Shown one piece after another: positions 1-64,000 of a stretch of DNA of 64,000 bases. The position numbers and the translations under genes are program-made. The notes under the pieces were generated by a model. The model was given only the letters and a program-made list of their open reading frames with translations. It was not told the DNA's origin and searched no databases. Location: the NCBI GenBank assembly GCA_964415025.1, contig CAYPXF010000005.1, positions 1,484-65,483 on the forward strand. Direction: 5' to 3'. Position 1 is the first letter of the stretch. The number at the start of each line of letters is the position of its first letter. The stretch is from an uncultured Gammaproteobacteria bacterium (GTDB lineage Bacteria > Patescibacteriota > Patescibacteriia > UBA10025 > JAHIVO01).

Positions 1-119
1 AAGACCTGGTTGACTTGTCCTTTTGTCCAGCCAGCCTGCTCTAATCTTTTTTGGATTTCCGAACTAGACAGCCCCGCATGCCGAGCCTGTTCTAACCATT
101 GGTAAATGTCTTGTGCCAT
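1..119 (-). CDS. partial CDS: N-terminal ~39 codons of a hypothetical protein whose gene runs off the window start
   Basis: reverse-complement ATG at 117-119 opens a frame (MAQDIYQWLEQARHAGLSSSEIQKRLEQAGWTKGQVNQV...) that stays open to position 1; missing from the ORF track only because it is truncated. Confidence 0.3.
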   Translation of the reverse strand, partial: MAQDIYQWLEQARHAGLSSSEIQKRLEQAGWTKGQVNQV

Positions 120-215
120 AGAGTAGTTTTTATTTTTATTTATATTAATATTGTAGCACAAAAAAATACTTTTGTCAATTAATTATACTAACATAAAGCA
201 AATTTATTCTTTAGA

Positions 216-350
216 TTACACCTTTGTCAGGACGAGTACAATACTTCCTGCGACCACCAGTGCGCTGACAATCATGACTACAATGGCAGTTTTCGTAGAA
301 CTAGCTACCTTAGTCCTGGTTTGTGTTTCAAGTTGTGGTTGATGTGTCAT
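216..350 (-). CDS. possible 44-aa small protein with a C-terminal hydrophobic helix (MTHQPQLETQTRTKVASSTKTAIVVMIVSALVVAGSIVLVLTKV)
   Basis: ATG (revcomp) at 348-350 lies 3 nt downstream of the htpX stop; 44 codons then TAA; tail-anchored-like hydrophobic C-terminus; below the ORF-track length cutoff. Confidence 0.2.
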   Translation of the reverse strand: MTHQPQLETQTRTKVASSTKTAIVVMIVSALVVAGSIVLVLTKV

Positions 351-354
351 ATAT

Positions 355-1263
355 TTACTGTGCCATGGTTCGCAAAGCCGCAATACGTTCATCTATGGGC
401 GGGTGTGTCATAAATAATTTTGATAACCCCTTTTTCGCCTTACCGCCGAACGGGTTAGCTATATAGAGATGAGCCGACGCATTGTTTGCCTTGCGCATGG
501 GGGCAGTATTAGAAGTTTTTATTTTTTCCAGTGCGTTAGCCAATCCGTCTGGATACCGCGTCAGCAATACGCCCGAAGCATCAGCCAAGAATTCCCGTTT
601 ACGTGATACTGCCAGCTTAATCAGCTGGGCGATGATTGGCGCCAGAATAAGCAGTGCGAGGCCGACGATCATGAGTATCGCCTGCGCCTGACCGCCTTCG
701 CGAGAGCTGCGCCGGCTGCCGCCGAAAATTGATATCCGGAAAAACCAGTTAGAAAGCAGCGCCACAATCCCGACACAGATAATCACCAGTGTCATCAGAC
801 GGATATCATAGTTTTTGATATGTGATAACTCATGAGCAAGCACCCCTTCCAGCTCCTCATTTTCGAGTTTTTCAATGGCGCCGGTCGTTACGGCGATAGA
901 GGCGTGTTCTGGATCACGTCCGGTGGCAAAGGCGTTTATTGCTGGATCATTGATGATATGCACTTTTGGCATAGGTAATCCTGCGGTAATACCCAGATTT
1001 TCCACCATGCGGTATACGTAGGGATTGTCTTGTTTGGTGATTGGTTTGGCTCCGGCTGTCCACAGCGCAACTTTATCTCCAGAAAAATAGCCAAACAAAG
1101 ACATGCCAATGGCGATAATCAGCGCAATGACCAGTCCACCGTACCCGAATTCGGTTAATTGCCCGAATACCCAGCCCAAGAAGCCGATCAACACTATAAA
1201 CACCGCAATCAGGAAATATGATTTGCGTTTGTTGCTGCTGATTTGTGTGTACAGTGTGGCCAT
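355..1263 (-). CDS. htpX: M48-family zinc metalloprotease HtpX
   Basis: 302 aa; HEXXH zinc motif (HELSHI), multiple TM helices, C-terminal FLADASG block typical of HtpX. Confidence 0.9.
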   Translation of the reverse strand: MATLYTQISSNKRKSYFLIAVFIVLIGFLGWVFGQLTEFGYGGLVIALIIAIGMSLFGYFSGDKVALWTAGAKPITKQDNPYVYRMVENLGITAGLPMPKVHIINDPAINAFATGRDPEHASIAVTTGAIEKLENEELEGVLAHELSHIKNYDIRLMTLVIICVGIVALLSNWFFRISIFGGSRRSSREGGQAQAILMIVGLALLILAPIIAQLIKLAVSRKREFLADASGVLLTRYPDGLANALEKIKTSNTAPMRKANNASAHLYIANPFGGKAKKGLSKLFMTHPPIDERIAALRTMAQ

Positions 1264-1328
1264 ATTAAGCGATGTTAAAGGGCCGGCTTTGTTAAGCGGC
1301 CTAGTAGGATGCGTGTTTATGTCGGAGT

Positions 1329-1886
1329 CTAGAATTCAACTTTGACCGGTTCGCGTTCTGTTGCTTCTTCGATTTCGAAAAAGTCGTATTGCTTAAATCC
1401 GAGCATACCGGCAATCATGTTATTGGGGAAGACCTGGATCTTAGTATTGAAATCGCGTACATTACCGTTGTAAAATCGGCGGGCCGCCTGAATCTTATTC
1501 TCCGTATCAGTCAGCTCATCCTGGAGTTTGGCAAAATTTTCATTAGCTTTCAGATCAGGATAATTCTCGGCTACGGCAAACAAACTTTTCAAAGTATTGG
1601 ACAGGGCGTTTTCGGCCTGTTCTTGCTCTTTGACAGTTTGGGCGTTCATGGCGGCAGAACGTGCCTGGGTCACTTTTTCGAAAAGCTCGCGTTCGTGTTT
1701 AGCGTATCCCTTGACAGTGTTCACGAGATTTGGGATTAAATCATAGCGCCGTTTGAGCTGCACATCGATATCTGACCATGCTTCGTCAGTACGATTACGC
1801 AGCTTGATCAGGCTGTTATATACGCTGATGAACCATAACACTGCCATGACGATGAGGGCGATTACGATCCAAACGATTGTGGGCAT
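1329..1886 (-). CDS. lemA: LemA family membrane protein
   Basis: 185 aa; N-terminal TM helix then LemA signature ([33 protein letters not shown]...[10 protein letters not shown]). Confidence 0.85.
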
Positions 1887-1906
1887 ACTTGTTTTAGGTT
1901 AGTTAT

Positions 1907-2440
1907 TTATGGTGTTATTAGCACAGTGAGGGCTGATGCAGAGACTTCAAACGAGTCGCTCATATCCTCGTCAGATCTAACAATTACCCGATTGCCTGTT
2001 TTGATTTGTTCCGGCAAAATCTGTTCCTGTTCTGTGCTGTTTTGGCCCGGCGATGAAGGATTTGTCAAATCCCAGCGGGTCAGGATTGTAGCTGGCTTCA
2101 GTATAGCAGTAATAGTATCAGTATTCAAAGCAGCTGCGGTATGGTCATCGACACTGATTTGTACGTCGTTATCATTTATATTTGTAACTGTGCCATACCA
2201 ATTTTGGGTATTGGCGCCGAGAATATGTTGCGTTTGACTGACATCGATAACCGGGGCACTCCTCGGCTGGTTATCAGATTTGTTTTTTCCTATTGAAAAG
2301 GAAGCAATTGTTAATGTAATAATGATCAGTACCCCTAATGATATAAAAAAAACAATTTCAGCAGCGGGAATATGTATGTTAGCAGGGGATGGCTTTGGTT
2401 GTTCGGAGTCTATTTTTTGTTTTGTTTTGTTGTTTGACAT
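1907..2440 (-). CDS. hypothetical membrane-anchored protein
   Basis: 177 aa ORF on the same strand as and adjacent to lemA/htpX; single TM helix after a Lys/Pro-rich N-terminus; no recognisable domain. Confidence 0.55.
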   Translation of the reverse strand: MSNNKTKQKIDSEQPKPSPANIHIPAAEIVFFISLGVLIIITLTIASFSIGKNKSDNQPRSAPVIDVSQTQHILGANTQNWYGTVTNINDNDVQISVDDHTAAALNTDTITAILKPATILTRWDLTNPSSPGQNSTEQEQILPEQIKTGNRVIVRSDEDMSDSFEVSASALTVLITP

Positions 2441-2586
2441 AAAGGGGTAAAATGTGTTAAAATTAATGCACGTAAAAATTCTGTATTCAGTTTAATTATT
2501 GTAAGTTATCGGTTTTTTGTCAAATATTGTTTTTATCACTTTGGCATTAGGCAGGATTCAAAAAAATAAAATATTGGGGGAATTCC

Positions 2587-5421
2587 GTGTTCACAAACCG
2601 AAAACAATTTATAGGTATGTATAAATGGGCTTTTTTTAGCCTATTTTTTTGTCTGGTAATTATTGCTTTAGGCGTGCACCAAATCCATGCAAAAGTTATC
2701 GATCCAGAGGCGGCGCCACCAGAGAAAAATATGCCTGATTATATAAATATTGGCGGTGAGCATCAGGCTAAGCAGGGTGCCTTGCGATTGGGCAGTGATG
2801 CTGTGGGCGATCCGTATGAATACCAGCTCGAAGTAGTCGGTGAGGGCGGATTAATATCTAATACTAGCATAGAAAAAGACTTACGAGTTGAGTCAAATAC
2901 GGCCAGTGATCCGGCTCTGTATGTGGACGCAATCAATAATAAGGTATGTATAGGGGCATGTCTGGACCAATCAAATACCAGATTAGAAGTAAGCGGCAAT
3001 ACTCGGATAGACGCAGATCAATCTGAATATGGGATCAGGTCATATAGTGCTGGCCAAGCACTCTATGGCTGGGGCAGTACGTACGGTATCCAGGGGGTTA
3101 GCTCATCAGCTGACGGATATGGTATTTGGGCATCAAGTCCGCTAAGCACCGCGCTCGAAGGAGTAAATATTAATAATGCTTACAGCGGGGTGGCCGGATT
3201 TAGTACAGATGGCATCGGTATTTACGGCGCCAACACGAATTATCAGGGATTATGGGCCGGATATTTTGACGGACGAACTGAATCAACCAGGCAGGTCATT
3301 GGCCGTAAGTTTGTGCCTACCTCATATCCGCCGGCGATGGTGCAAAACACGTCAGGCCAGGTCGCTGGCTCGTATACGGTCAGCGGACGGCGGCTGGTCC
3401 ATGCCGATAGTTCTTTTGTCTGGACTAGTACGACCGCCGGATCGCTGTACAAAAGCAGAATCAGTGATATGCAGGATCAGTGGGAAGCAAGTCTCGGCGC
3501 TGAAACAACTGACGGGCTATATGACAGTAATAATTTTTGGGCAGTCATTCCTGCGAGCCAGGAGGTAAAAAAGATTAACGCTGATACCGGTATCGAGAGC
3601 TGTTCGTACACTGCCAGCAGTACTCCAACCGCCGTCACGTTTGACGGTAGCAGCTACTGGGTAGCTACTGATGAAGGACGGAGCGTAATCCAATTAGACA
3701 GCGATTGTAACGAAGTGCAGACAATTTTTATCGGCTATAATCTGACCGATATTATTTTTGATGGCACCTACTTATGGGCGGTATCAGATATCAGTGAGTA
3801 TATTATCAGCATAAATCCGTCTAATCCGTCCGGCAGCGAAGCCACTGCGTATGCGGGTATTAGTGGTAATAATCCTGGCAGGCTTTTGTTTGATAATTAT
3901 TATTTCTGGGTAATTAATCAGGATGATGATACTGTTACTGCGTTTTACCTGCGTGACGGCATGGCCAGGAAGTTTAATACCTATCAGACCGGCACCGGAC
4001 CAGCTGATCTGGTTTTTGATGGTATGCATGTATGGATTATGAACACGGATGGCCAGAGCGTATCCCGTTTACTCGCTGCTGATCCAACGCAAAAAAAAGA
4101 TATTCAACTGAATTTTGCACCGACCGGCATCGGATTTGACGGGACATATATCTGGATTTCAGGCGATAGCAGTATGGTGAAGCTGTATTCTGGAGTCGGG
4201 CATGGCACGATTGATGTTAGCAATGCTCTAGCCCTGCAAACAGCCACGGCCTCGATAATCCAGCGAGGTTACGCGGCTCTGACCGGATCTGCACGCGTCG
4301 GTGGGAATGCCTCATTTGCCGGTGATATAACTACCGCCGCTAACAGCTGGGGAACGGCGCAATCAGGAGATGTAATCATGAGTGATTATGGTGATACCTG
4401 GGCGCAGATGGGCAATCCCGGCATCAGTGAACGCTGGGTATTGTCATTTCTAGAGACTGATGACGGTACGATTTATGCCGGTACGTTTGATCAGGGAAAT
4501 GTGTATACCTATGATGCTGATACAGATACTTGGACTAATACCGGCGATTTAACCGGCGCAACCTATGTGTATGATCTTATCCAGACAGCAGACGGCACAA
4601 TATACGCCAGCACCGGCCAGAATGGTGATGTGTTTACCTATAATCCAGGCACAGATACGTGGACCAATACCGGAGAAATAACTGGCGCAGTCGATGCTAC
4701 CAGTTTATTACTGGGCCGCGACGGCGTACTCTATGTCGGAGTCGAACGTGCGGCAGGCACGGCACTGTTTTCATATAATCCCGGTACAGACATATGGACA
4801 GAGCGTGTGGCAATACCCGGGACAATACATTTATCCGATATGATCCAAGCTCGTGACAATATATTGTATATTGCCGCTCGTCCGTCAGATACGCCTGACC
4901 AAGGCGATGTTTACAAATACGACCCAGTCGCTGACACGCTGGTTAATTCCGGAAATTTGGCTGGAGCAACACGTGTCTATGATTTACTAGAAACAGCTGA
5001 CGGTACTATCTATGCGGCCACTCATCCAAATGCACAGGTCTTTGAGTACGACCGCTTTACCGACTCCTGGACAGGTTTAGCAGTGCTGCCGTGCGGAAAC
5101 GGGGTATGGTCGCTGCTGGAAACAAATGACGGTGCGCTGTATGCTGGCACAAACTGCAACGGGGACGTGTATGCCTATGACTTTATTAATGACCAATGGG
5201 ATATCGTGGGTTCAATGGGCAGTGCGACGCTGACAACGGCACTGTACGAGACAAGTGATCACCGGATCATGGCCGGTACTGCGTATGATACCGGCGTATT
5301 TCAGCTGACCATCACGCCGCTTTCGGCAGGCACGTACAGCTGTCCGGACGGTCATTTTGTTACTAGCATCACTACTAATAGCATAGACCAGGTTATCCGC
5401 GTTGATTGCCGGCCATTATAG
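2587..5421 (+). CDS. giant surface protein paralog A (944 aa): signal anchor, conserved N-terminal Gly-rich module, FDGTYLW-type beta-propeller, Kelch-like beta-propeller, C-terminal two-Cys module ending CRPL
   Basis: GTG start 7 nt after a GGGGGA RBS; N-terminal TM; six ~45-aa blades with [FY]DG.Y.W[VI]; six repeats DGTIYAGT...V[YF]TY[ND]..TDTWT; shares N- and C-terminal modules with the next two genes. Confidence 0.8.
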   Translation: MFTNRKQFIGMYKWAFFSLFFCLVIIALGVHQIHAKVIDPEAAPPEKNMPDYINIGGEHQAKQGALRLGSDAVGDPYEYQLEVVGEGGLISNTSIEKDLRVESNTASDPALYVDAINNKVCIGACLDQSNTRLEVSGNTRIDADQSEYGIRSYSAGQALYGWGSTYGIQGVSSSADGYGIWASSPLSTALEGVNINNAYSGVAGFSTDGIGIYGANTNYQGLWAGYFDGRTESTRQVIGRKFVPTSYPPAMVQNTSGQVAGSYTVSGRRLVHADSSFVWTSTTAGSLYKSRISDMQDQWEASLGAETTDGLYDSNNFWAVIPASQEVKKINADTGIESCSYTASSTPTAVTFDGSSYWVATDEGRSVIQLDSDCNEVQTIFIGYNLTDIIFDGTYLWAVSDISEYIISINPSNPSGSEATAYAGISGNNPGRLLFDNYYFWVINQDDDTVTAFYLRDGMARKFNTYQTGTGPADLVFDGMHVWIMNTDGQSVSRLLAADPTQKKDIQLNFAPTGIGFDGTYIWISGDSSMVKLYSGVGHGTIDVSNALALQTATASIIQRGYAALTGSARVGGNASFAGDITTAANSWGTAQSGDVIMSDYGDTWAQMGNPGISERWVLSFLETDDGTIYAGTFDQGNVYTYDADTDTWTNTGDLTGATYVYDLIQTADGTIYASTGQNGDVFTYNPGTDTWTNTGEITGAVDATSLLLGRDGVLYVGVERAAGTALFSYNPGTDIWTERVAIPGTIHLSDMIQARDNILYIAARPSDTPDQGDVYKYDPVADTLVNSGNLAGATRVYDLLETADGTIYAATHPNAQVFEYDRFTDSWTGLAVLPCGNGVWSLLETNDGALYAGTNCNGDVYAYDFINDQWDIVGSMGSATLTTALYETSDHRIMAGTAYDTGVFQLTITPLSAGTYSCPDGHFVTSITTNSIDQVIRVDCRPL

Positions 5422-5432
5422 ACTAAAGAATA

Positions 5433-8400
5433 ATGAAACATTTTGTCACATCGTATAATCGCAGAATATTATTACCAATAGGTTTGCTGGTTATTGTTTT
5501 AGCTCTGGTCGGAACCGTGAAGATAACTTATGCTGCCTGGGAAGAACCGCAGGCAGAACCGCCTGACGATAACATGTTTGCCCCGCTGGATGTGAGTGAT
5601 AATAACCAGGCTAAGCGCGGCCGCCTCCTGCTCGACCCGCTGTACAATCCGCTGGGCGCAATACCTGAAATTGATTATCCGCTCGAAGTCAGAGGTCCAC
5701 GCGACGTGTATATCAATAAACTCGAGATAGTAGCCGAAGGCGACCTTAGTGTCGATACAGATACGCTCGTGGTAGACGGTACTGGCCATATGGTCGGTAT
5801 GGGCACTGGCAGCCCGGACGAGCTGCTGGATATCCGCGGTTATGGCGCGACACTAGGCAGCGACAGCCAACTAATCAGCGGCAATGCGCTGGTAGTGACT
5901 GATGTGGGCAAATACGGAGCGTATGGCCTGTCACAGGGAGACAGCATTGCTTCAGTGCTTGGTGAGAGTGATAGCGGTTCAGGCATCTACGGTCTGCACA
6001 CTGCTGGTGGTACAGGCATCATGGCGCAGAGCGAATCCGCGTCTGCGGTCCGGGGAACAGTGTCAGCAGCGGCAGGCAGTCCGGTCGCTGCTGGTATATA
6101 TGCCCAGGCGCAGGGGCTGGGCTCGTGGGCCGGGTATTTTGCCCAGCGTGTGTATGGCACGCAAGAAGTAGTCGGATCAACATTTTTACCGACTGCATTA
6201 CCCTATTCGAGTATTCCGTATTCAGTTGGCTGGAAAACGCAGGACATCGCCCAAAGCTATGTACCGGCTTTTAGTAGTATCGCTTTTGACGGACGGTATC
6301 TCTGGATAAATAATTATACAGCCTATTGGAGTCAGGCTCCATATATTCACAAAATCGATGCCTATACTGGCGAACAGGTAGAAGCATTTAAGGTTTCTGG
6401 TGCGGAACACGCCTATAATAGCCCGGGCATGGGGACTATGGACTATGCTGGCGGCTATATTTGGATGGCAAATCCGTATAAAGACAACGAAGGGATATAC
6501 CGTATTGACCCGCATAGCCAGGATTATGACACTACGCTGTACTCTGTCGGAACCCATGATGCTGATGGCGATGGTAATACTGATGACGGCGAAAGTGACG
6601 GTCCGTTTGATTTTATATATGATGATATTACCTATCCTGATAATACGTTTGTCTGGGTAGTCAGTGATTACGAGGACAATGCCGCTGCTTCTCGCTATTA
6701 TATTACCAGACTTCAGCCAGCGGCCGATGAATACGGTTTTTGCTCTGACCCATCACAGCTGACGCAGGCGGGCTGTACTGGAACATGGTATGATGACTTG
6801 AGCGAGCTTGATTTCAGTGGCGCGACTTGTCCGGTATGCGTTAATTGTACCGGCACGACTACTACCGAACCATGCAGTGTGCCTGGATATTATACTGAAG
6901 CAGAATGCACCAACCCTTCGGTCGGAGGCGCCTGGGATCCAGATGCAAATTTTGGTTATGCCGAGCTGCGCTATCCCAGCGGCATCACTTTTGACGGTAC
7001 AAAAATCTGGGTCAGCTTTGCTGGCGGCGGCGCGTATGCCAGCGGGCTGGTTTCATTTGACGCGGCCGATCCTGTTAATACCGCGACAACGCATTGTGCC
7101 GGACCAAATCGCAACTTGCAAACAATTGACTGGGGCAGCGGCATGCTATGGGCAGGGGATAAACAACGGGAAAACGAAGTTGTCAGATTATTTGCTATTG
7201 ATCCAGCCGCTGATCCGCTGTATCTGGGCATTGATGATTATGGCTCGTTTGGAAGTGAGTTGGGAAGCGGTACAATATCTATCCTGGCATATGATGAGAA
7301 GTCAGCAGGCGGGCCATATCTCTGGGTTATTAATCCTTTTCATTTCGCAAAATTTTCTATAAATCCGGTGACAAAGACTTTGGCCCCGGCACATGTGTAT
7401 AGCCTCTATAATAGCGGGTATAATTTTGCCTTTGCTGAAAATGAAGCCGGCGAACGGACTGTATGGACTACTCATGGGAACGTTGGCGGTATTATCGAAC
7501 ACTTAGTTGATACGAGCGTGGCGCTCCCCGGTAACAGCCCGTATGCTCCGTATTACCAACGTGCGTTTTTGCCCGTGGGGGCTAGTGTTGGAGGAATGGT
7601 TTTTGACAGTACCTATATTTGGACAGCAGATCGTAATACTAACAAATTAAGTAAATTTAACATTGCTGACGGAAGCAAAATGGGTGATTATGACGCCGGA
7701 TGGTATCCGCTCGGCATAGTGTATGACGGCCGCTATATTTGGACAGTAAATAGTGATGAATATGGCTATAAACCAAACACAAACGATCTGACCAAATTTG
7801 ATCCAGTGAATGGTGAAATCGTAGACGAGTATAAAATCACAAATTATAACGGAGAAATGGACATAGCGCGCGGTGGATATATTGATATGCGTTTTGACGG
7901 ACAATATATATGGATTACCTTTCCGGACAGTGATGAAATTGCCGTATTTGATCCTGATACCATCGATACCTCCGGTGTAACTTTTTATGATGATACAGAC
8001 CATGGTATTGATAATCCGTACCGTCTCGTGTATGACGGGGAGTCTATGTGGGTATCGCATATTGATAATAAGATTTCGCGCGTTCAATCGGACGGAACTA
8101 ATGCGTTTACCAGGACATTTGATATAATTGACGGCGGTGTAGCTTATAATATTAGCGCGCTGGAATTTGACGGCACTTATCTTTGGATCGGCACTAAATT
8201 TATGGACACGCAAGGACGGAGTGTGTATAAATATGACCCAGCAGGAGATGTAATTGTTGATGAATTTACTGTATATAATGATTCGGGCATATGTTTAGCT
8301 GGTGAGCGGCAGTATCAGTATTGCCGCAGTGATGCTGACTGTCCTAGCAGTACATGCGACGCAAAAGGCTCTCGGGTAACCGATATATTATTTGATGGTA

Positions 8401-9305
8401 CGCATGTGTGGATTAAGCATGGGGGTAGGAATGATGATGCCGGTAGTATTGAGTGTAATGATGGCATAGACAATGACGGGGTAGGACATTGCGATATCTC
8501 GCCGTACGCGGTATGTACGAGCGACGCGGAATGTACTCCTGGTACCTGTGACTTCACTGATCAGGATGATGACCGTGGCGGCTGGTGTGAAAACACTTTT
8601 GATTTACATGAAGGATCGCGGTGCAATGATGATCAGGATAATGACCAGGATGGTACATGCGATCATGATGGGTGCAATGGATTGCCGGCAGATCTTGATT
8701 GTACTGATGAATTTTCTGATGCCGAGGGCAATCCTGAATGCAGCGACGGCTGGGATAATAACGGCGACGGACTGTGCGACTATGACGGCGCTGTCGGCGC
8801 TCCCGGGTGCAGCGGTAAGCCAGATCCGGGCTGTTCGAGCGCGAGTGATGCTAGCGAGGCAATACCTTCGACGCATTCAGCGCATTTAACGCGCATAATA
8901 CCGGCGACTGGAGCAGTGGTTGAGAGTCTGTATTATGATCGCTATACCCAAGTTTCAAATCATTTAGTATATGATGGCAGCAAAATCTGGATCGGAGATG
9001 GTAGTACCACGAGCCGTGAAACAGTGCATAGTTATTATGCCGGCACTGGACTGCGGACTGATTTGTCAGATACTGTCGTGCGGCAGGGCAGTTTTCCGGG
9101 CACGGCACAGATCGGACTGGCCAGCTACCATGGCTCACTGACTGTGGATACTGCCCTGGAGGTAATCGGCGATCTGGTCGTGACTACCAATATTTGGGGC
9201 GGTACTGCTGACGATGTGAAGGCGTTTGGCACGGCCTGTGATGACGGCCAGTTTATAAAAGGGATTGACACCACCAGCGGCCAATCCCAATGCCGACCAT
9301 TATAA
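5433..9305 (+). CDS. giant surface protein paralog B (1290 aa): same N-terminal module, FDG.Y.W beta-propeller repeats, Ca-binding Cys/Asp (TSP3-like) repeat region, C-terminal two-Cys module ending QCRPL
   Basis: starts 12 nt after paralog A stop; N-terminal TM; motifs NMFAPLDV..QAKRGRLLLDP, GIYG/GIYA repeats, SWAGYF; CNDGIDNDGVGHCD...CSDGWDNNGDGLCDYDG repeats; C-terminal NIWGGTADDV...C..GQFIKGI...QCRPL. Confidence 0.8.
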   Translation: MKHFVTSYNRRILLPIGLLVIVLALVGTVKITYAAWEEPQAEPPDDNMFAPLDVSDNNQAKRGRLLLDPLYNPLGAIPEIDYPLEVRGPRDVYINKLEIVAEGDLSVDTDTLVVDGTGHMVGMGTGSPDELLDIRGYGATLGSDSQLISGNALVVTDVGKYGAYGLSQGDSIASVLGESDSGSGIYGLHTAGGTGIMAQSESASAVRGTVSAAAGSPVAAGIYAQAQGLGSWAGYFAQRVYGTQEVVGSTFLPTALPYSSIPYSVGWKTQDIAQSYVPAFSSIAFDGRYLWINNYTAYWSQAPYIHKIDAYTGEQVEAFKVSGAEHAYNSPGMGTMDYAGGYIWMANPYKDNEGIYRIDPHSQDYDTTLYSVGTHDADGDGNTDDGESDGPFDFIYDDITYPDNTFVWVVSDYEDNAAASRYYITRLQPAADEYGFCSDPSQLTQAGCTGTWYDDLSELDFSGATCPVCVNCTGTTTTEPCSVPGYYTEAECTNPSVGGAWDPDANFGYAELRYPSGITFDGTKIWVSFAGGGAYASGLVSFDAADPVNTATTHCAGPNRNLQTIDWGSGMLWAGDKQRENEVVRLFAIDPAADPLYLGIDDYGSFGSELGSGTISILAYDEKSAGGPYLWVINPFHFAKFSINPVTKTLAPAHVYSLYNSGYNFAFAENEAGERTVWTTHGNVGGIIEHLVDTSVALPGNSPYAPYYQRAFLPVGASVGGMVFDSTYIWTADRNTNKLSKFNIADGSKMGDYDAGWYPLGIVYDGRYIWTVNSDEYGYKPNTNDLTKFDPVNGEIVDEYKITNYNGEMDIARGGYIDMRFDGQYIWITFPDSDEIAVFDPDTIDTSGVTFYDDTDHGIDNPYRLVYDGESMWVSHIDNKISRVQSDGTNAFTRTFDIIDGGVAYNISALEFDGTYLWIGTKFMDTQGRSVYKYDPAGDVIVDEFTVYNDSGICLAGERQYQYCRSDADCPSSTCDAKGSRVTDILFDGTHVWIKHGGRNDDAGSIECNDGIDNDGVGHCDISPYAVCTSDAECTPGTCDFTDQDDDRGGWCENTFDLHEGSRCNDDQDNDQDGTCDHDGCNGLPADLDCTDEFSDAEGNPECSDGWDNNGDGLCDYDGAVGAPGCSGKPDPGCSSASDASEAIPSTHSAHLTRIIPATGAVVESLYYDRYTQVSNHLVYDGSKIWIGDGSTTSRETVHSYYAGTGLRTDLSDTVVRQGSFPGTAQIGLASYHGSLTVDTALEVIGDLVVTTNIWGGTADDVKAFGTACDDGQFIKGIDTTSGQSQCRPL

Positions 9306-9311
9306 TCTCTT

Positions 9312-11795
9312 ATGTTTCACCATACTAAACAATCACACTATATCATCGCCGGCATCACGGTAATTATCGGCGTGGCGTGTGTTATTATTCCGCAGGCGGT
9401 ACAGGCAGTGTGGCTTGAGCCTGACAGCACGCCGACTAATGAGCAGTTTGACGCGCCGATCACGGCCGGATCGGAGAACCAGACCAAGAAAGGATATATA
9501 GAGCTGGATCCTGATTATTCACCGACCGATGAAACATCGTTTAGTTTTGGACCGGAGCGGCCACTCCATGTGCATGGAGAGGGCGCGCGGTTTGATGTGC
9601 CGACCACATATAGTGATATCCTGACCGTGGATACGGACACACTATATGCCAACGCAATTTACGACTGGGTCAGTATTGGCACCACGGCTATGCGGGATGA
9701 TTATTTGTTTGCCGTCGAGGGCGGCACTGTCCAGATCGGTACTAACGACGAGTCAGTGGCCGGACGCGGGCTAAGCGCCTACAGCAGTGATAGTGTGGGT
9801 ATTTATGCTGATGCCGGCGGCACAGGGACAGCAGGCGTGTATGGCTTGCGTTTACTCGGCAATGGCTTGGGCGTGCGGGGTACGAGCCAGACCGGTGTGG
9901 GCGTGCGCGGCGAAAGCCCGGACGGGTACGGCATCTATGCCGAGACCGCTTCGGCTACTAATGCGGCAGTGTACGGCGAGAACGCTCTGGGCGGCTGGGC
10001 TGGATATTTTGACGGACGATTAGGCAGTGATGCGGACATAGCCGGCGCGCAGTTTTTGAGCACCAAACTTGGCAGTTCGCTCATACCGCAGACATCGGGC
10101 TACAAGGTCGGTACGTACCAAATATCTGACGGGCCGGTATCAGGCGGTATTGCAGATTTAGTGTTTGACGGTACGTATTTATGGGCTACGAATAAATATG
10201 GCACAATCGATGATGAACATGACCGGAATCTTTTCAAAATGCGAGCGTCTGATGGAGAGTTGGTGCAATCATATTATATCGACGAATGGCCTCACCGCAT
10301 GGCGTATGACGGACGCTATTTATGGCTAGGTTATTATCACGGCAACGCGCTCTTCAAGGTCGACCCCCAAACCGGGGAAAAAATGGCAGATTGTTCAACA
10401 GTGCCTTCGCCACGGGATCCGCTGATGTATTGGGGCACGTCTGAATCGCCCGGATTGGCGACTAGTGTTGAGGATGGGGACGTGTATATTTGGACGGCGA
10501 ATGACCGCGGCGGCGATGTGACGAAATTTGATCAAGGCTGTAATCTAGTGGGAGTATATCCGGCCGGTACTACTGGGGAGGGTAATTATGAAAATCGTCT
10601 CAATAGCGATGGCGAACGGTTAAGCGTAAGCAATGCCATCTATGCTGATGAGTATATATGGGTACTCACACCAAATATCTGCCGGGAGGCAGGCGCGACT
10701 CCATCTACAAATCCCTTTATATCAGCATCGGCCATACGGTATTGCAGCGATGACACGCACTGTCCAGCAGGAGATGGCTATGACGGCTGCATAGATCAGC
10801 CTACCCAGCTGGTTAAAATGGATGCCACAACCGGAGTTGTCCTGGACAGCTACGATATCGGCATGACTCATCCAGCACAGATAGTGTTTGACGGCGTATA
10901 TTTATGGATAGCAAATGCCACAGCCCCGGCCAGCCAAACATATATTGCTAAAGTGCGCGCTTCTGACGGTCAGTGGATGGGGTATATTGATGTGCCGAGC
11001 CCGGTGACTGATTTAGTCTTCGACGGCACGTATATCTGGGCATCTGGTAATGGTAATCCCACAGGATCGATGTATCGAATTCCGGCATCTGAAACCGATT
11101 TTAGTAGTCCTGATATCTCCACCTATACTAATACACTCTTGACCGGTTGGTGGGATGGCGATTTAGTGTTTGATGGTACCTATATCTGGCATTTATCACA
11201 GTGTGCAGAAGATCCAAGTGGTCCAGGTTGTTATTCAAATTGTGACGAGTATCCTCCAGGCAGCGGGAATACTAATTGCCCGTTGTCAGTTACTAAGCAT
11301 TTTAGCGGTGCCGGGCCGGGCACTGTAGATACTGGTAGCAGTGTCGTACTGCGCCAGCGCACAGGGGTATGTATGGATCTGTCTCAACCAACGATAGAAA
11401 GTATTTATACAGAGATAGAGTGTGTTTATGATTCGCACTGCCCCAACTCATGGCCCTGCAGCACTCAATATTCTAGTCAGTCCGGCAATATGAATATCAC
11501 TGGCGGCCTGGTTGCCCAGATCGACCATTGCGAGAGCGATGGCACACACTACTACAGCCGTGCTTGTGACGAGGACGCTGACTGCGATGGCCTGACCAAC
11601 GGGCAATGCGTCGGCGGCGGCGGCCGCGTGGGCACTGACGTAAAGGCAGACAATAATGTCTGGGGCGGCACTGATGACGTACAGGCACTGAACGCCGCCG
11701 GCGACACGGCCGTGTGCGCCGCCGGGCAATTTGCCAAGGGACTTACTATTGACAGTAATGGCAAAATTACCCAAATGATTTGCCGGGAATTATAA
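9312..11795 (+). CDS. giant surface protein paralog C (827 aa): same N-terminal module, FDG[TV]Y[LI]W beta-propeller, Cys-rich C-terminal region ending ICREL
   Basis: starts 6 nt after paralog B stop; signal peptide ...AVQA/VW; motifs FDAPITAGSENQTKKGYIELDPD, GIYA/GVYG/GVRG repeats, GWAGYFDGR; C-terminal NVWGGTDDV...C.AGQFAKG...ICREL. Confidence 0.8.
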   Translation: MFHHTKQSHYIIAGITVIIGVACVIIPQAVQAVWLEPDSTPTNEQFDAPITAGSENQTKKGYIELDPDYSPTDETSFSFGPERPLHVHGEGARFDVPTTYSDILTVDTDTLYANAIYDWVSIGTTAMRDDYLFAVEGGTVQIGTNDESVAGRGLSAYSSDSVGIYADAGGTGTAGVYGLRLLGNGLGVRGTSQTGVGVRGESPDGYGIYAETASATNAAVYGENALGGWAGYFDGRLGSDADIAGAQFLSTKLGSSLIPQTSGYKVGTYQISDGPVSGGIADLVFDGTYLWATNKYGTIDDEHDRNLFKMRASDGELVQSYYIDEWPHRMAYDGRYLWLGYYHGNALFKVDPQTGEKMADCSTVPSPRDPLMYWGTSESPGLATSVEDGDVYIWTANDRGGDVTKFDQGCNLVGVYPAGTTGEGNYENRLNSDGERLSVSNAIYADEYIWVLTPNICREAGATPSTNPFISASAIRYCSDDTHCPAGDGYDGCIDQPTQLVKMDATTGVVLDSYDIGMTHPAQIVFDGVYLWIANATAPASQTYIAKVRASDGQWMGYIDVPSPVTDLVFDGTYIWASGNGNPTGSMYRIPASETDFSSPDISTYTNTLLTGWWDGDLVFDGTYIWHLSQCAEDPSGPGCYSNCDEYPPGSGNTNCPLSVTKHFSGAGPGTVDTGSSVVLRQRTGVCMDLSQPTIESIYTEIECVYDSHCPNSWPCSTQYSSQSGNMNITGGLVAQIDHCESDGTHYYSRACDEDADCDGLTNGQCVGGGGRVGTDVKADNNVWGGTDDVQALNAAGDTAVCAAGQFAKGLTIDSNGKITQMICREL

Positions 11796-11800
11796 TTTCC

Positions 11801-14800
11801 ATGGACCAATCAATACGACACAATAATACTTTTTCTAAAATTGTTTTCGCATTATTAAGCATTGCCAGCCTAATAGTGGTTATCGGCCTGCTCTATATTG
11901 TCATGGCCGGTCAGACGCAGGACGCGACTGAAACAGATCCGGAAACAGTACTGGATCCTGCCCTGGCCCAGGAGGTGCGCAATTATGAAATCGTGGACAA
12001 TGGCGACGGTACGCATTCAGCATTGTACGGTGTGGGGCCGATCCAGTATTTGACAAACAATCCGGGCGAGTACGCGGCTATTGATTCGACTATTGTCGAG
12101 TCAGCGCGCGAGGGCGTGGCCTATGAAAATACTACTAATGTTATCAACACCTTTTTCGGCAGTGATGTCACTGATCCGAACTTTATTTCCTACCAAATAC
12201 CGGGTGAGCGCGGCGTCGGTTTTACGTTTCCTGATGCCCAGCAGTCTGCCTGGGCCGTAGCAGAAAATGTAGCCACCTATCCGGAGCTGTATCCGGGCAT
12301 GGACGCGCGGTATACTATCCAAAACGATGTCATGCTGGAGGAATTGATAGTAGACAATAAGGAAGACGCCAGTAATTTTCACCGGCTTGACCAACAGGTC
12401 ACTCTGCATGACGTGTATTTCCGCGAGCAGGATGACGGCTCAATCACGTTCCATGATGCTGATACCAGGCACGCCGTGTTCGTCATACCCCGGCCGGTGC
12501 TGTATGAAGACGGCGATACATTGCGCCAGAACGCGAACTACGGACTGCATTTTGAGATATCGCGAACAGACACTGACACGTATTTAATTTCGAAAGTTAT
12601 TGACGACGGAGGGAAAGAGTGGCTCGAAAAAGCTGACTACCCTATAATTATAGATAATACGTATATTGGTGGATTTAATGCGGCTGTTGGCTCGACTAAG
12701 CGGTATAAGAGAATCGGCGGCGCGAGCTGGTCCTGGAGTATCATGATGGATTCTGGTATATATGGGTACCCTTTTATTACTACAGGAAAATACACAAACG
12801 GCTGTTCATTAGGAAACAGTAGTTGTATACAACATGAATATCATGGACATTATACTTTTCATACGTATGACGTAGGTGCGCCCTATACCCAGGATCAGGT
12901 CGTGGGGGCTCGGTTCCAGGTGTCTATGGTAAGGAGTGATGACGATGGCGAGTATCTCGCTCCGGTGAATGTATATTCTGGGGCAAACGCATGGGATCCA
13001 AATAAATCATTTAGTGAATCTTTTACTGCGGCGGAAATTGAAGACCGCTGGAATGCACTCACCAGCATGCATCAGGAAGTAGATATAGATACTGCCGGAC
13101 TGCCAACCTATACTAATCGCGGGATGTGCTATCCTGGCAGTTCTCCGGAGCAGTGTCGGCGGGTAGTGGACATAGACCTAAATTCTATTGGTATGACCAG
13201 CAGTCAGGATCATACTCAGATAATGTTGGATGCACCATCAGCCTCGTACCTTAATTGTGGGGGGTCAAGCTGTAATGATTTTCATGGAGTTATTAGCTGG
13301 CGGCCAGTATCATCTACTGATATGCCGTATCCTAAGCTGGAGGTGATTTACTATCCTGATCCGACGATCCGTGTGGACCCCATGGCTATTCCTGAGGGTG
13401 AGAAGAAAATGGAAATTCAGATAGATGATGATTTTACGGATGATAGTAGCTACAAATTGGAGCGCTCATTTGACGGGTCAGGCGGACCGTGGACCGAGGT
13501 GTGCAGTAATATTGCTACCGGCGCGAGCGGGACGTGCCAGTCAGGCATCACCTATGACTGTACCGGCATTACCGAGGCAGGCACGTCCGGATACTGTACC
13601 GTGACGGACGATATCAGCGTGTCAGGCGGCGGACCGCGGTATTCTGACAAGCATACCTGGTACCGAGCACGAGTGGTGGGAACATCAGGCTATGTATCTG
13701 ACTATAGCCCGGTGGCGCATGATTATACGTTTGCTTATCCCTATCCAGAGGCTCCGCCAAATTCTGACAGCAGCGAAAGCTGGGATAAAATTAAAATTTG
13801 GGCACCTGGGAGCGGTAATGAATACTCAAACCAGGGTTCATTCTTAACTATTGACCCAGAGCCGACAAAGTATTGCATGGCGACATATACTCCCTCTATG
13901 CTTGGGTGGTACAATCCTCCAACAAACGATTGGCGGTATCATCATCATTCATCAGCAGCGTATTCTGATGTTTGGAACGAATATTCAGAAGGCACATATG
14001 ATGGACGTGATTATATTAATAACAATGACGGCGATAATCTTGCCTGCAAAACAATGGCTCAGTGGATATACTTTGGCGGGTATCCTTATTATAGCATTGG
14101 CGAAGTAGAGGATAGTTATCGTTTACGGCCAAATACATATTATGCTTTTTCCTTTTTATCGCAAAATACCCGTGATGGCACTGTAAATTCCCCTATTGTT
14201 ATGCCGGAGTATGCGCAAACCAGGGCGCGGGTACCGTCTAAACCAATCCAGAATAATGGCATAACAACGCAAAACGCACTGGGATTGGCGCTCGACAGCA
14301 CGCCACAGTATGCCCCGACAGAGTACGTGAATGACCCTAATGGCAATACGACATATGCTATGTATGTCGAGGAACTTAACAGGTATTTTAACTCTGATAC
14401 TGGTACACTGTCATCGTCTGCCGTATGGCGGCGTGAATCTGACTGGGGCGGAGCAGGCGGTATTGCGTACGGTGGTTTTGCTCCGGGGACTTGCTACAGT
14501 ATCAAAGCAAAATCACGCAATGGTGCAAGTATAGAGGGGGAAACACCAGCCCGGATTTGGTCAGATACTGGCCAATACTGTACCAAAATGGCCGTACCTT
14601 CGTTATCCGTGGCTTGCCAATACACTGACGCGGATGACGACTATAATTGCGATATCACCCTGGATGCCAACGGTAATCCAGCCGGCACAGAATACAAGTT
14701 CGAATACTGTTTGCCGGAGAGCGGGAGTAATTGTTCTGCCGGATCTGGTGACTGGCAGGAAATACTCATAGGAGGCAAGGAGTGGAATTCGTATAACCAC

Positions 14801-17800
14801 GGCGATAGTATTAATGTATCTGAAAATACACCTGGATATTCATTTCTGAATTGTGAAGATGCCAACATGAAACAAATGTTCCGTGGCTATGCCAGACGGA
14901 ATAGTTCGTCACCAAGCACTGACCCATCTCCTGCTGCGGAAGACACATTGCCGCCATGCCAGCCGTGGAGTTTAGGCCATGCTAATAATCCTCAATATAG
15001 CAAAATCCAATGGCAATGGTGGGCACCGATTGCCGCTGATTATACTGGTAATCCTGTACATCACTATAATGTGTATGAACCTACATATCTAGCACGCCAT
15101 TGTGACGCGGGTAATGCGAGCGATCTGTACTGTGATAATCCGTTTGATGTGCAAATAGATGATTCGTGCTCCGGGCCGTTTTGCTTATTCTCGTATACCC
15201 AGGAGCAATACCAGCGTATACCAAAGTTTGACAATAACACCCAGTACAGTACGAAGGTGCGCGCGGCAGACAGCCGGGGGCGCTCAGGCAGGCCTTCGGC
15301 AGAAGCATGGGCCTACACTGCTATTGAAACACCGACCGGTATTACCTTTGATGACGTACAGACTGATACGATCGCGCTTAATGGCGACGGGACGTTCAGT
15401 AATTTTTCGATCGGATCGACTGGACTGCAGTTTCAGGAAACCACGTCTCATAACGGCGGCGGTGCTGACAGCGGCGAACTTGGTTTTACGCCGTCCGGGT
15501 GGCTGTCTAACGGCCAAAGCACAACTGACAAAGGACTGGACCAAAATACGAAATACTGCTACCAGGTGCGGGCCCGCAATGCCGAGGGGCACCTGTCGGG
15601 GCCGGGAGATATTACCGGTTTTGTGCCGGCTAGTGCGGAATGCCGGTATACGCTGGCAGGGACGCCGAACATGCCTATCCTGGAGCGTATTGACGGCGAA
15701 ACAATTAATATTACGGTACGTGATACTGATGATAATCCGCACGGCTCGCCAACTGATAATGGCGGAGAGACTCAATATGCCCTGTGTATCACAAAATTCG
15801 ATGATGATAATGTGGTAGAATTCGAAAAATACGTCCGGCCGGACGGGACGATAGATTACGCCGGCGTTGACTGCGCATCTGGAAACGGTACTGGCTATTG
15901 GCAGTCATACGACGGCTGGGGCAATACGGCCGGAGTGACTATCGGTAGTCTAGAAGCGTCCGCCCGGTATGATTTTAAATTCAAGGCGCGCAACGGCGAC
16001 CATATAGAAAACGGCGCTGACAGTTCTGGCTGTACTGCTAATGAGACCTGCATTGAAACAACGTTTGGCCCGGAAGCGACACTGTTCCTGGTGAAGAATA
16101 ACGTAGTCGGCTGGGCCTGGTCGTCTAATAGCGGCTGGATATCGCTGAACTGCCTGAACCAATTTTACGCGGGCGACCAGTACAGCTGTGACAGCGCTGA
16201 TGACTGGGGGCTGAATACTGATTTTGTCGAGGGACGGGACGTGAATCCGATCGAGGGCTATGCCTGGTCTGCGTCCGGACGCGCCATAGACAAAGTATGG
16301 ACAGGCAGCAATATATTAGTAGACTATGCCCTACCGAGCCGCGTACAGCACAGTGCGCGTGCCGGCTCTTTTATCTGGGCTACGGCCGGTGATGCCTTGT
16401 TGCGCATTGACGCGGCCAGTGGCGTGGAATACACGTGCGTCGGCAGTGCCGAGCTGTCTAATGACTGGGAACGCTGTACTTTTGGTGATGATTTGCGCGA
16501 TATAGTCTATGATGGCACCTACCTGTGGGTCAGCTCGTATAATGACAGCATTATCTACCAGGTCAATCCGGTCGACGGCACTGTTGCCGCGGTCGACAGC
16601 GGTTCGATACAGCTCCAGGGGCTGACTACTACACCGCAGGGCATAACATATGACGGTACCTACCTGTGGGTGACTGATCCGACCAATGACCGCGTGCTAC
16701 AGGTCGATCCAGCGGCCGGCAGTGAGGTAGATCAAATTGATGTCGGGGACCAGCCTCAGTATCCGTATTATGACGGTAAATACATATGGGTGGCCAACGC
16801 CGGTGAGACACACAGCGGCCAGGTTTCGCGGATTAGTGTTGCGGATAACACGGTGACATCGATCGATCTTAGCAATGATAACGCGTATGATATTAGTTCA
16901 GATAACGAACATATTTGGATCAGTCATGCGAATACGGAGGTGATAACTATTATTTCTCCGGATGGTTCTGATCAAGCTACTATTAATACCGATGGAGCCG
17001 ATTCCCGTGGTATAGCCTATGCTGATGGCTATATATGGGCGGCTGATCAGGACGCAGATACGATATACCAGATCGATATAGTAAGCAGGGATGTGGTCGC
17101 CGAGCATGAGGTCGGCGGGAATTATGATCCACTGCATATGAGTATTGATGACGCATATATCTGGGCCAGTACGGACGACGGTGAGGTCGGCGGACAGTAT
17201 ATAGCGCTGCAGCGGCTCGAAACCGGTGTATCACCGGATAAGGTCGGCCTGGGCTGGCTGACATACTCGCGCGGCGTCTGCTCTGATAACGCGCAAAAAC
17301 CATGCGACCCTGACCGTAATACCTGCGGCGGTACAGCTACCTGTGAGCCAGCAGCCGGACTGCCGCCAGACAGTACGGCCTATGGCTACTGCTATACAGA
17401 CGGCACGCCAGATGAACGGTACGGATTATGCTCTGTCAATACGGGTGCTGTCTGTACCGACAGCATTGCCTGCCCTGATCCAGAGGAGACGTGTATTTAT
17501 CACACATGCCAGACCGGTGATACCTGTCCGGATTATGGTAGCGGAACAGAGGTATGTGTGGCTATGGCAACCACGAATTTTGACGGGTTAACACGCGAAG
17601 TACGGGGCTATGGCCGCTCGCTGACCATGGCGCAGCGCGGCGCGGCGCTCGGCTTCGATGACTGGGGCTGGATCAGTATGGACGGCACGTATACAGACGA
17701 AGCCGATGCAGTGGCGCGCTACGGCGTTACCGCCACTGACGTGGATTCACAGCTGTTTCTGGGCGATCCTGACGTCAATCCAGACGACGTCATCCTGTAC

Positions 17801-20800
17801 AGCCTATTTGGCTGGGGCTGGAATGCGGAGGTGTCTGATTTTGGGCCGGTATCAACCTGGTTAAATCCGCTTAATGTCAGCAATACGAAAAAAGTAAACC
17901 ATAGTGCCGGTTGGCCGGTTACTGAATCCAGTATTGCCATCGACAGTACTGGTAATCCTCATATTGCCTGGTCACAGTTCAATGAAAATTCTGGATTTAA
18001 TGATATATACCATGTGCGACTGATCGGCGGGCAATGGCAAATGATGGATGGCTCCGTATACCAGCCTGGCGTTAGTGAACCGATTGTGAGTACAGTCACT
18101 AATTCTGGGATGCCGTCTTTAGCGGTCGACAGCAGTAATATTCCGCATCTGGTATGGCAAGAGCAGGAAGGGACCGAGGCTGATATCAGCGGTGGAGAAT
18201 TACAATACTCTACGTGGAACAGCGAAACAAACACCTGGACTGCTATGCAGCAGATAGAAACATCCGGACCCAGCTGTGGCGGCGCTTCACTTGTCATAGA
18301 TGAAGCAAACCGTCCGCATGTAGCATACCGTGTCCATTCGTATGATGATTCTGAAATTTATTATCGTTATTTTAATGGCAGTGACTGGGTAACAGCGAGC
18401 GGTGATACTGGCACAACAGACATAAATGTTAGTAACACGGGATCGCCACATTCGTACCAGCCGCGCTTGGTTTTAAGTGATGAAACAACACAGCGGCCAC
18501 ATATAGTATGGAGAGAACAGGTCGGCGCCGAATATCACATTTATTACCGGCATTGGGACGGCAATGACTGGGTAACAGCGAGCGGTAATACTGGTGATAC
18601 TGACGTATCGGTTAATGGAGACCTTGGCACGGTGTTAGGCATATCGATTGAGGGCGCAAATCCAGACATAGTCCTGTATGCTGATAACCGTCCTGGTATT
18701 ATATGGCGGGATCCGGGCATGGTGCTGTACCGCCAGTGGAATGGCAGTGCCTGGGTAGACGCTAATCCTGACGACGGGGATACTGATGATGATATATGGA
18801 TAAATATTCATGAGGGCAGTGATGTGGAGCACTTGGCGCATTCAGGTAAAACACCGCGGGTTGCTATAGATAGTGATGATCAGCCGCATGTGGTATGGGG
18901 CGATTATCCGTCAGGCGGCGACAGTAGCGGTGATATCAGATACCGCTGGTGGAATGCAAGCGCCGAGGCGGGCAATGGCGCTTGGGTTACCTCGTCCGGA
19001 GATTATACTGTCAGCGGGTCTCATTTTGATGATGATTCGCTGACTATCCATGAATCGCCAAATATAGGCTCGACACTGCCGGATTTTACCATGGATGCTT
19101 TAGGCAACCCTCATGTAATATGGCAAGATGTCCGGTATAAGCTGAATGATGACGCAGCAGAATGTGCGGCAAATGGTGATATTAATTGTATCTGTTCGAG
19201 CCATGCTGATTGCGGCGATCCTGATTATCCGTTTTGCATGACACGAAGTCCGGATAAATACTGCGGTGCTGCTGATGTTAAATACGCTGGCTGGCTGCCC
19301 GGTCGAGTACGCTCGGGTATTGGCTGGGTAGAGTTTATGCCGGTCGGCGCGCTAATCGGCGTGCCCTGGGTACAGACCCTGTACAGCGATATCTATGCCC
19401 AGGAAAATATCGGCCTGGCACCGCCGCCGCGCGGCACGGGTACGTACACGGCCACGTATTTGATCCTGGCCAACGGTGATATCCAGGGTATTCCCAGCTA
19501 TTATACCAGCTCGCAGACTGGCGAGCCGACCAGCGGGTATTATGAACCGGGTCTGGAATCCTTGATCGAGGACGCAGGGTATCCGGTCGGCCGCGACGCG
19601 CTGTCCCAGATCGATGTTGATAATTTGATTGCCGCAAACGATGAGAATAATGCGTACGGCAATCTGGTGCATAATTATGATAATTCCGGCTCGAGCAGTG
19701 TTAATATCAGCCCAGACTTGACTAGCGGACCGCTAAACGGGGAGGTATTCTATTTCCATGATGCAGACAATGGCCTGTATCAAGTCAACGATATTATCCG
19801 CTTTAACAAAGGCGAAAGCCAGATTAACCAGACAGCCGGACACGGTTTAGTAATAATAGACGGCGATCTGGAGATTAATAGCCCAATATATTATGAAAAG
19901 CGGTGTAACGGACTTGCCGGCGAGACAATATGCACGACTAATAACGAGTGTGACAGCGGCGAAGTATGCCGTGCTGTCGAGCTGGATGATGTCAGTGAAA
20001 TGCCGTCAGTAGCCTTTATCGTCCGCGGTAATATTTATGTAAATTCCCAGGTCAATGAACTGGCCGGCGTGTATGTGGCTCTGGATCCTGATACGACTGA
20101 TGAGGTGGATAAAGGTATTATCTACACGAGTCGCAAAGCGCCAATAACACAAACAATCATTGCGAGCGAAGACGATACATCAGTAGACAGTGCGTATACG
20201 AATAGCTCAAGTGCGGACACAGTTTCGTTTGGTCAAAACAGTAGCATTGCCCAGCGCGGGTTCCTGCGCTGGCAGCTCAATGTTCCTGCTGGCGCAGAGA
20301 TACGCAACGCCTACCTGCGCCTGTACGGCGACGGTAATGGTAATGCTACGGATTTCCGGGCCCGTATCTATTTATTAGATACTGCCAACGCTGAACAAGT
20401 ATCGAATGACTTTACCGCTAATCCTAACCAAAGTTTGTTTGACGCTGATACATCGAACAGCGTCAGCTATGATATCAATGAAGATACCTGGGATACTGGC
20501 GGCTGGAATACCAGTCCGGATATTTCCGCGCTGGTGCAGAAATTCGTGAATGAGCCGACGTATGAATCAGGTAATTATATCGGTATAGAATTACGTGAAG
20601 AGGCCGGCGTCGACGGCTGGCGCGGTTTTGAGGCGTATGATGCGGTTGCTGCAAACTATGCTGAATTAGTGGTCGAATATTCGCCGCGGCGGACAGTGTA
20701 CTCTTTAGCAGATATAGACGGTGATGACGCACCGGATGAGCAGAGCGATTACGCGGCCTGGGGCACTGGTTCGGGCACATGTGATCAAAATGATGATGAT

Positions 20801-21490
20801 ACTACCCGGGGGCCTTGTGTATATAACCCATTAATAAATAGGTTTGGATTTGGCTCATACAGTTTGACAACTGATGCGAGCCGGATATTTTTCCACTTTG
20901 GTCCGTATGATTCGGACTATAGCACCATACCTGAACAGGCAGAAATTCTGGAATCTCATGTTGTCGTGAGCCCGTATTCAGGTGGAGATGCCGGATTCCA
21001 GGCGCGGCAGGGTTTGCTAGACTCGGCCATAGCCGATTTTGCGGGCTTTACTGATAATCCGTATGAATTGACGATGTCACCGGAAGTATCTGAAATCGCT
21101 GAAGAAATAACAGATTCATGGGACAGTTTGAGCATCTTTTCATTTGCTGACACCAGCCGGCTGATCCAGGCCTGGGTAGATTTAGAAGACTATACCGCCG
21201 GTGATGATATTGGCATCAGACTGCGCAAAGGCAGAAATGAGCAGATCTATGAAAATGAAGCCAGCAGGACTATACAGACCGGGCAGTCACGGCTCGAAGT
21301 CGACTATCTGACCCCGTTGCGTGTGTCAGGATTGTTCGTGGCGCGCGGCTATAGCTTTGACCGGAAGTATACTAAGGACCTTGCTGCCAGTGAGCAGATC
21401 TTGTATGATGGGAGAGTAGTGGCCAATACGCCGCCCGGCTTGTCAGACTTTACACGGGCGCTTCCGGTATACGCGCGAGTAACACCGTAA
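11801..21490 (+). CDS. giant membrane-anchored mosaic surface protein (~3229 aa): FN3-like domains, FDG/YDGTYLW beta-propeller, seven tandem ~45-aa PH[IV].W repeats, C-terminal triplicated DNRLRE-like/carbohydrate-binding-like domains
   Basis: single 9.7-kb ORF; ATG at 11801 is 6 nt after paralog C stop (the ORF track opens it at an overlapping TTG at 11780); N-terminal TM (IVFALLSIASLIVVIGLLYIVMAG); many Cys-rich and Asp-rich segments. Confidence 0.8.
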   Translation: MDQSIRHNNTFSKIVFALLSIASLIVVIGLLYIVMAGQTQDATETDPETVLDPALAQEVRNYEIVDNGDGTHSALYGVGPIQYLTNNPGEYAAIDSTIVESAREGVAYENTTNVINTFFGSDVTDPNFISYQIPGERGVGFTFPDAQQSAWAVAENVATYPELYPGMDARYTIQNDVMLEELIVDNKEDASNFHRLDQQVTLHDVYFREQDDGSITFHDADTRHAVFVIPRPVLYEDGDTLRQNANYGLHFEISRTDTDTYLISKVIDDGGKEWLEKADYPIIIDNTYIGGFNAAVGSTKRYKRIGGASWSWSIMMDSGIYGYPFITTGKYTNGCSLGNSSCIQHEYHGHYTFHTYDVGAPYTQDQVVGARFQVSMVRSDDDGEYLAPVNVYSGANAWDPNKSFSESFTAAEIEDRWNALTSMHQEVDIDTAGLPTYTNRGMCYPGSSPEQCRRVVDIDLNSIGMTSSQDHTQIMLDAPSASYLNCGGSSCNDFHGVISWRPVSSTDMPYPKLEVIYYPDPTIRVDPMAIPEGEKKMEIQIDDDFTDDSSYKLERSFDGSGGPWTEVCSNIATGASGTCQSGITYDCTGITEAGTSGYCTVTDDISVSGGGPRYSDKHTWYRARVVGTSGYVSDYSPVAHDYTFAYPYPEAPPNSDSSESWDKIKIWAPGSGNEYSNQGSFLTIDPEPTKYCMATYTPSMLGWYNPPTNDWRYHHHSSAAYSDVWNEYSEGTYDGRDYINNNDGDNLACKTMAQWIYFGGYPYYSIGEVEDSYRLRPNTYYAFSFLSQNTRDGTVNSPIVMPEYAQTRARVPSKPIQNNGITTQNALGLALDSTPQYAPTEYVNDPNGNTTYAMYVEELNRYFNSDTGTLSSSAVWRRESDWGGAGGIAYGGFAPGTCYSIKAKSRNGASIEGETPARIWSDTGQYCTKMAVPSLSVACQYTDADDDYNCDITLDANGNPAGTEYKFEYCLPESGSNCSAGSGDWQEILIGGKEWNSYNHGDSINVSENTPGYSFLNCEDANMKQMFRGYARRNSSSPSTDPSPAAEDTLPPCQPWSLGHANNPQYSKIQWQWWAPIAADYTGNPVHHYNVYEPTYLARHCDAGNASDLYCDNPFDVQIDDSCSGPFCLFSYTQEQYQRIPKFDNNTQYSTKVRAADSRGRSGRPSAEAWAYTAIETPTGITFDDVQTDTIALNGDGTFSNFSIGSTGLQFQETTSHNGGGADSGELGFTPSGWLSNGQSTTDKGLDQNTKYCYQVRARNAEGHLSGPGDITGFVPASAECRYTLAGTPNMPILERIDGETINITVRDTDDNPHGSPTDNGGETQYALCITKFDDDNVVEFEKYVRPDGTIDYAGVDCASGNGTGYWQSYDGWGNTAGVTIGSLEASARYDFKFKARNGDHIENGADSSGCTANETCIETTFGPEATLFLVKNNVVGWAWSSNSGWISLNCLNQFYAGDQYSCDSADDWGLNTDFVEGRDVNPIEGYAWSASGRAIDKVWTGSNILVDYALPSRVQHSARAGSFIWATAGDALLRIDAASGVEYTCVGSAELSNDWERCTFGDDLRDIVYDGTYLWVSSYNDSIIYQVNPVDGTVAAVDSGSIQLQGLTTTPQGITYDGTYLWVTDPTNDRVLQVDPAAGSEVDQIDVGDQPQYPYYDGKYIWVANAGETHSGQVSRISVADNTVTSIDLSNDNAYDISSDNEHIWISHANTEVITIISPDGSDQATINTDGADSRGIAYADGYIWAADQDADTIYQIDIVSRDVVAEHEVGGNYDPLHMSIDDAYIWASTDDGEVGGQYIALQRLETGVSPDKVGLGWLTYSRGVCSDNAQKPCDPDRNTCGGTATCEPAAGLPPDSTAYGYCYTDGTPDERYGLCSVNTGAVCTDSIACPDPEETCIYHTCQTGDTCPDYGSGTEVCVAMATTNFDGLTREVRGYGRSLTMAQRGAALGFDDWGWISMDGTYTDEADAVARYGVTATDVDSQLFLGDPDVNPDDVILYSLFGWGWNAEVSDFGPVSTWLNPLNVSNTKKVNHSAGWPVTESSIAIDSTGNPHIAWSQFNENSGFNDIYHVRLIGGQWQMMDGSVYQPGVSEPIVSTVTNSGMPSLAVDSSNIPHLVWQEQEGTEADISGGELQYSTWNSETNTWTAMQQIETSGPSCGGASLVIDEANRPHVAYRVHSYDDSEIYYRYFNGSDWVTASGDTGTTDINVSNTGSPHSYQPRLVLSDETTQRPHIVWREQVGAEYHIYYRHWDGNDWVTASGNTGDTDVSVNGDLGTVLGISIEGANPDIVLYADNRPGIIWRDPGMVLYRQWNGSAWVDANPDDGDTDDDIWINIHEGSDVEHLAHSGKTPRVAIDSDDQPHVVWGDYPSGGDSSGDIRYRWWNASAEAGNGAWVTSSGDYTVSGSHFDDDSLTIHESPNIGSTLPDFTMDALGNPHVIWQDVRYKLNDDAAECAANGDINCICSSHADCGDPDYPFCMTRSPDKYCGAADVKYAGWLPGRVRSGIGWVEFMPVGALIGVPWVQTLYSDIYAQENIGLAPPPRGTGTYTATYLILANGDIQGIPSYYTSSQTGEPTSGYYEPGLESLIEDAGYPVGRDALSQIDVDNLIAANDENNAYGNLVHNYDNSGSSSVNISPDLTSGPLNGEVFYFHDADNGLYQVNDIIRFNKGESQINQTAGHGLVIIDGDLEINSPIYYEKRCNGLAGETICTTNNECDSGEVCRAVELDDVSEMPSVAFIVRGNIYVNSQVNELAGVYVALDPDTTDEVDKGIIYTSRKAPITQTIIASEDDTSVDSAYTNSSSADTVSFGQNSSIAQRGFLRWQLNVPAGAEIRNAYLRLYGDGNGNATDFRARIYLLDTANAEQVSNDFTANPNQSLFDADTSNSVSYDINEDTWDTGGWNTSPDISALVQKFVNEPTYESGNYIGIELREEAGVDGWRGFEAYDAVAANYAELVVEYSPRRTVYSLADIDGDDAPDEQSDYAAWGTGSGTCDQNDDDTTRGPCVYNPLINRFGFGSYSLTTDASRIFFHFGPYDSDYSTIPEQAEILESHVVVSPYSGGDAGFQARQGLLDSAIADFAGFTDNPYELTMSPEVSEIAEEITDSWDSLSIFSFADTSRLIQAWVDLEDYTAGDDIGIRLRKGRNEQIYENEASRTIQTGQSRLEVDYLTPLRVSGLFVARGYSFDRKYTKDLAASEQILYDGRVVANTPPGLSDFTRALPVYARVTP

Positions 21491-21656
21491 GACGGAAATC
21501 CTAAACTCTAAATCCGAAACAAGCACAAATTTATAAATTACGAATCAAAAACTGTTTTAAGTATTAGGATTTAGCAATTTCCACCAAAGGAGGATCAGCC
21601 TGTGGCTGAAGAATTTGTTTCGTGCTCCGAGATTAGAATTTCGATATTAAAACGTT

Positions 21657-22811
21657 ATGGCAAAACCAACAAGTTATCTGGGTGTTGATCTAGGAGGATC
21701 CAGCCTAAAAATCGTCGAGCTCAAAAGCGTCAATAACAGACCGCAGCTGGTTACCTATGGTCTGATAGACGAGACATATAATATTATCAAGGATGACAGC
21801 GCGTCAGCCCGCGCCGAAGTAGCCCGGCATTTGAAAGAGCTGACGAAGAGTTCGCGTGTTTCGACTGATAAAGTGGTTTCAGCATTACCGAGCTATAGCG
21901 TCTTCAGCTCTATCATCAGCCTGCCGGCCATGAGCAAAAAAGAGTTGATATCAGCAGTGCGCTGGGAAGCCAAGAAATTCGTGCCTATTCCACTCGAAGA
22001 AATGATCCTGGATTGGGAAGTGCTGGAACAGGGAGAATCAGCGGAAGACACGCGCGGAGAACAAGCCGCCGAAGACGCGCACGATGACGAAGCAGAGGAA
22101 AAAGCCGCAGAAGAAGATTCAGACAAAGATCAAAAAAAGAAAAAACCATCAATGTCATCCGGTGACAAGAAATCGATAAAAGTGTTACTAACTGCCGCAC
22201 CAAAAAATTTAGTAAACCGCTATGTTGAGGTGTTTAAGCAAGTAGACCTCCAGCTGGTCGGATTAGAGACTGAATCGTTTGCCCTGGAGCGATGCCTAAT
22301 AGGCAATGATTCTTCTCCTATCATGATTATTGATATCGGCAACAACGCTACAAGTATTATAATATTCAGCGGCGGTGTTCCAATTCTGAATCGCAGTATT
22401 GATGTTGGAGGTGCCAGTATTTCTAATAAGCTCGTAGAAGTAATGGGGCTAAACCAGGAGCAGGCAGAGCAATATAAACGTGATATGGGCACTAGCATGG
22501 CCGGTCAAAAAATCAGCGATTTACCACAGCCTGTTGCCCATGTTGTTAATTCAGTGATTAATGAAATCCGCTATATATTGAATATTTATCAAAACCAAAA
22601 CCGCCAGCATATTAAAAAAATTATTTTAACCGGCGGGTCGGCATTTTTAGCTAACCTTACAGAAAATATAGAAGATGTGTTTAATATAAAGTCATTTGTC
22701 GGTGATCCATGGGCCAGGGTAGTGCATCCAGTGGAAATTGACGGATTGCTAAAGGGCCTAGGACCGAGAATGTCTGTCAGTATTGGCCTAGCCATGAGAG
22801 AAATCAGCTAA
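21657..22811 (+). CDS. pilM: type IV pilus assembly ATPase-fold protein PilM
   Basis: 384 aa; N-terminus MAKPTSYLGVDLGGSSLKIVEL (actin-like PilM/FtsA fold) with an acidic low-complexity insertion. Confidence 0.8.
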   Translation: MAKPTSYLGVDLGGSSLKIVELKSVNNRPQLVTYGLIDETYNIIKDDSASARAEVARHLKELTKSSRVSTDKVVSALPSYSVFSSIISLPAMSKKELISAVRWEAKKFVPIPLEEMILDWEVLEQGESAEDTRGEQAAEDAHDDEAEEKAAEEDSDKDQKKKKPSMSSGDKKSIKVLLTAAPKNLVNRYVEVFKQVDLQLVGLETESFALERCLIGNDSSPIMIIDIGNNATSIIIFSGGVPILNRSIDVGGASISNKLVEVMGLNQEQAEQYKRDMGTSMAGQKISDLPQPVAHVVNSVINEIRYILNIYQNQNRQHIKKIILTGGSAFLANLTENIEDVFNIKSFVGDPWARVVHPVEIDGLLKGLGPRMSVSIGLAMREIS

Positions 22812-22846
22812 ATATTGACAAAATAGTAAATATATACCATAAAAAG

Positions 22847-22870
22847 AGTTTGCATGCGCAAACTTTTTTT
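22847..22870 (+). terminator. rho-independent terminator after pilM
   Basis: AGTTTGC-atgc-GCAAACT hairpin followed by TTTTTTT. Confidence 0.6.
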
Positions 22871-22915
22871 AGTTTACGAATACAATTAAAGTAAGGATAA
22901 AAAACTTAAAAAACC

Positions 22916-22944
22916 TTGACTTTGGCTAAAAAATATGCTAAAAT
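22916..22944 (+). promoter_or_regulatory. sigma70-like promoter for the pilN operon (TTGACT-17 nt-TAAAAT)
   Basis: near-consensus -35/-10 hexamers with 17-nt spacer, 160 nt upstream of the pilN ATG. Confidence 0.55.
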
Positions 22945-23046
22945 ATAGATATATTGCTCAAATATTGGCATAATGCTTGGCATATGTATGACCAAGGATT
23001 GTACTATATATAAAACAAAAATTATCCCGAATTAGCTAAAAATCAC

Positions 23047-23062
23047 CACAAATATATTTGTG
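23047..23062. promoter_or_regulatory. perfect 16-bp palindrome CACAAATATATTTGTG in the pilN 5' UTR (candidate operator)
   Basis: exact dyad symmetry 42 nt upstream of the pilN start. Confidence 0.35.
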
Positions 23063-23103
23063 ATTAATCAAATATAATTCGTGGAAAAAACAAAAATTAG
23101 GTT

Positions 23104-24975
23104 ATGTCAATTAACCTGCTTCCTGAACAGGAAAAATCAAAAATAAAACCTACCAATAAGGCGTCAGTTACCCAAATAGAGATGACCGGACCGCGCCAAG
23201 GAGGAAACAAAAAACCGGCTGCTAAAGAGTCAGGTGTTTTGACATTTTTTAAACAGGCGTTTACTAAGCCAGGTGCACCGCAAACGGATGAAAAAAAGTT
23301 TCCGGAAAAAAAGGTCAGGATTATGGAACGTCCTGCCAAAAAAGCGGCCCATAAGCCAGAAACACAAAAGCAACCAGAACAAAATAAAAAGGTAGTCTAT
23401 ATTAAGCCGAGCGACGAAGGCATGCAGGCAGATAAAAGCAAAGGCATACTGGAAAAAGTATTAGACTTTTTCCGGAGTTTGTTTTCCGCAGGGACACCCC
23501 GCAATCAGCCTGCTGAGAAATCAGCCGCAGTCCCGGAGCCAAAAGAGGAATTCCCAACATATAAACCAATCACAACCAAACAAGTATCTGACAGCAATCA
23601 TGTCGATACTTCACAAGATAAGATAATCGAAGTAACAACTTCATATCAATCTGACGATGAGCAGGCAGCCAAGCCGGCGGCAGTTCCAGCTGACGTGCGC
23701 GAGGAAATGCCAGGCGCGCAACCGATAGTACGGCCGACGCGCACAAGCACACCAGCGCAGCCGATCCAGCAGCCGGAGGATAAGCATGAAAAAGAAACAA
23801 TAGAATTAGAGCGTACCGACCAGCCAGTTCCACGGGACAGACAATACACCGATCAGCAATCCAAAACCGTAGCAGAAAAAAAACCTGACACAGACAGACA
23901 AAACGCACTGATACGCTGGCTGCAGGGCGTGCTGCAGACTATTAAGAATCTATTTACCCGGGAGAAAAAGCCGGTGTCCTCCCCACCGCCGACAGAGCGA
24001 GGACGGGAAGCTGATAGCGACCAGCTGCCGAAGATCAGCCTAGAAAAAAGCACTGAAAATATTCACATTCCCGAAGCAGCCGATCGGAAAACAGCCTTAG
24101 ATGATTTACCGCCCCCTCCATCGCCTCCTGCAGAGGATACATCAGAGGCGGCAGCCGCAACACCTGCCGCGGAACTACAAAAAAAATCAGTACCCGACGA
24201 CATCGATCCGTCACCGGCTCCTGTTTTAGAAAGCGAAATAGATGCCGCGCCCCAGCCGACTGAGCTATCACGGCCTGCGGCGAGTATAAAACCCGGGAAG
24301 CACCCGCCGAAAAAAGAAAAAAAAGACAATGAGATAGCAATGACCAGTCCCCAGGAGCAGGAAGTGAAGCCAGCACTGCAGTGGGAGGTTAATCTCATCC
24401 CCGAGGATGCGGTCGAGGTGCGCATACCGGTGAGCCGTTATTTATATCTGGCGCTGGTCGGTATTGTCTGCGCCGGGCTGGTATTCGGCGGGTGGATAGC
24501 CGCCAACTGGTATTACAACAACATCACCACTGATATCAGTGAAGTTAATACACAGATTTCATCAGTAGAAATTCAGATAAATCAAAAAAAGAACGTTGTT
24601 GAACAGGTCCAGTACATAAACCAGCAGGCAGAACATGTCGCCAGCCTGATAGACGAACACGTGTACTGGTCGCCGTTGTTTACAAAAATCGAAAGCTATG
24701 TTGCGCCAGAGGTGTATTTCACCAGCATGAACGCCGATGTTAATGGCGTGGTTACCCTGACTGCTGTCGGTGAAAATTATGAGGCCGCTGTCAAACAGCT
24801 CTATGTGCTGGAACGCGCTGCTGACTTTGTCCAGCAGGCCAGTGTCGAGAATATATCCTTTGTCAGCGAGGGCGCTGCTATGGATACAGAAACGCAAGCA
24901 TCGGTTATTGTCGACCGTCCCGTCAATTTTTCGATCAAGCTAACAGTCGATCCGTTACTTTTTTCCCATCAATAA
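23104..24975 (+). CDS. pilN: PilN-like pilus assembly protein with ~430-aa Pro/Lys/Glu-rich disordered insertion
   Basis: 623 aa; N-terminal MSINLLPEQEK (the conserved PilN INLLP PilM-binding motif); long low-complexity region; single TM (YLYLALVGIVCAGLVFGGWIAANWYY); ~170-aa C-terminal periplasmic domain. Confidence 0.7.
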   Translation: MSINLLPEQEKSKIKPTNKASVTQIEMTGPRQGGNKKPAAKESGVLTFFKQAFTKPGAPQTDEKKFPEKKVRIMERPAKKAAHKPETQKQPEQNKKVVYIKPSDEGMQADKSKGILEKVLDFFRSLFSAGTPRNQPAEKSAAVPEPKEEFPTYKPITTKQVSDSNHVDTSQDKIIEVTTSYQSDDEQAAKPAAVPADVREEMPGAQPIVRPTRTSTPAQPIQQPEDKHEKETIELERTDQPVPRDRQYTDQQSKTVAEKKPDTDRQNALIRWLQGVLQTIKNLFTREKKPVSSPPPTERGREADSDQLPKISLEKSTENIHIPEAADRKTALDDLPPPPSPPAEDTSEAAAATPAAELQKKSVPDDIDPSPAPVLESEIDAAPQPTELSRPAASIKPGKHPPKKEKKDNEIAMTSPQEQEVKPALQWEVNLIPEDAVEVRIPVSRYLYLALVGIVCAGLVFGGWIAANWYYNNITTDISEVNTQISSVEIQINQKKNVVEQVQYINQQAEHVASLIDEHVYWSPLFTKIESYVAPEVYFTSMNADVNGVVTLTAVGENYEAAVKQLYVLERAADFVQQASVENISFVSEGAAMDTETQASVIVDRPVNFSIKLTVDPLLFSHQ

Positions 24976-24976
24976 T

Positions 24977-25561
24977 ATGAAATTCGCTTCCGTAAAAACA
25001 AGCATTTCACTGTTCTTCAATAAATACTTTATTGCGGTATTGATTGGCGTCGGGATATTAGTCCTGGCCGCTGGGTATTTTATCTTTATCAGTGGGATCA
25101 TGGCAGATATCCAGCAGGCCGGCTCAAGCGATTTGGAGGGGCGGCATCAGGTCTTGAACGCCAAACAGCGGACACTGCGCAAGCTCGAATCTCTGGAACA
25201 GCGGCATAAGCAGGTGACCGCGGCAGAAGTGGAACGCCTGGAAAAATTTCTCCCCATGGAAGACGATATTCCGCTGGTGATGATAGAGATAAAGGAATTT
25301 ATCGAACAAAATGATCTAACAGTCGCCTCGCTCGAAAGCGGTCCGCTGATCACCGGCAGCGACAGCGTAGCGGCCGAGGCGGATCAGGGCATCCAGGCGC
25401 TGAATATTACGGTTGCTATCAGCGGCATTGACAGCTATGTCAAGCTAAAAGATTTTCTGGATCAGATGAGCACGACGCTGCCGATCCTGGAGCTGAAGTC
25501 ATTAGCATATGTTCCGGGTACTGATACCTACAGCCTCAACCTGACAACCTATTACCAATAA
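24977..25561 (+). CDS. pilO: PilO-like pilus assembly protein
   Basis: 194 aa; N-terminal TM, coiled-coil, then alpha/beta domain; positioned after pilN. Confidence 0.6.
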   Translation: MKFASVKTSISLFFNKYFIAVLIGVGILVLAAGYFIFISGIMADIQQAGSSDLEGRHQVLNAKQRTLRKLESLEQRHKQVTAAEVERLEKFLPMEDDIPLVMIEIKEFIEQNDLTVASLESGPLITGSDSVAAEADQGIQALNITVAISGIDSYVKLKDFLDQMSTTLPILELKSLAYVPGTDTYSLNLTTYYQ

Positions 25562-25568
25562 GCGCAGT

Positions 25569-26735
25569 ATGGCCACAATAGATAAAAACAAAAAATTCTC
25601 CAAACGAACCATTATACTATTGGCAGTGTTCAGCGTTCTCCTGGTCGGCGGCGGATATTATGCGTATACGGTACTGTTTGCCGCTGGTGATACGGAGGAT
25701 TTATTATTGTCAGACGGAGCAATAGTAGCGGAACAACGCGTGGTCGTGCCAGAGTTTGAAGGGGACTTACTGACCAATAAGCAGTTTTTACAGTTTCAGA
25801 AAAAAACACCGTCCCAGTTCAGCGAACAGCTGGATGTCACTGTCAGGCCAGCAGACGCTGTAACCGCGCCAGGCGTTATCACGGTGCATAATTCTGGATA
25901 TGGCGATGCGCTCTTTGTTTCATGGACTGCTCCGGCAACAGCGGCTGACGCATATATCGTCTACCGTTCCCAAAACGCTAACGGCGGCTATGCTCCGCGT
26001 GCCATGGTCACCGGAGAGGAAACGGGATATGTAGACACGGCAGTCCAGCCAGGCAATACGTATTACTATACAGTCCGGTCAGTGCGCTCTGAAGAAATGA
26101 ATCGAGTCAGCGGCGTCACCAGCGCATCATCACCGCAAACAGGCATTCAGGTATCTGCCAATCAGGATGAGGCCGCGCGAATCAGCGTTGATGATTCGCC
26201 AGAGATTGATGCCCGGGTAGTACTGCGGCTGCGCGATGGACAAGAAAAACTGGTGGCAGTGATGACAGAAGGTCAGCGGACTGCCTATGACACTGGCGGG
26301 CAAACGTCAGACTCGTATACGGTTATTTTCTATTCTATGTTTTCCATGTCACAGGCGGCTGCCAGTGCCAGCCAGACGGTTACGGATACTGTCTTGCCAG
26401 ATCCGCCGACTGATATCCGGGTGGCAGTGGATGAGGCGGGCGAAAGCGTGCTCATAACATGGCGCAATCCAGACAGCCCGGACTTTAGTTATATTCGTAT
26501 CTACCGCTCTACGGCAAAAGGGTCGCTCGGTACGCTGATCAATCCGGAATCGTATAATTTCATCGGATTGTACGACCGGGAAAACGATTACTATTATTAC
26601 CAGGATACAAATGTTGAGCAGAACGTGGTTTACTATTATACTGTAACCAGTGTTGATAAGGCGGGTAACCAATCCAGCACCGATCTGCTGACAGTGCCGT
26701 ACCGCGCTAATCCGTTTGAACCAATTGTTTTTTAG
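25569..26735 (+). CDS. membrane-anchored protein with two fibronectin type III-like domains (T4P-associated, PilP/PilQ position)
   Basis: 388 aa; N-terminal TM; two FN3-like segments (…WTAPATAADAYIVYRS…YYYTVRSV and …ITWRNPDSPDFSYIRIYRS…YYYTVTSVDKAGNQS). Confidence 0.6.
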   Translation: MATIDKNKKFSKRTIILLAVFSVLLVGGGYYAYTVLFAAGDTEDLLLSDGAIVAEQRVVVPEFEGDLLTNKQFLQFQKKTPSQFSEQLDVTVRPADAVTAPGVITVHNSGYGDALFVSWTAPATAADAYIVYRSQNANGGYAPRAMVTGEETGYVDTAVQPGNTYYYTVRSVRSEEMNRVSGVTSASSPQTGIQVSANQDEAARISVDDSPEIDARVVLRLRDGQEKLVAVMTEGQRTAYDTGGQTSDSYTVIFYSMFSMSQAAASASQTVTDTVLPDPPTDIRVAVDEAGESVLITWRNPDSPDFSYIRIYRSTAKGSLGTLINPESYNFIGLYDRENDYYYYQDTNVEQNVVYYYTVTSVDKAGNQSSTDLLTVPYRANPFEPIVF

Positions 26736-26741
26736 GGTACT

Positions 26742-28493
26742 ATGGAGCAAACACAACAACAAAAAAAACAATCAGCCATCCAGGTACTAATCGAGGAGGG
26801 GTTAGTGCCGACTGACCGCCTCGCCGAGATGAAAAAGCAGGCCAAGGACGAAGGAGAGCTGCTCGATCTTTTGAGTCGAAAAGGGATTGTTTCAGAGGAA
26901 GATATTACCAAGGCAAAAAGCAAAGTTCTGGGAGTTCCCTATATTGATTTATTTGGCAAATCTATTTCCCAGTCAGTGCTGCATATTATTCCCCGTGAGC
27001 TGGCGGATAATTATCATATTGTCGCTTTTGACAAGCAGGGCGATGAGGTGTCGGTAGCGATGGTTGATCCGGCTGATTTTAAGGCTATCGAAGCCTTGGA
27101 ATTCCTGGCCCGCGAAAATAATCTGAAAATAAAATACTATATTGTATCCATGAACGGCTTCCGTGAAGCGCATAAACAATACGCTACGCTGGGAGCAGAA
27201 GTAGAGGAAGCTCTTGCCAGTACTGAAAAGGAAGGCAAATCAGAGCTAGAGGAAATGTTATCCTCTGATAAGTCAGGCGAGGAAACGGTCAAGAGCGCTC
27301 CAGTATCAAAGATGGTTTCAGTCATCCTTAAACATGCTGTCGAGGGAGGCGCGTCGGATATTCATATCGAACCGGTGGAGAATGAAACCAGGGTGCGGTA
27401 TCGTGTCGACGGTGTACTGCACACCTCGCTGGTGTTGCCGCGCTATGTCCACTCATCAATTGTCGCCCGTATTAAGGTTATTTCAGATCTCAAGCTGGAT
27501 GAGACGCGTGTGCCGCAGGACGGGCGTTTCCGTACCGAGTGGGAAGGGCGTATTATCGATTACCGTGTTTCCACCCTGCCGCTGTTTAATAATGAAAAAG
27601 TGGTGATGCGTATTCTCGATCGCGCCGCGGTTGTTCTGGATCTAGAAAAACTTGGATTTGAGGGCGAGCATCTGGATGTCATGCGCGCATCGGTGAAGAA
27701 AACGGTCGGCATGATCCTGCTCACCGGTCCGACCGGATCTGGCAAATCCACCACCTTGTCCGCATTACTGACTATATTAAATAATGAAGAAACAAACATT
27801 ATCACTCTGGAAGATCCGGTCGAGTATTATATAGACGGCGTGAATCAGTCACAGATAAATACTGATGTCGGCCTCACCTTTGCTGCTGGTCTGCGCTCCA
27901 TCCTGCGTCAGGATCCTGATATTATCATGGTCGGTGAGATCCGTGATAATGAAACTGCCGAGCTGGCGGTACATGCCGCGCTGACCGGGCATTTGGTCTT
28001 GTCCACGCTCCATACTAACGACTCGTTTGGCGCTATACCCCGTATGATTGATATGAATATCGAACCGTTCCTGATTACCGCGGCGCTGAACACGGTGGTA
28101 GCCCAGCGGCTGGTCAGGCGACTCTGTCCGTACTGCCAAAAAGAAGCAAAGCTGCCAGAAGACCTCCAGCAATTCCTCGATAAGCAAATAAATCAAATCC
28201 CGCCAGAAATTATGGTCAAACGTTTTGGCAAGGAAAATCCAGAGCTGAAATTTTATGAAGCCGAGGGCTGTACTAAGTGTGAGAATACGGGCTACAAAGG
28301 ACGGGTGCTGATTGATGAAATATTAGAAGTAGACGAAGAGCTGAAAAACGTAGTGGTCACCAATCCGACTATTGATGCCATCCGCGAGACCGCTAAACGC
28401 CAGAATATGATTGCCATGGCCCAGGACGGCATTCTCAAGGCGCTGGACCGTAAAACGTCATTATCAGAAGTTCTCCGCGTGACCCAAGAATAA
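26742..28493 (+). CDS. pilB: type IV pilus extension ATPase PilB (GspE family)
   Basis: 583 aa; T2SSE_N-like N-terminus, Walker A LTGPTGSGKSTT, tetracysteine motif CPYC...CTKC. Confidence 0.9.
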   Translation: MEQTQQQKKQSAIQVLIEEGLVPTDRLAEMKKQAKDEGELLDLLSRKGIVSEEDITKAKSKVLGVPYIDLFGKSISQSVLHIIPRELADNYHIVAFDKQGDEVSVAMVDPADFKAIEALEFLARENNLKIKYYIVSMNGFREAHKQYATLGAEVEEALASTEKEGKSELEEMLSSDKSGEETVKSAPVSKMVSVILKHAVEGGASDIHIEPVENETRVRYRVDGVLHTSLVLPRYVHSSIVARIKVISDLKLDETRVPQDGRFRTEWEGRIIDYRVSTLPLFNNEKVVMRILDRAAVVLDLEKLGFEGEHLDVMRASVKKTVGMILLTGPTGSGKSTTLSALLTILNNEETNIITLEDPVEYYIDGVNQSQINTDVGLTFAAGLRSILRQDPDIIMVGEIRDNETAELAVHAALTGHLVLSTLHTNDSFGAIPRMIDMNIEPFLITAALNTVVAQRLVRRLCPYCQKEAKLPEDLQQFLDKQINQIPPEIMVKRFGKENPELKFYEAEGCTKCENTGYKGRVLIDEILEVDEELKNVVVTNPTIDAIRETAKRQNMIAMAQDGILKALDRKTSLSEVLRVTQE

Positions 28494-28511
28494 TTAATAT
28501 AATGGCACTCT

Positions 28512-28901
28512 ATGAATAAACAGAAGCAAACAACGAAAATACTGGTCGTCGAGGATGATAAATTTCTCGCCGGTATGTATAACACAAAGCTGGATCTCGA
28601 AGGGTTTTCCGTCATCGTGGCTAATGACGGCGAAGAAGGATTACGACTGGCTGAATCTGAAAATCCGACGATTATCCTGCTCGACATCATTTTACCGAAA
28701 ATGAGCGGGTTTGATGTGCTCAAATCGCTCAAAAAAAACGAGCAAACAAAAAAGATTCCCGTGATTTTACTGACAAACCTAGGCCAGCGCGATGACGTGA
28801 ATAAAGGGCTTGAGCTGGGCGCTGAAGATTACCTGATCAAAGCGCATTTCATGCCGTCTGAAGTTGTCGAAAAAATAAAAAAACTGGCGGGCAAAAAATA
28901 G
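28512..28901 (+). CDS. stand-alone response-regulator receiver (CheY-like REC) protein embedded between pilB and pilC
   Basis: 129 aa; KILVVEDDKFLAGMY...LLDIILPKMSGFDVL...LLTNLGQRDDV...GAEDYLIKA; no output domain. Confidence 0.8.
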   Translation: MNKQKQTTKILVVEDDKFLAGMYNTKLDLEGFSVIVANDGEEGLRLAESENPTIILLDIILPKMSGFDVLKSLKKNEQTKKIPVILLTNLGQRDDVNKGLELGAEDYLIKAHFMPSEVVEKIKKLAGKK

Positions 28902-28939
28902 TCTGCTAAAAACAAAGCAAATAAAAATTATACATAACC

Positions 28940-30145
28940 ATGGCCGAGTTTTTATACAAAGCACGAAACCAAGCTGGCAATGAAGTCAGCGGTGTTGTCA
29001 TGGCGCCGTCCGAAAATGTCGCCTATGGCATGCTGCGCGATAAAAACTTGTTTATTGTTTCGCTGAAGGAGAAAAAAACACTTGATATTCTGAAGGGGCT
29101 GAAGCTTTCCGGCGGCGTGAAGGCAAAAGACGTGGTAATATTTTCCCGGCAGCTGTCAGTGATGATGTCGTCTGACGTGCCGATTGTCCGGGCCCTGCGG
29201 GTGCTGATGCACCAGACTGATAATAAATACCTTAGCGAAGCGCTCGGCGACATAGCGGATGAAGTGGACGGCGGCGCCAAACTGTCCCAGGCCATGAAAA
29301 AATACCCAAAAATATTCAGTAATTTTTTCGTGCAAATGGTCCGGTCAGCGGAAACCACCGGACGTTTGGACGAAATTCTGGAGTATTTGGCAGACCAGGC
29401 GGAAAAAGACTATGACACGAGCAGCAAAGCGCGCGGTGCCATGATTTACCCGGCCTTTATCATCAGTGCCCTGGCGCTGGTCGGCGCGCTGATGATGATG
29501 TTTGTACTACCGCAGATTACCACGATTTTGACTGACAGCAACGTGGAATTGCCGATTACCACTCGGATTTTCATCGGCATCAGTGATATGCTGCGGGGGT
29601 ATTGGTGGGCCATACTGCTGGTTATCGGCGGACTATTATTTGGTTATCGCGCGGTAGTTAAAACTGCTGGCGGCCGCCGGTTTGTTGATATTGTGAAAAT
29701 CAGGATGCCGATATTCGGCCCGATATTTAATAAAACGTATTTGACGCGGTTCTCGCGTTCTTTATCCACCCTGCTTGCATCCGGTGTGACCCTGACGCGG
29801 TCGCTGGATATTGTGGCGGATGTTGTCGGCAATACGTTATATAGAGAAATTACCCAGCAAACCATAAAAGAGGTAGAGGCTGGCCGGTCGATCACCACTG
29901 TCTTTGTCCGGCAAAAGGAAGTACCACTCATGCTGGCGCAAATGATGAGCGTGGGGGAGCAGTCTGGTCAGCTGGATAAAATACTGGAAAAAATAGCTGA
30001 TTTTTACACGCGCGAGCTGGATAATTCTCTGCGTAATCTAACCACTCTGATCGAGCCGATCATCATGGTGGTGATGGGCGTGGCTGTCGGCTTCCTCGTG
30101 TCGGCAATTATTTTACCGATGTATAATTTATCTAATGCTATATAA
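28940..30145 (+). CDS. pilC: type IV pilus platform protein PilC (GspF family)
   Basis: 401 aa; two GspF repeats, three TM segments. Confidence 0.85.
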   Translation: MAEFLYKARNQAGNEVSGVVMAPSENVAYGMLRDKNLFIVSLKEKKTLDILKGLKLSGGVKAKDVVIFSRQLSVMMSSDVPIVRALRVLMHQTDNKYLSEALGDIADEVDGGAKLSQAMKKYPKIFSNFFVQMVRSAETTGRLDEILEYLADQAEKDYDTSSKARGAMIYPAFIISALALVGALMMMFVLPQITTILTDSNVELPITTRIFIGISDMLRGYWWAILLVIGGLLFGYRAVVKTAGGRRFVDIVKIRMPIFGPIFNKTYLTRFSRSLSTLLASGVTLTRSLDIVADVVGNTLYREITQQTIKEVEAGRSITTVFVRQKEVPLMLAQMMSVGEQSGQLDKILEKIADFYTRELDNSLRNLTTLIEPIIMVVMGVAVGFLVSAIILPMYNLSNAI

Positions 30146-30173
30146 AAACCGAGGCACGAGCGCGTATTTTACT

Positions 30174-30202
30174 TTGACATTTTGCTAAAAATATGATATT
30201 AT
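30174..30202 (+). promoter_or_regulatory. sigma70-like promoter for pilA (TTGACA-17 nt-TATTAT)
   Basis: consensus -35 and good -10 with 17-nt spacer, ~180 nt upstream of pilA. Confidence 0.55.
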
Positions 30203-30290
30203 ATACATACATCATTGCTCTTTTACGCTCATTTATCCTAATTATTAATCCAGCGCCAGCGTACTGTCCAGTACGGAAATAATAAATAGG

Positions 30291-30314
30291 CACGGATCAG
30301 TTACCGGATCCGTG
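30291..30314 (+). promoter_or_regulatory. 8-bp-stem hairpin (CACGGATC...GATCCGTG) in the pilA 5' UTR, preceded by a 14-bp palindrome GTACTGtcCAGTAC at 30261-30274
   Basis: perfect inverted repeats seen directly; ~70 nt upstream of the pilA ATG. Confidence 0.35.
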
Positions 30315-30384
30315 ATCTGTGAATATATTATTATTTCTTTTCACGGCAACGTTTTCGTTGGAATATTTGGAAGGGGGTGAATTC

Positions 30385-30837
30385 ATGAAACGAAAAGGTT
30401 TTACACTCATTGAATTATTGGTTGTTATTGCCATTATCGGTATTTTGGCCACGATTGGTCTGGTCGCCCTGAACGGTGCCCGGGAAAAAGCTCGTGATGC
30501 CACCAGAAAATCTGACCTCGGTCAGATTCGTACTGGTTTAGTATTGTATTCTGATGATTATGGCAGCACCTATCCAAATACCAGCGGCGTAGCTTCTACT
30601 GCATTAAGCGCATTGGCGCCTACATATATCACTCGTGTTCCGGACGATCCACAAAGCCCAACTCGTGATTATTATTACGCATCATGTGGTAGCGGCATAG
30701 CATCACCATTTTATGTGTTGTATGCTCAATTAGAATCACCAGAGGCTAGCGGCCATTATTATTGGATAATGGGTGATGGTACTTCAGACGATGATTACAC
30801 AACTGGTGTACCAAGTTGTACTTCAACACCAGATTAG
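30385..30837 (+). CDS. pilA: major type IV pilin (class III signal peptide, C-terminal disulfide loop)
   Basis: ATG at 30385 after AGGGGG RBS; MKRKG/FTLIELLVVIAIIGILATIGL prepilin leader and N-methylation site with Glu5; C-terminal Cys pair; the ORF track start at 30319 is probably too early. Confidence 0.85.
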   Translation: MKRKGFTLIELLVVIAIIGILATIGLVALNGAREKARDATRKSDLGQIRTGLVLYSDDYGSTYPNTSGVASTALSALAPTYITRVPDDPQSPTRDYYYASCGSGIASPFYVLYAQLESPEASGHYYWIMGDGTSDDDYTTGVPSCTSTPD

Positions 30838-30855
30838 TAGATAATACTAATATAC

Positions 30856-30890
30856 AAAAGCGCTTCTTGTTGTAGGGGCGCTTTTTGTTT
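30856..30890 (+). terminator. rho-independent terminator after pilA
   Basis: AAAAGCGC...GCGCTTTTT hairpin plus T-run. Confidence 0.55.
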
Positions 30891-30938
30891 TATATATAGT
30901 TCGCAGTAAAGGATAATGGGTGGTATTTTGTAGTATGA

Positions 30939-31053
30939 CTTACGCGGTTAAACTTTCAATTGTACCGAACGAGGGGAGCCCAGGCGAAAGCCTGCATAGG
31001 CTATCTTGTTATCAGTACACGCTTTCGCGTGGTCTCCAAGCGGACCGCGTAAG
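30939..31053. ncRNA. candidate structured RNA / cis-regulatory leader (~115 nt) between pilA and the glycosyltransferase gene
   Basis: perfect 10-bp long-range helix CTTACGCGGT (30939-30948) / ACCGCGTAAG (31044-31053) enclosing hairpins AGCC-CAGGC-GAAA-GCCTG-GGCT (GNRA loop) and CACGC-TTTC-GCGTG; family not identified. Confidence 0.4.
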
Positions 31054-31182
31054 CCGTGTGTTGTCTTGAGTATTTCTATTTTAGAAACAAACAACTGTGT
31101 AGGAGAACGGTTTTGATTATCAAAAAAAACAATAACCTCCTTCTCATTGCTCGAAGGCGACTTCTTTTGTTATAATAAAAAT

Positions 31183-32169
31183 ATGATTGACACATCCATC
31201 ATCATCCTTAACTGGAATGGTCGCGAGCATTTGGAGACGTGCTTACAATCCGTGTTATCGCAGTCGTATAAACAATTCCGCGTGATTGTAGTAGATAATG
31301 GTTCTGATGATGGGTCTGTTGATTTTGTGAAAAAAAACTATCCTGATATTGAAATTATAATAAATAATAAAAACCTGGGATTTGCCGAGGGGAATAATAT
31401 TGGCATCAGAAGGGTGCTGAAGGATAAAAATATTCGATTTATTGCCACACTGAATAATGATACAGAAGTTAAAGTTGATTGGTTAGAAGCGTTAATTACG
31501 TTAATCAAGACTGACGATAACATTGGGGCAGTATCAAGTAAAATGCTATGGTTTGATAAGCGCGATGTGATAGATTCTACCGGTGATTATTTCTTACCGA
31601 GAACGCTGAAAGTGGTCACCCGCGGGTATAAGGAAAAAGACACCGGCCAATATGACAGGGAAGAGGAATGTTTGGCGGCCCGGGCCGGAGCGGCGCTGTA
31701 CCGGCGGGACATGCTGGAGGATATCCGGCTGGGGACTGATTTTTTTGACAAGAAGTTTTTCGCGTATATCGAGGATATAGACCTGTCCATCCGAGCCCGA
31801 TTGCGCGGCTGGAAAATCATGTACGCGCCGCACGCCGTGGTCTACCATAAGGTAGCGGCCACGACCAAACGGATTTCCTACGTGTTCCGCCGTTACCAGT
31901 CAGGCCGCAACCGGATATTTGCCGCAATTAAGAATTATCCAATTCACTGGTGGCCATTTGTATGGCGCGGACGGGAGTCGGTGGACAGCGATTACCGATT
32001 AGGTACTGGAGAAAATCTGAAATTATATTTAAAAATAGTAGGTTCTCTCATAGTAAACATGCCGCGCTTGCTGATCCAGCGGAATATTATCCAGGAGCGG
32101 AAAACTATTACCTATCAGGAGATGAAAAAATGGCGGGAGCAGTTAGTTGTCCACCGTAAACAGGACTGA
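31183..32169 (+). CDS. family 2 glycosyltransferase
   Basis: IILNWNGREHLETCLQSVLSQSY...FRVIVVDNGSDDGS GT-A fold signature; start at 31183 preferred over the ORF-track 31147. Confidence 0.75.
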   Translation: MIDTSIIILNWNGREHLETCLQSVLSQSYKQFRVIVVDNGSDDGSVDFVKKNYPDIEIIINNKNLGFAEGNNIGIRRVLKDKNIRFIATLNNDTEVKVDWLEALITLIKTDDNIGAVSSKMLWFDKRDVIDSTGDYFLPRTLKVVTRGYKEKDTGQYDREEECLAARAGAALYRRDMLEDIRLGTDFFDKKFFAYIEDIDLSIRARLRGWKIMYAPHAVVYHKVAATTKRISYVFRRYQSGRNRIFAAIKNYPIHWWPFVWRGRESVDSDYRLGTGENLKLYLKIVGSLIVNMPRLLIQRNIIQERKTITYQEMKKWREQLVVHRKQD

Positions 32170-32240
32170 ATAGTCTTTTTTTGCTTTTGGTTGGTGTCTG
32201 TACAGTGGAGAAGACTATTTTTTTTTGCTATACTATTTGT

Positions 32241-34229
32241 ATGATTCTCGACCGGATTTCCGAACAAATAAATTCGTTTCGCCGCAATGTAATCGTGGGA
32301 ATTTTTTTATTTTTAGTCGTGTTTAGCTCACTTTTTTCCGGTGAATGGAATAACTGGGTCGTGAGCGTCCTGCTCATCCTGTCGTTCCCGCTGGTGTTTT
32401 TCATGATCATGGTCATCCGGGACGCGGCGCATAAACCGATACTTCGGTTTTCAGCCAGGTCACCGCTACTATATCTCATACTTTTCCTGCTGGTGGCTGT
32501 CATCAGCGGATTGTTTTTTTCTAGTGCTCCGCTGGCCAGTTTGCACCAGGCCAGCCAGTTGATGGGCTATGCTATTATTTTTCTGGTGGCCGGATTAATA
32601 CTGCGTGATTTTGGCCGGATCAAATTCATGAGCTGGATTATATTCAGTACCGGTGTACTGGCTGCGGTTATTAATATCATTCTGTTTGCCACAGATCCTA
32701 CAGTCCGGGCCGGCGGATTACTGCTCAATGCCAATGCCCTGGGCAGTTATGTATTGTTTAGCCTAGGACTCGGCATTACCCTGCTTCTCAAACCAACGCA
32801 AAAAAAAACAAAAGTACTTGTACTTGGAGGGACCGGCCTTATCGGATTAAGTTTTTTGCTCACGTTTTCCTATACTGGCTGGGTTAGTTTTATCCTGCCG
32901 CTCTTGATATATGCTTTTGCTTTTAAAACACAGCTTTTTCAGAGAAAAAAGGTTATCAGTTTTATTCTGGTGGTTATCACCGTTGTTGCCGCGGCGATTG
33001 GATTCCGCTATATGAGTACTGGTAATTTCAGCCAGGCCGTGCAGCTGCATAAAACAATCACTGCTGAAGCAGCGCAAACAAGTTTTTCCCAGCGATGGAA
33101 TTTTGTTATTTCATCTGGCGAAATATTTCTGGATAATCCGGTTATTGGGACGGGGCTGAATACATTCCAAAATATTTATCCGCAATACGCGCATACGCTG
33201 ATAGAACAGCCGCGGTACGCGCATAACTACTATTTGCAAACCGCGGCCGAGCTCGGGATATTCGGTTTCGCGGCTTTTACCGGGTTTGTGGTCCTGCTGC
33301 TACGGACCAGCTACCGGGTTATGAAAAGGGCTTTCCCAGATCCAGAAAAGCGGTATTATCTTACCGGGCTCGGATTAGGGCTGCTGGCTTCATGTATTCA
33401 CGCGGCGGTGGATTTTGGCTGGCGGTTTCCCGGTGTTTTTATCCTATTTTGGTTAATTGGCGGCATGTTCTGGGGACAGTCACTGCCGGTAGTATCGAGT
33501 GACCAGGCCAAGCCAAAGCGCAGTACGGTTAAAAATATCGCGACCGGCCTATTGCTGTTGATTGGTTTGGCGCTGTTAGTACGAGGCGTCACGTTATTTA
33601 TGAGTCAGGCGTATTTTGATAAAGGTCAGCGTGCAGCAGATCGTGATGAGCGGATAACAGCTCTGGCCGCTTATGAACAGGCGATACTGTTCAATCCATT
33701 GTCTGATACTGTCCGGGCCTATGCTGACATGGTTATTAACCAGCCGCCGCTTGATACTGCTGAACGACAAAATGCGTACACACAGGCAGAGACGTATTTA
33801 TTAGAATTCCGCAGCCGTAATACGATTGATTATTTTATTCCGTCGTCACTCGGCAGACTTCATATCGTGCTGGATGAGTATGATGATGCCGCGGCCTATT
33901 ACCAGGAGGCGATTTCCCTGGATCCGGTATTTCATCCCCGTTTTTACTATGACCTGGCGTTTATTTATTTTCAGCAAGGGGAGTATGAGAAAGTTTTCAG
34001 TACTACCTCTGGGATTATAGATACGTACGAAGGTATTGCCCGGACTTCAAATCCAAATCTGCCCCGGGATCTGGCTTTTCTCCACGCCCTCCGGGCTGAA
34101 GCTCATCTGGAACAGGGCGATACACAGGCCGCCATCGCGGAGTATATGAACGCGCTGGAACGCGAACCAGAATTTAGTATAGCTATCGAGGCATTAGCCG
34201 AACTGACTGGTGAATCAGGCAGTGAGTAG
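32241..34229 (+). CDS. O-antigen ligase (Wzy_C) domain membrane protein with C-terminal TPR repeats; candidate pilin O-oligosaccharyltransferase (PglL/TfpO-like)
   Basis: ~12 TM helices; Wzy_C motif YAHNYYLQTAAELGIFGF; C-terminal TPR-like repeats; sits directly downstream of pilA and the GT2 gene; ATG at 32241 preferred. Confidence 0.65.
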   Translation: MILDRISEQINSFRRNVIVGIFLFLVVFSSLFSGEWNNWVVSVLLILSFPLVFFMIMVIRDAAHKPILRFSARSPLLYLILFLLVAVISGLFFSSAPLASLHQASQLMGYAIIFLVAGLILRDFGRIKFMSWIIFSTGVLAAVINIILFATDPTVRAGGLLLNANALGSYVLFSLGLGITLLLKPTQKKTKVLVLGGTGLIGLSFLLTFSYTGWVSFILPLLIYAFAFKTQLFQRKKVISFILVVITVVAAAIGFRYMSTGNFSQAVQLHKTITAEAAQTSFSQRWNFVISSGEIFLDNPVIGTGLNTFQNIYPQYAHTLIEQPRYAHNYYLQTAAELGIFGFAAFTGFVVLLLRTSYRVMKRAFPDPEKRYYLTGLGLGLLASCIHAAVDFGWRFPGVFILFWLIGGMFWGQSLPVVSSDQAKPKRSTVKNIATGLLLLIGLALLVRGVTLFMSQAYFDKGQRAADRDERITALAAYEQAILFNPLSDTVRAYADMVINQPPLDTAERQNAYTQAETYLLEFRSRNTIDYFIPSSLGRLHIVLDEYDDAAAYYQEAISLDPVFHPRFYYDLAFIYFQQGEYEKVFSTTSGIIDTYEGIARTSNPNLPRDLAFLHALRAEAHLEQGDTQAAIAEYMNALEREPEFSIAIEALAELTGESGSE

Positions 34230-34278
34230 CCTACTATGTCAGCCTGTGATACAATAGTATTGAGTATATATTGAGGAT

Positions 34279-34761
34279 ATGAAACGAGGTTTTACATTAG
34301 TTGAACTGCTTATCACTATTTCCATCATTGGCATTTTGGCCGTACTGGGATTAGTGAGCCTGCAGGGTGCCCGTGCTTCGGCCAGGGATTCGCGCCGCAT
34401 TTCTGATCTGGCGCAGCTACGGCTCGGCTTAATGCTGTACTATGATGACCACCAACAATTTCCCATGCCGGTAGCCAACGGCCATGACGGACCAGACACC
34501 AGCGTCAGTACCACGACCGGAACAATTTTTTCGGATACTGACAATCCCCTGTATCCCAGGTATTTGAGCGCTCCGTTTGTAGATCCAAATAATAATGGCG
34601 CAACCGGCCACTATTATTACTATGATACTAACCAAAATACCGGGCATAATAATTATGTCTTGTGTTTTCATAAAGAAGGAGATGATCAACGATGGTTTTA
34701 TTTTTATTCTACCGGGATTTACGGCGAAGGGGATGCGTGCCCCACATTACCCGGCAGCTAA
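34279..34761 (+). CDS. type IV pilin paralog
   Basis: MKRG/FTLVELLITISIIGILAVLGL class III leader with Glu5; 160 aa. Confidence 0.8.
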   Translation: MKRGFTLVELLITISIIGILAVLGLVSLQGARASARDSRRISDLAQLRLGLMLYYDDHQQFPMPVANGHDGPDTSVSTTTGTIFSDTDNPLYPRYLSAPFVDPNNNGATGHYYYYDTNQNTGHNNYVLCFHKEGDDQRWFYFYSTGIYGEGDACPTLPGS

Positions 34762-34775
34762 TATAGCGCACACCT

Positions 34776-35195
34776 ATGTTTAAATCAGAACACGGCTTAT
34801 CGCTAATCCAAATCCTCATCCTGGTGGCTGTGTTTGGTTTACTGATCGGCGGCGGGTTTTTATTGCTTAATAATGAAAAAGCCAAGACCAGGGATGCTAA
34901 GCGGCTATCTGATATTACCAGAATTCAGGCCGCGTTTGAATTTCTGTACAATCAAACAGCCAGTTATACCGCGGCCGCGCAGGACGGGTGCGATCAAGCC
35001 GGTATGCTGGCAAGCCAATGTAATTTAAGCGCATATATCCCGGCCATCAGGCAGTTCCGTGATCCGGGCAAGTATCAGTATGTAGTCACTACGGTGCCGG
35101 GCGATGATGCCTATGCCGTCACCTTTCAGCTGGAAAAGGAATACTATAATCTGACGGCAGGCCAGCACGTGCTGACCCAGGACGGGATACAGTAA
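34776..35195 (+). CDS. pilin-like protein with non-canonical leader (Gln at +5)
   Basis: MFKSEHG/LSLIQILILVAVFGLLIGGG; prepilin-like hydrophobic N-terminus lacking Glu5; C-terminal Cys pair. Confidence 0.55.
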   Translation: MFKSEHGLSLIQILILVAVFGLLIGGGFLLLNNEKAKTRDAKRLSDITRIQAAFEFLYNQTASYTAAAQDGCDQAGMLASQCNLSAYIPAIRQFRDPGKYQYVVTTVPGDDAYAVTFQLEKEYYNLTAGQHVLTQDGIQ

Positions 35196-35331
35196 GAGGG
35201 CTTTAGTTGTTGGTTTTTTGGTGTTAGTTATCTTATTCGTTTTTGGTTGTTAGCATTGGACTGGAATGATCAGGATATGAGCCTCTCAACATGTTCCCAA
35301 ACAGGGTGTTTTTTGGTATACTAGAGGGACT

Positions 35332-36084
35332 ATGATAGGTTTTTTGGTGTTTGTTTTTGGACTGGTCATCGGCAGTTTTCTAAACGCGGTGATTTATCGT
35401 ATTCATGCCCGGGTCAGTTTTCTCCGCGGGCACTCGTTTTGTCCGGGCTGCCGTCATGACCTGCATGCGGCAGATTTGATACCGGTGTTCAGCTTCCTCT
35501 GGCAGCGCGGTAAGTGCCGATACTGCCACCAGCCTATTTCCTGGCAATACCCGCTCGTAGAAACAGCGACCGCGCTGATATTTTTTATGCTTTACGTGCA
35601 GTTTGGTTTGAGCGCGCAGTTTTTCGTGTATCTGGTTTATGCGGGATTTTTGATAGTTTTGTTTGTGTATGACCTGCGGTATTATCTCATTCCTGATCGG
35701 GTTTCCCTGCCGGGTATTATCGTCGCCTTTATCCTGTCATATTTTATCCTGGATATCGGCATTTTTAGCCTGATGGCCGGTACGCTGATCGGCGGCGGGT
35801 TTTTCCTGCTGCAATACGCGGTTTCCCGGGGCAGATGGATCGGCGGCGGCGACATCAGGCTGGGCGCGCTTATGGGCATGATGCTGGGCTGGCCGCAGGT
35901 AGTCGCTGCCCTGTTTATCGCGTATGTGACCGGTTCGATCGTGGGTATTTTTCTGATTGTATTGCGACAGAAAAAATGGCAGAGCCAGGTGCCGTTTGGC
36001 ACTTTTTTAACCGGGGCTACTGTGGTTACGTTTTTTTTCGGACCGCAGATAATTGATTTTTACCGGGATTTATTTTTGTTATGA
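35332..36084 (+). CDS. pilD: prepilin peptidase PilD (A24 family)
   Basis: N-terminal tetracysteine motif CPGC...CRYC; multiple TM helices; conserved Asp-containing loops. Confidence 0.85.
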   Translation: MIGFLVFVFGLVIGSFLNAVIYRIHARVSFLRGHSFCPGCRHDLHAADLIPVFSFLWQRGKCRYCHQPISWQYPLVETATALIFFMLYVQFGLSAQFFVYLVYAGFLIVLFVYDLRYYLIPDRVSLPGIIVAFILSYFILDIGIFSLMAGTLIGGGFFLLQYAVSRGRWIGGGDIRLGALMGMMLGWPQVVAALFIAYVTGSIVGIFLIVLRQKKWQSQVPFGTFLTGATVVTFFFGPQIIDFYRDLFLL

Positions 36085-36767
36085 AATACCGAACCGGATT
36101 TACCCTAACCGAACTGCTCATCTCTATCAGCATATTATCCCTGCTGACGATCATTATCATGGCAAACTTCCAGCACGGCCGGCGGGTGCAGGAATTGCGC
36201 CGGGCCGGCACCGAGCTGTCTCAGAATTTCCGGCTGGCCCAGAGCTATACTATCGGCGGCAATAGCGTTAATTTTTGCGATGTAAACAGCGATGATGATG
36301 CGTACCATCCGTGTATCAATGATGCAGCATGTGATGCAGGCAATGGCGAGTGTATTAATTCAGTGCCGCCAGGCGGGTATGGCATCCATCTCGGCTCTCC
36401 GTCAAGTTATAAATTATTCGGCGATACAGTCGACGATAATATATATGACACTGATCAGACTGATTACCTTGTCTTGGATAAATATTATACTGACCAGGGA
36501 ATTTCCTTTGTCCAATACAAATTAGGCGATGAAGCCGCGGTCGTGCCATCAGCCAGTGAATACCTAGATATAGTTTTTGAGCCGCCGGTAGGCACGATTA
36601 CCTTTTATCACAATGGCATCGAAGCAACCGACACTAGCACTGGACAGCTTATCAATGTAGCGCGCATATTAGTCGCCAGCAGTTTTGTGGATGAGCAATG
36701 CCGGACAATTACTATTAACAGGGTCTCTGGCCAGGTCAGCGAAGATCAGAGCGCCTGCAGTCTATAA
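36081..36767 (+). CDS. minor pilin (FimT/PilE-like)
   Basis: ATGA start/stop overlap with pilD; MKYRTG/FTLTELLISISILSLL leader. Confidence 0.75.
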   Translation: MKYRTGFTLTELLISISILSLLTIIIMANFQHGRRVQELRRAGTELSQNFRLAQSYTIGGNSVNFCDVNSDDDAYHPCINDAACDAGNGECINSVPPGGYGIHLGSPSSYKLFGDTVDDNIYDTDQTDYLVLDKYYTDQGISFVQYKLGDEAAVVPSASEYLDIVFEPPVGTITFYHNGIEATDTSTGQLINVARILVASSFVDEQCRTITINRVSGQVSEDQSACSL

Positions 36768-36770
36768 CGT

Positions 36771-37385
36771 ATGCGTATATATAAAGATAACCGAGGACAA
36801 AGTTTAGTGGAGCTGTTAGTCGCCCTGTTTATTTTAATTGTTGCCATCACCGCTACCATTGTTTTGATCGTGACCAGTATCAATGCCGGCCGGGACAGCC
36901 GCGACAAACTGGTCGGTACTAATCTGGCCCGCGAAGCGCTGGAAATAGTGCGCAATATCCGTGACAGCAATTGGACTGATCCGACTGCTGCTGACTGGCA
37001 CGAAGGGCTGACCGGCGGTAACACGGCCGTGCCGATTATCGATGGTGCGAGTGCATTCAGTCTTGATTTTACGGTAAGTGATTTTACCGATACCACGTGG
37101 ACCAGACTGCGGGAAACAGGCGGAGCGTTTGTACAGGATAGTGCTGATACCGGGAATTCCAGGTATTACCGCATGCTGTATATTAATCCAATCTGCCGGG
37201 ACGCGGCTGGTGATGACAATATTGCCACTGATTTGGATAATACTGATGCCTGCGGTAATGGGGTTCATACTGGCTATCCCCAGGAAGTTGGTCTGCGCGT
37301 CATAGCTGAAGTGCGGTATCCCAGCGCTGATTCTGATAAAAAAGTGCAGCTCGAGGAGCGGCTGTATGATTGGCAAGTTTTATAA
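36771..37385 (+). CDS. minor pilin (PilV-like)
   Basis: MRIYKDNRGQ/SLVELLVALFILIVAIT prepilin leader. Confidence 0.7.
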   Translation: MRIYKDNRGQSLVELLVALFILIVAITATIVLIVTSINAGRDSRDKLVGTNLAREALEIVRNIRDSNWTDPTAADWHEGLTGGNTAVPIIDGASAFSLDFTVSDFTDTTWTRLRETGGAFVQDSADTGNSRYYRMLYINPICRDAAGDDNIATDLDNTDACGNGVHTGYPQEVGLRVIAEVRYPSADSDKKVQLEERLYDWQVL

Positions 37386-37450
37386 ACAATTACCAATTTT
37401 CAATCAACAATTTCCAAGTAAGCCCCAATTTCTAATGTTCTAATACTCAA

Positions 37451-38182
37451 ATGAATTTTTCTAGGAATAATAAAGGATTTACCTTGATCGAGATGCTGAT
37501 CGCGCTGTCGATTTTTATTCTGGTCATGCTGGCCGGAGTCAATGTCTACTTCGTCATCAGCACGGCCCAGCACCGGACCGTGGCCCTGCAAAAAGTGCAG
37601 GATGACGTGCGGTATTTGTACGAGGCCATGGCCCAGGAAATCAGGCTCGGCACTATCAATTATACTTTTTACGATACAGAGAACATCAGCCTGCATCCGA
37701 ACATAAGCGGCGATGGAATAACTTCAATACTAGCACTCCAGGACCAGTTACATGTGCCGGTGTATTACCGTTTGCAGGGGACAGCGGTGCAATACTGCCG
37801 GGTAGACGATAGCGCTAGTATTGACTGTGATCTGACTGATCATGACCAGTGGCAAAATGTGACGCCCTCCGGGGTCGAGGTTACGAGCCTGGGATTTTTC
37901 ATCACCCCAAGTGCTGATCCGTTTGTTAATGCCGGAGAAGCGGTTGATTGTTCGAGCGGAGGACAAGCTGATTGCGATGTCTCATACCGCTGCGATGCCG
38001 GCGCAACCAACACTTGCTTATACTACAGTGACGGAAATAATTTTCAACCAAAAGTACAGATGCAGCTGACGGCCCGGGCGCTTGATAGCCGCATACCAGA
38101 GGAATCGCGCACGCTTCATTTCCAGACAATGGTTTCATCCAGAATTTTTCAGGGCCAAATCCAAAACAATAATTATGAGTAA
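37451..38182 (+). CDS. minor pilin (PilW-like)
   Basis: MNFSRNNKG/FTLIEMLIALSIFILVML prepilin leader. Confidence 0.75.
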   Translation: MNFSRNNKGFTLIEMLIALSIFILVMLAGVNVYFVISTAQHRTVALQKVQDDVRYLYEAMAQEIRLGTINYTFYDTENISLHPNISGDGITSILALQDQLHVPVYYRLQGTAVQYCRVDDSASIDCDLTDHDQWQNVTPSGVEVTSLGFFITPSADPFVNAGEAVDCSSGGQADCDVSYRCDAGATNTCLYYSDGNNFQPKVQMQLTARALDSRIPEESRTLHFQTMVSSRIFQGQIQNNNYE

Positions 38183-39533
38183 ACATTATTCACAACGCGG
38201 TTCTGTCTTATTGTATTCACTGCTGGTGATTACACTGCTGACGGCTATTGCCATCACCGTATCTATTATCGTGGTTAATGAGATCAAGCTAAGCGCGGCC
38301 TCGGCTAATGCAACCATGGCGTATTATGCGGCCGAGTCAGGCATAGAGCGCGGATTATATGAAGTAAAAATAAACCGTGACAGTGCCGCTCTTACATCGA
38401 CACTGAATACGATTCAGGGCTTCACCGCTGACCATGATTTTGTTAATAATGCTGATTATGCCAACGATCAGTCTGATCAAGAAAGCTCCTCCATCACTAA
38501 CGAGTTTATCGTCCATAATAACTATACCCAGGCTGATTATTATGATGTCGATGATCCGTTGGATACGACGCTGCCAGATAATACGATAGTCAAATCAATC
38601 GAAATAAAAAATGGCGATACTACAAACCCTGATTCCAGCTCGTGGGCAGAAGTATCCTGGACTGCCTGGGATGATTCGGGCACATTACTGGCGTCAGACA
38701 GAGCCAGAAAAATTATCGGACCAAGCGATCTGGAAGATCCGGGCTGGACAATAAATGATTTGGATGTTTTCGACGGTGATCCGGTTGGTTACCGCATCCG
38801 TATCCGGGCCCTATTTGGCGACCTTTCATCACTTACCGTAGTGCCGTATGACACGTTTGGTTCGCAGATAACTGACCAGCTGCCATCTCACATCCGCATC
38901 AAGTCAGTGGGTGAGCGTAATAACTTTAAGCAGTCGTTGACCGCCACGGTGCCGTGGAAAGTGCCGCTGTTTGGTTTGTATGACTATGTGCTGTTCAGCG
39001 AAGGGGAAATTATGAAGACAATTATCTTGAGCCAGCCGGTGTATAGTTCTGGAACCATCGGGGTAGAGGAGGATAATACAACGGCTGGTTTATGTACAAA
39101 CTGTGCCGGCGGTAGCTCATGTGCAGATGAAGGATGGCTGGCCACATCATGCAGTCTTACTGCCTCATGCACGATCCAGGCGGCGCCTAACCCATCGTAT
39201 TGTTCGCTACCGAGCGCTGTAGATTCATTCACATTGCCGATTCCTGATGAAGTATCGGCCGGACCAGAGTTTTATATCAGTCTGCGGGAAAAGGCTACTT
39301 CTGGTACAAGTCTGGAACTAAATATCAGTGATCCGATAGAGGGTGATCTGGGTTTGGTGCACGATATTCCGGCGGACAGTGATTGGCAGACGTGCACGAT
39401 TGCCGAGTCATTCCCCTTGAGCGGGGAAACAGGACGGAGTATCATGTTCAGCAACAGGAGCGCAAATAATATAGACATTGACTGGTACCAGATCAGCTCG
39501 TATAAGATATTTGATGACTGTGAGGGAAGTTAG
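38175..39533 (+). CDS. PilX-like minor pilin / pilus tip protein
   Basis: ATG at 38175 overlaps the previous stop (ATGA); MSKHYSQRGSVLLYSLLVITLLTAIAIT...AYYAAESGIE matches the PilX N-terminal domain; the ORF-track start at 38082 would overlap the upstream gene. Confidence 0.7.
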   Translation: MSKHYSQRGSVLLYSLLVITLLTAIAITVSIIVVNEIKLSAASANATMAYYAAESGIERGLYEVKINRDSAALTSTLNTIQGFTADHDFVNNADYANDQSDQESSSITNEFIVHNNYTQADYYDVDDPLDTTLPDNTIVKSIEIKNGDTTNPDSSSWAEVSWTAWDDSGTLLASDRARKIIGPSDLEDPGWTINDLDVFDGDPVGYRIRIRALFGDLSSLTVVPYDTFGSQITDQLPSHIRIKSVGERNNFKQSLTATVPWKVPLFGLYDYVLFSEGEIMKTIILSQPVYSSGTIGVEEDNTTAGLCTNCAGGSSCADEGWLATSCSLTASCTIQAAPNPSYCSLPSAVDSFTLPIPDEVSAGPEFYISLREKATSGTSLELNISDPIEGDLGLVHDIPADSDWQTCTIAESFPLSGETGRSIMFSNRSANNIDIDWYQISSYKIFDDCEGS

Positions 39534-39703
39534 TTTGGTTGTTGGTTGTTTGATGCTGGTTTTAGAATAAAGAAGAGTGTTTTGGATGTGAGGGGTGAGT
39601 CGGGATGCGTGTTGTAAGAGGTGTGATTACTCGTCACTAACCTCCAAACTCACTGCTCACTTCGGAAGCTTACACCACACTTCCCGCGTATGAAATATTA
39701 GCT

Positions 39704-41719
39704 ATGAACAAACAGGCAGCAAAATTACGGATAAAAAAACTGCGTGAGGAAATCAACCATCACCGCTATCTTTACCATGTCCTGGATCAGCAGGAAATTT
39801 CAGACGCGGCGCTGGATTCGCTCAAACACGAGCTGGATGAATTGGAAAAAAAATATCCTGATTTGATTACGGATGATTCACCGACCCAGCGTGTGGGCGG
39901 GGTAGCCCTGGATAAGTTTACTAAAGTAGAACATAGCACTCCGATGCTGTCGCTGAATGATGTGTTTTCATTTGATGGGCTAAAAGAATGGGAAGAGCGT
40001 AACCAAAAGCTTATACCGGAGAATATACAGCTGGATTATTACGCGGAAATAAAAATGGACGGACTGGCTGTAGCGCTGCTATACCGCGATGGCATGCTGG
40101 TGCAGGGCGCGACCAGGGGGGACGGGAAAATCGGAGAGGACATAACCCAAAATTTGCGTACGGTGGAAGCAATTCCGTTAGGCCTACGGCTAGAAAAACT
40201 GCCATCCGCTATTCAGAAAAAGGCTGCCGGTGAGATAGAAGTGCGCGGTGAAGTATACATGACTAAGAAGGTATTTGACCGGGTGAATAAAGAGCAGGAA
40301 AAGCAAGGCCTGCAGACATTTGCTAATCCGCGCAACGCGGCCGCCGGTTCAGTGCGCCAGCTGGACCCAAAGATTACTGCGGCACGTACCCTAAGTTTCG
40401 TCGCGTATGACCTGATGACAGATCTCGGACAGCAGACCCATGAGCAGGCGCACGAGATTGTCCAGCAGCTCGGCTTCCGGTCAAACAAACATAACCAGCA
40501 TTGCCAGGACATTACCGCGGTTGAAGCGTATCATAAGAAAGTAGGCAAAATCAGGGAACGATTTGCCTATTGGACCGACGGCATCGTGGTCAATGTCAAT
40601 AATCTGGAGACATTTAAACGGCTGGGCGTGGTAGGCAAAGCGCCGCGCGGTTCACTTGCCTATAAATACCCGGCCGAGCAGGCTACGACCGTAGTCGAGG
40701 ATATCCAGGTGCAGGTCGGCCGGACCGGCGCGCTGACGCCGGTAGCCCATCTCAAGCCGGTCCAGGTCGCCGGTACCACCGTGTCGCGGGCGACGCTGCA
40801 TAATATGGACGAAATAGGGCGGCTGGACGTGCGCATCCGCGATACGGTCATTATCCAAAAAGCCGGCGATATTATTCCAGACATCGTGGAAGTATTGTCC
40901 AATATGCGCACCGGACGTGAGAAAAAATTCCGCATGCCGAAGCAATGCCCGATATGCAATTCGCCGGTTGAACAGCGACCTGGTGAAGTAGCGCATTACT
41001 GCATAAACAAGCAGTGTTACGCCATACAAATTGAGCTGCTGGAGCATTTTATTTCCCGGAAAGGGTTTGACATCGACGGCCTGGGCCCGAAAATTCTGGA
41101 ACAACTATGGCAGGCTGATTTAGTTAAGTCTCCGGCTGACCTGTTTGTACTGCGCGAGGCGGATGTTGAGCCGCTAGAGCGGTTTGCAGAGAAATCATCG
41201 GAAAACCTGATTGCCTCAATACAGTCTTCAAAAAAAATAACACTGCCCCGTTTTATTTACGCGTTGGGCATCAGGCATGTGGGCGAGGAAACGGCTATTG
41301 TGCTGGCGCGTCATTTTGGTGTCCTGAAAAAATTGATGACAGCAGATTTGGAGGAGCTCACCGCACTGCACGACATCGGCGAGGTGGTGGCCCACAGTAT
41401 TTATGAGTATTTCCAGGATACGGGCAATCAAAAACTTATTAAAAAACTCCTGGAACAAGGAATCGATATCCAGCTGATGCAGCAGAAAGCGACTACTAAA
41501 TTATCAGGCAAATCGATCGTGATTACCGGTACGCTGGAAACGCTGTCGCGTGAAGAAGCAAAACAAAAAATCAGACAAGCCGGGGGTAAATGGGCGTCAT
41601 CTGTTTCAAAAAACACTGATTACGTCGTGGTGGGAAACAATCCCGGCACAAAAGCCGACAAAACAAAAAAAATTGGCGTTACCATGCTTACCGAGGCAGA
41701 TTTTTTGAAGCTTTTATAA
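39704..41719 (+). CDS. ligA: NAD-dependent DNA ligase
   Basis: 671 aa; adenylation motif KMDGLAV, OB fold, Zn-finger CPICNSPV...C, HhH and BRCT domains. Confidence 0.95.
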   Translation: MNKQAAKLRIKKLREEINHHRYLYHVLDQQEISDAALDSLKHELDELEKKYPDLITDDSPTQRVGGVALDKFTKVEHSTPMLSLNDVFSFDGLKEWEERNQKLIPENIQLDYYAEIKMDGLAVALLYRDGMLVQGATRGDGKIGEDITQNLRTVEAIPLGLRLEKLPSAIQKKAAGEIEVRGEVYMTKKVFDRVNKEQEKQGLQTFANPRNAAAGSVRQLDPKITAARTLSFVAYDLMTDLGQQTHEQAHEIVQQLGFRSNKHNQHCQDITAVEAYHKKVGKIRERFAYWTDGIVVNVNNLETFKRLGVVGKAPRGSLAYKYPAEQATTVVEDIQVQVGRTGALTPVAHLKPVQVAGTTVSRATLHNMDEIGRLDVRIRDTVIIQKAGDIIPDIVEVLSNMRTGREKKFRMPKQCPICNSPVEQRPGEVAHYCINKQCYAIQIELLEHFISRKGFDIDGLGPKILEQLWQADLVKSPADLFVLREADVEPLERFAEKSSENLIASIQSSKKITLPRFIYALGIRHVGEETAIVLARHFGVLKKLMTADLEELTALHDIGEVVAHSIYEYFQDTGNQKLIKKLLEQGIDIQLMQQKATTKLSGKSIVITGTLETLSREEAKQKIRQAGGKWASSVSKNTDYVVVGNNPGTKADKTKKIGVTMLTEADFLKLL

Positions 41720-41738
41720 TTATTGGTATACTGATTGT

Positions 41739-42041
41739 ATGGCTATTACCAAAACCGAAGTCGAAAAGCTCGCGCGGCTAGCGCGCATTAATCTAACACC
41801 AGAAGAAAAAGAGAAATTTAGCGAACAAATTTCTTCCATTTTAGAATATGTCAAACAGATCCAGGAGGTAGATACATCTGCTGTTCAGAATACGGTTAAC
41901 CAGCAGGCGTCTAAAAATGTATGGCGAGAGGATACGGTCGAGCCCTGCCAAAATGTGCGGGACAACATTGACCAGTTCCCGGAAAAGGTCGGCAGCCTGA
42001 ATAAGGTACCGTCGGTTTTTGAGAGAAATAAAAAGACCTAA
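41739..42041 (+). CDS. gatC: Asp/Glu-tRNA amidotransferase subunit C
   Basis: 100 aa; N-terminus MAITKTEVEKLARLARINLTPEEKEKF. Confidence 0.85.
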   Translation: MAITKTEVEKLARLARINLTPEEKEKFSEQISSILEYVKQIQEVDTSAVQNTVNQQASKNVWREDTVEPCQNVRDNIDQFPEKVGSLNKVPSVFERNKKT

Positions 42042-42052
42042 ATATTTTAAAA

Positions 42053-43513
42053 ATGGATATTACCACGCTGACAATTGAACAAGCGCGTCAGGGATTGGCT
42101 GATAAGCAGTTTTCCTCGGCTGAATTAACCGAAGCGTATTTGGCCGCCATAGAAAAAGTAAACCCCCAGGTGGAAGCATTTTTATCTATTCATACAGACC
42201 AGGCCCGTGATCAGGCCAGGGCAGCCGATAAACAGATCCAGGCCGGCCAGGCCGGACCGCTGACCGGTATTCCGCTGGCGATAAAAGACAATATTACAAT
42301 ACAGGGTACCACTGCCACGGCCGGTGCCAGCACCCTTTCGAACTATACCGCTACCTATGATGCCACAGTAATACAAAACCTACGCGAGTGCGGGGCAGTA
42401 TTCCTGGGAAAAACAAACCTGGATGAATTTGCCATGGGATCATCCACAGAAAATTCGACCCTGGCTACCACGAAAAACCCGTGGGATTTAGGTCGCGTAC
42501 CGGGCGGATCATCCGGCGGATCTGCAGCAGCAGTGGCTGCCCGGTTATGTGCCGGCGCACTCGGGTCTGACACAGGCGGCTCTATCCGCCAGCCGGCGTC
42601 ATTTTGCGGAACCGTCGGCCTGAAGCCGACCTATGGACGTGTGTCTCGACACGGACTCATCGCCATGTCATCTTCATTGGATCAAATCGGTCCGCTGACT
42701 GCTACGGTTCAGGATGCCGCATATATACTAGAAGCAATTGCTGGGCAGGATAGCAATGACAGTACCACCGTACCACACATGCCGCCCGGCATTAATGCGG
42801 ACCAGGATATCAAAGGGATGACAATAGGTGTACCGCGGGAATATTTTATAGAGGGTATGGATCATGAAGTGCGCCAGCTGGTAGAGCAAGCCATCAACAA
42901 ACTCAAAGAGCTCGGAGCAGAAATTCAGGAAGTATCATTACCGCTTACTAAGTATGCCCTGGCCGTATACCAGGTCATGATGACGGCAGAGGTATCGTCA
43001 AATTTGGCCCGGTATGATGGCATACGATACGGCCAACGCGAGCCGGCAGACACGTTATATGAGGTATATGCGCGGTCGCGAGCAGCTGGTTTTGGCGCTG
43101 AAACCAAACGGCGTATCATGCTGGGTACGTACGCGCTTTCGTCCGGCCACTATGACCAGTATTACCAACAAACACAGAAGTTACGCGTGCTTATCCGGAG
43201 CGAATTTGCTGATATATTTAAAAAAGTGGATTGCCTGGTCACGCCGACTGCGCCAACGGTAGCTTTTGCCCTCGGAGAAAAGTACGAAGACCCACTGACC
43301 ATGTATCTCTCGGATATTTATACGGTACCGGCAAATATAGGCGATATTTGCGCGCTCTCACTGCCGTGCGGCTTTGATGAAAGGATGCCGGTCGGCCTCC
43401 AGCTCATGGCCCAGCCGTTTGATGAGGCCACGCTTTTCCGTGTTGGTAATGCGTATGAGCGCGTCACTGACTGGCATCGGCGCGTGCCGCCAATCATTGA
43501 CATTGGCAGCTAG
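42053..43513 (+). CDS. gatA: Asp/Glu-tRNA amidotransferase subunit A (amidase)
   Basis: 486 aa; amidase signature GGSSGGSAAAVAA...GSDTGGSIRQPA. Confidence 0.95.
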   Translation: MDITTLTIEQARQGLADKQFSSAELTEAYLAAIEKVNPQVEAFLSIHTDQARDQARAADKQIQAGQAGPLTGIPLAIKDNITIQGTTATAGASTLSNYTATYDATVIQNLRECGAVFLGKTNLDEFAMGSSTENSTLATTKNPWDLGRVPGGSSGGSAAAVAARLCAGALGSDTGGSIRQPASFCGTVGLKPTYGRVSRHGLIAMSSSLDQIGPLTATVQDAAYILEAIAGQDSNDSTTVPHMPPGINADQDIKGMTIGVPREYFIEGMDHEVRQLVEQAINKLKELGAEIQEVSLPLTKYALAVYQVMMTAEVSSNLARYDGIRYGQREPADTLYEVYARSRAAGFGAETKRRIMLGTYALSSGHYDQYYQQTQKLRVLIRSEFADIFKKVDCLVTPTAPTVAFALGEKYEDPLTMYLSDIYTVPANIGDICALSLPCGFDERMPVGLQLMAQPFDEATLFRVGNAYERVTDWHRRVPPIIDIGS

Positions 43514-43547
43514 TCTCGGTATACTATACATACACTAACAATTTACA

Positions 43548-43982
43548 GTGCAGTTTATGGCAGAGGAAAAAGAGCAAAAGAACAAAAAATACGATACTAA
43601 GATATTGCTGATTGAGGACGATAAAATGCTGGCTGATATGTATATTACCAAGTTTTCAAAAGAAGGCATGGAGGTTATCCGAGCCGAAGACGGTGCCCAG
43701 GGTCTGGAAATAGCTAAAAAAGAAAAACCTGACTTAATTCTGCTTGATATTATCATGCCCAAGCTTGATGGTTTTGCCGTACTGCGTGAACTGCGCAAAG
43801 ATTCGGATATAGGCAAAACACACGTACTCCTGCTGACAAACCTCGGCCAATCAGAGGATGTAGAAAAGGGCCAGGAGCTGGGAGCAGACGATTACTTTAT
43901 CAAGGCTAACCATACGCCGGCCGAAATCGTGGAAAAGGTAAAATACCTCCTCTCGAAAAAAGAAAAAGAAGAAAATTCATAA
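43548..43982 (+). CDS. stand-alone REC-domain response regulator (paralog of the one at 28512)
   Basis: 144 aa; KILLIEDDKMLADMY...LLDIIMPKLDGFAVL...LLTNLGQSEDV. Confidence 0.8.
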   Translation: MQFMAEEKEQKNKKYDTKILLIEDDKMLADMYITKFSKEGMEVIRAEDGAQGLEIAKKEKPDLILLDIIMPKLDGFAVLRELRKDSDIGKTHVLLLTNLGQSEDVEKGQELGADDYFIKANHTPAEIVEKVKYLLSKKEKEENS

Positions 43983-43987
43983 AACAT

Positions 43988-44587
43988 ATGTCACATCAAG
44001 ATCCACGGCTGGAAAAAACAGTCGTTTTATTAAAACCCGACACCGTTAAAAGGGGACTTATCGGAGAAATCATCGGCCGATTCGAAAAAGCTGGCTTCAA
44101 GATGGCAGCTCTCAAAATGGTCTGGGTGCAGGCGGACATTGTCGCCAAGCATTATCCGGATAATAAAGAGTATTTGACTACAGTTGGCGAGAAGACACTT
44201 AAAACATACGAAGAGTACGGCCGTGATGCTAATGAGGAATTAGGCACGAGAGATCCTTATGAGATAGGCAAGAAAGTACGTGAGTGGAATATGACATTTT
44301 TGAGCTCGGGTCCGGTGGTGGCAATATTGCTCCAGGGCACACACGCAGTAGATGCAGTGCGTATGATGGTGGGCAATACGTTGCCGCGGTTTGCCGAGGC
44401 AGGTACAATCCGCGGTGACTTTTCGCTGGACTCCCCGATTTTAGCTAATCAGCAAAAACGGACGGTTAAAAACATGATACATGCCTCCGGAACGATCGAG
44501 GAAGCTGAATTTGAAGAACAACTGTGGTTCCGCACAAATGAAATCCATGACTATAAACGGGCAGATGAAGACGTGATGTTTGAATAG
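43988..44587 (+). CDS. ndk: nucleoside diphosphate kinase
   Basis: 199 aa; LEKTVVLLKPDTVKRGLIGEIIGRFEKAGFKMAALKM; the NDK fold carries an insertion. Confidence 0.85.
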   Translation: MSHQDPRLEKTVVLLKPDTVKRGLIGEIIGRFEKAGFKMAALKMVWVQADIVAKHYPDNKEYLTTVGEKTLKTYEEYGRDANEELGTRDPYEIGKKVREWNMTFLSSGPVVAILLQGTHAVDAVRMMVGNTLPRFAEAGTIRGDFSLDSPILANQQKRTVKNMIHASGTIEEAEFEEQLWFRTNEIHDYKRADEDVMFE

Positions 44588-44635
44588 ATTTTGAAAACTT
44601 CTTTTTGAAAAAGTAGTTTTTGAATTTTAATTAAT

Positions 44636-44663
44636 TTGACAAACTTTTAGCAACTGGTATACT
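44636..44663 (+). promoter_or_regulatory. sigma70-like promoter (TTGACA-16 nt-TATACT)
   Basis: consensus -35 and good -10 directly upstream of a small ORF. Confidence 0.5.
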
Positions 44664-44675
44664 ACTGAATAATAC

Positions 44676-44801
44676 ATGTGGAAAAAATATTACATGCAAA
44701 TACATAAACCTACAATAGATAATACAAATTACACGCTCATCGGCGCGGCGCTTATTATTGGCATTATTATTCTCGCTAGCGGCTTGATGGTCAGCCTGTA
44801 A
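44676..44801 (+). CDS. possible 41-aa small membrane peptide (MWKKYYMQIHKPTIDNTNYTLIGAALIIGIIILASGLMVSL)
   Basis: own promoter and terminator; one C-terminal TM helix; alternative ATG at 44694; below the ORF-track cutoff. Confidence 0.3.
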   Translation: MWKKYYMQIHKPTIDNTNYTLIGAALIIGIIILASGLMVSL

Positions 44802-44828
44802 TTATTTATACATACGCACTGTTACAGA

Positions 44829-44853
44829 CTAGCCATCAAGCGGCTAGTTTTTT
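44829..44853 (+). terminator. rho-independent terminator
   Basis: CTAGCC-atcaagc-GGCTAG hairpin followed by TTTTTT. Confidence 0.6.
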
Positions 44854-44920
44854 CGATATAGATTTATACAGAAACAAACCACCAAAATATTTCGCACCTT
44901 ACAACAAAGGAAGGGACTAT

Positions 44921-45145
44921 ATGGGCACGCATCCTACTGGGATTCGTCAGCTTATCGAAGCCATGGCGCAAAAGCCATCCCTGTGCCATCAGGCACCGCG
45001 TGAGATGATCATTACTGATGAATGTATCGGCGTCCGTTGCTCGCAATGCCGGGACGACTATTTACTGGTCAGAGATCCCGTATCGAAAAAGTACGGGCTT
45101 CAAGTGAAAAATGCTAATAAAAAAGAATCACCAAAAAGTTTTTAG
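44921..45145 (+). CDS. small Cys-containing protein (possible zinc ribbon), 74 aa
   Basis: AAGGAAGGG RBS; C..C..CSQC pattern. Confidence 0.45.
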   Translation: MGTHPTGIRQLIEAMAQKPSLCHQAPREMIITDECIGVRCSQCRDDYLLVRDPVSKKYGLQVKNANKKESPKSF

Positions 45146-45158
45146 GGAGGAAGTCACT

Positions 45159-45335
45159 ATGCAGGTACGGCCAGAAGATCAAAGATCCAAAAAAGATACG
45201 ATCAGGGACCAGAGTAACAACTGTCCCAAGTGCGGACGTTTGCTGGATATCCGACCGGCGCATGACGCCATGCTGCCAAACGGACTGGAACAGTACTGCG
45301 CTTCACGTATATGTGGTTATTACCGTAGAATATAG
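45159..45335 (+). CDS. small zinc-ribbon-like protein, 58 aa
   Basis: AGGGAGG RBS 8 nt upstream of ATG 45159; CPKC...C.SRIC. Confidence 0.45.
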   Translation: MQVRPEDQRSKKDTIRDQSNNCPKCGRLLDIRPAHDAMLPNGLEQYCASRICGYYRRI

Positions 45336-45370
45336 TGGTATTCAGGGATGAATCAGAGCAAGGATGCTCA

Positions 45371-45406
45371 ATCCCCCCTGCTTAAAACAGCAGGGGGATT
45401 TTTTTC
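45371..45406 (+). terminator. rho-independent terminator
   Basis: ATCCCCCCTGC...GCAGGGGGAT hairpin plus TTTTTTT. Confidence 0.65.
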
Positions 45407-45505
45407 GAATATATGCTGGATATCTCAAAACAGGCAAGCGTTCGATAATCTTCCGCACGTAGCCCGCTCGTTCCGAGCGAACCGCTTCGTACTGTATGAC
45501 ATCAA

Positions 45506-45579
45506 TCGGGGTGGCGGGACTTGAACCCGCGACCTCACGCACCCCATGCGTACGCGCTAGCCAACTGCGCTACACCCCG
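45506..45579 (-). tRNA. tRNA-Pro (anticodon GGG), 74 nt, no encoded CCA
   Basis: revcomp folds as acceptor CGGGGTG/CACCCCG, D arm GCGC-AGTTGGCTA-GCGC, anticodon stem TACGC/GCGTG with loop AUGGGGU (GGG at 34-36, G37), T arm GCGGG-TTCAAGT-CCCGC. Confidence 0.85.
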
Positions 45580-45676
45580 GTTGGTTCCACAAGTCAATAA
45601 GCGCCTATCCCTCCGTATAACTATATGATAGTATCCTGTATTATACGTCGCTTTTGTATAAATGCAAATATTCAGC

Positions 45677-45713
45677 TAAAAAAATCCCCACTGTTAAATA
45701 TAACAGTGGGGAG
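45677..45713 (-). terminator. rho-independent terminator for the minus-strand gene at 45729-46328
   Basis: perfect 11-bp stem CCCCACTGTTA/TAACAGTGGGG with the T-run on the minus strand. Confidence 0.65.
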
Positions 45714-45728
45714 TGATGCATAATATTA

Positions 45729-46328
45729 TTATCTGAATGTGGGCACTGCCTGGGGCAGTGTTTTTATTATCTGCCGGGCAAACGGCTGCAGGTTTACCGG
45801 CAATTGACGGGAAAATCGGCTCGTGTCGGAAATTCTTGCATTGGTAATAAGAGCTGTTTTGCTTGTGCGAACAGCCATCAAGTACTGTACATCAGTGGTC
45901 GGTGATGTGCGCGGCGGCAGAATCTGGAATTCTTTGATTTTCATGAAGTTTGTTCCCTGCACTGAAACCAACAGGTGGCTGGGGGGATTGATCGGTGTTC
46001 CGTTTTCTATAGCCGGTATGGGTGTGGATTGGAATCGCAGGCAAAAATTCTGACCAGACAGATCAATCGGCATGATTGGCTCGAGCGCATTGCCATCCTG
46101 CCGTAGCAGTAATAGTTTGCGGCCGTGCACTGACCGTGCGTCGATAGCAAAAGCTATTTGTCGCGGCGGGCCAGCGCCGTTAATCGGAGCTGAGAACGTG
46201 AAGATAATCTCGTCGCCTTTTTTTTTCAATTCCTGCGGTGAAATAATTACCTGTCGGGATCCAGGCTCGTCCGTTTCGCCTGGTTGTTCATCAGAAAATA
46301 ATATAGCTCGAGAGGTAAGCTGCATCAA
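45729..46328 (-). CDS. hypothetical protein (199 aa)
   Basis: long ORF with its own downstream terminator; no recognisable motif. Confidence 0.5.
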   Translation of the reverse strand: MMQLTSRAILFSDEQPGETDEPGSRQVIISPQELKKKGDEIIFTFSAPINGAGPPRQIAFAIDARSVHGRKLLLLRQDGNALEPIMPIDLSGQNFCLRFQSTPIPAIENGTPINPPSHLLVSVQGTNFMKIKEFQILPPRTSPTTDVQYLMAVRTSKTALITNARISDTSRFSRQLPVNLQPFARQIIKTLPQAVPTFR

Positions 46329-46517
46329 AATGACCCTCCTTGGCGATCCTTCGCCAGTTGTGTGTTTGTATAAAGATCTCGAGGCGTGCTTGTCTTTATT
46401 GTACAGACATAGTAGCGATTATGTCAAAGTTCTGAAAAACTATACTGTATAACATGGTTATTTCATGAAGTCAAGGTAGTGTATTGCTAAAACCGTATTT
46501 TCACGCTATAAAGAGTA

Positions 46518-46590
46518 CATGGCTGATGATATTATTTTGGTTAATGCACAAGATAAACAAATTGGCACGGGTGAAAAAATGCCGGTGCTT
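46518..46590 (+). pseudogene. degenerate duplicate of the 5' end of idi (about 90% nt identity to 57992-58064; 1-nt insertion causes a frameshift)
   Basis: ATGGCTGATGATATTATTTTGGTTAATGCACAAGATAAACAAAATTGGCACGGGTGAAAAAATGCCGGTGC aligns with the intact idi start; identity stops exactly where a TTAGG array begins. Confidence 0.7.
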
Positions 46591-46596
46591 AAGTGA

Positions 46597-46630
46597 TTAG
46601 GTTTTAGGTGTTAAGAGGTTAGGTTTTCAG
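46597..46630 (+). repeat. TTAGGnn(n) degenerate heptamer/octamer tandem array, copy a
   Basis: gaTTAGGttTTAGGtgTTAAGaggTTAGGtt. Confidence 0.7.
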
Positions 46631-46664
46631 ACTAATAAAACCATTGAAATAGCGTCTAAATCTA

Positions 46665-46694
46665 CTGGAAAAATGGGGTGGTTTGGGGTATAAT
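46665..46694 (+). promoter_or_regulatory. repeated promoter module copy 1 (CTGGAA-18 nt-TATAAT within GGAAAAATGGGGTGGTTTGGGGTATAATA)
   Basis: near-identical 30-bp block also at 49469-49498; each lies ~30 nt upstream of a gene start. Confidence 0.5.
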
Positions 46695-46721
46695 AAGAAC
46701 ATAGATTAATAAAATAACACC

Positions 46722-47912
46722 ATGCAACAATTATTAAGAAGCATCCAGGAAATTGAAAAACTGGGCAACTATCCTTGTATCGATACCATTGAAGGTTCGC
46801 TGGGACCGAAGGTAAAAATTGACGGTGAAGATTATTATTTATTTTCTTCAAATGGGTATTTGGGGTTTTCAACTCATCCACAATGTAAAACCGCCGCAAT
46901 TAACGCGATAGAAAAGTATGGCACGGGTTCTGGTGCTTCGCGTGTTGTTTCGGGAACATATGATATACACACTAAACTTGAAGATGAGATAGCCAATTTC
47001 AAAGAAAAAGAGTCGGCCATGGTTTTGACCAGCGGATATTCGGCCAACGTAAGTCTGATACCAGTATTGGCAAACAGTTTTTCAATATTTAGCAAGAAGC
47101 CAGATTTTAAAACGATGATCTTTAGCGATGAATACAATCATGCGAGTATTATTGATGGTGTTAAATTGTCTGGATCGGCTGTTACAATATATCCGCATAA
47201 AGACATGAAGTTCTTAGAAGAAATGTTACAAAAGTATGATAGCTACCGGAAGCTCATTATTACGGATAGTATTTTTAGTATGGATGGGGACATAGCGCCT
47301 TTAGACAGAATAGTTGAACTGAAAAAAAAATATAATGCGATGCTATTAATAGATGAAGCGCACGCTACTGGCGTCATTGGTAAATACGGAAAGGGAGTTG
47401 CAAACTTTCTTAACGTGACTAAAGACGTGGATATCATAATGGGAACTTTCAGTAAGGCTTTTGGCTCTATTGGAGCATATATTGCCAGTAGTTGTGAAAT
47501 TATTAAATTACTAAAAGTTGCGGTAAGAGGGTATGTTTTTTCAACTGCACTCCCCCCCCCTGATCTGGCCGTTAGCCGAGAGTCTATAAAAATTTTGAAA
47601 GATAGTCCAGGTCTGGGCGATGAGCTTCAGAAAAAATCTACTTACCTTAGAGATTCTCTAAACAAAATAGGATTTTCGACACTTGGTAGCCAAACGCAAA
47701 TAATTCCTATTTTAATCGGAGACATTATGATAGCTTTGAAATTTCAAACTGAATTGAGGAAACGAAAAATTATCGCACCCTGCATCCAATGGCCAGCCGT
47801 ACCAAGGGATAAAAGTCGTATTAGATTCTCTGTCATGCTGACTCACTCAAAAGAGGATATAGAATACCTAATAAATTCATGCCAGAAGATTAAAAAAGAC
47901 CTACAAATATAA
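46722..47912 (+). CDS. PLP-dependent alpha-oxoamine synthase (BioF/Kbl/serine palmitoyltransferase family)
   Basis: 396 aa class II aminotransferase; PLP-lysine motif GTFSKAFGSIGAYIAS; family motifs DEAHATGVIG, SGYSANV. Confidence 0.8.
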   Translation: MQQLLRSIQEIEKLGNYPCIDTIEGSLGPKVKIDGEDYYLFSSNGYLGFSTHPQCKTAAINAIEKYGTGSGASRVVSGTYDIHTKLEDEIANFKEKESAMVLTSGYSANVSLIPVLANSFSIFSKKPDFKTMIFSDEYNHASIIDGVKLSGSAVTIYPHKDMKFLEEMLQKYDSYRKLIITDSIFSMDGDIAPLDRIVELKKKYNAMLLIDEAHATGVIGKYGKGVANFLNVTKDVDIIMGTFSKAFGSIGAYIASSCEIIKLLKVAVRGYVFSTALPPPDLAVSRESIKILKDSPGLGDELQKKSTYLRDSLNKIGFSTLGSQTQIIPILIGDIMIALKFQTELRKRKIIAPCIQWPAVPRDKSRIRFSVMLTHSKEDIEYLINSCQKIKKDLQI

Positions 47913-47927
47913 GAACCATTCAATATT

Positions 47928-49394
47928 ATGCTTGGCATCGCATTGTTATTAATCGGTATTGCTGAAATACTACTCAGCATTTTTGTATTAAAAAAGGGTT
48001 ATCAAAAAATTACTAATCTGTTATTCTTTTTCTTTGCTTTCATTACGGGTGTCTGGGTGATATCTAATTATTTAATTGGTGTTACCGAAAATATTTTCTG
48101 GCTAAAAATGGCTTACGCTCTTGGCGCGTTAATATATTCAGCCAGTTTTATTTGGTTATTAAATTTTTTATACCCAAAAATAAAAAAAACGTGGCTCTGG
48201 CTTATATTCATTATAGCTATTATCTTTTCAATTTTATCATTAACTGATGAGTTAATAATTAAAAAGGCAACAAAATTTTATTTTGGTGGTTTCGAGGGTG
48301 AATTCGGTATTTTATTTACACCCTATCTGATTTTTGCGGCATTAATGACGGTTTTAAATATTTGGTTTGTAGTCCGCGGGACTAAAATAAATATTGGCCA
48401 GAAAAAGCTACAGTTGAAATATATTACTATAGGTTTTGTAACCTTTGGGCTGGGCGCATCCTTGGCTTCATTTATTATCCCCAGCCTTGGCTATAAAGAA
48501 TTTATTCCTCTTGATTCAATATTTTCATTACCATTACTACTAGCAATTAGCTATGCCATTATTAAATATAGGTTTTTAGACATCCGCTTCATCCTCCGCA
48601 AATCCTTCATCTATGTTGGTCTTGCCGTATTCGTCTTCTTCGCCTACTACTTCGCCCTATGGCTGGATAATACTTTGTTTGGCGGGTCATACAGCATTGG
48701 CGGGTATCTTTCGGCCATTGCCATCGCCCCCCTTTTTCTCCTGGGGTTTGGCTATGTGAGCCGTTGGCTCAAGCATATCGCCAACAAATACTTTTTCACC
48801 GGTCTGTATGATTATCAGGAAGTATTAGAAACCTTCGCCAAGAGAATATCCCAGACCATTGAGCTGGATGAGGCGGTGAATGTAGTAGTAGAAACCATCC
48901 AGGGTGCCATGCGGGTAGATAACATAGCCATTGCCTTGTCAGATCCATCACATAAGATGCCCTTCCTTCTTCACAGAGTCATCGGTTTTAATAAGGAGGA
49001 ATTGGAAAATATCTGTGACCGCCAGACATTCTGCTCCTACCTCCAATCAGCCAAAAAACCAATTGTCATAGACGAACTTTTATCTGCCTCAGAAACAAAA
49101 GATAATCCCCACCTTATAAAAGACGCTAAATATCTCAAAGACCTGGGCGTGGCATTAATCCTACCCTTGGTGGTCCAAGATAATGTTAACAGCGTCTGTA
49201 TTGTAGGCAGGAAAATAACCAAAGAAGCCTATACCAAAGAAGACATTGATCTATTAACCACTCTTTCCAACCAAGCCTCGGTGGCCATTGAAAACGCCCG
49301 TCTGTATCAAGAAGTGCAGGATTTCAACCAGAACCTCCAGCAAAAAGTGGAAGACCAGACTAGGGACATCAAAGAGGCTTGTTTAGTATATTAG
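47928..49394 (+). CDS. truncated sensor histidine-kinase paralog: 6-TM sensor + GAF domain, no HisKA/HATPase
   Basis: 488 aa; the last ~265 aa are identical to residues ~225-490 of the full kinase at 51019; the ORF stops with the TAG of the first TTAGG repeat. Confidence 0.7.
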   Translation: MLGIALLLIGIAEILLSIFVLKKGYQKITNLLFFFFAFITGVWVISNYLIGVTENIFWLKMAYALGALIYSASFIWLLNFLYPKIKKTWLWLIFIIAIIFSILSLTDELIIKKATKFYFGGFEGEFGILFTPYLIFAALMTVLNIWFVVRGTKINIGQKKLQLKYITIGFVTFGLGASLASFIIPSLGYKEFIPLDSIFSLPLLLAISYAIIKYRFLDIRFILRKSFIYVGLAVFVFFAYYFALWLDNTLFGGSYSIGGYLSAIAIAPLFLLGFGYVSRWLKHIANKYFFTGLYDYQEVLETFAKRISQTIELDEAVNVVVETIQGAMRVDNIAIALSDPSHKMPFLLHRVIGFNKEELENICDRQTFCSYLQSAKKPIVIDELLSASETKDNPHLIKDAKYLKDLGVALILPLVVQDNVNSVCIVGRKITKEAYTKEDIDLLTTLSNQASVAIENARLYQEVQDFNQNLQQKVEDQTRDIKEACLVY

Positions 49395-49445
49395 GATATT
49401 AGGTTTTTGTGGTTAGTGTGCTTGGAAGTTAGTTGGTAGGTAAAC
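49391..49445 (+). repeat. TTAGGnn(n) tandem array, copy b
   Basis: aTTAGGataTTAGGtttttgtggTTAGtgtgcTTGGaagTTAGttggTAGGtaaa. Confidence 0.7.
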
Positions 49446-49468
49446 TAGTGAAATATAGCCTAATTATA

Positions 49469-49498
49469 TTGGAAAAATGGGGTTGCTTGGGGTATAAT
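49469..49498 (+). promoter_or_regulatory. repeated promoter module copy 2 (TTGGAA-18 nt-TATAAT)
   Basis: GGAAAAATGGGGTTGCTTGGGGTATAATA. Confidence 0.5.
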
Positions 49499-49525
49499 AG
49501 GGGTACTATAGAATAAATCAACGTT

Positions 49526-50353
49526 ATGTTTAAAGATTACTATATTAAACAATTAAGAATAAGAGGAAATGGAAAGTATAAATTGTTTGTACTGGAAAGC
49601 TTTAATGAATCAAAGAAACTATACAATATCCGAAATTTTATTTTACAAAATATTGATCAAATAATTAATGAGGGTTGGGGGAAATTTAGTAAAGATTTTA
49701 TTAGAAAACATATTATTTTTGCCAAGCGATTACTGGTATTAAGAAATGGGGAAAAAATTATAGCTATTGCCGCAGCTAGTGAAAAAAAAATCATTAATAA
49801 GGCTATGCTTTATTTAGAATTTACTGTAGTTCACCCCAACTTTAGGGGATTTAATCTTCTTTCTAAATTAAACTATATTTTGATTAGAGATGCTTTTCTA
49901 GGTAATTTATTTGTTAAGGGGGGGGGATTAAGTCTAGAAGTAATAACAATTACGCCCAATATGAGAGTGCTGGCGACTTTAGCAAAGGTCGCTAGTTTTA
50001 TTTACCCGAACCCTTTTGAGGCAGATGATAACGGTCGAATCTCGCAGGCAGATGATACAACATATAAAATTGCACAGGAAATTATTACGACGAGTGATGA
50101 TCCGAGTAGGCAAATTGAACGAGAGGGCCTAGTTCTTAAAGGTTCGTACAGAAATACCCCATGGCTTATACACGATCAGCCCCTACGACATTATAACGAA
50201 AATATAAATTTATTTTGTAAAAAATATATTGAATATGATAAAAGGAGCGATAAAGAATTCATTATTAGAGCAATAATTACTCCTAAAAGTTTTTTAAAAT
50301 TATTTTATAAGGTTTTCAAAAGACGCTTGTCTAATGGTAATGGGGAAAAATAA
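49526..50353 (+). CDS. hypothetical protein, possibly a GNAT-fold acyltransferase
   Basis: 275 aa; weak GNAT motif-A-like block VVHPNFRGFNLLSKL. Confidence 0.4.
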   Translation: MFKDYYIKQLRIRGNGKYKLFVLESFNESKKLYNIRNFILQNIDQIINEGWGKFSKDFIRKHIIFAKRLLVLRNGEKIIAIAAASEKKIINKAMLYLEFTVVHPNFRGFNLLSKLNYILIRDAFLGNLFVKGGGLSLEVITITPNMRVLATLAKVASFIYPNPFEADDNGRISQADDTTYKIAQEIITTSDDPSRQIEREGLVLKGSYRNTPWLIHDQPLRHYNENINLFCKKYIEYDKRSDKEFIIRAIITPKSFLKLFYKVFKRRLSNGNGEK

Positions 50354-50367
50354 TACTACGCTAAACT

Positions 50368-51009
50368 ATGAATAAAAAAAATTCTATAGAAAAAATAAGT
50401 GAGCAACAATTTGACAAGTGGGCGGTTAAATATGAAAAAGGTGTTTGGAATAAATATTTTACAAAAAGCATAAAACATGCAGTGCAATTAGCGAACATTC
50501 AAAAAACATCCAAGGTACTTGATTTGGGCTGTGGCACAGGCAAATTGAGTATTTTGTTAACAGAAAATCCATTTATAGAGCAGATAATTGGAATGGATAT
50601 TTCACAAAATATGATAAGGCAGGCAAAGTACAAACAGAAATATTTTAGACTTGGTGATAAAGTAAATTTTATGGTTGGAAATTCAAATAATCTTAATTTT
50701 GATAATGGCTACTTTGATTATGTATTCTGTCTTAATTCATTTCATCATTATCCCAGTCAAAGCAAAGTACTGGAAGAGGTTTTTAGAGTAATGAAAAGTG
50801 GAGGTCGGTTTATACTCCTGGATCCTTTTAGGGATAATATTTTACGAAAAACGTGGGCCGTGGCTTTAAAGAAAATTTTCAATGAAGATTACGCAGATTA
50901 CCAGACAAAGTCTGCTATTCAAGAAATGTTATTAAATTGTGGATTTCATAATTTACACCAAGAAACTTATTTATACTTTACATTGTTTACTATATCTGAA
51001 AAAAATTAA
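50368..51009 (+). CDS. class I SAM-dependent methyltransferase
   Basis: motif I VLDLGCGTGKLS; motif post-I GMDIS; Rossmann-fold spacing. Confidence 0.8.
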   Translation: MNKKNSIEKISEQQFDKWAVKYEKGVWNKYFTKSIKHAVQLANIQKTSKVLDLGCGTGKLSILLTENPFIEQIIGMDISQNMIRQAKYKQKYFRLGDKVNFMVGNSNNLNFDNGYFDYVFCLNSFHHYPSQSKVLEEVFRVMKSGGRFILLDPFRDNILRKTWAVALKKIFNEDYADYQTKSAIQEMLLNCGFHNLHQETYLYFTLFTISEKN

Positions 51010-51018
51010 AATAAGCTT

Positions 51019-53262
51019 ATGGATATCTCTATTTTAATATTAGTCAGCGTCACTAATTTGACACTTGGTTATTTAACGATTCATCAAGGCATTAAAAAGA
51101 AAATAAATCTTATTTTTTTTCTCCTTACATTATTTATTATCCAGTGGTCGGTTTTTAATTATTTTGGCGATTATTTTGCCGAGGTCAGTATAAATGAAAA
51201 AGTTTCAACAATTTATACCAGACTAACATATTTAGCCAGCTCGATTATTGCTGGTCTTTTCTTTGTTTTTGTTATTTTTTTTCCACGACAGCGGAAAAAA
51301 CTTTCAAAGATGCTTACATCAGGATTAATAATTGCTAGCATTGTTGTTATTACATTATCATTCACCACCCACATGGTAGAAAAAGTTAACGTTGTTGACA
51401 GTCAAGTAAATGTTAGTACGGGGTCTTTATTTTTTATATTTATTATCTATTTCGCCGTATTAATGGTTTCTTCTTTTGTTATTCTTATCAGAAAATATAT
51501 TTTATCCGAGGGAATAGAAAAAATACAAATCCGCTATTTTTTCTTAGGAACGTTTTTAGCAACATTGTTTGCGTCAATAACTAATATTTTTATCCCTCTC
51601 TTGACAGGCAGTTTTCAGGCATCGCGATTTGGACCGTATTTCACATTATTTTTCGTTGCCTTCACCGCCTACGCCATCATCAAACACCGCTTTCTCGACA
51701 TCCGCTTCATCCTTCGCAAATCCTTCATCTACGTAGGATTGGCAGTTTTCGTCTCCTTCGCCTACTACTTCGCCCTATGGCTGGATAATACTTTGTTTGG
51801 CGGGTCATACAGCATTGGCGGGTATCTTTCGGCCATTGCCATCGCCCCCCTTTTTCTCCTGGGGTTTGGCTATGTGAGCCGTTGGCTCAAGCATATCGCC
51901 AACAAATACTTTTTCACCGGTCTGTATGATTATCAGGAAGTATTAGAAACCTTCGCCAAGAGAATATCCCAGACCATTGAGCTGGATGAGGCGGTGAATG
52001 TAGTAGTAGAAACCATCCAGGGTGCCATGCGGGTAGATAACATAGCCATTGCCTTGTCAGATCCATCACATAAGATGCCCTTCCTTCTTCACAGAGTCAT
52101 CGGTTTTAATAAGGAGGAATTGGAAAATATCTGTGACCGCCAGACATTCTGCTCCTACCTCCAATCAGCCAAAAAACCAATTGTCATAGACGAACTTTTA
52201 TCTGCCTCAGAAACAAAAGATAATCCCCACCTTATAAAAGACGCTAAATATCTCAAAGACCTGGGCGTGGCATTAATCCTACCCTTGGTGGTCCAAGATA
52301 ATGTTAACAGCGTCTGTATTGTAGGCAGGAAAATAACCAAAGAAGCCTATACCAAAGAAGACATTGATCTATTAACCACTCTTTCCAACCAAGCCTCGGT
52401 GGCCATTGAAAACGCCCGTCTGTATCAAGAAGTGCAGGATTTCAACCAGAACCTCCAGCAAAAAGTGGAAGACCAAACCAGGGACATCAAAGAGGCCAAC
52501 AAACGACTGGAAAAACTCCTGCAGATCCGTTCGGAATTTCTGGATATTGCCAGCCATCAATTAAGAACTCCTGTCTCCATGATCCGCGGGGTATTGTCCA
52601 TGATTAGGGAAGGGGATCTGGAAAAATTACCTAAAGCCAAACAGAAAAAATTTATTGAAAATGCTTGGGAAAAAGGGGCCAAGCTGGATACCATTATCAA
52701 CGACATCCTGGCCGCTTCGGAATTGGACACCCAGAAATTTCAGGTAGAGAAAGACACCCCGGCTATTCAGTTGGAAGACGTGGTTGATCAAGTGGTCAAA
52801 GAATCCCAGATGGAAGCGGAGCAGAGGAAGATAGAATTAAAATGGTACAAACCTAAAACCATTCTTCCCAAAATTCAAGGACATACCAAATTTTTAAATG
52901 AGGCCATTTCCAATCTGGTTAGTAATGCCTTGAAATATACCCCTTCAACTGAGATGGTAAAAGAGGCCAGAACTCAGCGTAAACAAAAAGGCGTGGTAGA
53001 AGTAGAGGTTGAGCAAAAGGATAATAATGTTGTGGTCAAAGTTAAAGATAACGGCATCGGCATTCCCAAAGATGAAATAAAAAATCTGTTCGACAAGTTC
53101 GCTCGTGCCTCCAATGCCACGGCCATGTATACGGACGGCTCGGGTCTCGGACTATTCATCGTTAAAGAGATCGTTGAAGGGCACAAAGGAAAAGTCTGGG
53201 TGGAGAGTGAGGAGGGTAAGGGGTCAACATTTTATGTTAGTTTGCCGGTGGCGAATGATTAG
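51019..53262 (+). CDS. sensor histidine kinase (7-TM sensor, GAF, HisKA, HATPase_c)
   Basis: 747 aa; H-box SHQLRTPVS, N-box NLVSNALKYT, G-boxes DNGIGIP and GSGLGL; the stop TAG is part of a TTAGG repeat. Confidence 0.9.
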   Translation: MDISILILVSVTNLTLGYLTIHQGIKKKINLIFFLLTLFIIQWSVFNYFGDYFAEVSINEKVSTIYTRLTYLASSIIAGLFFVFVIFFPRQRKKLSKMLTSGLIIASIVVITLSFTTHMVEKVNVVDSQVNVSTGSLFFIFIIYFAVLMVSSFVILIRKYILSEGIEKIQIRYFFLGTFLATLFASITNIFIPLLTGSFQASRFGPYFTLFFVAFTAYAIIKHRFLDIRFILRKSFIYVGLAVFVSFAYYFALWLDNTLFGGSYSIGGYLSAIAIAPLFLLGFGYVSRWLKHIANKYFFTGLYDYQEVLETFAKRISQTIELDEAVNVVVETIQGAMRVDNIAIALSDPSHKMPFLLHRVIGFNKEELENICDRQTFCSYLQSAKKPIVIDELLSASETKDNPHLIKDAKYLKDLGVALILPLVVQDNVNSVCIVGRKITKEAYTKEDIDLLTTLSNQASVAIENARLYQEVQDFNQNLQQKVEDQTRDIKEANKRLEKLLQIRSEFLDIASHQLRTPVSMIRGVLSMIREGDLEKLPKAKQKKFIENAWEKGAKLDTIINDILAASELDTQKFQVEKDTPAIQLEDVVDQVVKESQMEAEQRKIELKWYKPKTILPKIQGHTKFLNEAISNLVSNALKYTPSTEMVKEARTQRKQKGVVEVEVEQKDNNVVVKVKDNGIGIPKDEIKNLFDKFARASNATAMYTDGSGLGLFIVKEIVEGHKGKVWVESEEGKGSTFYVSLPVAND

Positions 53263-53315
53263 GCAGTTAGGTCTTAGTAATTTGGTAATAGGTTCAGAAA
53301 TTTGAAATTAGGTAT
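53259..53315 (+). repeat. TTAGGnn(n) tandem array, copy c
   Basis: gaTTAGGcagTTAGGtcTTAGtaatttggtaaTAGGttcagaaatttgaaaTTAGGta. Confidence 0.7.
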
Positions 53316-53360
53316 TACTAAAATAAAAAATAAATAAAAATACTAAATTATTATGAATTT

Positions 53361-53507
53361 ATGGCTTTAATTAAAAAAGATTCAAAAACACTGGTTGATT
53401 ATATCAAAACTGAGATTGAACAGGCAGTAAGTAATGAAATCAAGCCTCTGTGTCAAGATATTAATGCGCATCAGAGCTCGGTGGATAAATATATTAAACA
53501 AACATAG
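53361..53507 (+). CDS. possible 48-aa small protein
   Basis: ATG-to-TAG ORF in an otherwise gene-free 260-nt gap; no RBS; below the ORF-track cutoff. Confidence 0.2.
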   Translation: MALIKKDSKTLVDYIKTEIEQAVSNEIKPLCQDINAHQSSVDKYIKQT

Positions 53508-53580
53508 GATTGGCATCAAGAGTTTATTGTTAGTAAAGGCATAGCCACTGAAAAAAAACTCTAACCATAAAATTTCAACA

Positions 53581-53985
53581 ATGAAATTGAATAAAAAATC
53601 ATCTGATAAATTATGGGGTGAAACAGGCCCCTATTCACAAGTCAATCTTATCATGCAAGAAAGAATTCTTGATGATAAGGTAAGTCGCGTTTTCGCTATA
53701 GTTGAGGTGGAAATAAATCCATTGACTTTTGAAATTATCAAACAAAACAGGAAGGCGGACATTTTTAAAAATGACATAAAGATTCAACAATTGCTTGACA
53801 CCGCGGAATATAGAGGCATTGCCTTTGGTTATGTATCGTCAGCTTATGAAAAACAGTTAACTGGCCCAGAGATTATGAAAGAAGCGGAAAAGAGCCTTGA
53901 TTATACACGGAAAACCGTTATTAAGATGCATAAATTTGTGATGGATTTGTTGGATGTAGACAACAAAAAGCAAAAAGATAGATAG
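53581..53985 (+). CDS. hypothetical protein (134 aa)
   Basis: ORF only. Confidence 0.5.
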   Translation: MKLNKKSSDKLWGETGPYSQVNLIMQERILDDKVSRVFAIVEVEINPLTFEIIKQNRKADIFKNDIKIQQLLDTAEYRGIAFGYVSSAYEKQLTGPEIMKEAEKSLDYTRKTVIKMHKFVMDLLDVDNKKQKDR

Positions 53986-54002
53986 AATTAACTAACGATC
54001 AT

Positions 54003-54060
54003 AACCTATTAACCTAAAACCTACCCCCTATAACCTAATCGCCTAATCCCTAAAACCTAA
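54003..54060 (-). repeat. TTAGGnn(n) tandem array, copy d (inverted, reads CCTAA on plus), abutting the start codon of the REC gene
   Basis: aaCCTAttaaCCTAAaaCCTAcccCCTAtaaCCTAAtcgCCTAAtcCCTAAaaCCTAATG. Confidence 0.7.
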
Positions 54061-54437
54061 TGACTACAAAACCTAAAATACTTTTAATCGAAGACGATTC
54101 GGATCAAATATTTCTCTACCAAAGCAAATTTGAAATTGAGGGATTTGATTTTATTTCCAGTCGGGATGGTGATGCAGGCATTACCAAGGCCAAATCAGAA
54201 AAACCCGATTGCATCCTGTTGGACTTGGTGTTGATTAATGAAAGCGGAATTGAAGTGTTAGAAAAAATAAAAAAAGACCAAAATATTAAACATATACCGG
54301 TTATTATTCTCACCAATTTGGTGCAAAAAGATAACGAGCAAAAAGCTATAGAGTTAGGAGCCGCTGATTTTCTTATCAAAACAAATATGATGCCGTCGGA
54401 TGTGGTGAAGAGAGTTAGGAAGTTGTTAAAAATATAG
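54060..54437 (+). CDS. stand-alone REC-domain response regulator
   Basis: 125 aa; KILLIEDDSDQIFLY...LLDLVLINESGIEVL...ILTNLVQKDN. Confidence 0.8.
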   Translation: MTTKPKILLIEDDSDQIFLYQSKFEIEGFDFISSRDGDAGITKAKSEKPDCILLDLVLINESGIEVLEKIKKDQNIKHIPVIILTNLVQKDNEQKAIELGAADFLIKTNMMPSDVVKRVRKLLKI

Positions 54438-54566
54438 TTAAGGTAGCTTGTTATTAAGCTATGATTTTTTGTATGATTAAATTTATATTTGAAGTGTTTG
54501 ACATTATTATATTAATAATGTATAATGGAAGTAAGATAAAGTATTACTTCCATCAAATATATCTTT

Positions 54567-55139
54567 ATGGATAGTTTAATAACTATATTATATAGGTCTA
54601 GTAAGACTATTTTGACTAATAAGGATATTGCTTTGATGTGGGGAGAAACCCATCAAGGTAATCTTAAATCTAAAATTGCCTATTATGTTAAACGTGGATT
54701 TTTAATCCGTCTAACGAGAGGTGTATTTGCCAAGGATAAAAATTATAATCCAAAAGAATTAGCCACCAGCATATATACCCCTTCATATATTAGTTTTGAA
54801 ACCGTACTTCGGGAATCGGGAAATATTTTTCAACATTATGATACAATTTTTGTGGCTGGTCCGTGGCCACTGTCAAAAAAAATTAATAAATATGCTTTCA
54901 CATTCAGACGATTAAAAGACAGTGTATTATATAACGCCGCCGGGATTAAAAATGAAAATAATTACAGCATGGCAACCCCAGAGCGAGCTTTTTTGGATAT
55001 GATTTATTTATTCCCAAGATATTATTTTGATAATCTGGCGATGATTGATTGGCAAAAGTGCTTTGAACTGGTAAATATTTATGGTAACCAGCAGTTGACC
55101 AAACGGCTGGTAAAATATCAGCAACAATATGTTAAATAA
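54567..55139 (+). CDS. AbiEi-family antitoxin/transcriptional regulator (type IV TA / abortive infection)
   Basis: 190 aa; wHTH-like N-terminus; YISFETVLRESGNI and ERAFLDMIYL blocks typical of AbiEi; 11-nt overlap with the downstream gene. Confidence 0.7.
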   Translation: MDSLITILYRSSKTILTNKDIALMWGETHQGNLKSKIAYYVKRGFLIRLTRGVFAKDKNYNPKELATSIYTPSYISFETVLRESGNIFQHYDTIFVAGPWPLSKKINKYAFTFRRLKDSVLYNAAGIKNENNYSMATPERAFLDMIYLFPRYYFDNLAMIDWQKCFELVNIYGNQQLTKRLVKYQQQYVK

Positions 55140-55857
55140 AAATAAACACCAGTTAATTATGGGGCAGATTTTAAGGGACATTTATGCCGATGTTTCAATT
55201 TCTTCATTGTTAGGTTTAAAAGGTGATACCGGTGCATATTTTTTCTACAGCCTTTCTAGATTTTCGGTTGATTTAGATTTTGATTTGTTTTTTACTAACG
55301 AATCAACACAAAAGTTAATGTTTGAAAAAATCAAAAACATAACAAAGAAGTATGGTAAAATTAAAAATAGCTACATCAAAAGAAATACTATCTTTTCACT
55401 TCTTTCATACGGTGATACCGATCATAATATAAAAATAGAAATAAATACCAGAATGTTAATGCCAGACATCAGGCAATACTACGAGATGAAGGAATATTTG
55501 GGAATTTCTATGTTAGTCGGCAAAAAGGATTATATGTTTGCCAGCAAATTAGTCGCCTTAACAAATTGCCGTACCACAGCGATGCGTGATATTTACGATA
55601 TTTGGTATTTCGCCAAAAATAATTGGGATATCAGCGAGGAGGTAATTTTGACGAGAATCAAGAAGACCATTCCCGAGCATTTGGGCGACTGTATTTCGGT
55701 AATCGAAAAAATAAAAGACAATGAAATTTTACAAGGTCTGGGTGAACTTTTGAATGATAAAGAAAAGATATGGGTAAAAAAGAATTTGAGAAAAGATGTA
55801 ATATTTCATCTTAAAAATTATCAAACTGTATTAGCCCACCGCTCTGGCAATGAATGA
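55129..55857 (+). CDS. AbiEii/AbiGii-family nucleotidyltransferase toxin
   Basis: 242 aa; NTase-fold motif LKGDTGAYFFYSLSRFSVDLDFD (GS..D.D); TA-style overlap with the upstream gene. Confidence 0.7.
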   Translation: MLNKNKHQLIMGQILRDIYADVSISSLLGLKGDTGAYFFYSLSRFSVDLDFDLFFTNESTQKLMFEKIKNITKKYGKIKNSYIKRNTIFSLLSYGDTDHNIKIEINTRMLMPDIRQYYEMKEYLGISMLVGKKDYMFASKLVALTNCRTTAMRDIYDIWYFAKNNWDISEEVILTRIKKTIPEHLGDCISVIEKIKDNEILQGLGELLNDKEKIWVKKNLRKDVIFHLKNYQTVLAHRSGNE

Positions 55858-55964
55858 AAAAATGCATTATAATAAAATAGCTATGAAAAAAATACTACTT
55901 TCCTTTCGGCAAGCTTAGGGTCAGTATACGGGGCAAGAGGTGGCGTTAAAAAACTATTAAGATT

Positions 55965-56348
55965 ATGAATAACAAAGCGAACAAAAAAACCATTCTGTTG
56001 ATTGAAGACGACCAAGATCAAATACTACTCTACCAGGCTAAATTTGAGCTGGAAGGATATGCATTTATCTCTGCGGAAAATGGTCAAAAAGGACTTGAAC
56101 TGGCCACCAAGGAAAAACCCAACCTCATATTGATTGACTTATTGATGGCCGGCATGGGTGGTATTGAAGTATTGGAGAAACTGAAAGACAATCCGGAAAC
56201 AAAGAACATCCCCGCGGTCATCGTCACCAACTTAGACAAGCAGGATTTAGCCAAAAAAGCTATGGCTTTGGGCGCCCAGGATTTCATCGTCAAATCCAGC
56301 GTACCACTGAGGGAAATGATGTCTCGGATAAAAGAGTTTCTGAAATAG
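55965..56348 (+). CDS. stand-alone REC-domain response regulator
   Basis: 127 aa; TILLIEDDQDQILLY...LIDLLMAGMGGIEVL...IVTNLDKQD. Confidence 0.8.
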   Translation: MNNKANKKTILLIEDDQDQILLYQAKFELEGYAFISAENGQKGLELATKEKPNLILIDLLMAGMGGIEVLEKLKDNPETKNIPAVIVTNLDKQDLAKKAMALGAQDFIVKSSVPLREMMSRIKEFLK

Positions 56349-56364
56349 CTTTAATTAATATATA

Positions 56365-56392
56365 AAAAAGCTCGCCATCCGGCGAGTTTTTT
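56365..56392. terminator. bidirectional rho-independent terminator between convergent genes
   Basis: AAAAAG-CTCGCC-atcc-GGCGAG-TTTTTT. Confidence 0.7.
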
Positions 56393-56414
56393 GATTCCTG
56401 TAATTCTTATTTGT

Positions 56415-56825
56415 TTATTTCTTCGTTTTGTACTTTTTTATTAATCCCTCCATAATTTCCACCAGCTTTTCCGGTGTAGTCGTATATTTAACGATAAACG
56501 TATCAGCATGTAGCTGCTCGGCTTTGGTTTTGTATTCAGCGCTATCCCAGTTGGTGAGGATCATGACCGGCACCGGTTTGTAGTCTTTTTTCTTGCGGAA
56601 ATACTCCAGGATCATCCAGCATTCTGAATCGGGCAGTACTACGTCCAGGATTAACGCTTTAGGGTGCTCGTTCCGCAAGGCCAGCACGGCGGAAATTGCT
56701 GTCCGGGCCATGATCGGGGTGTATCCTTCAATAACGAATTTCTGCCGGAACATTTCTGACAGAAATTTATCATCTTCCACGAAGAGGATTTTGCCCTTGT
56801 TCGGTTTTTTACCTTTTTTTGGCAT
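56415..56825 (-). CDS. stand-alone REC-domain response regulator
   Basis: 136 aa; KILFVEDDKFLSEMF...ILDVVLPDSECWMIL...ILTNWDSAEY. Confidence 0.8.
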   Translation of the reverse strand: MPKKGKKPNKGKILFVEDDKFLSEMFRQKFVIEGYTPIMARTAISAVLALRNEHPKALILDVVLPDSECWMILEYFRKKKDYKPVPVMILTNWDSAEYKTKAEQLHADTFIVKYTTTPEKLVEIMEGLIKKYKTKK

Positions 56826-56830
56826 GTGGT

Positions 56831-57166
56831 TTATTTACTGAGTATTTTCTGCAGGTACCTGTATATAATTTTACCATGCGGACTGCGTTTATTCAATCGC
56901 TTGAGAAACAGCTTGGCTTCTTTTTTCTTGGCAATATCTGGAATGGTACCCAGTTTCAGAAGTCCGTCGAAAACAAAGATTTTGTAAATTTCTTCCTCGG
57001 ATAATCCGAGTATCCTGAACGCTTTAATGGCTGTTTTTTCCGATGGCTGACGCTGTTCTTTTTCGATACGAAACAGCGAGATGCGGTTAATGCCGAGCTT
57101 TTTGGAAAGCTCCATAACGCCCATCCCTTGTTCGGTGCGTAGTATTTTTATCAGTTCGCCAAGCAT
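56831..57166 (-). CDS. XRE-family helix-turn-helix transcriptional regulator
   Basis: 111 aa; ILRTEQGMGVMELSKKLGINRISLFRIE HTH_3 pattern; 5 nt upstream of the REC gene on the same strand. Confidence 0.75.
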   Translation of the reverse strand: MLGELIKILRTEQGMGVMELSKKLGINRISLFRIEKEQRQPSEKTAIKAFRILGLSEEEIYKIFVFDGLLKLGTIPDIAKKKEAKLFLKRLNKRSPHGKIIYRYLQKILSK

Positions 57167-57231
57167 AGTTGTATAGACAGTATATCATTTGGCGTGTCCT
57201 CTGGCGAGAGGGTGGGGTGTGGATAAGTTGC

Positions 57232-57262
57232 CTTGACAGGCAACATGGGGTGATATAAAGTA
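57232..57262 (+). promoter_or_regulatory. promoter with extended -10 (TTGACA ... TGaTATAAA) inside a GTTGCC/GGCAAC inverted repeat
   Basis: seen directly in the divergent intergenic region upstream of 57295. Confidence 0.4.
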
Positions 57263-57294
57263 GTTGGTTATATATGTTACCTAAATAGGCAACT

Positions 57295-57894
57295 ATGGAT
57301 ATAGGTCAATACAATCTTCAGCAAAAAAGGGTTTCCCCAGAAGGACTGTTTGCACGCATATCTCGGGAAATGCAGGTGAAAATAAATTGCTGTAAACTAT
57401 GCTTTTTAATGCAGGATGCAAATTCGACTAATTTTATTACTGTCTATACAAAAACCCACGATCGCCTCATCATAACTAAAAAAGAAATTGAGGCCTTAGA
57501 ACAGGAGTCAAGGGAAACAGTTATTATGTATCCCTTGCAGTTATTGCGCAAGAATAAGTCTGGTAAATGGTATTTTATGAATAAAACATACTGGAGCATT
57601 AAACTTAAAAAAATATTCGCCATACTGCCAATTTACGATGACAATACAATAATTTGCCTAGTTGTTTTTTTAGATCAAAATATTAAGAGTAAATTAATTA
57701 GTAACTATTCTTATATCACGCTATTGCGAAGAGAAATAACATACTGCATAAAAGCAATTATGCTTTATAACCGTTCCATTGCAAGAATCGTAGAAACAAG
57801 AGCTGGCATTAAACAAAATCCGTCATATCGAACAAACTATTTTATTAAAAAACAAGATTTAGTCCTGATTGTAGATAAAATAAGATTTTGGTAA
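57295..57894 (+). CDS. hypothetical protein (199 aa)
   Basis: ORF only; divergent from the XRE-REC operon. Confidence 0.5.
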   Translation: MDIGQYNLQQKRVSPEGLFARISREMQVKINCCKLCFLMQDANSTNFITVYTKTHDRLIITKKEIEALEQESRETVIMYPLQLLRKNKSGKWYFMNKTYWSIKLKKIFAILPIYDDNTIICLVVFLDQNIKSKLISNYSYITLLRREITYCIKAIMLYNRSIARIVETRAGIKQNPSYRTNYFIKKQDLVLIVDKIRFW

Positions 57895-57991
57895 TATTAT
57901 ATTTAAGTAGACCCATCTTGCTTCGAATGTTAGATTGACTACTGTCTATATATTATAGGAATATAAATTATTTTAACATTACTTATTAATT

Positions 57992-58501
57992 ATGCCCGAT
58001 GATATTATTTTGGTTAATGCACAAGATGAACAAATCGGTACGGGTGAAAAAATGCCGGTGCATGAGCAAGGGTTGCTGCACCGCGCCTTTTCAGTGCTTA
58101 TTTTTAATAGCAATGGAGAGCTGCTGCTCCAGCAGCGGGCTAAAAGCAAGTACCATTGCGGTGGACTGTGGACCAATACAGTCTGCAGCCATCCCCGGTC
58201 GGGGGAGAGCATACTAGAGGCTGCCCACCGCCGGCTGCAGGAGGAAATGGGTTTTAACTGTGTCCTGCGGGAAACAGACAAGTTTACGTACCGCGCCGAG
58301 TTTGACAACGGCCTGATCGAGCATGAGATAGATCATGTGGTTACCGGCCTTTTTGACGGGAATCCGGAGATTAATCCAGACGAGGCTGATGCCTATCGGT
58401 GGATATCATTGCCAGACCTGCGGCATGACATGAAAACCAGTCCGGAAAAGTATACCCCGTGGTTTATAAAAATTATCGGCGAACGTTTATTCATTCGTTA
58501 G
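57992..58501 (+). CDS. idi: isopentenyl-diphosphate delta-isomerase type 1 (NUDIX fold)
   Basis: 169 aa; LHRAFSVLIFNSNGELLLQQRA...WTNTVCSHP...E.E type-1 IDI signature. Confidence 0.85.
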   Translation: MPDDIILVNAQDEQIGTGEKMPVHEQGLLHRAFSVLIFNSNGELLLQQRAKSKYHCGGLWTNTVCSHPRSGESILEAAHRRLQEEMGFNCVLRETDKFTYRAEFDNGLIEHEIDHVVTGLFDGNPEINPDEADAYRWISLPDLRHDMKTSPEKYTPWFIKIIGERLFIR

Positions 58502-58553
58502 GAGCCAATTTTGTTATTAGGACTTAATGCCCGTTTTTACAGTAAGACCTGTT

Positions 58554-58582
58554 TTGACCTATACTTTTATACAGAGTATACT
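58554..58582 (+). promoter_or_regulatory. sigma70-like promoter (TTGACC-17 nt-TATACT), probably giving a leaderless transcript for the copper cluster
   Basis: -10 ends 11 nt before ATG 58594. Confidence 0.5.
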
Positions 58583-58593
58583 AGAATTTGCCT

Positions 58594-58902
58594 ATGCGTT
58601 TAACCACATTAGTAACTATTGCAAGCTTTTTAGCCATTACCGGACTGGCAGTGTTGATATTTCACTATGCCATGCCGTCGGGTATGTCCATGAGCGAGGA
58701 ACAGTGCCTGATGCATTGCTTGTCTGCAGGTGATATACAAATACTGGCCACTTCAGTGATAACTGCTTTTGCCCTGCTGCTGGGCGTGATGCTGGCATAT
58801 GATAGTGGCTATGTTTTTCGTTTCCTGTCCCCTGTAGCAGTCAAACAGAAAATATTTCATCCGCCGCCCAGTATCATCGGCAGTACGGTGCTGCTAGAAT
58901 AA
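58594..58902 (+). CDS. small membrane protein (102 aa) heading the copper cluster
   Basis: two TM helices; Met/His/Cys residues; ATG at 58594 preferred over the TTG at 58588 used by the ORF track. Confidence 0.5.
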   Translation: MRLTTLVTIASFLAITGLAVLIFHYAMPSGMSMSEEQCLMHCLSAGDIQILATSVITAFALLLGVMLAYDSGYVFRFLSPVAVKQKIFHPPPSIIGSTVLLE

Positions 58903-58951
58903 AATAATTTCTTTAGTACGATAGTTAATCATTAAGTATCGCTTTTTTGCT

Positions 58952-59434
58952 ATGAATAGATCTAAGAAAATTACGTCGTATGTGATAAGCGCAGTCATAC
59001 TGAGTGGAGTCTTGTTTTGGGGCGTTACGGCATTATCTGGCAGTGAACTGGAAAGCATCACGACAGAAACGAAAAAAGTAACACTGTATAAATCGCCGAC
59101 TTGCGGCTGCTGTGTCAGTCACGCGGCGTATTTGCGACGAAATGGATTTGAGGTAGAGATAGTCAAGACAGAAGATATGGACGCGATCAAAGAGCAGTAC
59201 AATATTCCATCGCGATCCCAAAGCTGTCATACCACAGTTACGGGAGACTATGTAGTGGAGGGGCATGTTCCAATTGAAGCAATTGACAAGCTGCTGACCG
59301 AACAGCCGGACATTGACGGCATTGCTCTGCCAGATATGCCTTCGGGTTCGCCTGGTATGCCGGGACCGCAGACAGAGCCGTTTGTCGTGCAGGCACTGTC
59401 AGACGGTCAGATTTCAACATTTACAGAACTCTAA
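58952..59434 (+). CDS. DUF411 (CopG-like) periplasmic metal-binding protein
   Basis: signal anchor; YKSPTCGCCVSHAAYLRRNGFEV...SCHTTVTGDYVVEGHVP...GIALPDMPSGSPGMPGP matches the DUF411 signature. Confidence 0.8.
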   Translation: MNRSKKITSYVISAVILSGVLFWGVTALSGSELESITTETKKVTLYKSPTCGCCVSHAAYLRRNGFEVEIVKTEDMDAIKEQYNIPSRSQSCHTTVTGDYVVEGHVPIEAIDKLLTEQPDIDGIALPDMPSGSPGMPGPQTEPFVVQALSDGQISTFTEL

Positions 59435-59438
59435 ACCT

Positions 59439-59939
59439 ATGAAAAATCACACACCGCTTAAATATTTTCTCGTCGGATTTGCCGCCTTGCTCGGCGGAGC
59501 AGTACTGGCTGTAAGTTTCGCCGCACCAGCTACGTTTGTGCATTTAAATCCGTCACATGACCATATGGACCATATGGCTATGCACCGTGAGGATTTTCTG
59601 GACCAGCGCAATGCCATGCACATGGCTATGATTGATGCGGGTGAGTATGCTTGTTGTCTGGAAAAGCCCTGCACCTACTGCATAGAAAAAACCCCGGGGC
59701 ACGGTGAAGGAGCTACCTGTGATTGTTTGGCTGATGTGGTCCAGGGCAGGCATCCGTGCGGTGAATGTATAGGTGAAATCCTGGAGGGACACGGTAATCC
59801 GTATTTGTCACAGTATTTTGCCGCTTCAATTGCCGAGGAAGTGGGCGAGGAACATATTGATACGATACAGCAGATTATTGATGCAAAGTATCCCGCAGAC
59901 GGCTGTGAAACAGAGGAATTCTGTGAACTCGATATCTAA
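59439..59939 (+). CDS. secreted His/Met/Cys-rich putative metal-binding protein
   Basis: ATG at 59439 (4 nt after the upstream stop); signal peptide; HDHMDHMAMH...MHMAM motifs plus a CCLEKPCTYC...CDC...CGEC Cys cluster. Confidence 0.6.
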   Translation: MKNHTPLKYFLVGFAALLGGAVLAVSFAAPATFVHLNPSHDHMDHMAMHREDFLDQRNAMHMAMIDAGEYACCLEKPCTYCIEKTPGHGEGATCDCLADVVQGRHPCGECIGEILEGHGNPYLSQYFAASIAEEVGEEHIDTIQQIIDAKYPADGCETEEFCELDI

Positions 59940-59996
59940 TACATATGATCTGGCGTACGCCAGAAAGAAAAGTAATACAAAGTAACACATAACTTT

Positions 59997-60791
59997 ATGG
60001 AAGAGCAAAAAAATAAACAACCAACGTTATTCGAGACACTAGGTCCGCAAAAAACATTCTGGCTCGGTGTTATCGCCACTGTTTTAGTGGCCGGGACTAT
60101 TGGATTTATCGTGATGCTAGTTGGGGGCGAGAGTACCGCATCTACAGCCAACACGAATAAAACATTTGCCGGTGCCGGTAATACGAATACGGCTGTTAAT
60201 AAAGCTCCGGCCCCGACGGCCCAGCCGTCTCAAGACATAGAGGTAAATCCGGTAACCGGAGAAGACCATATCAAAGGTGATTTGGATACAGCTGAAGTAG
60301 TTGTGGTTGAATTCTCTGATACGGAATGTCCGTTTTGCAAGCGCTTCCACTCTACCATGCAGCAAGTGGTGGACGAATACGGTGACCAGGTTGCCTGGGT
60401 CTACCGCCACTTTCCACTTGATCAGCTGCACAGCAAGGCGCGCAATGAAGCAATAGCCACAGAATGTGCTGCCGAGCTAGGAAGTAATAAAGGATTTTGG
60501 GCATTCCTGGACAGGCTGATGGAAATTACGCCGTCCAACGACGGGCTCCAGGCCAGCCAATTGCCGGAAATTGCGGAGTATGCCGGACTGGACGTAACTG
60601 CATTTGAGACCTGTCTGGAGAGTGAGCGCTACGCTGACAAGGTTCAGGATGATGAACAGGACGCAGCCACTGCCGGCGGACGCGGCACGCCGTATTCAGT
60701 AGCTATTTCTAAGGACGGCCAGACAGTGCCGATTAATGGCGCGCAGCCGTTTGCCTCGGTTAAGGCGACGATTGACAGCTTACTGCAATAA
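59997..60791 (+). CDS. DsbA-like thioredoxin-fold thiol:disulfide oxidoreductase (membrane-anchored)
   Basis: N-terminal TM; CPFC active site in VVVEFSDTECPFCKRFH. Confidence 0.8.
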   Translation: MEEQKNKQPTLFETLGPQKTFWLGVIATVLVAGTIGFIVMLVGGESTASTANTNKTFAGAGNTNTAVNKAPAPTAQPSQDIEVNPVTGEDHIKGDLDTAEVVVVEFSDTECPFCKRFHSTMQQVVDEYGDQVAWVYRHFPLDQLHSKARNEAIATECAAELGSNKGFWAFLDRLMEITPSNDGLQASQLPEIAEYAGLDVTAFETCLESERYADKVQDDEQDAATAGGRGTPYSVAISKDGQTVPINGAQPFASVKATIDSLLQ

Positions 60792-60802
60792 TCAGTAGCT
60801 GA

Positions 60803-60836
60803 CCTGCGGCGGCAGTTGGGGCCGCCGCAGGTTTAT
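60803..60836 (+). terminator. strong GC hairpin (11-bp stem) plus TTTAT between the dsbA-like gene and the ATPase gene; terminator or attenuator
   Basis: CCTGCGGCGGC-agttggg-GCCGCCGCAGG-TTTAT. Confidence 0.5.
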
Positions 60837-60852
60837 GATAGGATAATAGGGC

Positions 60853-62826
60853 ATGGACAATCACAACCACAGCCATAACCATAGCGATCATCATGCCCAC
60901 ATGATCCGGGATTTTCGCCGGCGTTTTTGGGTTTCCCTGGTTTTAACCGTGTCCATACTGGTATTAGCACCGCTGATCCAGGAGTGGTTAGGTATTCAGG
61001 AAACACTGGCATTCACGGGCGACAGCTATGTACTGTTTGTGCTATCCTCGGTTGTTTTTTTCTACGGCGGCTGGCCATTCCTTAATGGGTTGTATGATGA
61101 GCTGAAGAAAAAACAGCCCGGCATGATGACGCTGATCGGCGTAGCCATAACAGTCGCCTATGTATATAGCACGGCGGTAGTCTTTGGCCTGTCGGGCAAG
61201 ACGTTTTTTTGGGAGCTGGCCACCTTAATCGTAGTTATGCTGCTCGGCCACTGGATAGAAATGCGATCAGTCATGGGTGCCTCAAAAGCGCTTGAAGAAT
61301 TAGCCAAACTATTGCCCAATACCGCCCATAAACTACAGGGCGACGGTTCAACCAAAGACGTACCAATTGAGGAGCTTAACAAGGACGATAAGGTTATCAT
61401 CAAACCAGGCGAAAAAATACCAGCTGACGGTATTATTACCGAAGGCAGTACGTCAGTCAATGAAGCTATGATCACAGGTGAATCCAAACCTGTTGCCAAA
61501 GAAAAAGAAAATGAGGTTATCGGCGGTTCTGTGAACCAGGACGGCTCTATCACTGTCCAAGTAAAGAAAACAGGCAAAGATTCATATTTATCCCAAGTAG
61601 TAGAAATGGTTAAGTCAGCCCAGGCCGGTAAATCCCAGACCCAGAACCTGGCCAACCGAGCCGCTTTTTGGCTGACTATTGTTGCCCTAGGCAGCGGTAT
61701 TATTACCTGGTTGGTGTGGTACCTGGTCGTCGGCCGCGAATTTGTGTTTGCCCTGGAGCGGACGGTTACGGTCATGGTCATTGCCTGTCCGCACGCGCTG
61801 GGTCTGGCAATACCGCTCGTCGTGGCCGTATCCACTTCTTTATCCGCTAAAAATGGACTGCTGATACGTAACCGCAGCCAGTTTGAGCAGGCGCGGGATA
61901 TCCAGGCTGTGATGTTTGATAAGACCGGCACTCTGACCAAAGGTACGTTTGAGGTAACGGATATTATTACTTTTACCGACATAGATAGGGACGACCTATT
62001 ATCCCTGGCCAGCGCGGTCGAATCACGGTCCGAGCATACCATAGCCCGGGCTATTGCTCAGGCAGGCGATTTGGACAAGCAGGTATCAGATTTTCAGGCT
62101 ATTCCAGGGAAAGGAGTGCAAGGTACGGTTGGTGATAAAGAGATTAAAATTGTCAGCCCAGGTTATTTGGAGGAAAATGATATTTCGATTGACAGTAATG
62201 ATGCTGATGATGCATTACAACAAGGAAAAACAGTGGTCTATGTTTTAATTGATGACAAACCGCAGGGCGCAATTGCCCTGGCAGACGCGGTACGTGAAGA
62301 ATCCAAACAAGCAGTGAAAAAACTCAACGACCTCGGCCTGAAAGTAATGATGATCACGGGCGATAATAAGCAGGTAGCAGAAAACGTAGCCGGGGAGCTG
62401 GGAATTGACGAGTATTTTGCTGAAGTCCTGCCGGATAAAAAGGCAGATAAGGTAAAAGAAGTCCAGTCGCGGGGTATAACCGTGGCTATGGTCGGAGACG
62501 GCGTTAATGACGCACCAGCATTAGCCCAGGCTGACGTAGGCATTGCTATTGGCGCCGGCACAGATGTGGCCGCCGAAACTGCGGACGTGGTACTTGTCAA
62601 AAACAACCCGCTGGACGTACTCAAGCTGGTCCGCTATGCCAAGGCTACGTATCGGAAAATGATCCAGAACCTGATCTGGGCCACGGGATACAATGTCATC
62701 GCCATTCCGCTGGCCGCCGGTGTCCTGGCCGGTATTGGCATCATATTAAATCCGGCCATTGGCGCTCTGCTTATGTCAGCGAGTACTGTAGTCGTGGCAG
62801 TCAACGCACGGCTGCTAAAAGTGTAG
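60853..62826 (+). CDS. copB: copper-translocating P1B-type ATPase (CopB-like, CPH motif, N-terminal His-rich tail)
   Basis: 657 aa; MDNHNHSHNHSDHHAHM His-rich tail; TM CPH motif; DKTGTLT phosphorylation site; GDGVNDAP. Confidence 0.85.
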   Translation: MDNHNHSHNHSDHHAHMIRDFRRRFWVSLVLTVSILVLAPLIQEWLGIQETLAFTGDSYVLFVLSSVVFFYGGWPFLNGLYDELKKKQPGMMTLIGVAITVAYVYSTAVVFGLSGKTFFWELATLIVVMLLGHWIEMRSVMGASKALEELAKLLPNTAHKLQGDGSTKDVPIEELNKDDKVIIKPGEKIPADGIITEGSTSVNEAMITGESKPVAKEKENEVIGGSVNQDGSITVQVKKTGKDSYLSQVVEMVKSAQAGKSQTQNLANRAAFWLTIVALGSGIITWLVWYLVVGREFVFALERTVTVMVIACPHALGLAIPLVVAVSTSLSAKNGLLIRNRSQFEQARDIQAVMFDKTGTLTKGTFEVTDIITFTDIDRDDLLSLASAVESRSEHTIARAIAQAGDLDKQVSDFQAIPGKGVQGTVGDKEIKIVSPGYLEENDISIDSNDADDALQQGKTVVYVLIDDKPQGAIALADAVREESKQAVKKLNDLGLKVMMITGDNKQVAENVAGELGIDEYFAEVLPDKKADKVKEVQSRGITVAMVGDGVNDAPALAQADVGIAIGAGTDVAAETADVVLVKNNPLDVLKLVRYAKATYRKMIQNLIWATGYNVIAIPLAAGVLAGIGIILNPAIGALLMSASTVVVAVNARLLKV

Positions 62827-62905
62827 TGAGCAAGTGGAGTTTAGCATATGGCATATAGCTTGATGCGCATGGCCAATAGTTCATTGTATATGATATTATT
62901 ATGGT

Positions 62906-63604
62906 ATGGCCCTGACAGACCTTAAAAAAGATTTGAAAAAAGCCGGCAATAAAAAGCAAGCCGCGGTTTTGTCGCGTTTTTTTAAGACTGGCAAAGGGGA
63001 GTACGGTGAAGGTGATGTTTTTCTCGGTATTAAGGTCCCAGTACAGAGAAGTATTGCTAAACAGTATCCTGATCTGCCGTTACGAGATATTGCCAAGCTG
63101 CTGAAAAGCAAAGTGCATGAAGAACGCCTGACAGCACTTTTTATTCTGGTACATCAGTTCAAACGGGCAGACGAGAAAAAGCGGAAACAAATATATAATC
63201 TCTATTTACAAAACGCCAAACAGGTCAATAATTGGGATCTGGTCGATTTATCCGCGCCAAATATTGTCGGGGAATATTTATTAGACAAGCCGCGGAAAAT
63301 TTTATATAAACTGGCCCGTTCGAAAAATCTGTGGGAGCGGCGGATCGCCATGCTGGCTACTTTTACGTTTATCCGCAATAATGATTACGCTGACACATTA
63401 AAACTTGCAGAACTGTTGCTGTATGACGAGCATGATTTGATGCATAAGTCGGTCGGCTGGATGCTGCGTGAAGTAGGCAAGCGTAACCAGCGGTTGCTCG
63501 AGGAATTTTTAGGCAGACACTATCAAATTATGCCGCGGACTATGCTGCGGTACGCCATCGAAAAATTTCCGGAGCATAAGCGTCAGCAGTATTTAAAAAA
63601 ATAA
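62906..63604 (+). CDS. DNA alkylation repair enzyme (AlkD/AlkC-like HEAT-repeat glycosylase family)
   Basis: 232 aa; resembles the DNA_alkylation family. Confidence 0.7.
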   Translation: MALTDLKKDLKKAGNKKQAAVLSRFFKTGKGEYGEGDVFLGIKVPVQRSIAKQYPDLPLRDIAKLLKSKVHEERLTALFILVHQFKRADEKKRKQIYNLYLQNAKQVNNWDLVDLSAPNIVGEYLLDKPRKILYKLARSKNLWERRIAMLATFTFIRNNDYADTLKLAELLLYDEHDLMHKSVGWMLREVGKRNQRLLEEFLGRHYQIMPRTMLRYAIEKFPEHKRQQYLKK

Positions 63605-63630
63605 ACCGCACAGTGTCTGTGCGGTTTTTT
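63603..63630. terminator. bidirectional rho-independent terminator
   Basis: ACCGCACAG-tgt-CTGTGCGGT flanked by A-run and T-run. Confidence 0.7.
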
Positions 63631-63633
63631 ACT

Positions 63634-63969
63634 TCAGGAAAGAGTATATTTCCCAAATTCAGTGGTGGGCATTGTTTTGATGAATTTTGCCAAATTTTCC
63701 TGACTGATAGCCGTCTGGCATTTATTTTTTATCATGGTCAGTTCGTAACTAGTGCTGACAACGGCTGTCAGTAGCCGGGATAACAACGTCGGCTCGGCGC
63801 GTTTTCTGGTACTGCGTACGAGGTAACACCGGATGCGTTGTTGCAGATCCGCGCATAATTGCTCAAGGCTAGCATTCTGCACGTCAGGAACGCTGATTGT
63901 TTTGCCCTGGCGGTTTGCCTCGGTATGGCACACGACCGCCAGCCACAGCACGTCTTTTTCCATTTTCAA
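63634..63969 (-). CDS. hypothetical protein (111 aa)
   Basis: ORF only. Confidence 0.4.
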   Translation of the reverse strand: MKMEKDVLWLAVVCHTEANRQGKTISVPDVQNASLEQLCADLQQRIRCYLVRSTRKRAEPTLLSRLLTAVVSTSYELTMIKNKCQTAISQENLAKFIKTMPTTEFGKYTLS

Positions 63970-64000
63970 GTGCTTTATCTTTTCACACGCGTCGTCGATA

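Follow-up and report, generated by a model that had tools for sequence, protein, structure and literature searches.

An 11.4-kb integrase-free block flanked by a stub and an intact copy of idi in an uncultured, probably Patescibacteria genome

How does an essential isoprenoid gene come to stand at one end of an 11.4-kb block of AT-rich DNA whose other end carries a copy of the first codons of that same gene? The question is raised by a metagenome-assembled stretch of 64,000 nt, hereafter the window (GCA_964415025.1, contig CAYPXF010000005.1, positions 1,484-65,483, forward strand), whose host is probably an uncultured Patescibacteria bacterium. The block, which carries accessory signaling and biosynthesis genes, is a genomic island of the ordinary kind, except that it has no integrase. 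The evidence supports the view that it was inserted at the 5′ end of idi, leaving a stub and a regenerated intact gene.

The two copies of the idi start (46519-46593 and 57992-58066) aligned over 75 nt without gaps at 91% identity, and their truly common part spans 70 nt (46519-46588 and 57992-58061), running ungapped from ATG to GGTGC with 5 mismatches. The direct repeat of about 73 bp and about 90% identity described in an earlier note on this DNA is thus real, with its shared extent trimmed to 70 nt, whereas the frameshifting 1-nt insertion assigned to the left copy disappeared upon ungapped alignment. The left copy instead opens an in-frame, 25-codon stub (46519..46596, + strand), in which the 70 nt of the repeat (46519-46588) are followed by LK and a TGA stop at 46594-46596. 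Its translation, MADDIILVNAQDKQIGTGEKMPVLK*, ends just ahead of the first conserved His of Idi, which we take, from E. coli Idi, to be a metal ligand. The right copy forms the first 70 nt (57992-58061) of an intact type 1 isopentenyl-diphosphate isomerase gene (57992..58501, + strand). Its full-length product scored 169.6 bits with NCBIfam NF002995 (cutoff, 127) and 128.5 bits with TIGR02150 (cutoff, 105.8), and the TNTxCSHP and ExE motifs expected of a type 1 enzyme are visible beside those of homologues. Similarity between the copies sets in precisely with the ATG. The 60-nt stretches preceding them show no relationship, so a simple tandem duplication is excluded. Within the repeat lie perfect tracts of 30 and 22 nt; the latter, the right-hand core, occurs exactly twice in the 64 kb (0 expected from 100 shuffles). 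What now serves as the upstream region of intact idi is the right end of the block (57895..57991, + strand), where GC content falls to its lowest value (25.5% in the 200-nt segment 57801-58000).

A contig assembled from a metagenome could display this layout as a chimera, if two strains or unrelated contigs had been joined at the short idi repeat. The assembly does have weak points. The Logan assembly, made independently from the same reads (SRR7048225), breaks at a 720-nt exact repeat in the block, where its contig L082 stops at 48667. This leaves the internal order of a 3.1-kb unit, and how often it occurs, insecure, and the two assemblies disagree on the length of a C run (C9 versus C10) in the alpha-oxoamine synthase gene. 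Against a chimera, both the junction of stub and array and that of p199R and idi were 100% identical in the Logan assembly, well inside contigs L082 (33988-48667; left junction) and L081 (54261-58408; right junction). Graph collapse at the repeat would be unlikely because the longest stretch of identity between the idi copies is 30 nt, and the join of idi nucleotide 70 to TTAAGTGATTAGG cannot come from strain mixing. We consider an artifactual origin highly improbable.

Only two syntenic relatives were found, L001 and L003, and the comparison for an empty site proposed in the earlier note gave the anticipated result, as both carry tRNA-Pro(GGG) followed by idi without the block, which supports insertion. 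L001 has the order LigA-GatA-REC(85%)-NDK(82%)-...-tRNA-Pro-idi-...-DsbA(73%), with 219 nt from tRNA to idi; in L003, tRNA-Pro precedes one unrelated gene and then idi-DUF411-p208-DsbA-ATPase. The empty site is documented in distant relatives only (64-85% amino acid identity), because the nearest idi is 65% identical and no close relative was seen; of the genes queried from the host flanks (idi, NDK, hyp199, DUF411, DsbA, and GatA), none had a relative at 90% identity or above. In the window, the tRNA-Pro(GGG) gene (45506..45579, − strand; ARAGORN and Rfam), a conserved neighbor of idi in the relatives, lies 940 bp to the left of the block, close to the 900 bp first estimated, and is inverted with respect to L001 and L003, where it occupies the + strand upstream of idi. 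Between tRNA and block lies a gene for a hypothetical 199-amino-acid protein (hyp199; 45729..46328, − strand) with host-like GC3 (0.51), no family match, no counterpart in L001 and L003 by tblastn, and no relatives in the metagenome contig collection. In L001, the gap between tRNA-Pro and idi holds a tRNA-3′-like fragment between 13-nt direct repeats, and the region looks like a hotspot. Integrases typically target such hotspots beside tRNA genes. A cluster of type IV pilus genes, possibly used for DNA uptake, is also present in the window.

The block between the copies (11,403 bp) has 36.1% GC, compared with 48.05% in the left and 48.04% in the right flank, and its tetranucleotide distance from the host is 0.457, compared with 0.10-0.16 for host chunks of equal size. 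The block is therefore more AT-rich than its flanks, as first perceived, but the step from AT-rich to foreign is weakened by the GC3 of several of its genes. GC3 is host-like in REC2, REC3, and XRE (0.47-0.57; 0.45-0.57 with the kinase included), and p275 and its neighbor show GC3 of 0.31-0.33 even in genomes that place them between cell-division and glycolysis genes. Because many block genes proved AT-rich in all genomes inspected, composition is no proof of recent arrival.

Rather than a uniform foreign element, the block is a mosaic of operons known from other Patescibacteria genomes. The sets comprise the alpha-oxoamine synthase (AONS) with a 7TM-GAF protein; p275 with a methyltransferase and a histidine kinase; a kinase with three REC proteins, XRE, and p198; and a putative AbiE toxin-antitoxin pair. 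Several of these operons are conserved in other Patescibacteria, one of them among core genes, which qualifies the earlier statement that the block lacks such genes. The inventory given then was broadly right, except that the block holds three REC-only genes, the fourth (43548-43982) belonging to the host flank. AONS (46722..47912, + strand; BioF/Kbl-like; Pfam PF00155, 191 bits; C9 tract at 47552-47560) was best matched by the NCBIfam BioF model at 396.8 bits, under the 426.45 cutoff; its assignment as a CqsA/LqsA alpha-hydroxyketone autoinducer synthase is not supported (NF005526, 209.6 bits versus a cutoff of 428). The rare GNAT-related protein p275 (49526..50353, + strand; G9 tract at 49918-49926) has 19 homologues, two of which match PF00583, and precedes a SAM-dependent methyltransferase (50368..51009, + strand; Methyltransf_11, 84 bits). 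To the right follow p134 (53581..53985, + strand), which has no assigned function and no match in Pfam, NCBIfam, PHROGs, or PDB, and the REC-only response regulator REC1 (54060..54437, + strand; PF00072), 62% identical to its L084 homologue. REC2 (55965-56348, + strand), REC3 (56415-56825, − strand), and XRE (56831-57166, − strand) are syntenic with L084-L099 and share 83%, 90%, and 90% protein identity with their counterparts there. Relative to the L090 layout, the AbiE pair (54567..55857) is an insertion between REC1 and REC2. Its AbiEi-like gene (54567-55139, + strand; NF047376, 34.3 bits versus a cutoff of 150) and AbiEii gene (55129/55159-55857, + strand; PF08843, 49.7 bits versus 22.5) overlap or abut, as is typical of AbiE type IV toxin-antitoxin systems, and the module has a copy of 97.6% nucleotide identity in another sample (L083). 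The last gene, p199R (57295..57894, + strand), is a positional homologue (30% amino acid identity) of p198 in L084-type loci, with no assigned function, no family or PDB match, and an unusable AF2 model (pLDDT 35).

The layout of gene fragment, insert, and whole gene recurs inside the block. A 7TM-GAF protein, in effect a histidine kinase without its kinase half (HK′; 47928..49394, + strand), is followed by an array, p275, the methyltransferase, a second 7TM portion, and the rest of the kinase, the full-length 7TM-GAF-HisKA-HATPase protein (51019..53262, + strand; Pfam) being 52% identical to the kinase at the L084 end. Positions 48551-49378 of HK′ duplicate 51669-52496, and these 828 nt hold 720 identical bases (48638-49357, 100% identical to the partner). 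The kinase repeat looks like the product of homologous rather than site-specific recombination, because 720 identical bases far exceed any att core. The HK′ ortholog in L103 is truncated elsewhere along the gene.

Wherever synteny breaks inside the block, a short TTAGG array is present. The first, A1 (46584..46627, + strand; Tandem Repeats Finder), confirms that the idi fragment runs into such an array, albeit a short one, with a 22-nt unit present twice (GGTGCTTAAGTGATTAGGTTTTA / GGTG-TTAAGAGGTTAGGTTTTCA). The idi repeat and A1 overlap by the 5 nt GGTGC, which close the former and open the 22-nt unit of the latter. Downstream lies a promoter-like module, P1 (46638..46695, + strand; TGGAAA-17-TATAAT at 46666-46694), 83% identical to module P2 (49442-49499, + strand), which in turn follows array A2 (49383-49440, + strand); A2 begins precisely where HK′ breaks off. 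The kinase stop codon TAG is inside the first GATTAGG unit of A3 (53257..53312, + strand), and A4 (54005..54075, − strand), inverted with respect to A1 with about 7-9 AACCTAA units on the + strand, overlaps the REC1 start codon; p134 sits between the inverted A3 and A4. A truncated gene abuts an array in three cases, namely, idi′ and HK′ here and HK′′ in the GCA_964524365.1 lineage. In L106, from a lineage other than the present one, the unit of array, promoter, and AONS adjoins a different truncated gene.

The earlier remark that no integrase is present held in wider searches. No integrase, transposase, or resolvase was detected among the block ORFs by Pfam, or by NCBIfam and PHROGs for those ORFs to which these were also applied, nor among about 20 flank ORFs scanned, which covered all ORFs of 120 amino acids or more in 42053-60791. 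Intergenic gaps in the block do not exceed 318 nt. The block likewise yielded no excisionase, replication, transfer, phage, or other mobile-element backbone gene, and plasmid and phage collections gave no DNA match to it.

The account that we favor, tentatively and at somewhat less than even odds, is that the block entered by a single Campbell-type crossover in the first 70 bp of idi, probably through host recombination. The arriving DNA would have had an idi start of its own as one end and a TTAGG array as the other, the two being joined. After one reciprocal crossover within those 70 bp, the block would be bordered on the left by the original upstream region and a dead stub of 25 codons, and on the right by a rebuilt full-length idi, now read from island DNA. 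Homologous recombination by the host, with the perfect tracts of the repeat on offer, would be the most likely agent because the block encodes no recombinase. The joint of idi and array may stem from an earlier event, a microhomology join at GGTGC, and the block would now be a fixed part of the chromosome. We infer the circular intermediate, the enzyme, the order of events, and the way in which the idi fragment joined the array; neither a circular form nor a donor genome was observed. The internal 828-nt layout, the GGTGC microhomology, the type IV pilus cluster, and the L106 joint were counted in favor of host recombination.

A tyrosine or serine integrase could also have done the work if an element had borne an attP mimicking the idi start and its integrase had since been lost or acted in trans, leaving a CIME-type island; we rate this as possible but rather unlikely. 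Imperfect gene-end repeats around compositionally distinct DNA are what it predicts, as are the empty site in relatives, a position next to a tRNA gene, the scars in L001, and the presence of an AbiE module, common on islands. The tandem repeat beside the junction is a candidate for arm-type binding sites. The ATG opens the repeat, and regeneration has given the gene a different upstream region, as happens with SXT/R391 at the prfC 5′ end (PMC2791158). A start exactly at the ATG is expected of an element-borne replacement gene end shaped by selection and suits an integrative element no less well than it does host recombination. Nevertheless, this explanation must contend with the lack of recombinase, excisionase, replication, transfer, and phage genes and of plasmid or phage DNA matches, and with cargo operons that are chromosomal in other Patescibacteria. 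A second idi start was absent from 80 of 80 other idi loci, and the exact 30-mer of the repeat had no occurrence in viral or metagenome collections. With 93% identity between the copies even at synonymous sites, the putative mimic would derive from the same idi lineage and not from an old element-borne att, and three internal positions have arrays without any idi-like core. What stands of the attL/attR-like insertion proposed in the earlier note is the insertion, with its stub and regenerated gene; the integrase origin of the repeats and the immobilized or decayed element invoked there are conjectural. An old resident block, lost from L001 and L003 and furnished here with a locally made stub, for example by replication template switching at the ATG and GGTGC microhomologies that copied the 70-nt idi start, is improbable. 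The host-like GC3 of REC2, REC3, XRE, and the kinase, the AT richness of many block genes wherever they occur, the microhomology at the left joint, and the remoteness of the relatives would all suit it. Such a history, however, requires that the block was lost either twice independently or once at depth, and in addition that a rare templated insertion had its left end, by chance, exactly on the start codon; moreover, the tetranucleotide difference between block and host is 3-4 times the spread among host chunks, and the AbiE module is nearly identical to its counterpart in a second sample, whereas none of the queried genes from the host flanks has a relative that close.

The block shares features with several established systems. 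Phage 21 and e14 integrate in E. coli icd and bring a substitute gene-end copy with few, mostly silent differences, so that the gene stays intact. The duplicated gene end and the whole gene are common to both situations, but the phage 21/e14 case replaces the 3′ end of icd and not a 5′ end and promoter region as here, and both elements bring an integrase and phage genes of their own. CIMEs, e.g., in Streptococcus thermophilus, are integrase-less, att-flanked islands that share att with a cognate ICE of the same species. Like them, the block lies between att-like direct repeats at the end of a conserved gene and has no recombination or transfer genes; it differs in that no cognate element or integrase is known for it and its repeat recurs at none of 80 idi loci. 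Campbell-type homologous insertions include complex class 1 integrons with a duplicated 3′-CS and IS26 translocatable units. As in these, part-gene direct repeats of arbitrary length flank the insert (here, 70 nt of idi and 828 nt of kinase) and integration needs no dedicated site-specific recombinase; unlike them, the block has no transposase as a circle generator (ISCR1 or IS26 in those cases), and its recurring boundary is a TTAGG heptamer array without assigned function. Hochhut and Waldor reportedly found in 1999 that the SXT element supplies a new gene start and promoter. SXT/R391 ICEs integrate at the 5′ end of prfC and are defined as a family by a near-identical tyrosine integrase, Int; as in the block, a conserved housekeeping gene is entered at its 5′ end and stays functional between near-identical attL/attR-like flanks (PMC2791158). 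The block, however, has no Int, Xis, or conjugation backbone, targets idi, sits in another host phylum with other cargo, and carries a 70-nt repeat instead of a short core; neither the Int_SXT-type integrase nor the prfC target that mark family members is present. With integrative elements in general, it has in common the target-derived flanking repeats and a site unoccupied in relatives (of only 64-85% protein identity), and it departs from them in encoding no tyrosine or serine recombinase and in the lack of recurrent target use (0/80 idi loci).

If entry by host recombination is correct, 11 kb of genes for sensing and small molecules entered a reduced, Patescibacteria-type genome with no dedicated integrase involved, and essential idi, whose expression would now depend on island DNA, was kept. 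The idi repeat alone is a textbook-style island scar; the recurring array joint is the more useful lead. Speculatively, and with a low probability in our estimation, TTAGG arrays may delimit cassettes the size of operons, which would travel among Patescibacteria genomes with no recombinase encoded by the element. Each cassette would open with an array and promoter and close with the 5′ part of its landing gene, and homology-based integration would leave a truncated gene copy against the array and rebuild the gene downstream. This would amount to recombinase-free, transformation-driven shuffling of signaling and biosynthesis operons in reduced genomes. The joint of truncated gene, TTAGG array, promoter, and operon, seen in two lineages, provides a searchable signature for the exchange of accessory operons.

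A repeat search aligned 46519–46593 with 57992–58066 (75 nt, 91% identical, ungapped), and base-by-base comparison narrowed the common part to 70 nt with five mismatches, running from the idi ATG to GGTGC (46519–46588 and 57992–58061). The direct repeat of the idi 5′ end claimed in the earlier note is thus borne out at both ends of the AT-rich block. The frameshifting 1-nt insertion that the same note had placed in the left copy is absent; this copy aligns without gaps and reads in frame as a 25-codon ORF (MADDIILVNAQDKQIGTGEKMPVLK; TGA stop at 46594–46596) whose end falls immediately ahead of the first conserved Idi histidine. The right copy is the start of a full-length type-1 IPP isomerase, which scores above both NCBIfam cutoffs. 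Similarity sets in exactly at the ATG, the 60 nt 5′ of each copy being unrelated, and gives way to complete divergence beyond nucleotide 70. The 22-nt core at the right-hand side of the repeat occurs exactly twice in the window and never in 100 shuffles. Neither upstream region is homologous to those of idi in the syntenic relatives L001 and L003. Island DNA was rejected as the source of the AT-rich start of idi, since its first 23 codons have a GC3 of 0.35, inside the range of host genes (0.449 ± 0.10 over the first 23 codons).

GC content is 36.1% in the intervening 11,403 bp, against 48.0% in each flank, and the tetranucleotide distance of this block to the host is 0.457, compared with 0.10 to 0.16 for host chunks of equal size, which bears out the compositional contrast first noticed by eye. 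At the right end GC rises abruptly, from 25.5% at 57801–58000 to 56% at 58101–58300. Taken as a whole, the block is distinct from its flanks, yet it is not one uniform foreign element, because GC3 inside it spans 0.25 (p275) to 0.57 (REC3), around a host mean of 0.50 ± 0.055. Synteny with the window was seen in 2 of 80 idi loci taken from species-representative genomes. L001 (CAZJUO010000012.1) retains LigA (71%), GatA (64%), REC (85%), NDK (82%), and the downstream DsbA (73%), and carries between NDK and idi a zinc-ribbon ORF, an unrelated 152-aa ORF, and tRNA-Pro(GGG), the last at 219 nt from idi. L003, a Patescibacteria MAG, shows tRNA-Pro(GGG), one transporter-like gene, and idi, followed 3′ by DUF411, p208, DsbA, and a P-type ATPase, as in the window. 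Nothing resembling the block occurs in either locus. The empty-site comparison proposed earlier therefore found tRNA-Pro and then idi without the block, which favours insertion, with both relatives being distant and lacking hyp199, the hypothetical 199-aa protein encoded directly left of the stub. The empty site is seen in distant relatives alone, because the nearest other Idi is 65% identical (best among 5.8 billion proteins), an exact Idi look-up matched no contig, the repeat 30-mer had no match in metagenome_contigs and viral_contigs, and hyp199 had no relatives in metagenome_contigs.

On the plus strand, the block encodes an alpha-oxoamine synthase (AONS; BioF/Kbl-like; 46722–47912), a 7TM-GAF histidine kinase devoid of its kinase half (HK′; 47928–49394), the rare GNAT-related protein p275 (49526–50353), an SAM methyltransferase (MT; 50368–51009), a complete 7TM-GAF-HisKA-HATPase kinase (51019–53262), p134 (53581–53985), REC1 (54060–54437), an AbiEi-like protein with AbiEii (54567–55857), REC2 (55965–56348), and p199R (57295–57894). 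REC3 (56415–56825) and an XRE regulator (56831–57166) lie on the minus strand. Three of the four REC-only proteins previously counted in the block are indeed inside it; the fourth (43548–43982) belongs to the host flank. By NCBIfam score, AONS does not belong to the CqsA/LqsA-type synthases (209.6 against a cutoff of 428), and it ranks slightly under the cutoff for BioF. The proteins p134 and p199R matched nothing in PHROGs or PDB sequence searches; a single-sequence AF2 model of p199R (pLDDT 35) was left unused. Pfam, NCBIfam, and PHROGs scans of the block returned no integrase, resolvase, transposase, excisionase, replication, transfer, or phage structural genes, as the earlier note had said of the integrase, and intergenic gaps do not exceed 318 nt. 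Scanned flank ORFs, which include type IV pilus genes, a peptidase, LemA, a glycosyltransferase, NDK, DUF411, and DsbA, also yielded no recombinase. LigA, GatC, and GatA are among the genes called on L082, a Logan contig from the same sample. Searches of plasmid and phage collections gave no DNA match.

The block is made up, as a mosaic, of operons that occur in other Patescibacteria. The trio p275-MT-kinase, or p275-PS-decarboxylase-like gene-kinase, was found in L101 (a 1.15-Mb Patescibacteria contig) and L102, between cell-division/murein genes and PGK-enolase-iPGM. There, p275 and the next gene (L101, 10001–11450; L102, 10001–11487) occupy the same position and have a GC3 of 0.31 to 0.33 within surroundings of 0.5 to 0.7. 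Their AT-richness is a trait of the genes and not proof of recent import, because their GC3 is low even where the core genes of L101 and L102 surround them. Another sample contains a relative at 75.7% nucleotide identity (L100). The kinase-REC1-REC2-REC3-XRE-p198 order is retained in many metagenome contigs (L084 to L099), with amino acid identities to the L084-type set of 52, 62, 83, 90, 90, and 30%, respectively; the genes flanking it there are radical-SAM, Tmk, and NUDIX, idi not being among them. Compared with L090, the block has the AbiE pair as an additional insertion between REC1 and REC2. Its genes and the end of REC1 (54311–55864) are 97.6% identical over 1,554 nt to L083 from an unrelated sample (ERR14790950), and none of the host flank genes queried (idi, NDK, hyp199, DUF411, DsbA, and GatA) has a relative at ≥90%; the AbiE toxin-antitoxin module therefore appears to move on its own. 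AONS and the 7TM-GAF gene have a copy with 93% amino acid (84 to 86% nucleotide) identity in L103 to L112, one of these contigs coming from GCA_964524365.1, the same MAG as L084.

A 'fragment/insert/whole gene' layout recurs within the block at larger scale. The kinase GAF region at 48551–49378 duplicates 51669–52496, and the repeat brackets the array-p275-MT-7TM segment. The first ∼90 nt of the duplication are ∼80% identical, and 720 nt (48638–49357) match the partner perfectly. The length of this repeat speaks for homologous recombination or gene conversion, and gene conversion or a tandem/circular unit is possible for the 3.1-kb segment. Internal order and copy number of this unit are uncertain, because L082 ends (48667) where the exact repeat begins. 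The 64 kb contain just two G/C homopolymers of at least 8 nt, C9 in AONS (47552–47560) and G9 in p275 (49918–49926); a run of nine arises in 7 of 2,000 block shuffles. The Logan assembly of the same sample reads C10, splitting AONS into 280 and 126 aa. C9 is kept in L103 to L108, and p275 of L100 has an interrupted G6AGG. Both tracts may be phase-variable switches.

All four TTAGG-type heptamer arrays of the window lie inside the block. A1 (46584–46627, plus strand) is the array already reported at the left idi fragment, now seen to be short, with two copies of a 22-nt unit; A2 (49383–49440, plus) sets in at the HK′ break point, A3 (53257–53312, plus) lies 3′ of the kinase stop codon, and A4 (54005–54075, minus; ∼7 to 9 AACCTAA units) covers the REC1 start codon. 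They mark the left edge of the block as well as each internal start or stop of similarity to other lineages: similarity to L103 stops at 49306 and that to L100 begins at 49461, and L084 similarity stops at 53255 and restarts at 54060. A promoter-like module (TGGAAA-17-TATAAT; 83% identical) follows both A1 and A2. Three truncated genes run into arrays with their stop codons within or beside the first units, namely, the idi stub (A1), HK′ (A2), and a kinase fragment upstream of AONS in L106 (...NALKYTPS/LGY-stop). The pentamer GGTGC closes the idi repeat and opens the repeated A1 unit, so the idi-array joint looks like a microhomology join. The arrays may serve as recombination ends, regulator-binding arrays, or terminators. 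Array-bounded cassettes in two lineages, the part of these data that deserves pursuit, would, if real, mean recombinase-free operon exchange in Patescibacteria, a reading to which we assign a low probability. TTAGG-type arrays also precede AONS in another lineage (L104 to L112; e.g., L106, 400–434). Kinase genes near these operons are repeatedly broken and partly duplicated. In L103 (2700–2760) the kinase beside AONS is cut elsewhere, after the H-box (...SLIRG/VFG-stop), and an H-box sequence identical to it starts the L106 contig upstream of AONS (1–45). L100 (1–177) carries a kinase HisKA fragment 5′ of the p275 promoter; an IS200-like motif considered there was a wrong-frame reading of this histidine kinase fragment.

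We tentatively favour, at somewhat less than even confidence, host homologous recombination as the maker of the crossover behind this structure. Incoming, presumably circular DNA would have brought in an idi start fused to the array, and one crossover with the chromosomal idi would have generated the present arrangement. Host recombination is preferred because the block encodes no recombinase, its cargo is ordinary chromosomal operons, perfect tracts of 30 and 22 nt exist, the layout is repeated with an 828-nt repeat, and a second idi start was found in none of the 80 other idi loci. Integrase-mediated insertion, as the earlier note envisaged, by an enzyme that may be encoded beyond the 64-kb window, is the less probable reading; a repeat beginning exactly at the ATG, a gene regenerated with a new upstream region, as described for SXT/R391 at prfC (PMC2791158), and a hotspot adjoining a tRNA speak for it, but no recombinase was found in the block or the flank ORFs scanned. 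The region works as an integration that regenerates a gene end does, with parallels in SXT/R391 at prfC and phage 21/e14 at icd, and it resembles CIMEs, which are att-flanked islands without an integrase. It differs from an integrase-borne element in the defining feature, since no recombinase was found.

Other origins fare worse. An ancestral locus in which the idi start was copied locally from a template is improbable. Tandem duplication is ruled out because the DNA upstream of the two copies is unrelated. A transposon-style target-site duplication is implausible, as the repeat spans 70 nt, far above the known lengths of such duplications, and its copies differ at five sites. An assembly artefact is even less probable than the ancestral locus; independent Logan contigs of the same read set (L082 and L081), 100% identical to the window, run through the two junctions, which therefore are not the product of one assembler.

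The surroundings of tRNA-Pro(GGG) (45506–45579) differ from those in the relatives. The tRNA shares the strand of idi in L001 and L003 but occupies the minus strand in the window, and the adjacent hyp199 (45729–46328, minus strand) has no homologue anywhere searched; together, these features would imply a local inversion or replacement beside the insertion site. The gene at the equivalent position of L001 proved not homologous to hyp199. Only a weak 20-nt inverted repeat flanks the tRNA (45330–45349/45607–45626). In L001, the tRNA-Pro-idi spacer (9782–10000) harbours a tRNA-3′-end-like fragment, GGTCACCGGTTCAAGTCCGGTATCCCCGA, bracketed by the 13-nt direct repeat AATAAGTGATAGT (9826 and 9955). 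Fragment and repeats resemble a scar left by an earlier element, which hints at a hotspot in the tRNA-Pro/idi interval. The 8-mer TAAGTGAT, common to the left junction of the window and this spacer repeat, was dismissed as too weak a match (70 occurrences in 1.4 Mb of sequence, ∼43 expected). Finally, L001 is labelled 'uncultured Gammaproteobacteria bacterium', shares gene order and 64 to 85% protein identity with the window, and has the tRNA-Pro/idi neighbourhood and DsbA in common with the Patescibacteria MAG L003; its label is probably wrong.

Follow-up and report, generated by a model that had tools for sequence, protein, structure and literature searches.

Arrays of intergenic heptanucleotide repeats have been described as long simple sequence repeats (LSSR; Mrazek 2007, as relayed in PMC4679880), as TAACTGA repeats in Beggiatoaceae, cyanobacteria and Bacteroidetes (MacGregor 2015, PMC4679880), and as the cyanobacterial STRR and the arrays of Geobacter (PMC2700814). 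Regularly spaced short motifs are also known from RNA-binding regulators of Bacillus: HutP reads UAG motifs placed 7 nt apart (U498, U505 and U512) and TRAP reads repeated triplets, both recognizing NAG triplets with free spacers (PMC2425495).

We analyzed a window of 64,000 nucleotides in which an initial annotation had reported four arrays of degenerate TTAGG repeats. As in LSSR, STRR and TAACTGA repeats, units of about 7 nt follow one another head to tail in 2 to 17 copies, lie almost exclusively in non-coding DNA, often beside start or stop codons, place stop codons in all frames and have a sporadic phylogenetic distribution. Unlike the near-perfect copies of those systems, the units here are degenerate: a pentamer is conserved, and the spacers of 2 to 3 nt between its copies are free. 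They are confined to one island within the window rather than dispersed, and they lie ahead of promoters, at junctions with truncated genes, rather than in 5' leaders. Our tentative reading, somewhat short of an even chance, is that the arrays are the heads of gene cassettes, each combining a signal synthase with a sensor kinase, that are shuffled by recombination and represent a TTAGG-core version of the spacer arrays of Patescibacteria.

TTAGG arrays at gene boundaries

Direct reading and shuffle statistics both bore out the existence of the four arrays (Table 1). The units consist of a degenerate TTAGG plus 2 to 3 nt and are spaced by 7 to 8 nt in 35 of 36 intervals, with a TRF period of 7 for array 4 and 8 for array 2. 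Array 1 reads TTAAG-TGA-TTAGG-TT-TTAGG-TG-TTAAG-AGG-TTAGG at 46589-46623, with a tail up to 46630. Array 2 is more degenerate: only three of its units have at most one mismatch, and the remainder are of the TTAGT, TTGGA or TAGGT type, in a stretch with at least 83% G+T. When one mismatch was allowed, TTAGGNNTTAGG gave 13 matches, 8 of them inside arrays, compared to 3.9 ± 1.9 in shuffled sequences, and three phased chains of at least five units were observed where 200 local Markov shuffles predicted 0.065. The arrays had been said to occur nowhere else in the window. This holds for TTAGG chains, with none in the 52 kb outside the island, but not for related tracts or inverted pairs, as two G/T-rich heptamer tracts (35192-35253 and 39515-39569) come after stop codons and a CCTAA/TTAGG inverted pair lies at 21491-21656.

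Table 1. Features of the island and its borders, in window coordinates
Feature	Position	Strand	Description
idi' fragment	46519-46596	+	First 25 idi codons plus TGA; left copy of 75-nt direct repeat
Array 1	46589-46630	+	5 TTAGG/TTAAG units; starts where idi homology ends; head of cassette A
Cassette A promoter-like box	46666-46694	+	TGGAAA-17-TATAAT
Cassette A	46722-49394	+	Alpha-oxoamine synthase (46722-47912) and HK' (47928-49394), a 7TM-GAF sensor kinase without kinase core
Array 2	49383-49445	+	Degenerate; head of cassette B
Cassette B promoter-like box	49469-49498	+	TTGGAA-18-TATAAT
Cassette B	49526-53262	+	275-aa orphan ORF, SAM methyltransferase and HK (51019-53262), a full 7TM-GAF-HisKA-HATPase kinase
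Array 3 (G-arm)	53259-53315	+	5 units; begins at kinase stop codon
Segment between arrays 3 and 4	53361-53985	+	48-codon remnant of a small coiled-coil ORF (53361-53507) and ORF134 (53581-53985)
Array 4 (C-arm on + strand)	54003-54060	-	8 units; ends in ATG of REC1
Conserved cluster core	54060-57894		REC1 (54060-54437), AbiEi/AbiEii toxin-antitoxin pair (inserted at 54567-55857), REC2, terminator (56371-56386), REC3 (-), XRE (-), operator-like palindromes (57227-57244, 57276-57293), orf199
Intact idi (NUDIX)	57992-58501	+	First 75 nt (57992-58066) are right copy of direct repeat

All four arrays lie between ORFs and each touches a stop or a start codon. The boundaries proposed in the initial annotation were confirmed: the truncated kinase HK' closes as TAT-TAG at 49392-49394, with a TAG that belongs to array 2, and the full kinase HK as GAT-TAG at 53260-53262, within array 3; identity of the idi fragment to idi is lost at 46588, with TTAGG directly after its TGA; and array 4 meets the ATG of REC1 at 54060 (ccTAATG). 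Likewise, the first repeat unit does provide each kinase stop codon, but there is nothing special in this. Of 44 units, 40 contain TAG, at distances of 7 to 8 nt, and such a series closes all three frames within three units, so that a stop codon is supplied automatically. These TAG triplets, and TAA on the other strand, would shield the next cassette from upstream translation.

Tandem short repeats at gene ends might act as contingency loci, in which changes of repeat number turn expression of the kinase or REC genes on or off, and phase variation had indeed been suggested. The comparison of assemblies and related contigs spoke against it, with no length polymorphism: two independent assemblies of the organism, SRR7048227 and SRR7048225, agree exactly in arrays 3 and 4, and among related contigs the array of type a is identical in five, that of type d is identical in two, and that of type b has the same length in four. 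Moreover, degenerate units disfavor slippage, and the arrays lie upstream of the -35 element, hence outside the -35/-10 spacer, and, the stop codon aside, outside coding sequence; because TAG stands in all frames, a change in length cannot restore a frame. We give this explanation hardly any weight.

A low-GC island of cassettes inserted in idi

The four arrays fall within an 11.4-kb island inserted in the 5' end of idi, with a GC content of 0.32 to 0.39 compared to about 0.48 in its flanks, and the two copies of the flanking idi direct repeat are 91% identical. A direct repeat of the target gene and atypical GC are thus present, as in integrase-mediated islands, but an integrase at one end is not: no integrase or integrase remnant was found between 44.6 and 58.0 kb, and no recombinase or transposase in the island. 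Horizontal acquisition of this signaling island is part of our preferred explanation and shares its tentative standing.

In complex class 1 integrons and ISCR one-ended capture, and in Campbell-type integration, the insert enters by homologous recombination and lies between two copies of a homologous segment, the first of which breaks off at different points where it meets a fixed end of the element. The general layout of the island is like this. Unlike in ISCR systems, there is no rolling-circle transposase or integrase here, and the fixed end is a simple-sequence array, not oriIS.

Within the island, the promoter of cassette A is part of a conserved head of about 58 nt (46638-46695) that is 83% identical to 49442-49499, and no terminator-like hairpin was found at arrays 1 to 3 or between the cassettes. 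HK' and HK are 97.6% identical between 48551-49378 and 51669-52496, with a perfectly identical core of 710 nt, a pattern that indicates gene conversion; array 2 starts where this identity ends (49378/49379).

Such an arrangement could also be produced if the arrays were att-like sites or terminal inverted repeats of an integron- or transposon-like mobile-cassette system whose recombinase is encoded elsewhere. Arrays 1 and 4 form an inverted repeat of 34 nt, 82% complementary, around 7.4 kb (the reverse complement of array 4 matches array 1 with about 87% identity over 31 nt), successive cassettes are separated by arrays as direct repeats, at least six junctions carry a fixed-end/variable-end signature, and the island holds a copy of its idi target. 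The inverted repeats at both ends of a transposon or insertion sequence are therefore matched by arrays 1 and 4, but the ORFs between 46.7 and 54.0 kb include no transposase, related loci have neither a recombinase nor a transposase, and there is no target-site duplication, as the flanks GGTGC/TTAAG and CCTAA/TGACT share none. Furthermore, the array sequences vary from copy to copy, unlike conserved ends, and no inverted arrays were found in related loci. We consider mobile-cassette ends very unlikely. As for integrons in particular, cassettes separated in one orientation and the fit of GTTAGGT to the GTTRRRY core resemble attC; this candidate was rejected, as an inverse core, a hairpin and intI are lacking and every cassette is preceded by a promoter of its own (at 46666 and 49469).

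Cassette heads in related loci

Relatives repeat one layout, namely a truncated gene, an array, 51 to 73 nt, a sigma70-like promoter and the next cassette. At least six different truncation points were seen in the upstream kinase, each flush with the array. In L086-type loci, the cuts fall after ASHQL (junction a), ASHQ(LR) (b), LDIAS (c) and SQTIKLDE (d); in L004, a C-terminal kinase fragment adjoins ATTAGGTTTTAGGG, followed by the promoter, and L118 contains five such heads. The aminotransferase cassette that follows idi' in the window follows a truncated kinase in L093. Loci L088 and L089 represent two near-identical populations that differ by one cassette; they share 99.65% identity over 6310 nt and part at the left edge of array d. 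Junctions a and b lie within a microhomology, the TTAAG/CTTAG of the natural H-box codons. These comparisons lend support to the earlier suggestion that the arrays mark recombination scars or hotspots at the junctions of modules.

According to the cassette-head reading, a forward array would be the upstream edge of a cassette made up of the array, 50 to 70 nt, a sigma70-like promoter, biosynthetic genes and a membrane sensor kinase, and recombination with two types of join would duplicate, remove and rearrange cassettes. The first would be homologous recombination or gene conversion in the near-identical middle of the kinase or, for the whole island, in the 5' end of idi. The second would be illegitimate and land at the array, where phase-shifted TTAGG copies may give microhomology. 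As the promoter lies to the right of the array, that side must be kept, so that the upstream kinase, or the 25 idi codons, would end flush with the first unit. We infer that the array itself may promote or fix this illegitimate join.

Several observations weigh against this reading. The difference between L088 and L089 needs no contribution of the array, as homologous recombination between kinase paralogues would suffice to explain it; microhomology is seen at only two to three of six junctions; and no recombinase, transposase or integrase was found beside the island either. In addition, some related cassette heads (L002, L085 and L119) have no array, which is hence not required for the junction or the promoter.

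Conservation of the core over the spacers

Mismatches to the TTAGG core amount to 0.068 per position. By contrast with the core, the 36 spacers, 2 or 3 nt long, include 22 distinct forms, and neighboring spacers agree in only 1 of 28 pairs, where neutral decay at equal core mismatch predicts 64%. Conservation is thus far stronger in the core than in the spacers, a hint of a recognized motif, one that the cassette-head explanation does not name.

Such a motif would be expected if the arrays were recognition arrays for an oligomeric nucleic-acid-binding factor, acting on RNA in the manner of HutP or TRAP or on single- or double-stranded DNA, that controls read-through, termination or promoter activity between cassettes; coincidence with the junctions would then arise only since selection keeps the array while upstream DNA is deleted. 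Simple decay of a tandem duplication could not leave a conserved core with free spacers, and UAG every 7 to 8 nt recalls the HutP/TRAP operators, with their (U/G)AG-centered repeats, non-conserved spacers and unstructured single-stranded RNA. The arrays consist of direct repeats only, are C-poor and have no structure on their own (fold energy of 0 to -6.5 kcal/mol). A promoter always follows 51 to 73 nt downstream, cassettes are not separated by a hairpin terminator, and lineages whose kinases share only 47 to 62% identity retain the TTAGG core at their cassette heads. However, there are 5 to 8 units here instead of 3 + 3 or 11, one array is of opposite polarity, none overlaps a terminator, antiterminator or RBS, and array 4, although next to the ATG, presents the complementary CCUAA strand there. 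No cognate protein emerged from the island either: its Pfam search gave no match to HutP, TRAP or another RNA-binding family, the confident structure model of ORF134, encoded between arrays 3 and 4, has no PDB neighbor, and, as to the local regulator suggested in the initial annotation, the XRE protein has its own conserved palindromic operator that differs from the TTAGG arrays and the REC proteins contain no DNA-binding domain. The distance from array to promoter varies, the unit spacing is irregular, and related cassettes work without arrays. Altogether, we regard recognition by a binding factor as unlikely.

Heptamer arrays beyond the island

In 1.63 Mb of Patescibacteria loci, there are 84 arrays of period 7, compared to at most 33 for any other period. 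Among 78 arrays of period 7 or 8 in related loci, 67 (86%) lie outside ORFs, 26 touch a stop codon and 16 touch a start codon. Viral contigs abound in heptamer arrays with unrelated pentamer cores as well, and in phage contigs mixed TTAGG arrays have variable spacers, a CCTAA arm lying downstream in 15 of 60 and upstream in 3. The four arrays are the TTAGG-core form of a wider and little-studied class of 7-base spacer repeats in Patescibacteria and some phages. The initial annotation had missed how general heptamer arrays are in the spacers of Patescibacteria and in phage contigs.

This abundance would fit neutral filler, by which polymerase slippage in 7-nt steps builds functionless arrays in DNA freed from selection, such as junctions, and a flush position means that everything else was deleted in a streamlined genome. 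Period-7 arrays with many different cores dominate the tandem repeats of Patescibacteria, an excess of heptanucleotides among prokaryotic simple repeats has been reported before (Mrazek 2007, as cited in PMC4679880), and some related heads have no array. Nevertheless, the contrast between core and spacers is unlike the decay of slippage products, adjacent units share spacers so seldom that there is no sign of recent single-unit slippage, and a strong deletion bias should remove 40 to 60 nt of junk as well. The persistence of the same core at homologous heads of divergent genomes and the 15:3 bias of phage contigs toward a G-arm followed by a C-arm also argue against purely neutral filler, which we hold to be improbable.

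Predicted pairing of arrays 3 and 4

Arrays 3 and 4 bracket 690 nt that include ORF134, a widely conserved protein. In 23S rRNA intervening-sequence modules and phage intercistronic hairpins, complementary arms likewise bracket an insert and abut the flanking genes, and PF05635 genes in Patescibacteria loci lie between complementary heptamer arrays. Unlike in PF05635-type modules, the cargo here is not PF05635, and ORF134 homologues elsewhere are not bracketed by arrays. The order of elements, stop codon, G-arm, loop, C-arm and start codon, would correspond to that in phage contigs and other Patescibacteria spacers. At the RNA level, 54012-54048 in array 4 is predicted to pair with 53257-53293 in array 3, with 26 pairs in the minimum-free-energy fold and 28.5 expected pairs in the ensemble; the duplex has an energy of -36.3 kcal/mol, compared to -16.7 ± 3.8 kcal/mol when array 4 is shuffled. 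From this folding model, we infer that the stem may form in vivo, where it would link the kinase stop to the REC start.

Four TTAGG arrays delimit genes in a low-GC island

Four arrays of degenerate TTAGG units with 2-3-nt spacers were confirmed by direct reading where the initial annotation had placed them, and they are a real feature of the sequence. When TTAGGNNTTAGG was searched at one mismatch, 13 matches were found in the window, compared to 3.9 ± 1.9 in shuffled sequences, and phased chains reached 5 or more units in 3 cases against 0.065 expected; the four arrays are not due to chance. As annotated, the kinase lacking its kinase core (HK′) and the full kinase (HK) both take their stop codons from an array, the identity of the left idi fragment (idi′, 25 codons plus TGA) is lost where an array begins, and the inverted array 4 runs into a start codon. 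Stop supply is automatic, because 7 is not a multiple of three and TAG therefore turns up in each of the frames over the span of three units, as TAA likewise does on the opposite strand; even if the arrays were mere filler, caution is needed, as this holds for any TAG-containing period-7 repeat.

The claim that such repeats occur nowhere else in the window had to be relaxed, since related G/T-rich heptamer tracts and a small CCTAA/TTAGG inverted pair are also present. The G/T-rich tracts directly follow stop codons in core-genome spacers, one of which continues into a C/A-rich arm that precedes the next ATG, and the inverted pair lies after a 3236-aa ORF.

Positions and composition of the features described
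Feature	Locus	Position	Strand	Details
Array 1	window	46589-46623, tail to 46630	+	TTAAG-TGA-TTAGG-TT-TTAGG-TG-TTAAG-AGG-TTAGG, read directly
Array 2	window	49383-49445	+	most degenerate of four
Array 3	window	53259-53315	+	5 units
Array 4	window	54003-54060	minus-strand units	8 units
idi′ identity lost	window	46588
HK′ stop	window	49392-49394		TAT-TAG
HK stop	window	53260-53262		GAT-TAG
Start codon at array 4	window	54060		ATG
Predicted array 3/array 4 stem	window	53257-53293 with 54012-54048
Island edges	window	46519-58066
tRNA-Pro	window	45506-45579	-
Cassette A	window			alpha-oxoamine synthase; 7TM-GAF kinase without kinase core
Cassette B	window			275-aa orphan ORF; methyltransferase; full kinase
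Variable segment after cassette B	window			contains ORF134
Remaining island genes, in order	window			REC1; inserted AbiEi/AbiEii pair; REC2; REC3 + XRE (opposite strand); orf199
Identical tract, HK′	window	48640-49350		710 nt
Identical tract, HK	window	51758-52468		710 nt
ORF134	window	53581-53985
AbiEi/AbiEii promoter	window	54498-54526		TTGACA-17-TATAAT
AbiEi/AbiEii pair	window	54567-55857
Palindrome sites	window	57227-57244; 57276-57293
G/T-rich tracts	window	35192-35253; 39515-39569
39.5-kb spacer	window	39515-39703		G/T-rich tract, then C/A-rich arm
CCTAA/TTAGG inverted pair	window	21491-21656
GC-rich stem-like element	window	55858-55964 (spacer)		gaagac..gggg/cccc..
GC-rich stem-like element	L001	12400-12490 (spacer)
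GC-rich stem-like element	L002	13320-13390 (spacer)
Cassette loci compared	window	46722-53262
Cassette loci compared	L118	4552-19993
Cassette loci compared	L088/L089
Kinase cut	window			after DIKEA
Kinase cut, type a				after ASHQL; five contigs
Kinase cut, type b				after ASHQ(LR); four contigs
Kinase cut, type c				after LDIAS
Kinase cut, type d				after SQTIKLDE
Kinase cut	L118			after DFTTNL; five heads
Head	L004			C-terminal kinase fragment upstream
Array-bracketed PF05635 genes	L013	3627-4090; 12572-12969
Array-bracketed PF05635 gene	L053	1508-1952
Array-bracketed PF05635 gene	L118	3182-3674
tRNA-like sequence	L119	5230-5720

Within the window, the arrays are confined to a low-GC island at 46.6-58.0 kb (GC of 0.32-0.39 versus about 0.48). 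The island measures 11.4 kb, is inserted into the 5′ end of idi, and carries at its edges a 75-nt direct repeat of this 5′ end at 91% identity; by way of the repeat, idi is made complete again and receives a promoter carried by the island. A tRNA-Pro gene, the sole match in an Rfam scan of the window, lies 1 kb upstream of the island, and remnants of an integrase or transposase were sought between the two and none were found there. No integrase was found in the island or next to it, and the window arrays do not have the defining features of attC sites or of transposon ends; that they are the ends of a dedicated mobile system is very improbable.

A conserved head of about 58 nt lies after array 1 and again after array 2; it contains a sigma70-like promoter, the TATAAT boxes being at 46689-46694 and 49493-49498. 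No hairpin terminator was found between the cassettes. An 828-nt region of HK′ and HK is 97.6% identical and has at its core 710 nt of perfect identity, which indicates recent gene conversion. Independent assemblies break at the identical tract, two Logan assemblies exactly at its end (52446).

Array-bearing cassette heads recur in related Patescibacteria

The window is part of a Patescibacteria contig: in a protein search, the named relatives of the window kinase (P0001) were from Patescibacteria. The cluster of biosynthetic genes, kinase, two RECs, reversed REC with XRE, and small ORF recurs in other members of this group. The clusters contain one to five cassettes, with only the last kinase retaining its HisKA/ATPase core. 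At the cassette heads, i.e., their upstream edges, a layout of truncated gene, TTAGG-type array, 51-73 nt, and promoter recurs, and the kinase is cut at different points. Codons of the natural H-box have the sequence TTAAG or CTTAG; the junctions of types a and b lie within them, which gives microhomology with the array unit. Upstream of the orthologous aminotransferase cassette, a truncated kinase is found in L093 as opposed to idi′ in the window. Two loci, L088 and L089, are 99.65% identical over 6310 nt and then diverge at the left edge of the type d array, the kinase being full in one, while the other has a cut kinase and an additional cassette. Heads in L002, L085, and L119 are array-less.

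The varied kinase cut points at arrays and the split of L088 and L089 at an array edge bear out in large part the recombination proposed in the initial annotation. We regard it as plausible, if not quite probable, that the arrays are boundary elements at cassette heads in a recombining island, and this is the explanation we favor. Homologous recombination or gene conversion would take place in the conserved kinase center or, where the island as a whole is concerned, in idi, and the second join would be illegitimate, landing at an array; upstream genes would thereby be truncated flush with the first unit, with the array closing every reading frame. The array itself would, we infer, promote this join. 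Phase variation by repeat number, also suggested initially, would require arrays that differ in length; no length differences were found among same-type contigs or among three assemblies of the organism, the arrays do not have the defining features of contingency repeats, and this possibility is exceedingly improbable.

The pentamer core is conserved, and arrays 3 and 4 are predicted to pair

Across eight arrays with 44 units, the TTAGG core showed a mismatch rate of 0.068 per position, whereas spacers alternated in length between 2 and 3 nt and were identical in only 1 of 28 adjacent pairs. At that level of core mismatch, simulated neutral decay under the same detection rule left 64% of adjacent spacers identical; therefore, the pentamer is selected or regenerated. 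Neutral slippage filler would fit the general heptamer excess but not this contrast between core and spacer, and we consider it unlikely. The same contrast of conserved core and free spacers would be expected of a motif array recognized by an oligomeric HutP/TRAP-like binder, and HutP sites likewise have a 7-nt UAG spacing (PMC2425495); with no candidate protein found among those of the island, and with the defining features of HutP/TRAP operators lacking in the window arrays, such a binder also seems unlikely. Decidedly unlikely as a whole is a novel cassette system of Patescibacteria in which the arrays would be a cis element, with a conserved pentamer and free 2-3-nt spacers, read by an oligomeric nucleic-acid-binding factor, insulating successive signal-synthase/sensor cassettes and fixing the end at which they are excised and rejoined. 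Its role would be to swap the sensor domain fused to a single kinase core; in function it would compare with integrons or with the cassette switching of pilin type, heptamer arrays being its building blocks.

Each array contains 0-3 C residues and is unstructured alone; G runs are mostly just GG, and ViennaRNA folding that allowed for G-quadruplexes predicted none in the arrays. Rho utilization was considered but is not favored: the antisense strand has many C and few G residues, a bias that other Patescibacteria heptamer cores do not share. Reverse-complemented, array 4 matches array 1 at about 87% identity along a 31-nt stretch. In an 861-nt RNA fold, arrays 3 and 4 were predicted to form a 26-bp stem (ensemble expectation, 28.5 pairs), with a duplex energy of -36.3 kcal/mol versus -16.7 ± 3.8 kcal/mol when array 4 was shuffled. 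The best-supported description of these two arrays is that they match a general layout of stop, G-arm, C-arm, and start. The stem would form in vivo, and by this model the kinase-REC transcript may be coupled or processed through the pairing.

Heptamer arrays are widespread in Patescibacteria spacers and phages

TTAGG arrays were practically absent from 80 distant kinase loci (1.3 Mb), ruling them out as a phylum-wide trait of kinase loci; the TTAGG core is therefore lineage-specific. Across 1.63 Mb of Patescibacteria-type loci, 84 arrays with 3 or more copies had a period of 7, compared to 33, 24, and 23 at periods 6, 9, and 8, respectively. Despite about 85% coding DNA, 67 of 78 unique period-7/8 arrays lay outside ORFs, 26 of these touching a stop codon and 16 a start codon. 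Complementary arrays form short intergenic hairpins, and in four cases they bracket a small PF05635 (23S rRNA IVP) gene and directly adjoin the stop codon upstream and the ATG downstream; the core around these genes differs at each site. Degenerate heptamer arrays dominate the tandem repeats of Patescibacteria spacers and tend to adjoin stop or start codons flush; in some cases they form complementary arms that enclose inserted genes.

Viral contigs were scanned with (TTAGGNN)x3+TTAGG and with two control cores, all totals being lower bounds (at least the number given) and core abundances not comparable. Among the matches listed, 64 of 137 were mixed, with G/T/A-rich spacers like those of the window; none of these 64 lay in an open frame, and they began at or near stop codons. 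Also among the matches listed, a CCTAA arm within 300 nt was found downstream in 15 of 60 and upstream in 3, six downstream arms ended at an ATG, and the mixed, non-coding fraction was 47% for TTAGG versus 13% and 28% for the controls. Between genes of the phage contigs L161, L176, L141, L154, and L143, long G-arms with a TTAGG core are paired with CCTAA C-arms; L161 encodes a Flavobacterium-phage-like tape-measure protein, and L176 shows the order stop, G-arm, loop, C-arm, GGAGG, ATG three times.

No published description of such arrays for Patescibacteria was found in the literature searched. The nearest are the intergenic heptanucleotide repeats TAACTGA (PMC4679880), Geobacter arrays (PMC2700814), LSSR, and STRR, which share the period, non-coding site, gene-end adjacency, and stop content, whereas the window arrays differ in their conserved-core/free-spacer degeneracy, confinement, within the window, to the island, and association with junctions and promoters. 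The wider phenomenon lowers the uniqueness of the window arrays, yet is itself under-described, and heptamer arrays matter for how genes are called, and for operon structure and the control of translation, where genomes are compact and SD-poor. If the arrays truly fix cassette boundaries, they would give ultra-small, recombinase-poor Patescibacteria a route to diversify signal-synthase/sensor pairs, with one kinase core common to up to five cassettes and the joint region kept identical by gene conversion.

Other features of the island and related clusters

The biosynthetic genes of the cassettes encode alpha-oxoamine synthase, FeeM/LuxI-like, ThiF, and methyltransferase proteins. The modular cassettes have the look of a quorum-sensing-like locus at which Patescibacteria would swap sensors.

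For ORF134, 95 homologues of 45-81% identity are known from Patescibacteria and Peregrinibacteria; the proteins of this family are about 126 aa long, and elsewhere their genes adjoin those for PemK, Zeta-toxin, Zincin_1, and AAA_15. Its AlphaFold model is confident (pLDDT of 87) and has no PDB neighbor; a HutP/TRAP-like binder was rejected (best Foldseek PDB match with E of 0.24, TM ≤0.36), as was cargo of a mobile array-flanked module, the 95 homologues lying in toxin-antitoxin/defense-like contexts without heptamer arrays. The AbiEi/AbiEii-type toxin-antitoxin pair between REC1 and REC2 has a perfect promoter and is missing from the related clusters L001, L002, and L004.

Two palindromes, GTTGCCTTGACAGGCAAC, which overlaps a -35 TTGACA, and GTTACCTAAATAGGCAAC, which ends 1 nt before the orf199 ATG, are kept in L001, L002, and L004 and probably constitute an XRE operator governing orf199. 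XRE was rejected as the array binder, as the palindromes (GTTRCC-N6-GGYAAC) have just TAGG/CCTA in common with the arrays. A GC-rich stem-like element upstream of a REC gene in three genomes may be a conserved leader structure. Beside the related cluster in L119 lies a tRNA-like sequence in which pieces of the anticodon arm are duplicated and long GC-rich stretches are inserted; it may be an intron-containing tRNA, a type reported for Patescibacteria (PMC13011429).

Follow-up and report, generated by a model that had tools for sequence, protein, structure and literature searches.

Tandem signalling cassettes with an exact 720-nt repeat at a sensor kinase locus of a Patescibacteria bacterium

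The analysed window, a 64,000-nucleotide stretch of a metagenome-assembled contig, contained a signalling locus built of two tandem cassettes (coordinates are those of the window, and features lie on the forward strand unless stated otherwise). Each cassette consisted of a TTAGG-rich array, a conserved promoter, one or more genes for acyl-transfer enzymes, and a seven-transmembrane (7TM) sensor. Both ended in the same TM-linker/GAF segment, and only cassette 2 ran on into HisKA-HATPase. The GC content of the cassettes (0.30-0.38) was lower than that of the conserved core (0.44-0.45), which in turn was below the window mean (0.48). This low-GC locus was bracketed by an intact NUDIX/idi-like gene (57992-58501) and by a relic (46519-46588) that was 93% identical to the first 70 nt of that gene and was cut where a TTAGG array starts.

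That array (46584-46627) formed the 5' boundary of cassette 1 and was followed by the first copy of the promoter-like element (TGGAAAAATGGGGTGGTTTGGGGTATAAT; 46638-46695) and by the gene for a PLP-dependent α-oxoamine synthase of the BioF/KBL/SPT/CqsA superfamily (46722-47912). The synthase scored under every NCBIfam equivalog cut-off, and comparison with lineage L002 indicated purifying selection (omega 0.056). The 5' boundary of cassette 2 was likewise a TTAGG-rich array (49383-49440), followed by a second promoter-like element (49442-49499), 83% identical to the first, and by two enzyme genes encoding a GNAT-fold acyltransferase, W275 (49526-50353), and a UbiE-like SAM-dependent methyltransferase (50368-51009). 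W275 had no Pfam or NCBIfam match; together with the methyltransferase and a GAF kinase it formed a conserved triad in other genomes (L061-L063). The background frequency of TTAGG was 0.05 per 60 nt, and no TTAGG followed 13 of 15 intact kinases. The densest array in the window was inverted (AACCTAA x7; 54005-54065, reverse strand), 82% complementary to 46592-46625, and located directly 5' of the first of two single-domain response regulators (54060-54437 and 55965-56348). A third response regulator (56415-56825) and an XRE-type HTH protein (56831-57166), both encoded on the reverse strand, were conserved partners of the ORF2 kinase family in relatives.

The two receptors differed in their C-terminal ends. 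ORF1 (47928-49394; 488 aa) comprised sensor 1 (7TM), two TM helices, a GAF domain, ~25 aa of the signalling helix, the residues CLVY, and a stop; a domain search found the GAF domain but neither HisKA nor HATPase_c. Its ATG lay 15 nt 3' of the synthase gene, in an initiation context similar to that of ORF2. ORF2 (51019-53262; 747 aa) was a complete sensor kinase with sensor 2 (7TM), two TM helices, and the domain order HisKA_7TM-GAF-HisKA-HATPase_c. The preliminary description, made from the sequence of the window, had recognised a truncated upstream copy, a complete downstream kinase, and homologous but strongly diverged sensors, and all of this held: the sensors were 24-30% identical, and ORF1 stopped five codons past the break (…RDIKEA|CLVY*). 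The number of helices was refined, since the 6-7-TM sensors described there corresponded to a 7TM domain, and the two further TM helices belonged to the conserved part.

The break in the kinase reading frame lay at 49378|49379. From this point on, the sequence was homologous to the region 5' of cassette 1 (46588 onward), TTAGG array and promoter included. The truncation of ORF1 is a cassette junction marked by a TTAGG array, and the receptor is cut off from the kinase core exactly where the array of cassette 2 starts. No microhomology was visible at the 5' junctions.

Nucleotides 48638-49357 recurred without a difference at 51756-52475, in the same orientation and reading frame; the two 720-nt copies of this direct repeat start 3118 nt apart, which fixes the limits of a block already seen at ~48640-49360 and ~51760-52480. 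In ORF1 the repeat covered residues 237-477, that is, the C-terminal half of TM8, TM9, the GAF domain, and most of the signalling helix. Partial identity had been described for about 60 bp on either side. On the left, ~60 nt (48579-48637) were still ~85% identical, with mostly synonymous differences inside the motif RFLDIRFILRKSFIYVGLAVFV, and anything further left was no more alike than unrelated sequences are; on the right, two synonymous mismatches (49358 and 49361) were followed by 17 identical nucleotides and a sharp loss of similarity at the junction. Within the repeat there were no differences at 159 synonymous sites (95% upper bound of pS, 0.019), whereas dS was ~0.86 in the 22 codons directly 5' of it and saturated in the sensors. 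At 8% divergence, the probability of 720 identical bases would be ~1e-26. With dS at ~0 for the tract against 0.86 or more beyond its limits, the identity supports a recent recombination or gene-conversion tract rather than slow divergence after a duplication, in line with the gene conversion originally proposed.

Comparison with orthologues gave the same picture. Sensor 1 and the sensor of orthologue P0019 were 91% identical, and the adjoining GAF domains only 77%, as against 100% between ORF1 and ORF2; measured against the same orthologue, dN of the ORF1 GAF was four times that of the adjoining sensor. The kinase core, in turn, was 86% identical to that of P0002, whose sensor shared only 20% identity with sensor 2. 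Across the family, sensors were 19-37% and kinase cores 51-86% identical, and each sensor type came with its own enzyme set. These values show that the histories of sensor, GAF, and kinase core are decoupled. Sensor 1 and the α-oxoamine synthase were as a pair under strong purifying selection (omega ~0.05) when compared with a lineage whose receptor is also kinase-less.

The same design was found in relatives. On a 698-kb contig (L001), four cassettes were present with the kinase only in the last receptor; the three intact kinase-less receptors were kept with all their enzyme genes, and two of them had a common tract of ~650 nt, ~98% identical. In L018 a kinase-less GAF and the kinase GAF shared an exact repeat of 629 nt. 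The order truncated coding relic, TTAGG array, promoter was observed at cassette boundaries in the window (twice), L006, L059, L023 (three times), and L005; some boundaries in L002, L003, L008, L009, and L011 were without the array, which counts against the reading favoured below. Kinase relics lay 5' of cassettes in many lineages; those of L003/L004 and L031 matched the resident kinase at 91-99% identity. An α-oxoamine synthase adjoined a 7TM receptor in L002, L006, L059, and Kerfeldbacteria-type contigs, and enzyme-receptor coupling is conserved among relatives. Some genomes kept their displaced cassettes intact, and others carried them as frameshifted copies or relics: the receptors were frameshifted in five Kerfeldbacteria-type contigs, internally deleted in L059/L017/L060, and relics elsewhere.

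Deletion between the two repeat copies of the window is predicted to remove 3118 nt and to yield an in-frame sensor-1 kinase of 738 aa, which agrees with the 3.1-kb loss and fusion foreseen in the preliminary description. The databases searched yielded no sensor 1 fused to a complete kinase. In each of two strain pairs from related populations (L018/L023 and L035/L037), one sensor was truncated in one member and ran on into kinase sequence in the other; L018 had the whole kinase, and in L037 the contig ended within it. L018 and L023 were 99.76% identical across 9 kb and then diverged inside the GAF; sensor B was part of a complete kinase in L018, and the L023 copy was truncated and followed by another cassette. 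Each path was present in one further sample (L050 matched L023 at 100%, and L029 followed L018). In L035 the 3' end of the receptor was joined back to the start of its own cassette. Among these joints, those of L018 and L035 may be products of the assembler following shared k-mers, such as a 53-nt exact run in L023.

We consider it probable that recombination has stacked and turned over signalling cassettes on a conserved kinase core at this locus, and that the repeat is a fresh footprint of this process. The stacked unit comprises the TTAGG-rich array, the promoter, the acyl-transfer or condensing enzyme gene(s) (the α-oxoamine synthase in cassette 1, the GNAT-fold protein and methyltransferase in cassette 2), and a hypervariable 7TM sensor, and the enzymes presumably produce a small-molecule signal cognate to that sensor. 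What is stacked is the whole cassette, synthase and sensor together, and not the sensor alone, as in the possible sensor-swapping cassette of the preliminary description. Each cassette is fused in frame to the conserved segment of two TM helices, GAF, and signalling helix, which normally leads into HisKA-HATPase; since receptor 1 is separated from the kinase core by cassette 2, ORF1 would be a receptor displaced from its kinase at the cassette 2 boundary. The 720-nt identity marks a homologous exchange within the conserved segment, and a very recent one; it may have been a gene conversion, or the step that stacked the cassettes, with two near-identical cores as partners. The anatomy, the junction, the recent date of the exchange, the recurrence in relatives, and the decoupled domain histories are observed, and from them we infer the cognate signals, the way and sequence in which the cassettes were stacked, and recombination between the repeats in this organism. 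The conserved segment would also be the 3' anchor of homology for adding, duplicating, homogenising, and deleting cassettes, and deletion between the repeat copies would re-attach sensor 1 to the kinase.

This arrangement resembles the pherotype loci of polymorphic quorum sensing, agrBDCA in Staphylococcus, comQXP in Bacillus subtilis, and comCDE in streptococci, where the signal gene(s) and the membrane sensor are hypervariable together, the cytoplasmic kinase is conserved, and exchange occurs by recombination in conserved flanks. The contrast between sensors and kinase cores and the separate enzyme set of each sensor type are the likeness here. However, pherotype loci hold one allele per genome at one locus, whereas here cassettes are stacked in tandem with all but the last receptor lacking a kinase; the enzymes are acyl-transfer types rather than peptide-processing ones, and each cassette is bounded by a GAF domain and a TTAGG array. 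The α-hydroxyketone systems CqsA/CqsS (Vibrio) and LqsA/LqsS (Legionella) similarly place an α-oxoamine-synthase-family gene beside that of a multi-pass membrane sensor kinase, but the cassette 1 synthase scored 209 bits on a CqsA-type model with a cut-off of 428 and was closer to BioF/KBL (397 bits), with 283 bits for PDB 8s1y against 102 bits for CqsA, which counts against the reading favoured here, and the receptor combines a 7TM sensor with two TM helices and a GAF domain, in the window (ORF1) without a kinase. Concerted evolution by gene conversion also leaves discrete zero-divergence tracts between otherwise saturated paralogues and makes paralogues within a genome closer than orthologues; here, by contrast, conversion affects a single module within a multidomain receptor, and that module would double as the recombination anchor of a cassette array.

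ORF1 may be more than a displaced leftover, given the purifying selection on the synthase-sensor 1 pair and the three intact kinase-less receptors in L001. It is conceivable, if unlikely, that it is a functional co-receptor or decoy, expressed with the synthase and pairing with ORF2 through the identical TM8-TM9-GAF-signalling-helix module, so that the cassette 1 signal would either tune the single kinase or be kept from it by titration, with selection and conversion keeping the dimer interface identical. Such a role concerns present function and is compatible with a recombinational origin. The intact 488 codons, the start site with its ORF2-like context, the retained signalling helix, and the low omega point in this direction, as does the expectation that the identical segment would dimerise, GAF and S-helix dimers being known in kinases. 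RetS-GacS of Pseudomonas, in which a kinase is modulated by heteromerisation, offers a possible model for control by a kinase-less receptor; RetS, however, acts through its DHp domain, which ORF1 lacks, and pairing of ORF1 with ORF2 is hypothetical. Against this role, the truncation points differ (after RDIKEA in the window, after the H-box in L002), so that each receptor may have been truncated separately and recently, the low omega possibly being inherited from an earlier stage at which sensor 1 had a full kinase. Moreover, the exact L018 tract links a frameshifted, decaying receptor to the kinase, and perfect identity is therefore not evidence of function; the GAFs of kinase-less and kinase-bearing receptors are only 28-34% (L002/L037) or 66-69% (L001) identical, and displaced receptors decay elsewhere.

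Programmed sensor switching, in which the upstream cassette would be a reserve and the GAF repeats would recombine in a RecA-dependent, adaptive way to exchange the sensor that drives the kinase, appears improbable. The in-phase direct repeats, the predicted 738-aa product, the strain pairs with break points inside the conserved segment, and the L035 join, which looks as expected for a reciprocal product (a circle or a duplication), would all fit. The deletion, however, is one-way and loses cassette 2, the locus ORFs scanned included no recombinase or invertase, the sensor-1 kinase was missing from the databases searched, and the strain-pair joints may be assembly paths. Truncated paralogues near an expressed full-length gene, with common conserved segments mediating homologous exchange, recall the silent-cassette conversion systems pilE/pilS of Neisseria and vlsE of Borrelia, and ORF1 had indeed been proposed as a silent cassette; its own start codon and its operon position behind the promoter-like site 5' of the synthase gene rule this out. 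In addition, the identical tract here lies in the constant part only, and the expected event is deletion or duplication of a whole cassette, not non-reciprocal patch conversion of a variable region. Since displaced cassettes decay in several lineages, the dedicated switching mechanism of the preliminary description is not demonstrated, and cassette decay and relics are better explained by turnover than by reserves that are kept up.

That two strains or diverged copies were merged in assembly or polishing into a false tandem or a falsely perfect identity is very improbable, although the source is a single assembly of the genome (a 65.7-kb contig), the repeat is longer than short reads and hard for short-read assemblers to span, and contigs of related populations end precisely at repeats of this kind. 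The tract has copy-specific variants next to it on either side, with the junction following the copy-1 variant, the sole alternative connection of the flanks would be a 3.1-kb circle plus a sensor-1 kinase, the architecture recurs on the 698-kb contig and in independent metagenomes (the exact 629-nt repeat included), and the L023 junction is matched at 100% by a contig from another sample.

Under the stacking and turnover of cassettes that we favour, the locus is one instance of a pattern that recurs in relatives and suggests how bacteria of the candidate phyla (Patescibacteria) swap sensing specificities.

ORF2 (51019-53262, 747 aa), the complete sensor kinase, showed the arrangement HisKA_7TM-GAF-HisKA-HATPase_c. 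The HisKA_7TM-GAF kinase family is defined by the Pfam models PF16927, PF01590, PF00512, and PF02518, and ORF2 belongs to it, with a 7TM sensor domain at 49.9 bits (cut-off 28.6) and a catalytic core made up of HisKA (44.9 bits) and HATPase_c (104.4 bits). The receptor encoded upstream, ORF1 (47928-49394, 488 aa), is a kinase-less derivative: its GAF domain, like that of ORF2, scored 34-35 bits (cut-off 22.4), and a Pfam search for HisKA and HATPase_c in ORF1 returned neither. Its sensor had no Pfam match and aligned with the ORF2 sensor (BLASTP E 8e-23), the two being homologous and 24-30% identical. The domain search bore out the preliminary description, which had distinguished an upstream copy without HisKA/HATPase from a complete downstream copy, both with homologous but strongly diverged sensors. 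That description had also proposed a silent cassette, and here the data point the other way. ORF1 has its own ATG, 15 nt past the preceding synthase gene and in an initiation context resembling that of ORF2, and the operon of synthase and ORF1 is preceded by a conserved -35/-10 promoter-like site, so ORF1 is not silent. It differs in this from pilS-like silent cassettes, whose donors lack a promoter and a translation start.

The reported identity of the two GAF cores was real and exact over 720 nt (48638-49357 and 51756-52475, offset 3118), without a single difference. Across the 159 synonymous sites this corresponds to pS < 0.019 (95% confidence), whereas dS outside the tract was at least 0.86. 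A hydropathy scan placed two extra TM helices C-terminal to the 7TM domain, and TM9 and the GAF domain lie entirely within the identical tract (ORF1 residues 237-477), as do the C-terminal half of TM8 and most of the signalling helix. To its left lie about 60 nt of roughly 85% identity encoding the strongly conserved motif RFLDIRFILRKSFIYVGLAVFV; the differences are mostly synonymous (dS 0.86 over 22 codons), which indicates a conserved motif with synonymous differences, and the idea that this 59-nt flank was an older conversion tract was dropped. Beyond it the two genes are as unlike as unrelated DNA. To the right, two synonymous mismatches and 17 identical bases are followed by a sharp break at 49378|49379, and ORF1 ends in CLVY and a stop, five codons past this break.

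The sequence past the break (from 49384 on) was homologous to that from 46588 on, upstream of the synthase gene preceding ORF1, which resolves the locus into two tandem units. In both upstream regions, a TTAGG-rich array precedes a promoter-like element of 58 nt, TGGAAAAATGGGGT(G/T)G(T/C)TTGGGGTATAATA. Unit 1 (46588-49378) comprises array, promoter, a PLP-dependent alpha-oxoamine synthase gene (46722-47912), the ORF1 sensor (sensor 1), and the TM-GAF segment. Unit 2 (49379-52496) comprises array, promoter, the gene for a 275-aa protein (W275), a UbiE-like methyltransferase gene, the ORF2 sensor (sensor 2), and the TM-GAF segment, and continues into HisKA-HATPase. The two cassettes appear in tandem as assembled on the metagenome contig. 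GC content was 0.30-0.38 in the cassette genes, 0.44-0.45 in the shared TM-GAF segment and HisKA-HATPase, and 0.48 in the remainder of the window. The amino acid composition of membrane segments accounts for this difference only in part, since the soluble enzymes are likewise low in GC. A tRNA-Pro (GGG) gene lies at 45506-45579 (-), about 1 kb left of the drop in GC from about 0.48 to about 0.35, and an Rfam search of window positions 45-58.6 kb found nothing besides it.

Arrays rich in TTAGG, whose repeat periods are about 7-8 and 22 nt, were located at cassette 5' boundaries in several lineages. In the window they lie at 46584-46627, 49383-49440, 53266-53315, and 54005-54065; the last, which is the densest, lies in inverted orientation directly against the start of response regulator 1 and shows 82% complementarity to 46592-46625. 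Among the contigs of relatives they were found in L023 (8583-8630, 11458-11490, and 13928-13965), L006 (104-140), and L059 (8660-8695). The background frequency of TTAGG is 0.05 per 60 nt. A break followed at once by an array and then by the conserved promoter was seen in the window (twice), L006, L059, L023 (three times), and L005. The rule that an array follows a break also holds at the left end of the window locus with another victim gene, a NUDIX/idi-like copy at 46519-46588. We considered whether the arrays were the normal 3' flank of kinase genes and ruled this out, as none followed 13 of 15 intact kinases. The arrays are candidate boundary sites and may act as operators, as recombination ends, or in some other way; no enzyme linked to them was found among the locus ORFs scanned, and no obvious microhomology was present at six junctions.

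The window and a Kerfeldbacteria-type contig whose alpha-oxoamine synthase is just 40% identical carry the promoter element CTGGAAAAATGGGGTGGTTTGGGGTATAAT (window 46630-46700 and 49434-49505; L023 13985-14060) in nearly the same form. All aligned cassette promoters (n=16) shared GGTATAAT bar one, which carries GGTATAGT. The NUDIX/idi-like copy is 93% identical to the first 70 nt of a gene at 57992-58501, lies 11.4 kb upstream of it, and ends exactly at the start of the cassette-1 array. The whole low-GC signalling locus is consequently bracketed by a direct repeat, which is compatible with one-sided (homology-facilitated) insertion or a decayed tandem duplication.

The alpha-oxoamine synthase fell below every NCBIfam equivalog cut-off and was closest to BioF/KBL, with bioF as the best family (396.8 bits, cut-off 426.45). 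The CqsA-type autoinducer synthase model (NF005526) matched it weakly (209.6 bits against a cut-off of 428), and assignment as a CqsA-type alpha-hydroxyketone synthase was rejected. W275 had no Pfam or NCBIfam match; its predicted structure was confident (pLDDT 84), and the best PDB matches were all GNAT acyltransferases, so that W275 is assigned a GNAT fold from the predicted model. A FeeM/LuxI-type synthase was also considered for W275 and discarded, as profile comparison showed no similarity. The triad of W275, methyltransferase, and GAF kinase was present in three other genomes (L061-L063). In one of these, directly 5' of the triad on the 980-kb contig L062, a 227-aa 7TM-only ORF (7287-7970) represents a further kinase-less sensor remnant in a distant lineage. 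Across relatives, sensor types each had their own upstream enzyme set, drawn from alpha-oxoamine synthase, a FeeM/LuxI-like GNAT (TIGR03694), a PaaK-like adenylating enzyme, a ThiF-like protein, and methyltransferases. Enzyme and receptor adjoin and co-vary in the window, L001, L002, L018/L023, L008-L011, and L061-L063; the cassette enzymes presumably make cognate signals.

Downstream of the kinase lie a 134-aa ORF and two single-domain response regulators with an AbiEi/AbiEii pair between them; the opposite strand encodes a third receiver along with an XRE-type HTH protein (56831-57166). The order kinase-RR-RR-RR(-)-HTH(-) was also found in relatives. The 134-aa ORF, without a family match, occupies a segment of about 800 nt (53263-54065) between TTAGG-like arrays of opposite orientation; this segment parts the kinase from its response regulator, genes that adjoin in relatives (L005 and L008). 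The AbiEi/AbiEii type IV toxin-antitoxin pair (54567-55857) is inserted between response regulators that likewise adjoin in relatives. Elsewhere in the window, 2587-21490 on the + strand carries a row of very large ORFs (944, 1290, 827, and 3236 aa).

Homologues came from Patescibacteria/CPR metagenome genomes; spurious distant GAF matches in Lysinibacillus (L012-L015 and L058) were left out. Among relatives, the kinase core and GAF domain were conserved and the 7TM sensor was hypervariable: the DHp-CA region of ORF2 was 86% identical to that of the homologue P0002, with sensors at 20%. When ORF1 was compared with its orthologue P0019 (L002/L006), the sensors shared 91% amino acid identity, the adjacent synthases 93%, and the GAF parts 77%, with dN of 0.18 (GAF) versus 0.047 (sensor) and dS of 1.47 versus 0.88. 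The two window GAFs, in contrast, were 100% identical. Paralogues closer to each other than to an orthologue, with a tract of zero divergence sharply bounded by diverged flanks, carry the signature of gene conversion and concerted evolution, or of another recent homologous exchange. The ongoing gene conversion proposed in the preliminary description therefore stood as far as recent homologous exchange is concerned; the data are compatible with both conversion and the stacking event itself, since the identity could date from stacking if two alleles with near-identical cores were joined.

The same design recurred in other lineages. On L001, a 698-kb Patescibacteria contig, four cassettes stand in a row with the kinase only in the last receptor. 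The kinase-less receptors measure 332, 482, and 488 aa. A tract of about 650 nt is 97-100% identical between the two longer ones, whose sensors are 26% identical and whose GAFs are 66-69% identical to that of the kinase. The first and fourth synthase regions of this contig are 97% identical over 956 nt. In L018, a kinase-less GAF and the kinase GAF share an exact 629-nt repeat. Truncation fell in the signalling helix in the window, at or just past the H-box in receptor A of L018/L023, the L059 relic, P0019, and L035, at the CA N-box in L006, directly past the GAF in L001, and within the GAF in receptor B of L023 and the 332-aa receptor of L001.

Displaced cassettes in relatives showed every stage of decay: frameshifted, internally deleted, and reduced to short relics. 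In all five Kerfeldbacteria-type contigs (L007, L018, L022, L023, and L034), the synthase (261 + 121 aa) and receptor A (244 + 205 aa) were split by frameshifts (e.g. L018 3820-6549), and the GAF of the frameshifted L018 receptor still bears the exact 629-nt tract. A variant of the sensor-1 gene in L059 (10001-11086), L017, and L060 has lost its GAF, so that QGAMR now runs out of frame into the DHp H-box region; these contigs, from three samples, all end on the same base, 21 nt past the resulting stop, and a 95-aa relic (GAF C-terminal half and DHp start) lies upstream of the synthase of this variant. Short kinase relics upstream of otherwise single cassettes were 98.8% (L003/L004) and 91% (L031) identical to the resident kinase, and others of this kind occurred in L005, L006, L059, and L063.

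Strain-level variation was seen between L018 and L023, contigs from two samples that were 99.76% identical over 9013 nt and then split inside the GAF. In L018, sensor B is part of a complete kinase (737 aa). The L023 version of this receptor ends at residue 325, with a TTAGG array and another cassette behind it. The L023 path was matched at 100% by L050 from another sample, and L029 followed the L018 path, though for just 11 nt past the branch. In the receptor-A GAF, L023 differs from L018 by a 90-nt patch with 16 differences, where the two L018 copies agree. In the L002 population, the L035 receptor is cut at the same junction as P0019, is followed again by the PaaK-like gene, and matches residues 1-507 of the longer L037 kinase at 99.2% identity. 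Many contigs of both populations end exactly at repeat borders, as expected for real repeats. An assembler could have made the L018 or L035 joints through shared exact runs (e.g. 53 nt in L023), and the two pairs are therefore suggestive, rather than proof, of one sensor existing in truncated and kinase-linked forms.

We rank first the reading of ORF1 as a receptor displaced not long ago within an array of recombining cassettes, because displaced cassettes decay in relatives and the frameshifted L018 receptor carries an exact tract. A serious rival, compatible with the same origin, is that ORF1 works as a kinase-less co-receptor or decoy. Comparison with L002 spoke for it, with strong purifying selection on the synthase (omega 0.056) and sensor 1 (omega 0.053) at dS 0.65-0.88; however, truncation points differ between the window and L002 lineages, so much of this low-omega history may predate truncation, and the value for sensor 1 was rejected as proof of a functional truncated form. 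The tract on the frameshifted L018 receptor also weighs against a co-receptor, since identity there reflects recombination and not selection for function.

A dedicated sensor-switching system ranks lower. Recombination between the repeats had been predicted to fuse sensor 1 to the kinase core, and the computed 3118-nt deletion indeed gives an in-frame 738-aa sensor-1 kinase with loss of cassette 2. For this genome no recombinant form was found: a sensor-1-only search gave no full kinase (the sole variant found was 354 aa), and exact-sequence searches of assemblies matched neither ORF1 nor ORF2; the truncated and kinase-linked sensors of the related populations (L018/L023 and L035/L037) may be assembler paths. 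Dedicated switching is also opposed by the lack of a recombinase among the locus ORFs scanned and by the promoter-like site and start codon, unexpected in a silent cassette. An assembly artefact ranks lowest, as copy-specific variants flank the tract on both sides with the junction following the copy-1 variant, the sole other joining of the four flanks gives a 3.1-kb circle, and the architecture recurs in independent assemblies, including the 698-kb contig.

The behaviour of the locus resembles pherotype-like variation combined with concerted evolution of paralogues. In quorum-sensing pherotype loci (agr and comQXP), the kinase is conserved and the synthase varies in step with the sensor, and here too the synthase adjoins the receptor and co-varies with the sensor. 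Four features set the locus apart from those systems. Different cassettes are stacked in a single genome, their common anchor is a segment containing the GAF domain, cassette starts are marked by a TTAGG array, and the upstream receptors are kinase-less. The locus also departs from an integron platform, as no site-specific recombinase was among the locus ORFs scanned, with the arrays as candidate boundary sites. An arrangement of stacked cassettes on one kinase was not found described in full-text literature searches. We consider it rather unlikely that Patescibacteria possess a dedicated platform for the specificity of cell-cell signalling, in which discrete cassettes of signal synthase and 7TM sensor (TTAGG 5' end, TM-GAF 3' anchor) are taken up, stacked, homogenised, and swapped on one kinase core, with kinase-less receptors still signalling as co-receptors; if true, it would be an integron-like or pherotype-stacking system undescribed for two-component signalling.

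The locus touches on two long-standing questions, how sensor kinases gain new input specificity and how signal-receptor pairs diversify jointly. The process is caught at several stages: a fresh, intact displaced receptor in the window, multi-cassette arrays in L001, strain-level gain or loss of a cassette in L018/L023, and decaying cassettes and relics. It offers testable parts in two enzyme sets, two receptors, one kinase, three receiver proteins, a conserved promoter, and a boundary repeat. To our knowledge, very little is known of the signalling biology of CPR bacteria, and the locus points to small-molecule cell-cell signalling in these reduced, episymbiotic organisms.
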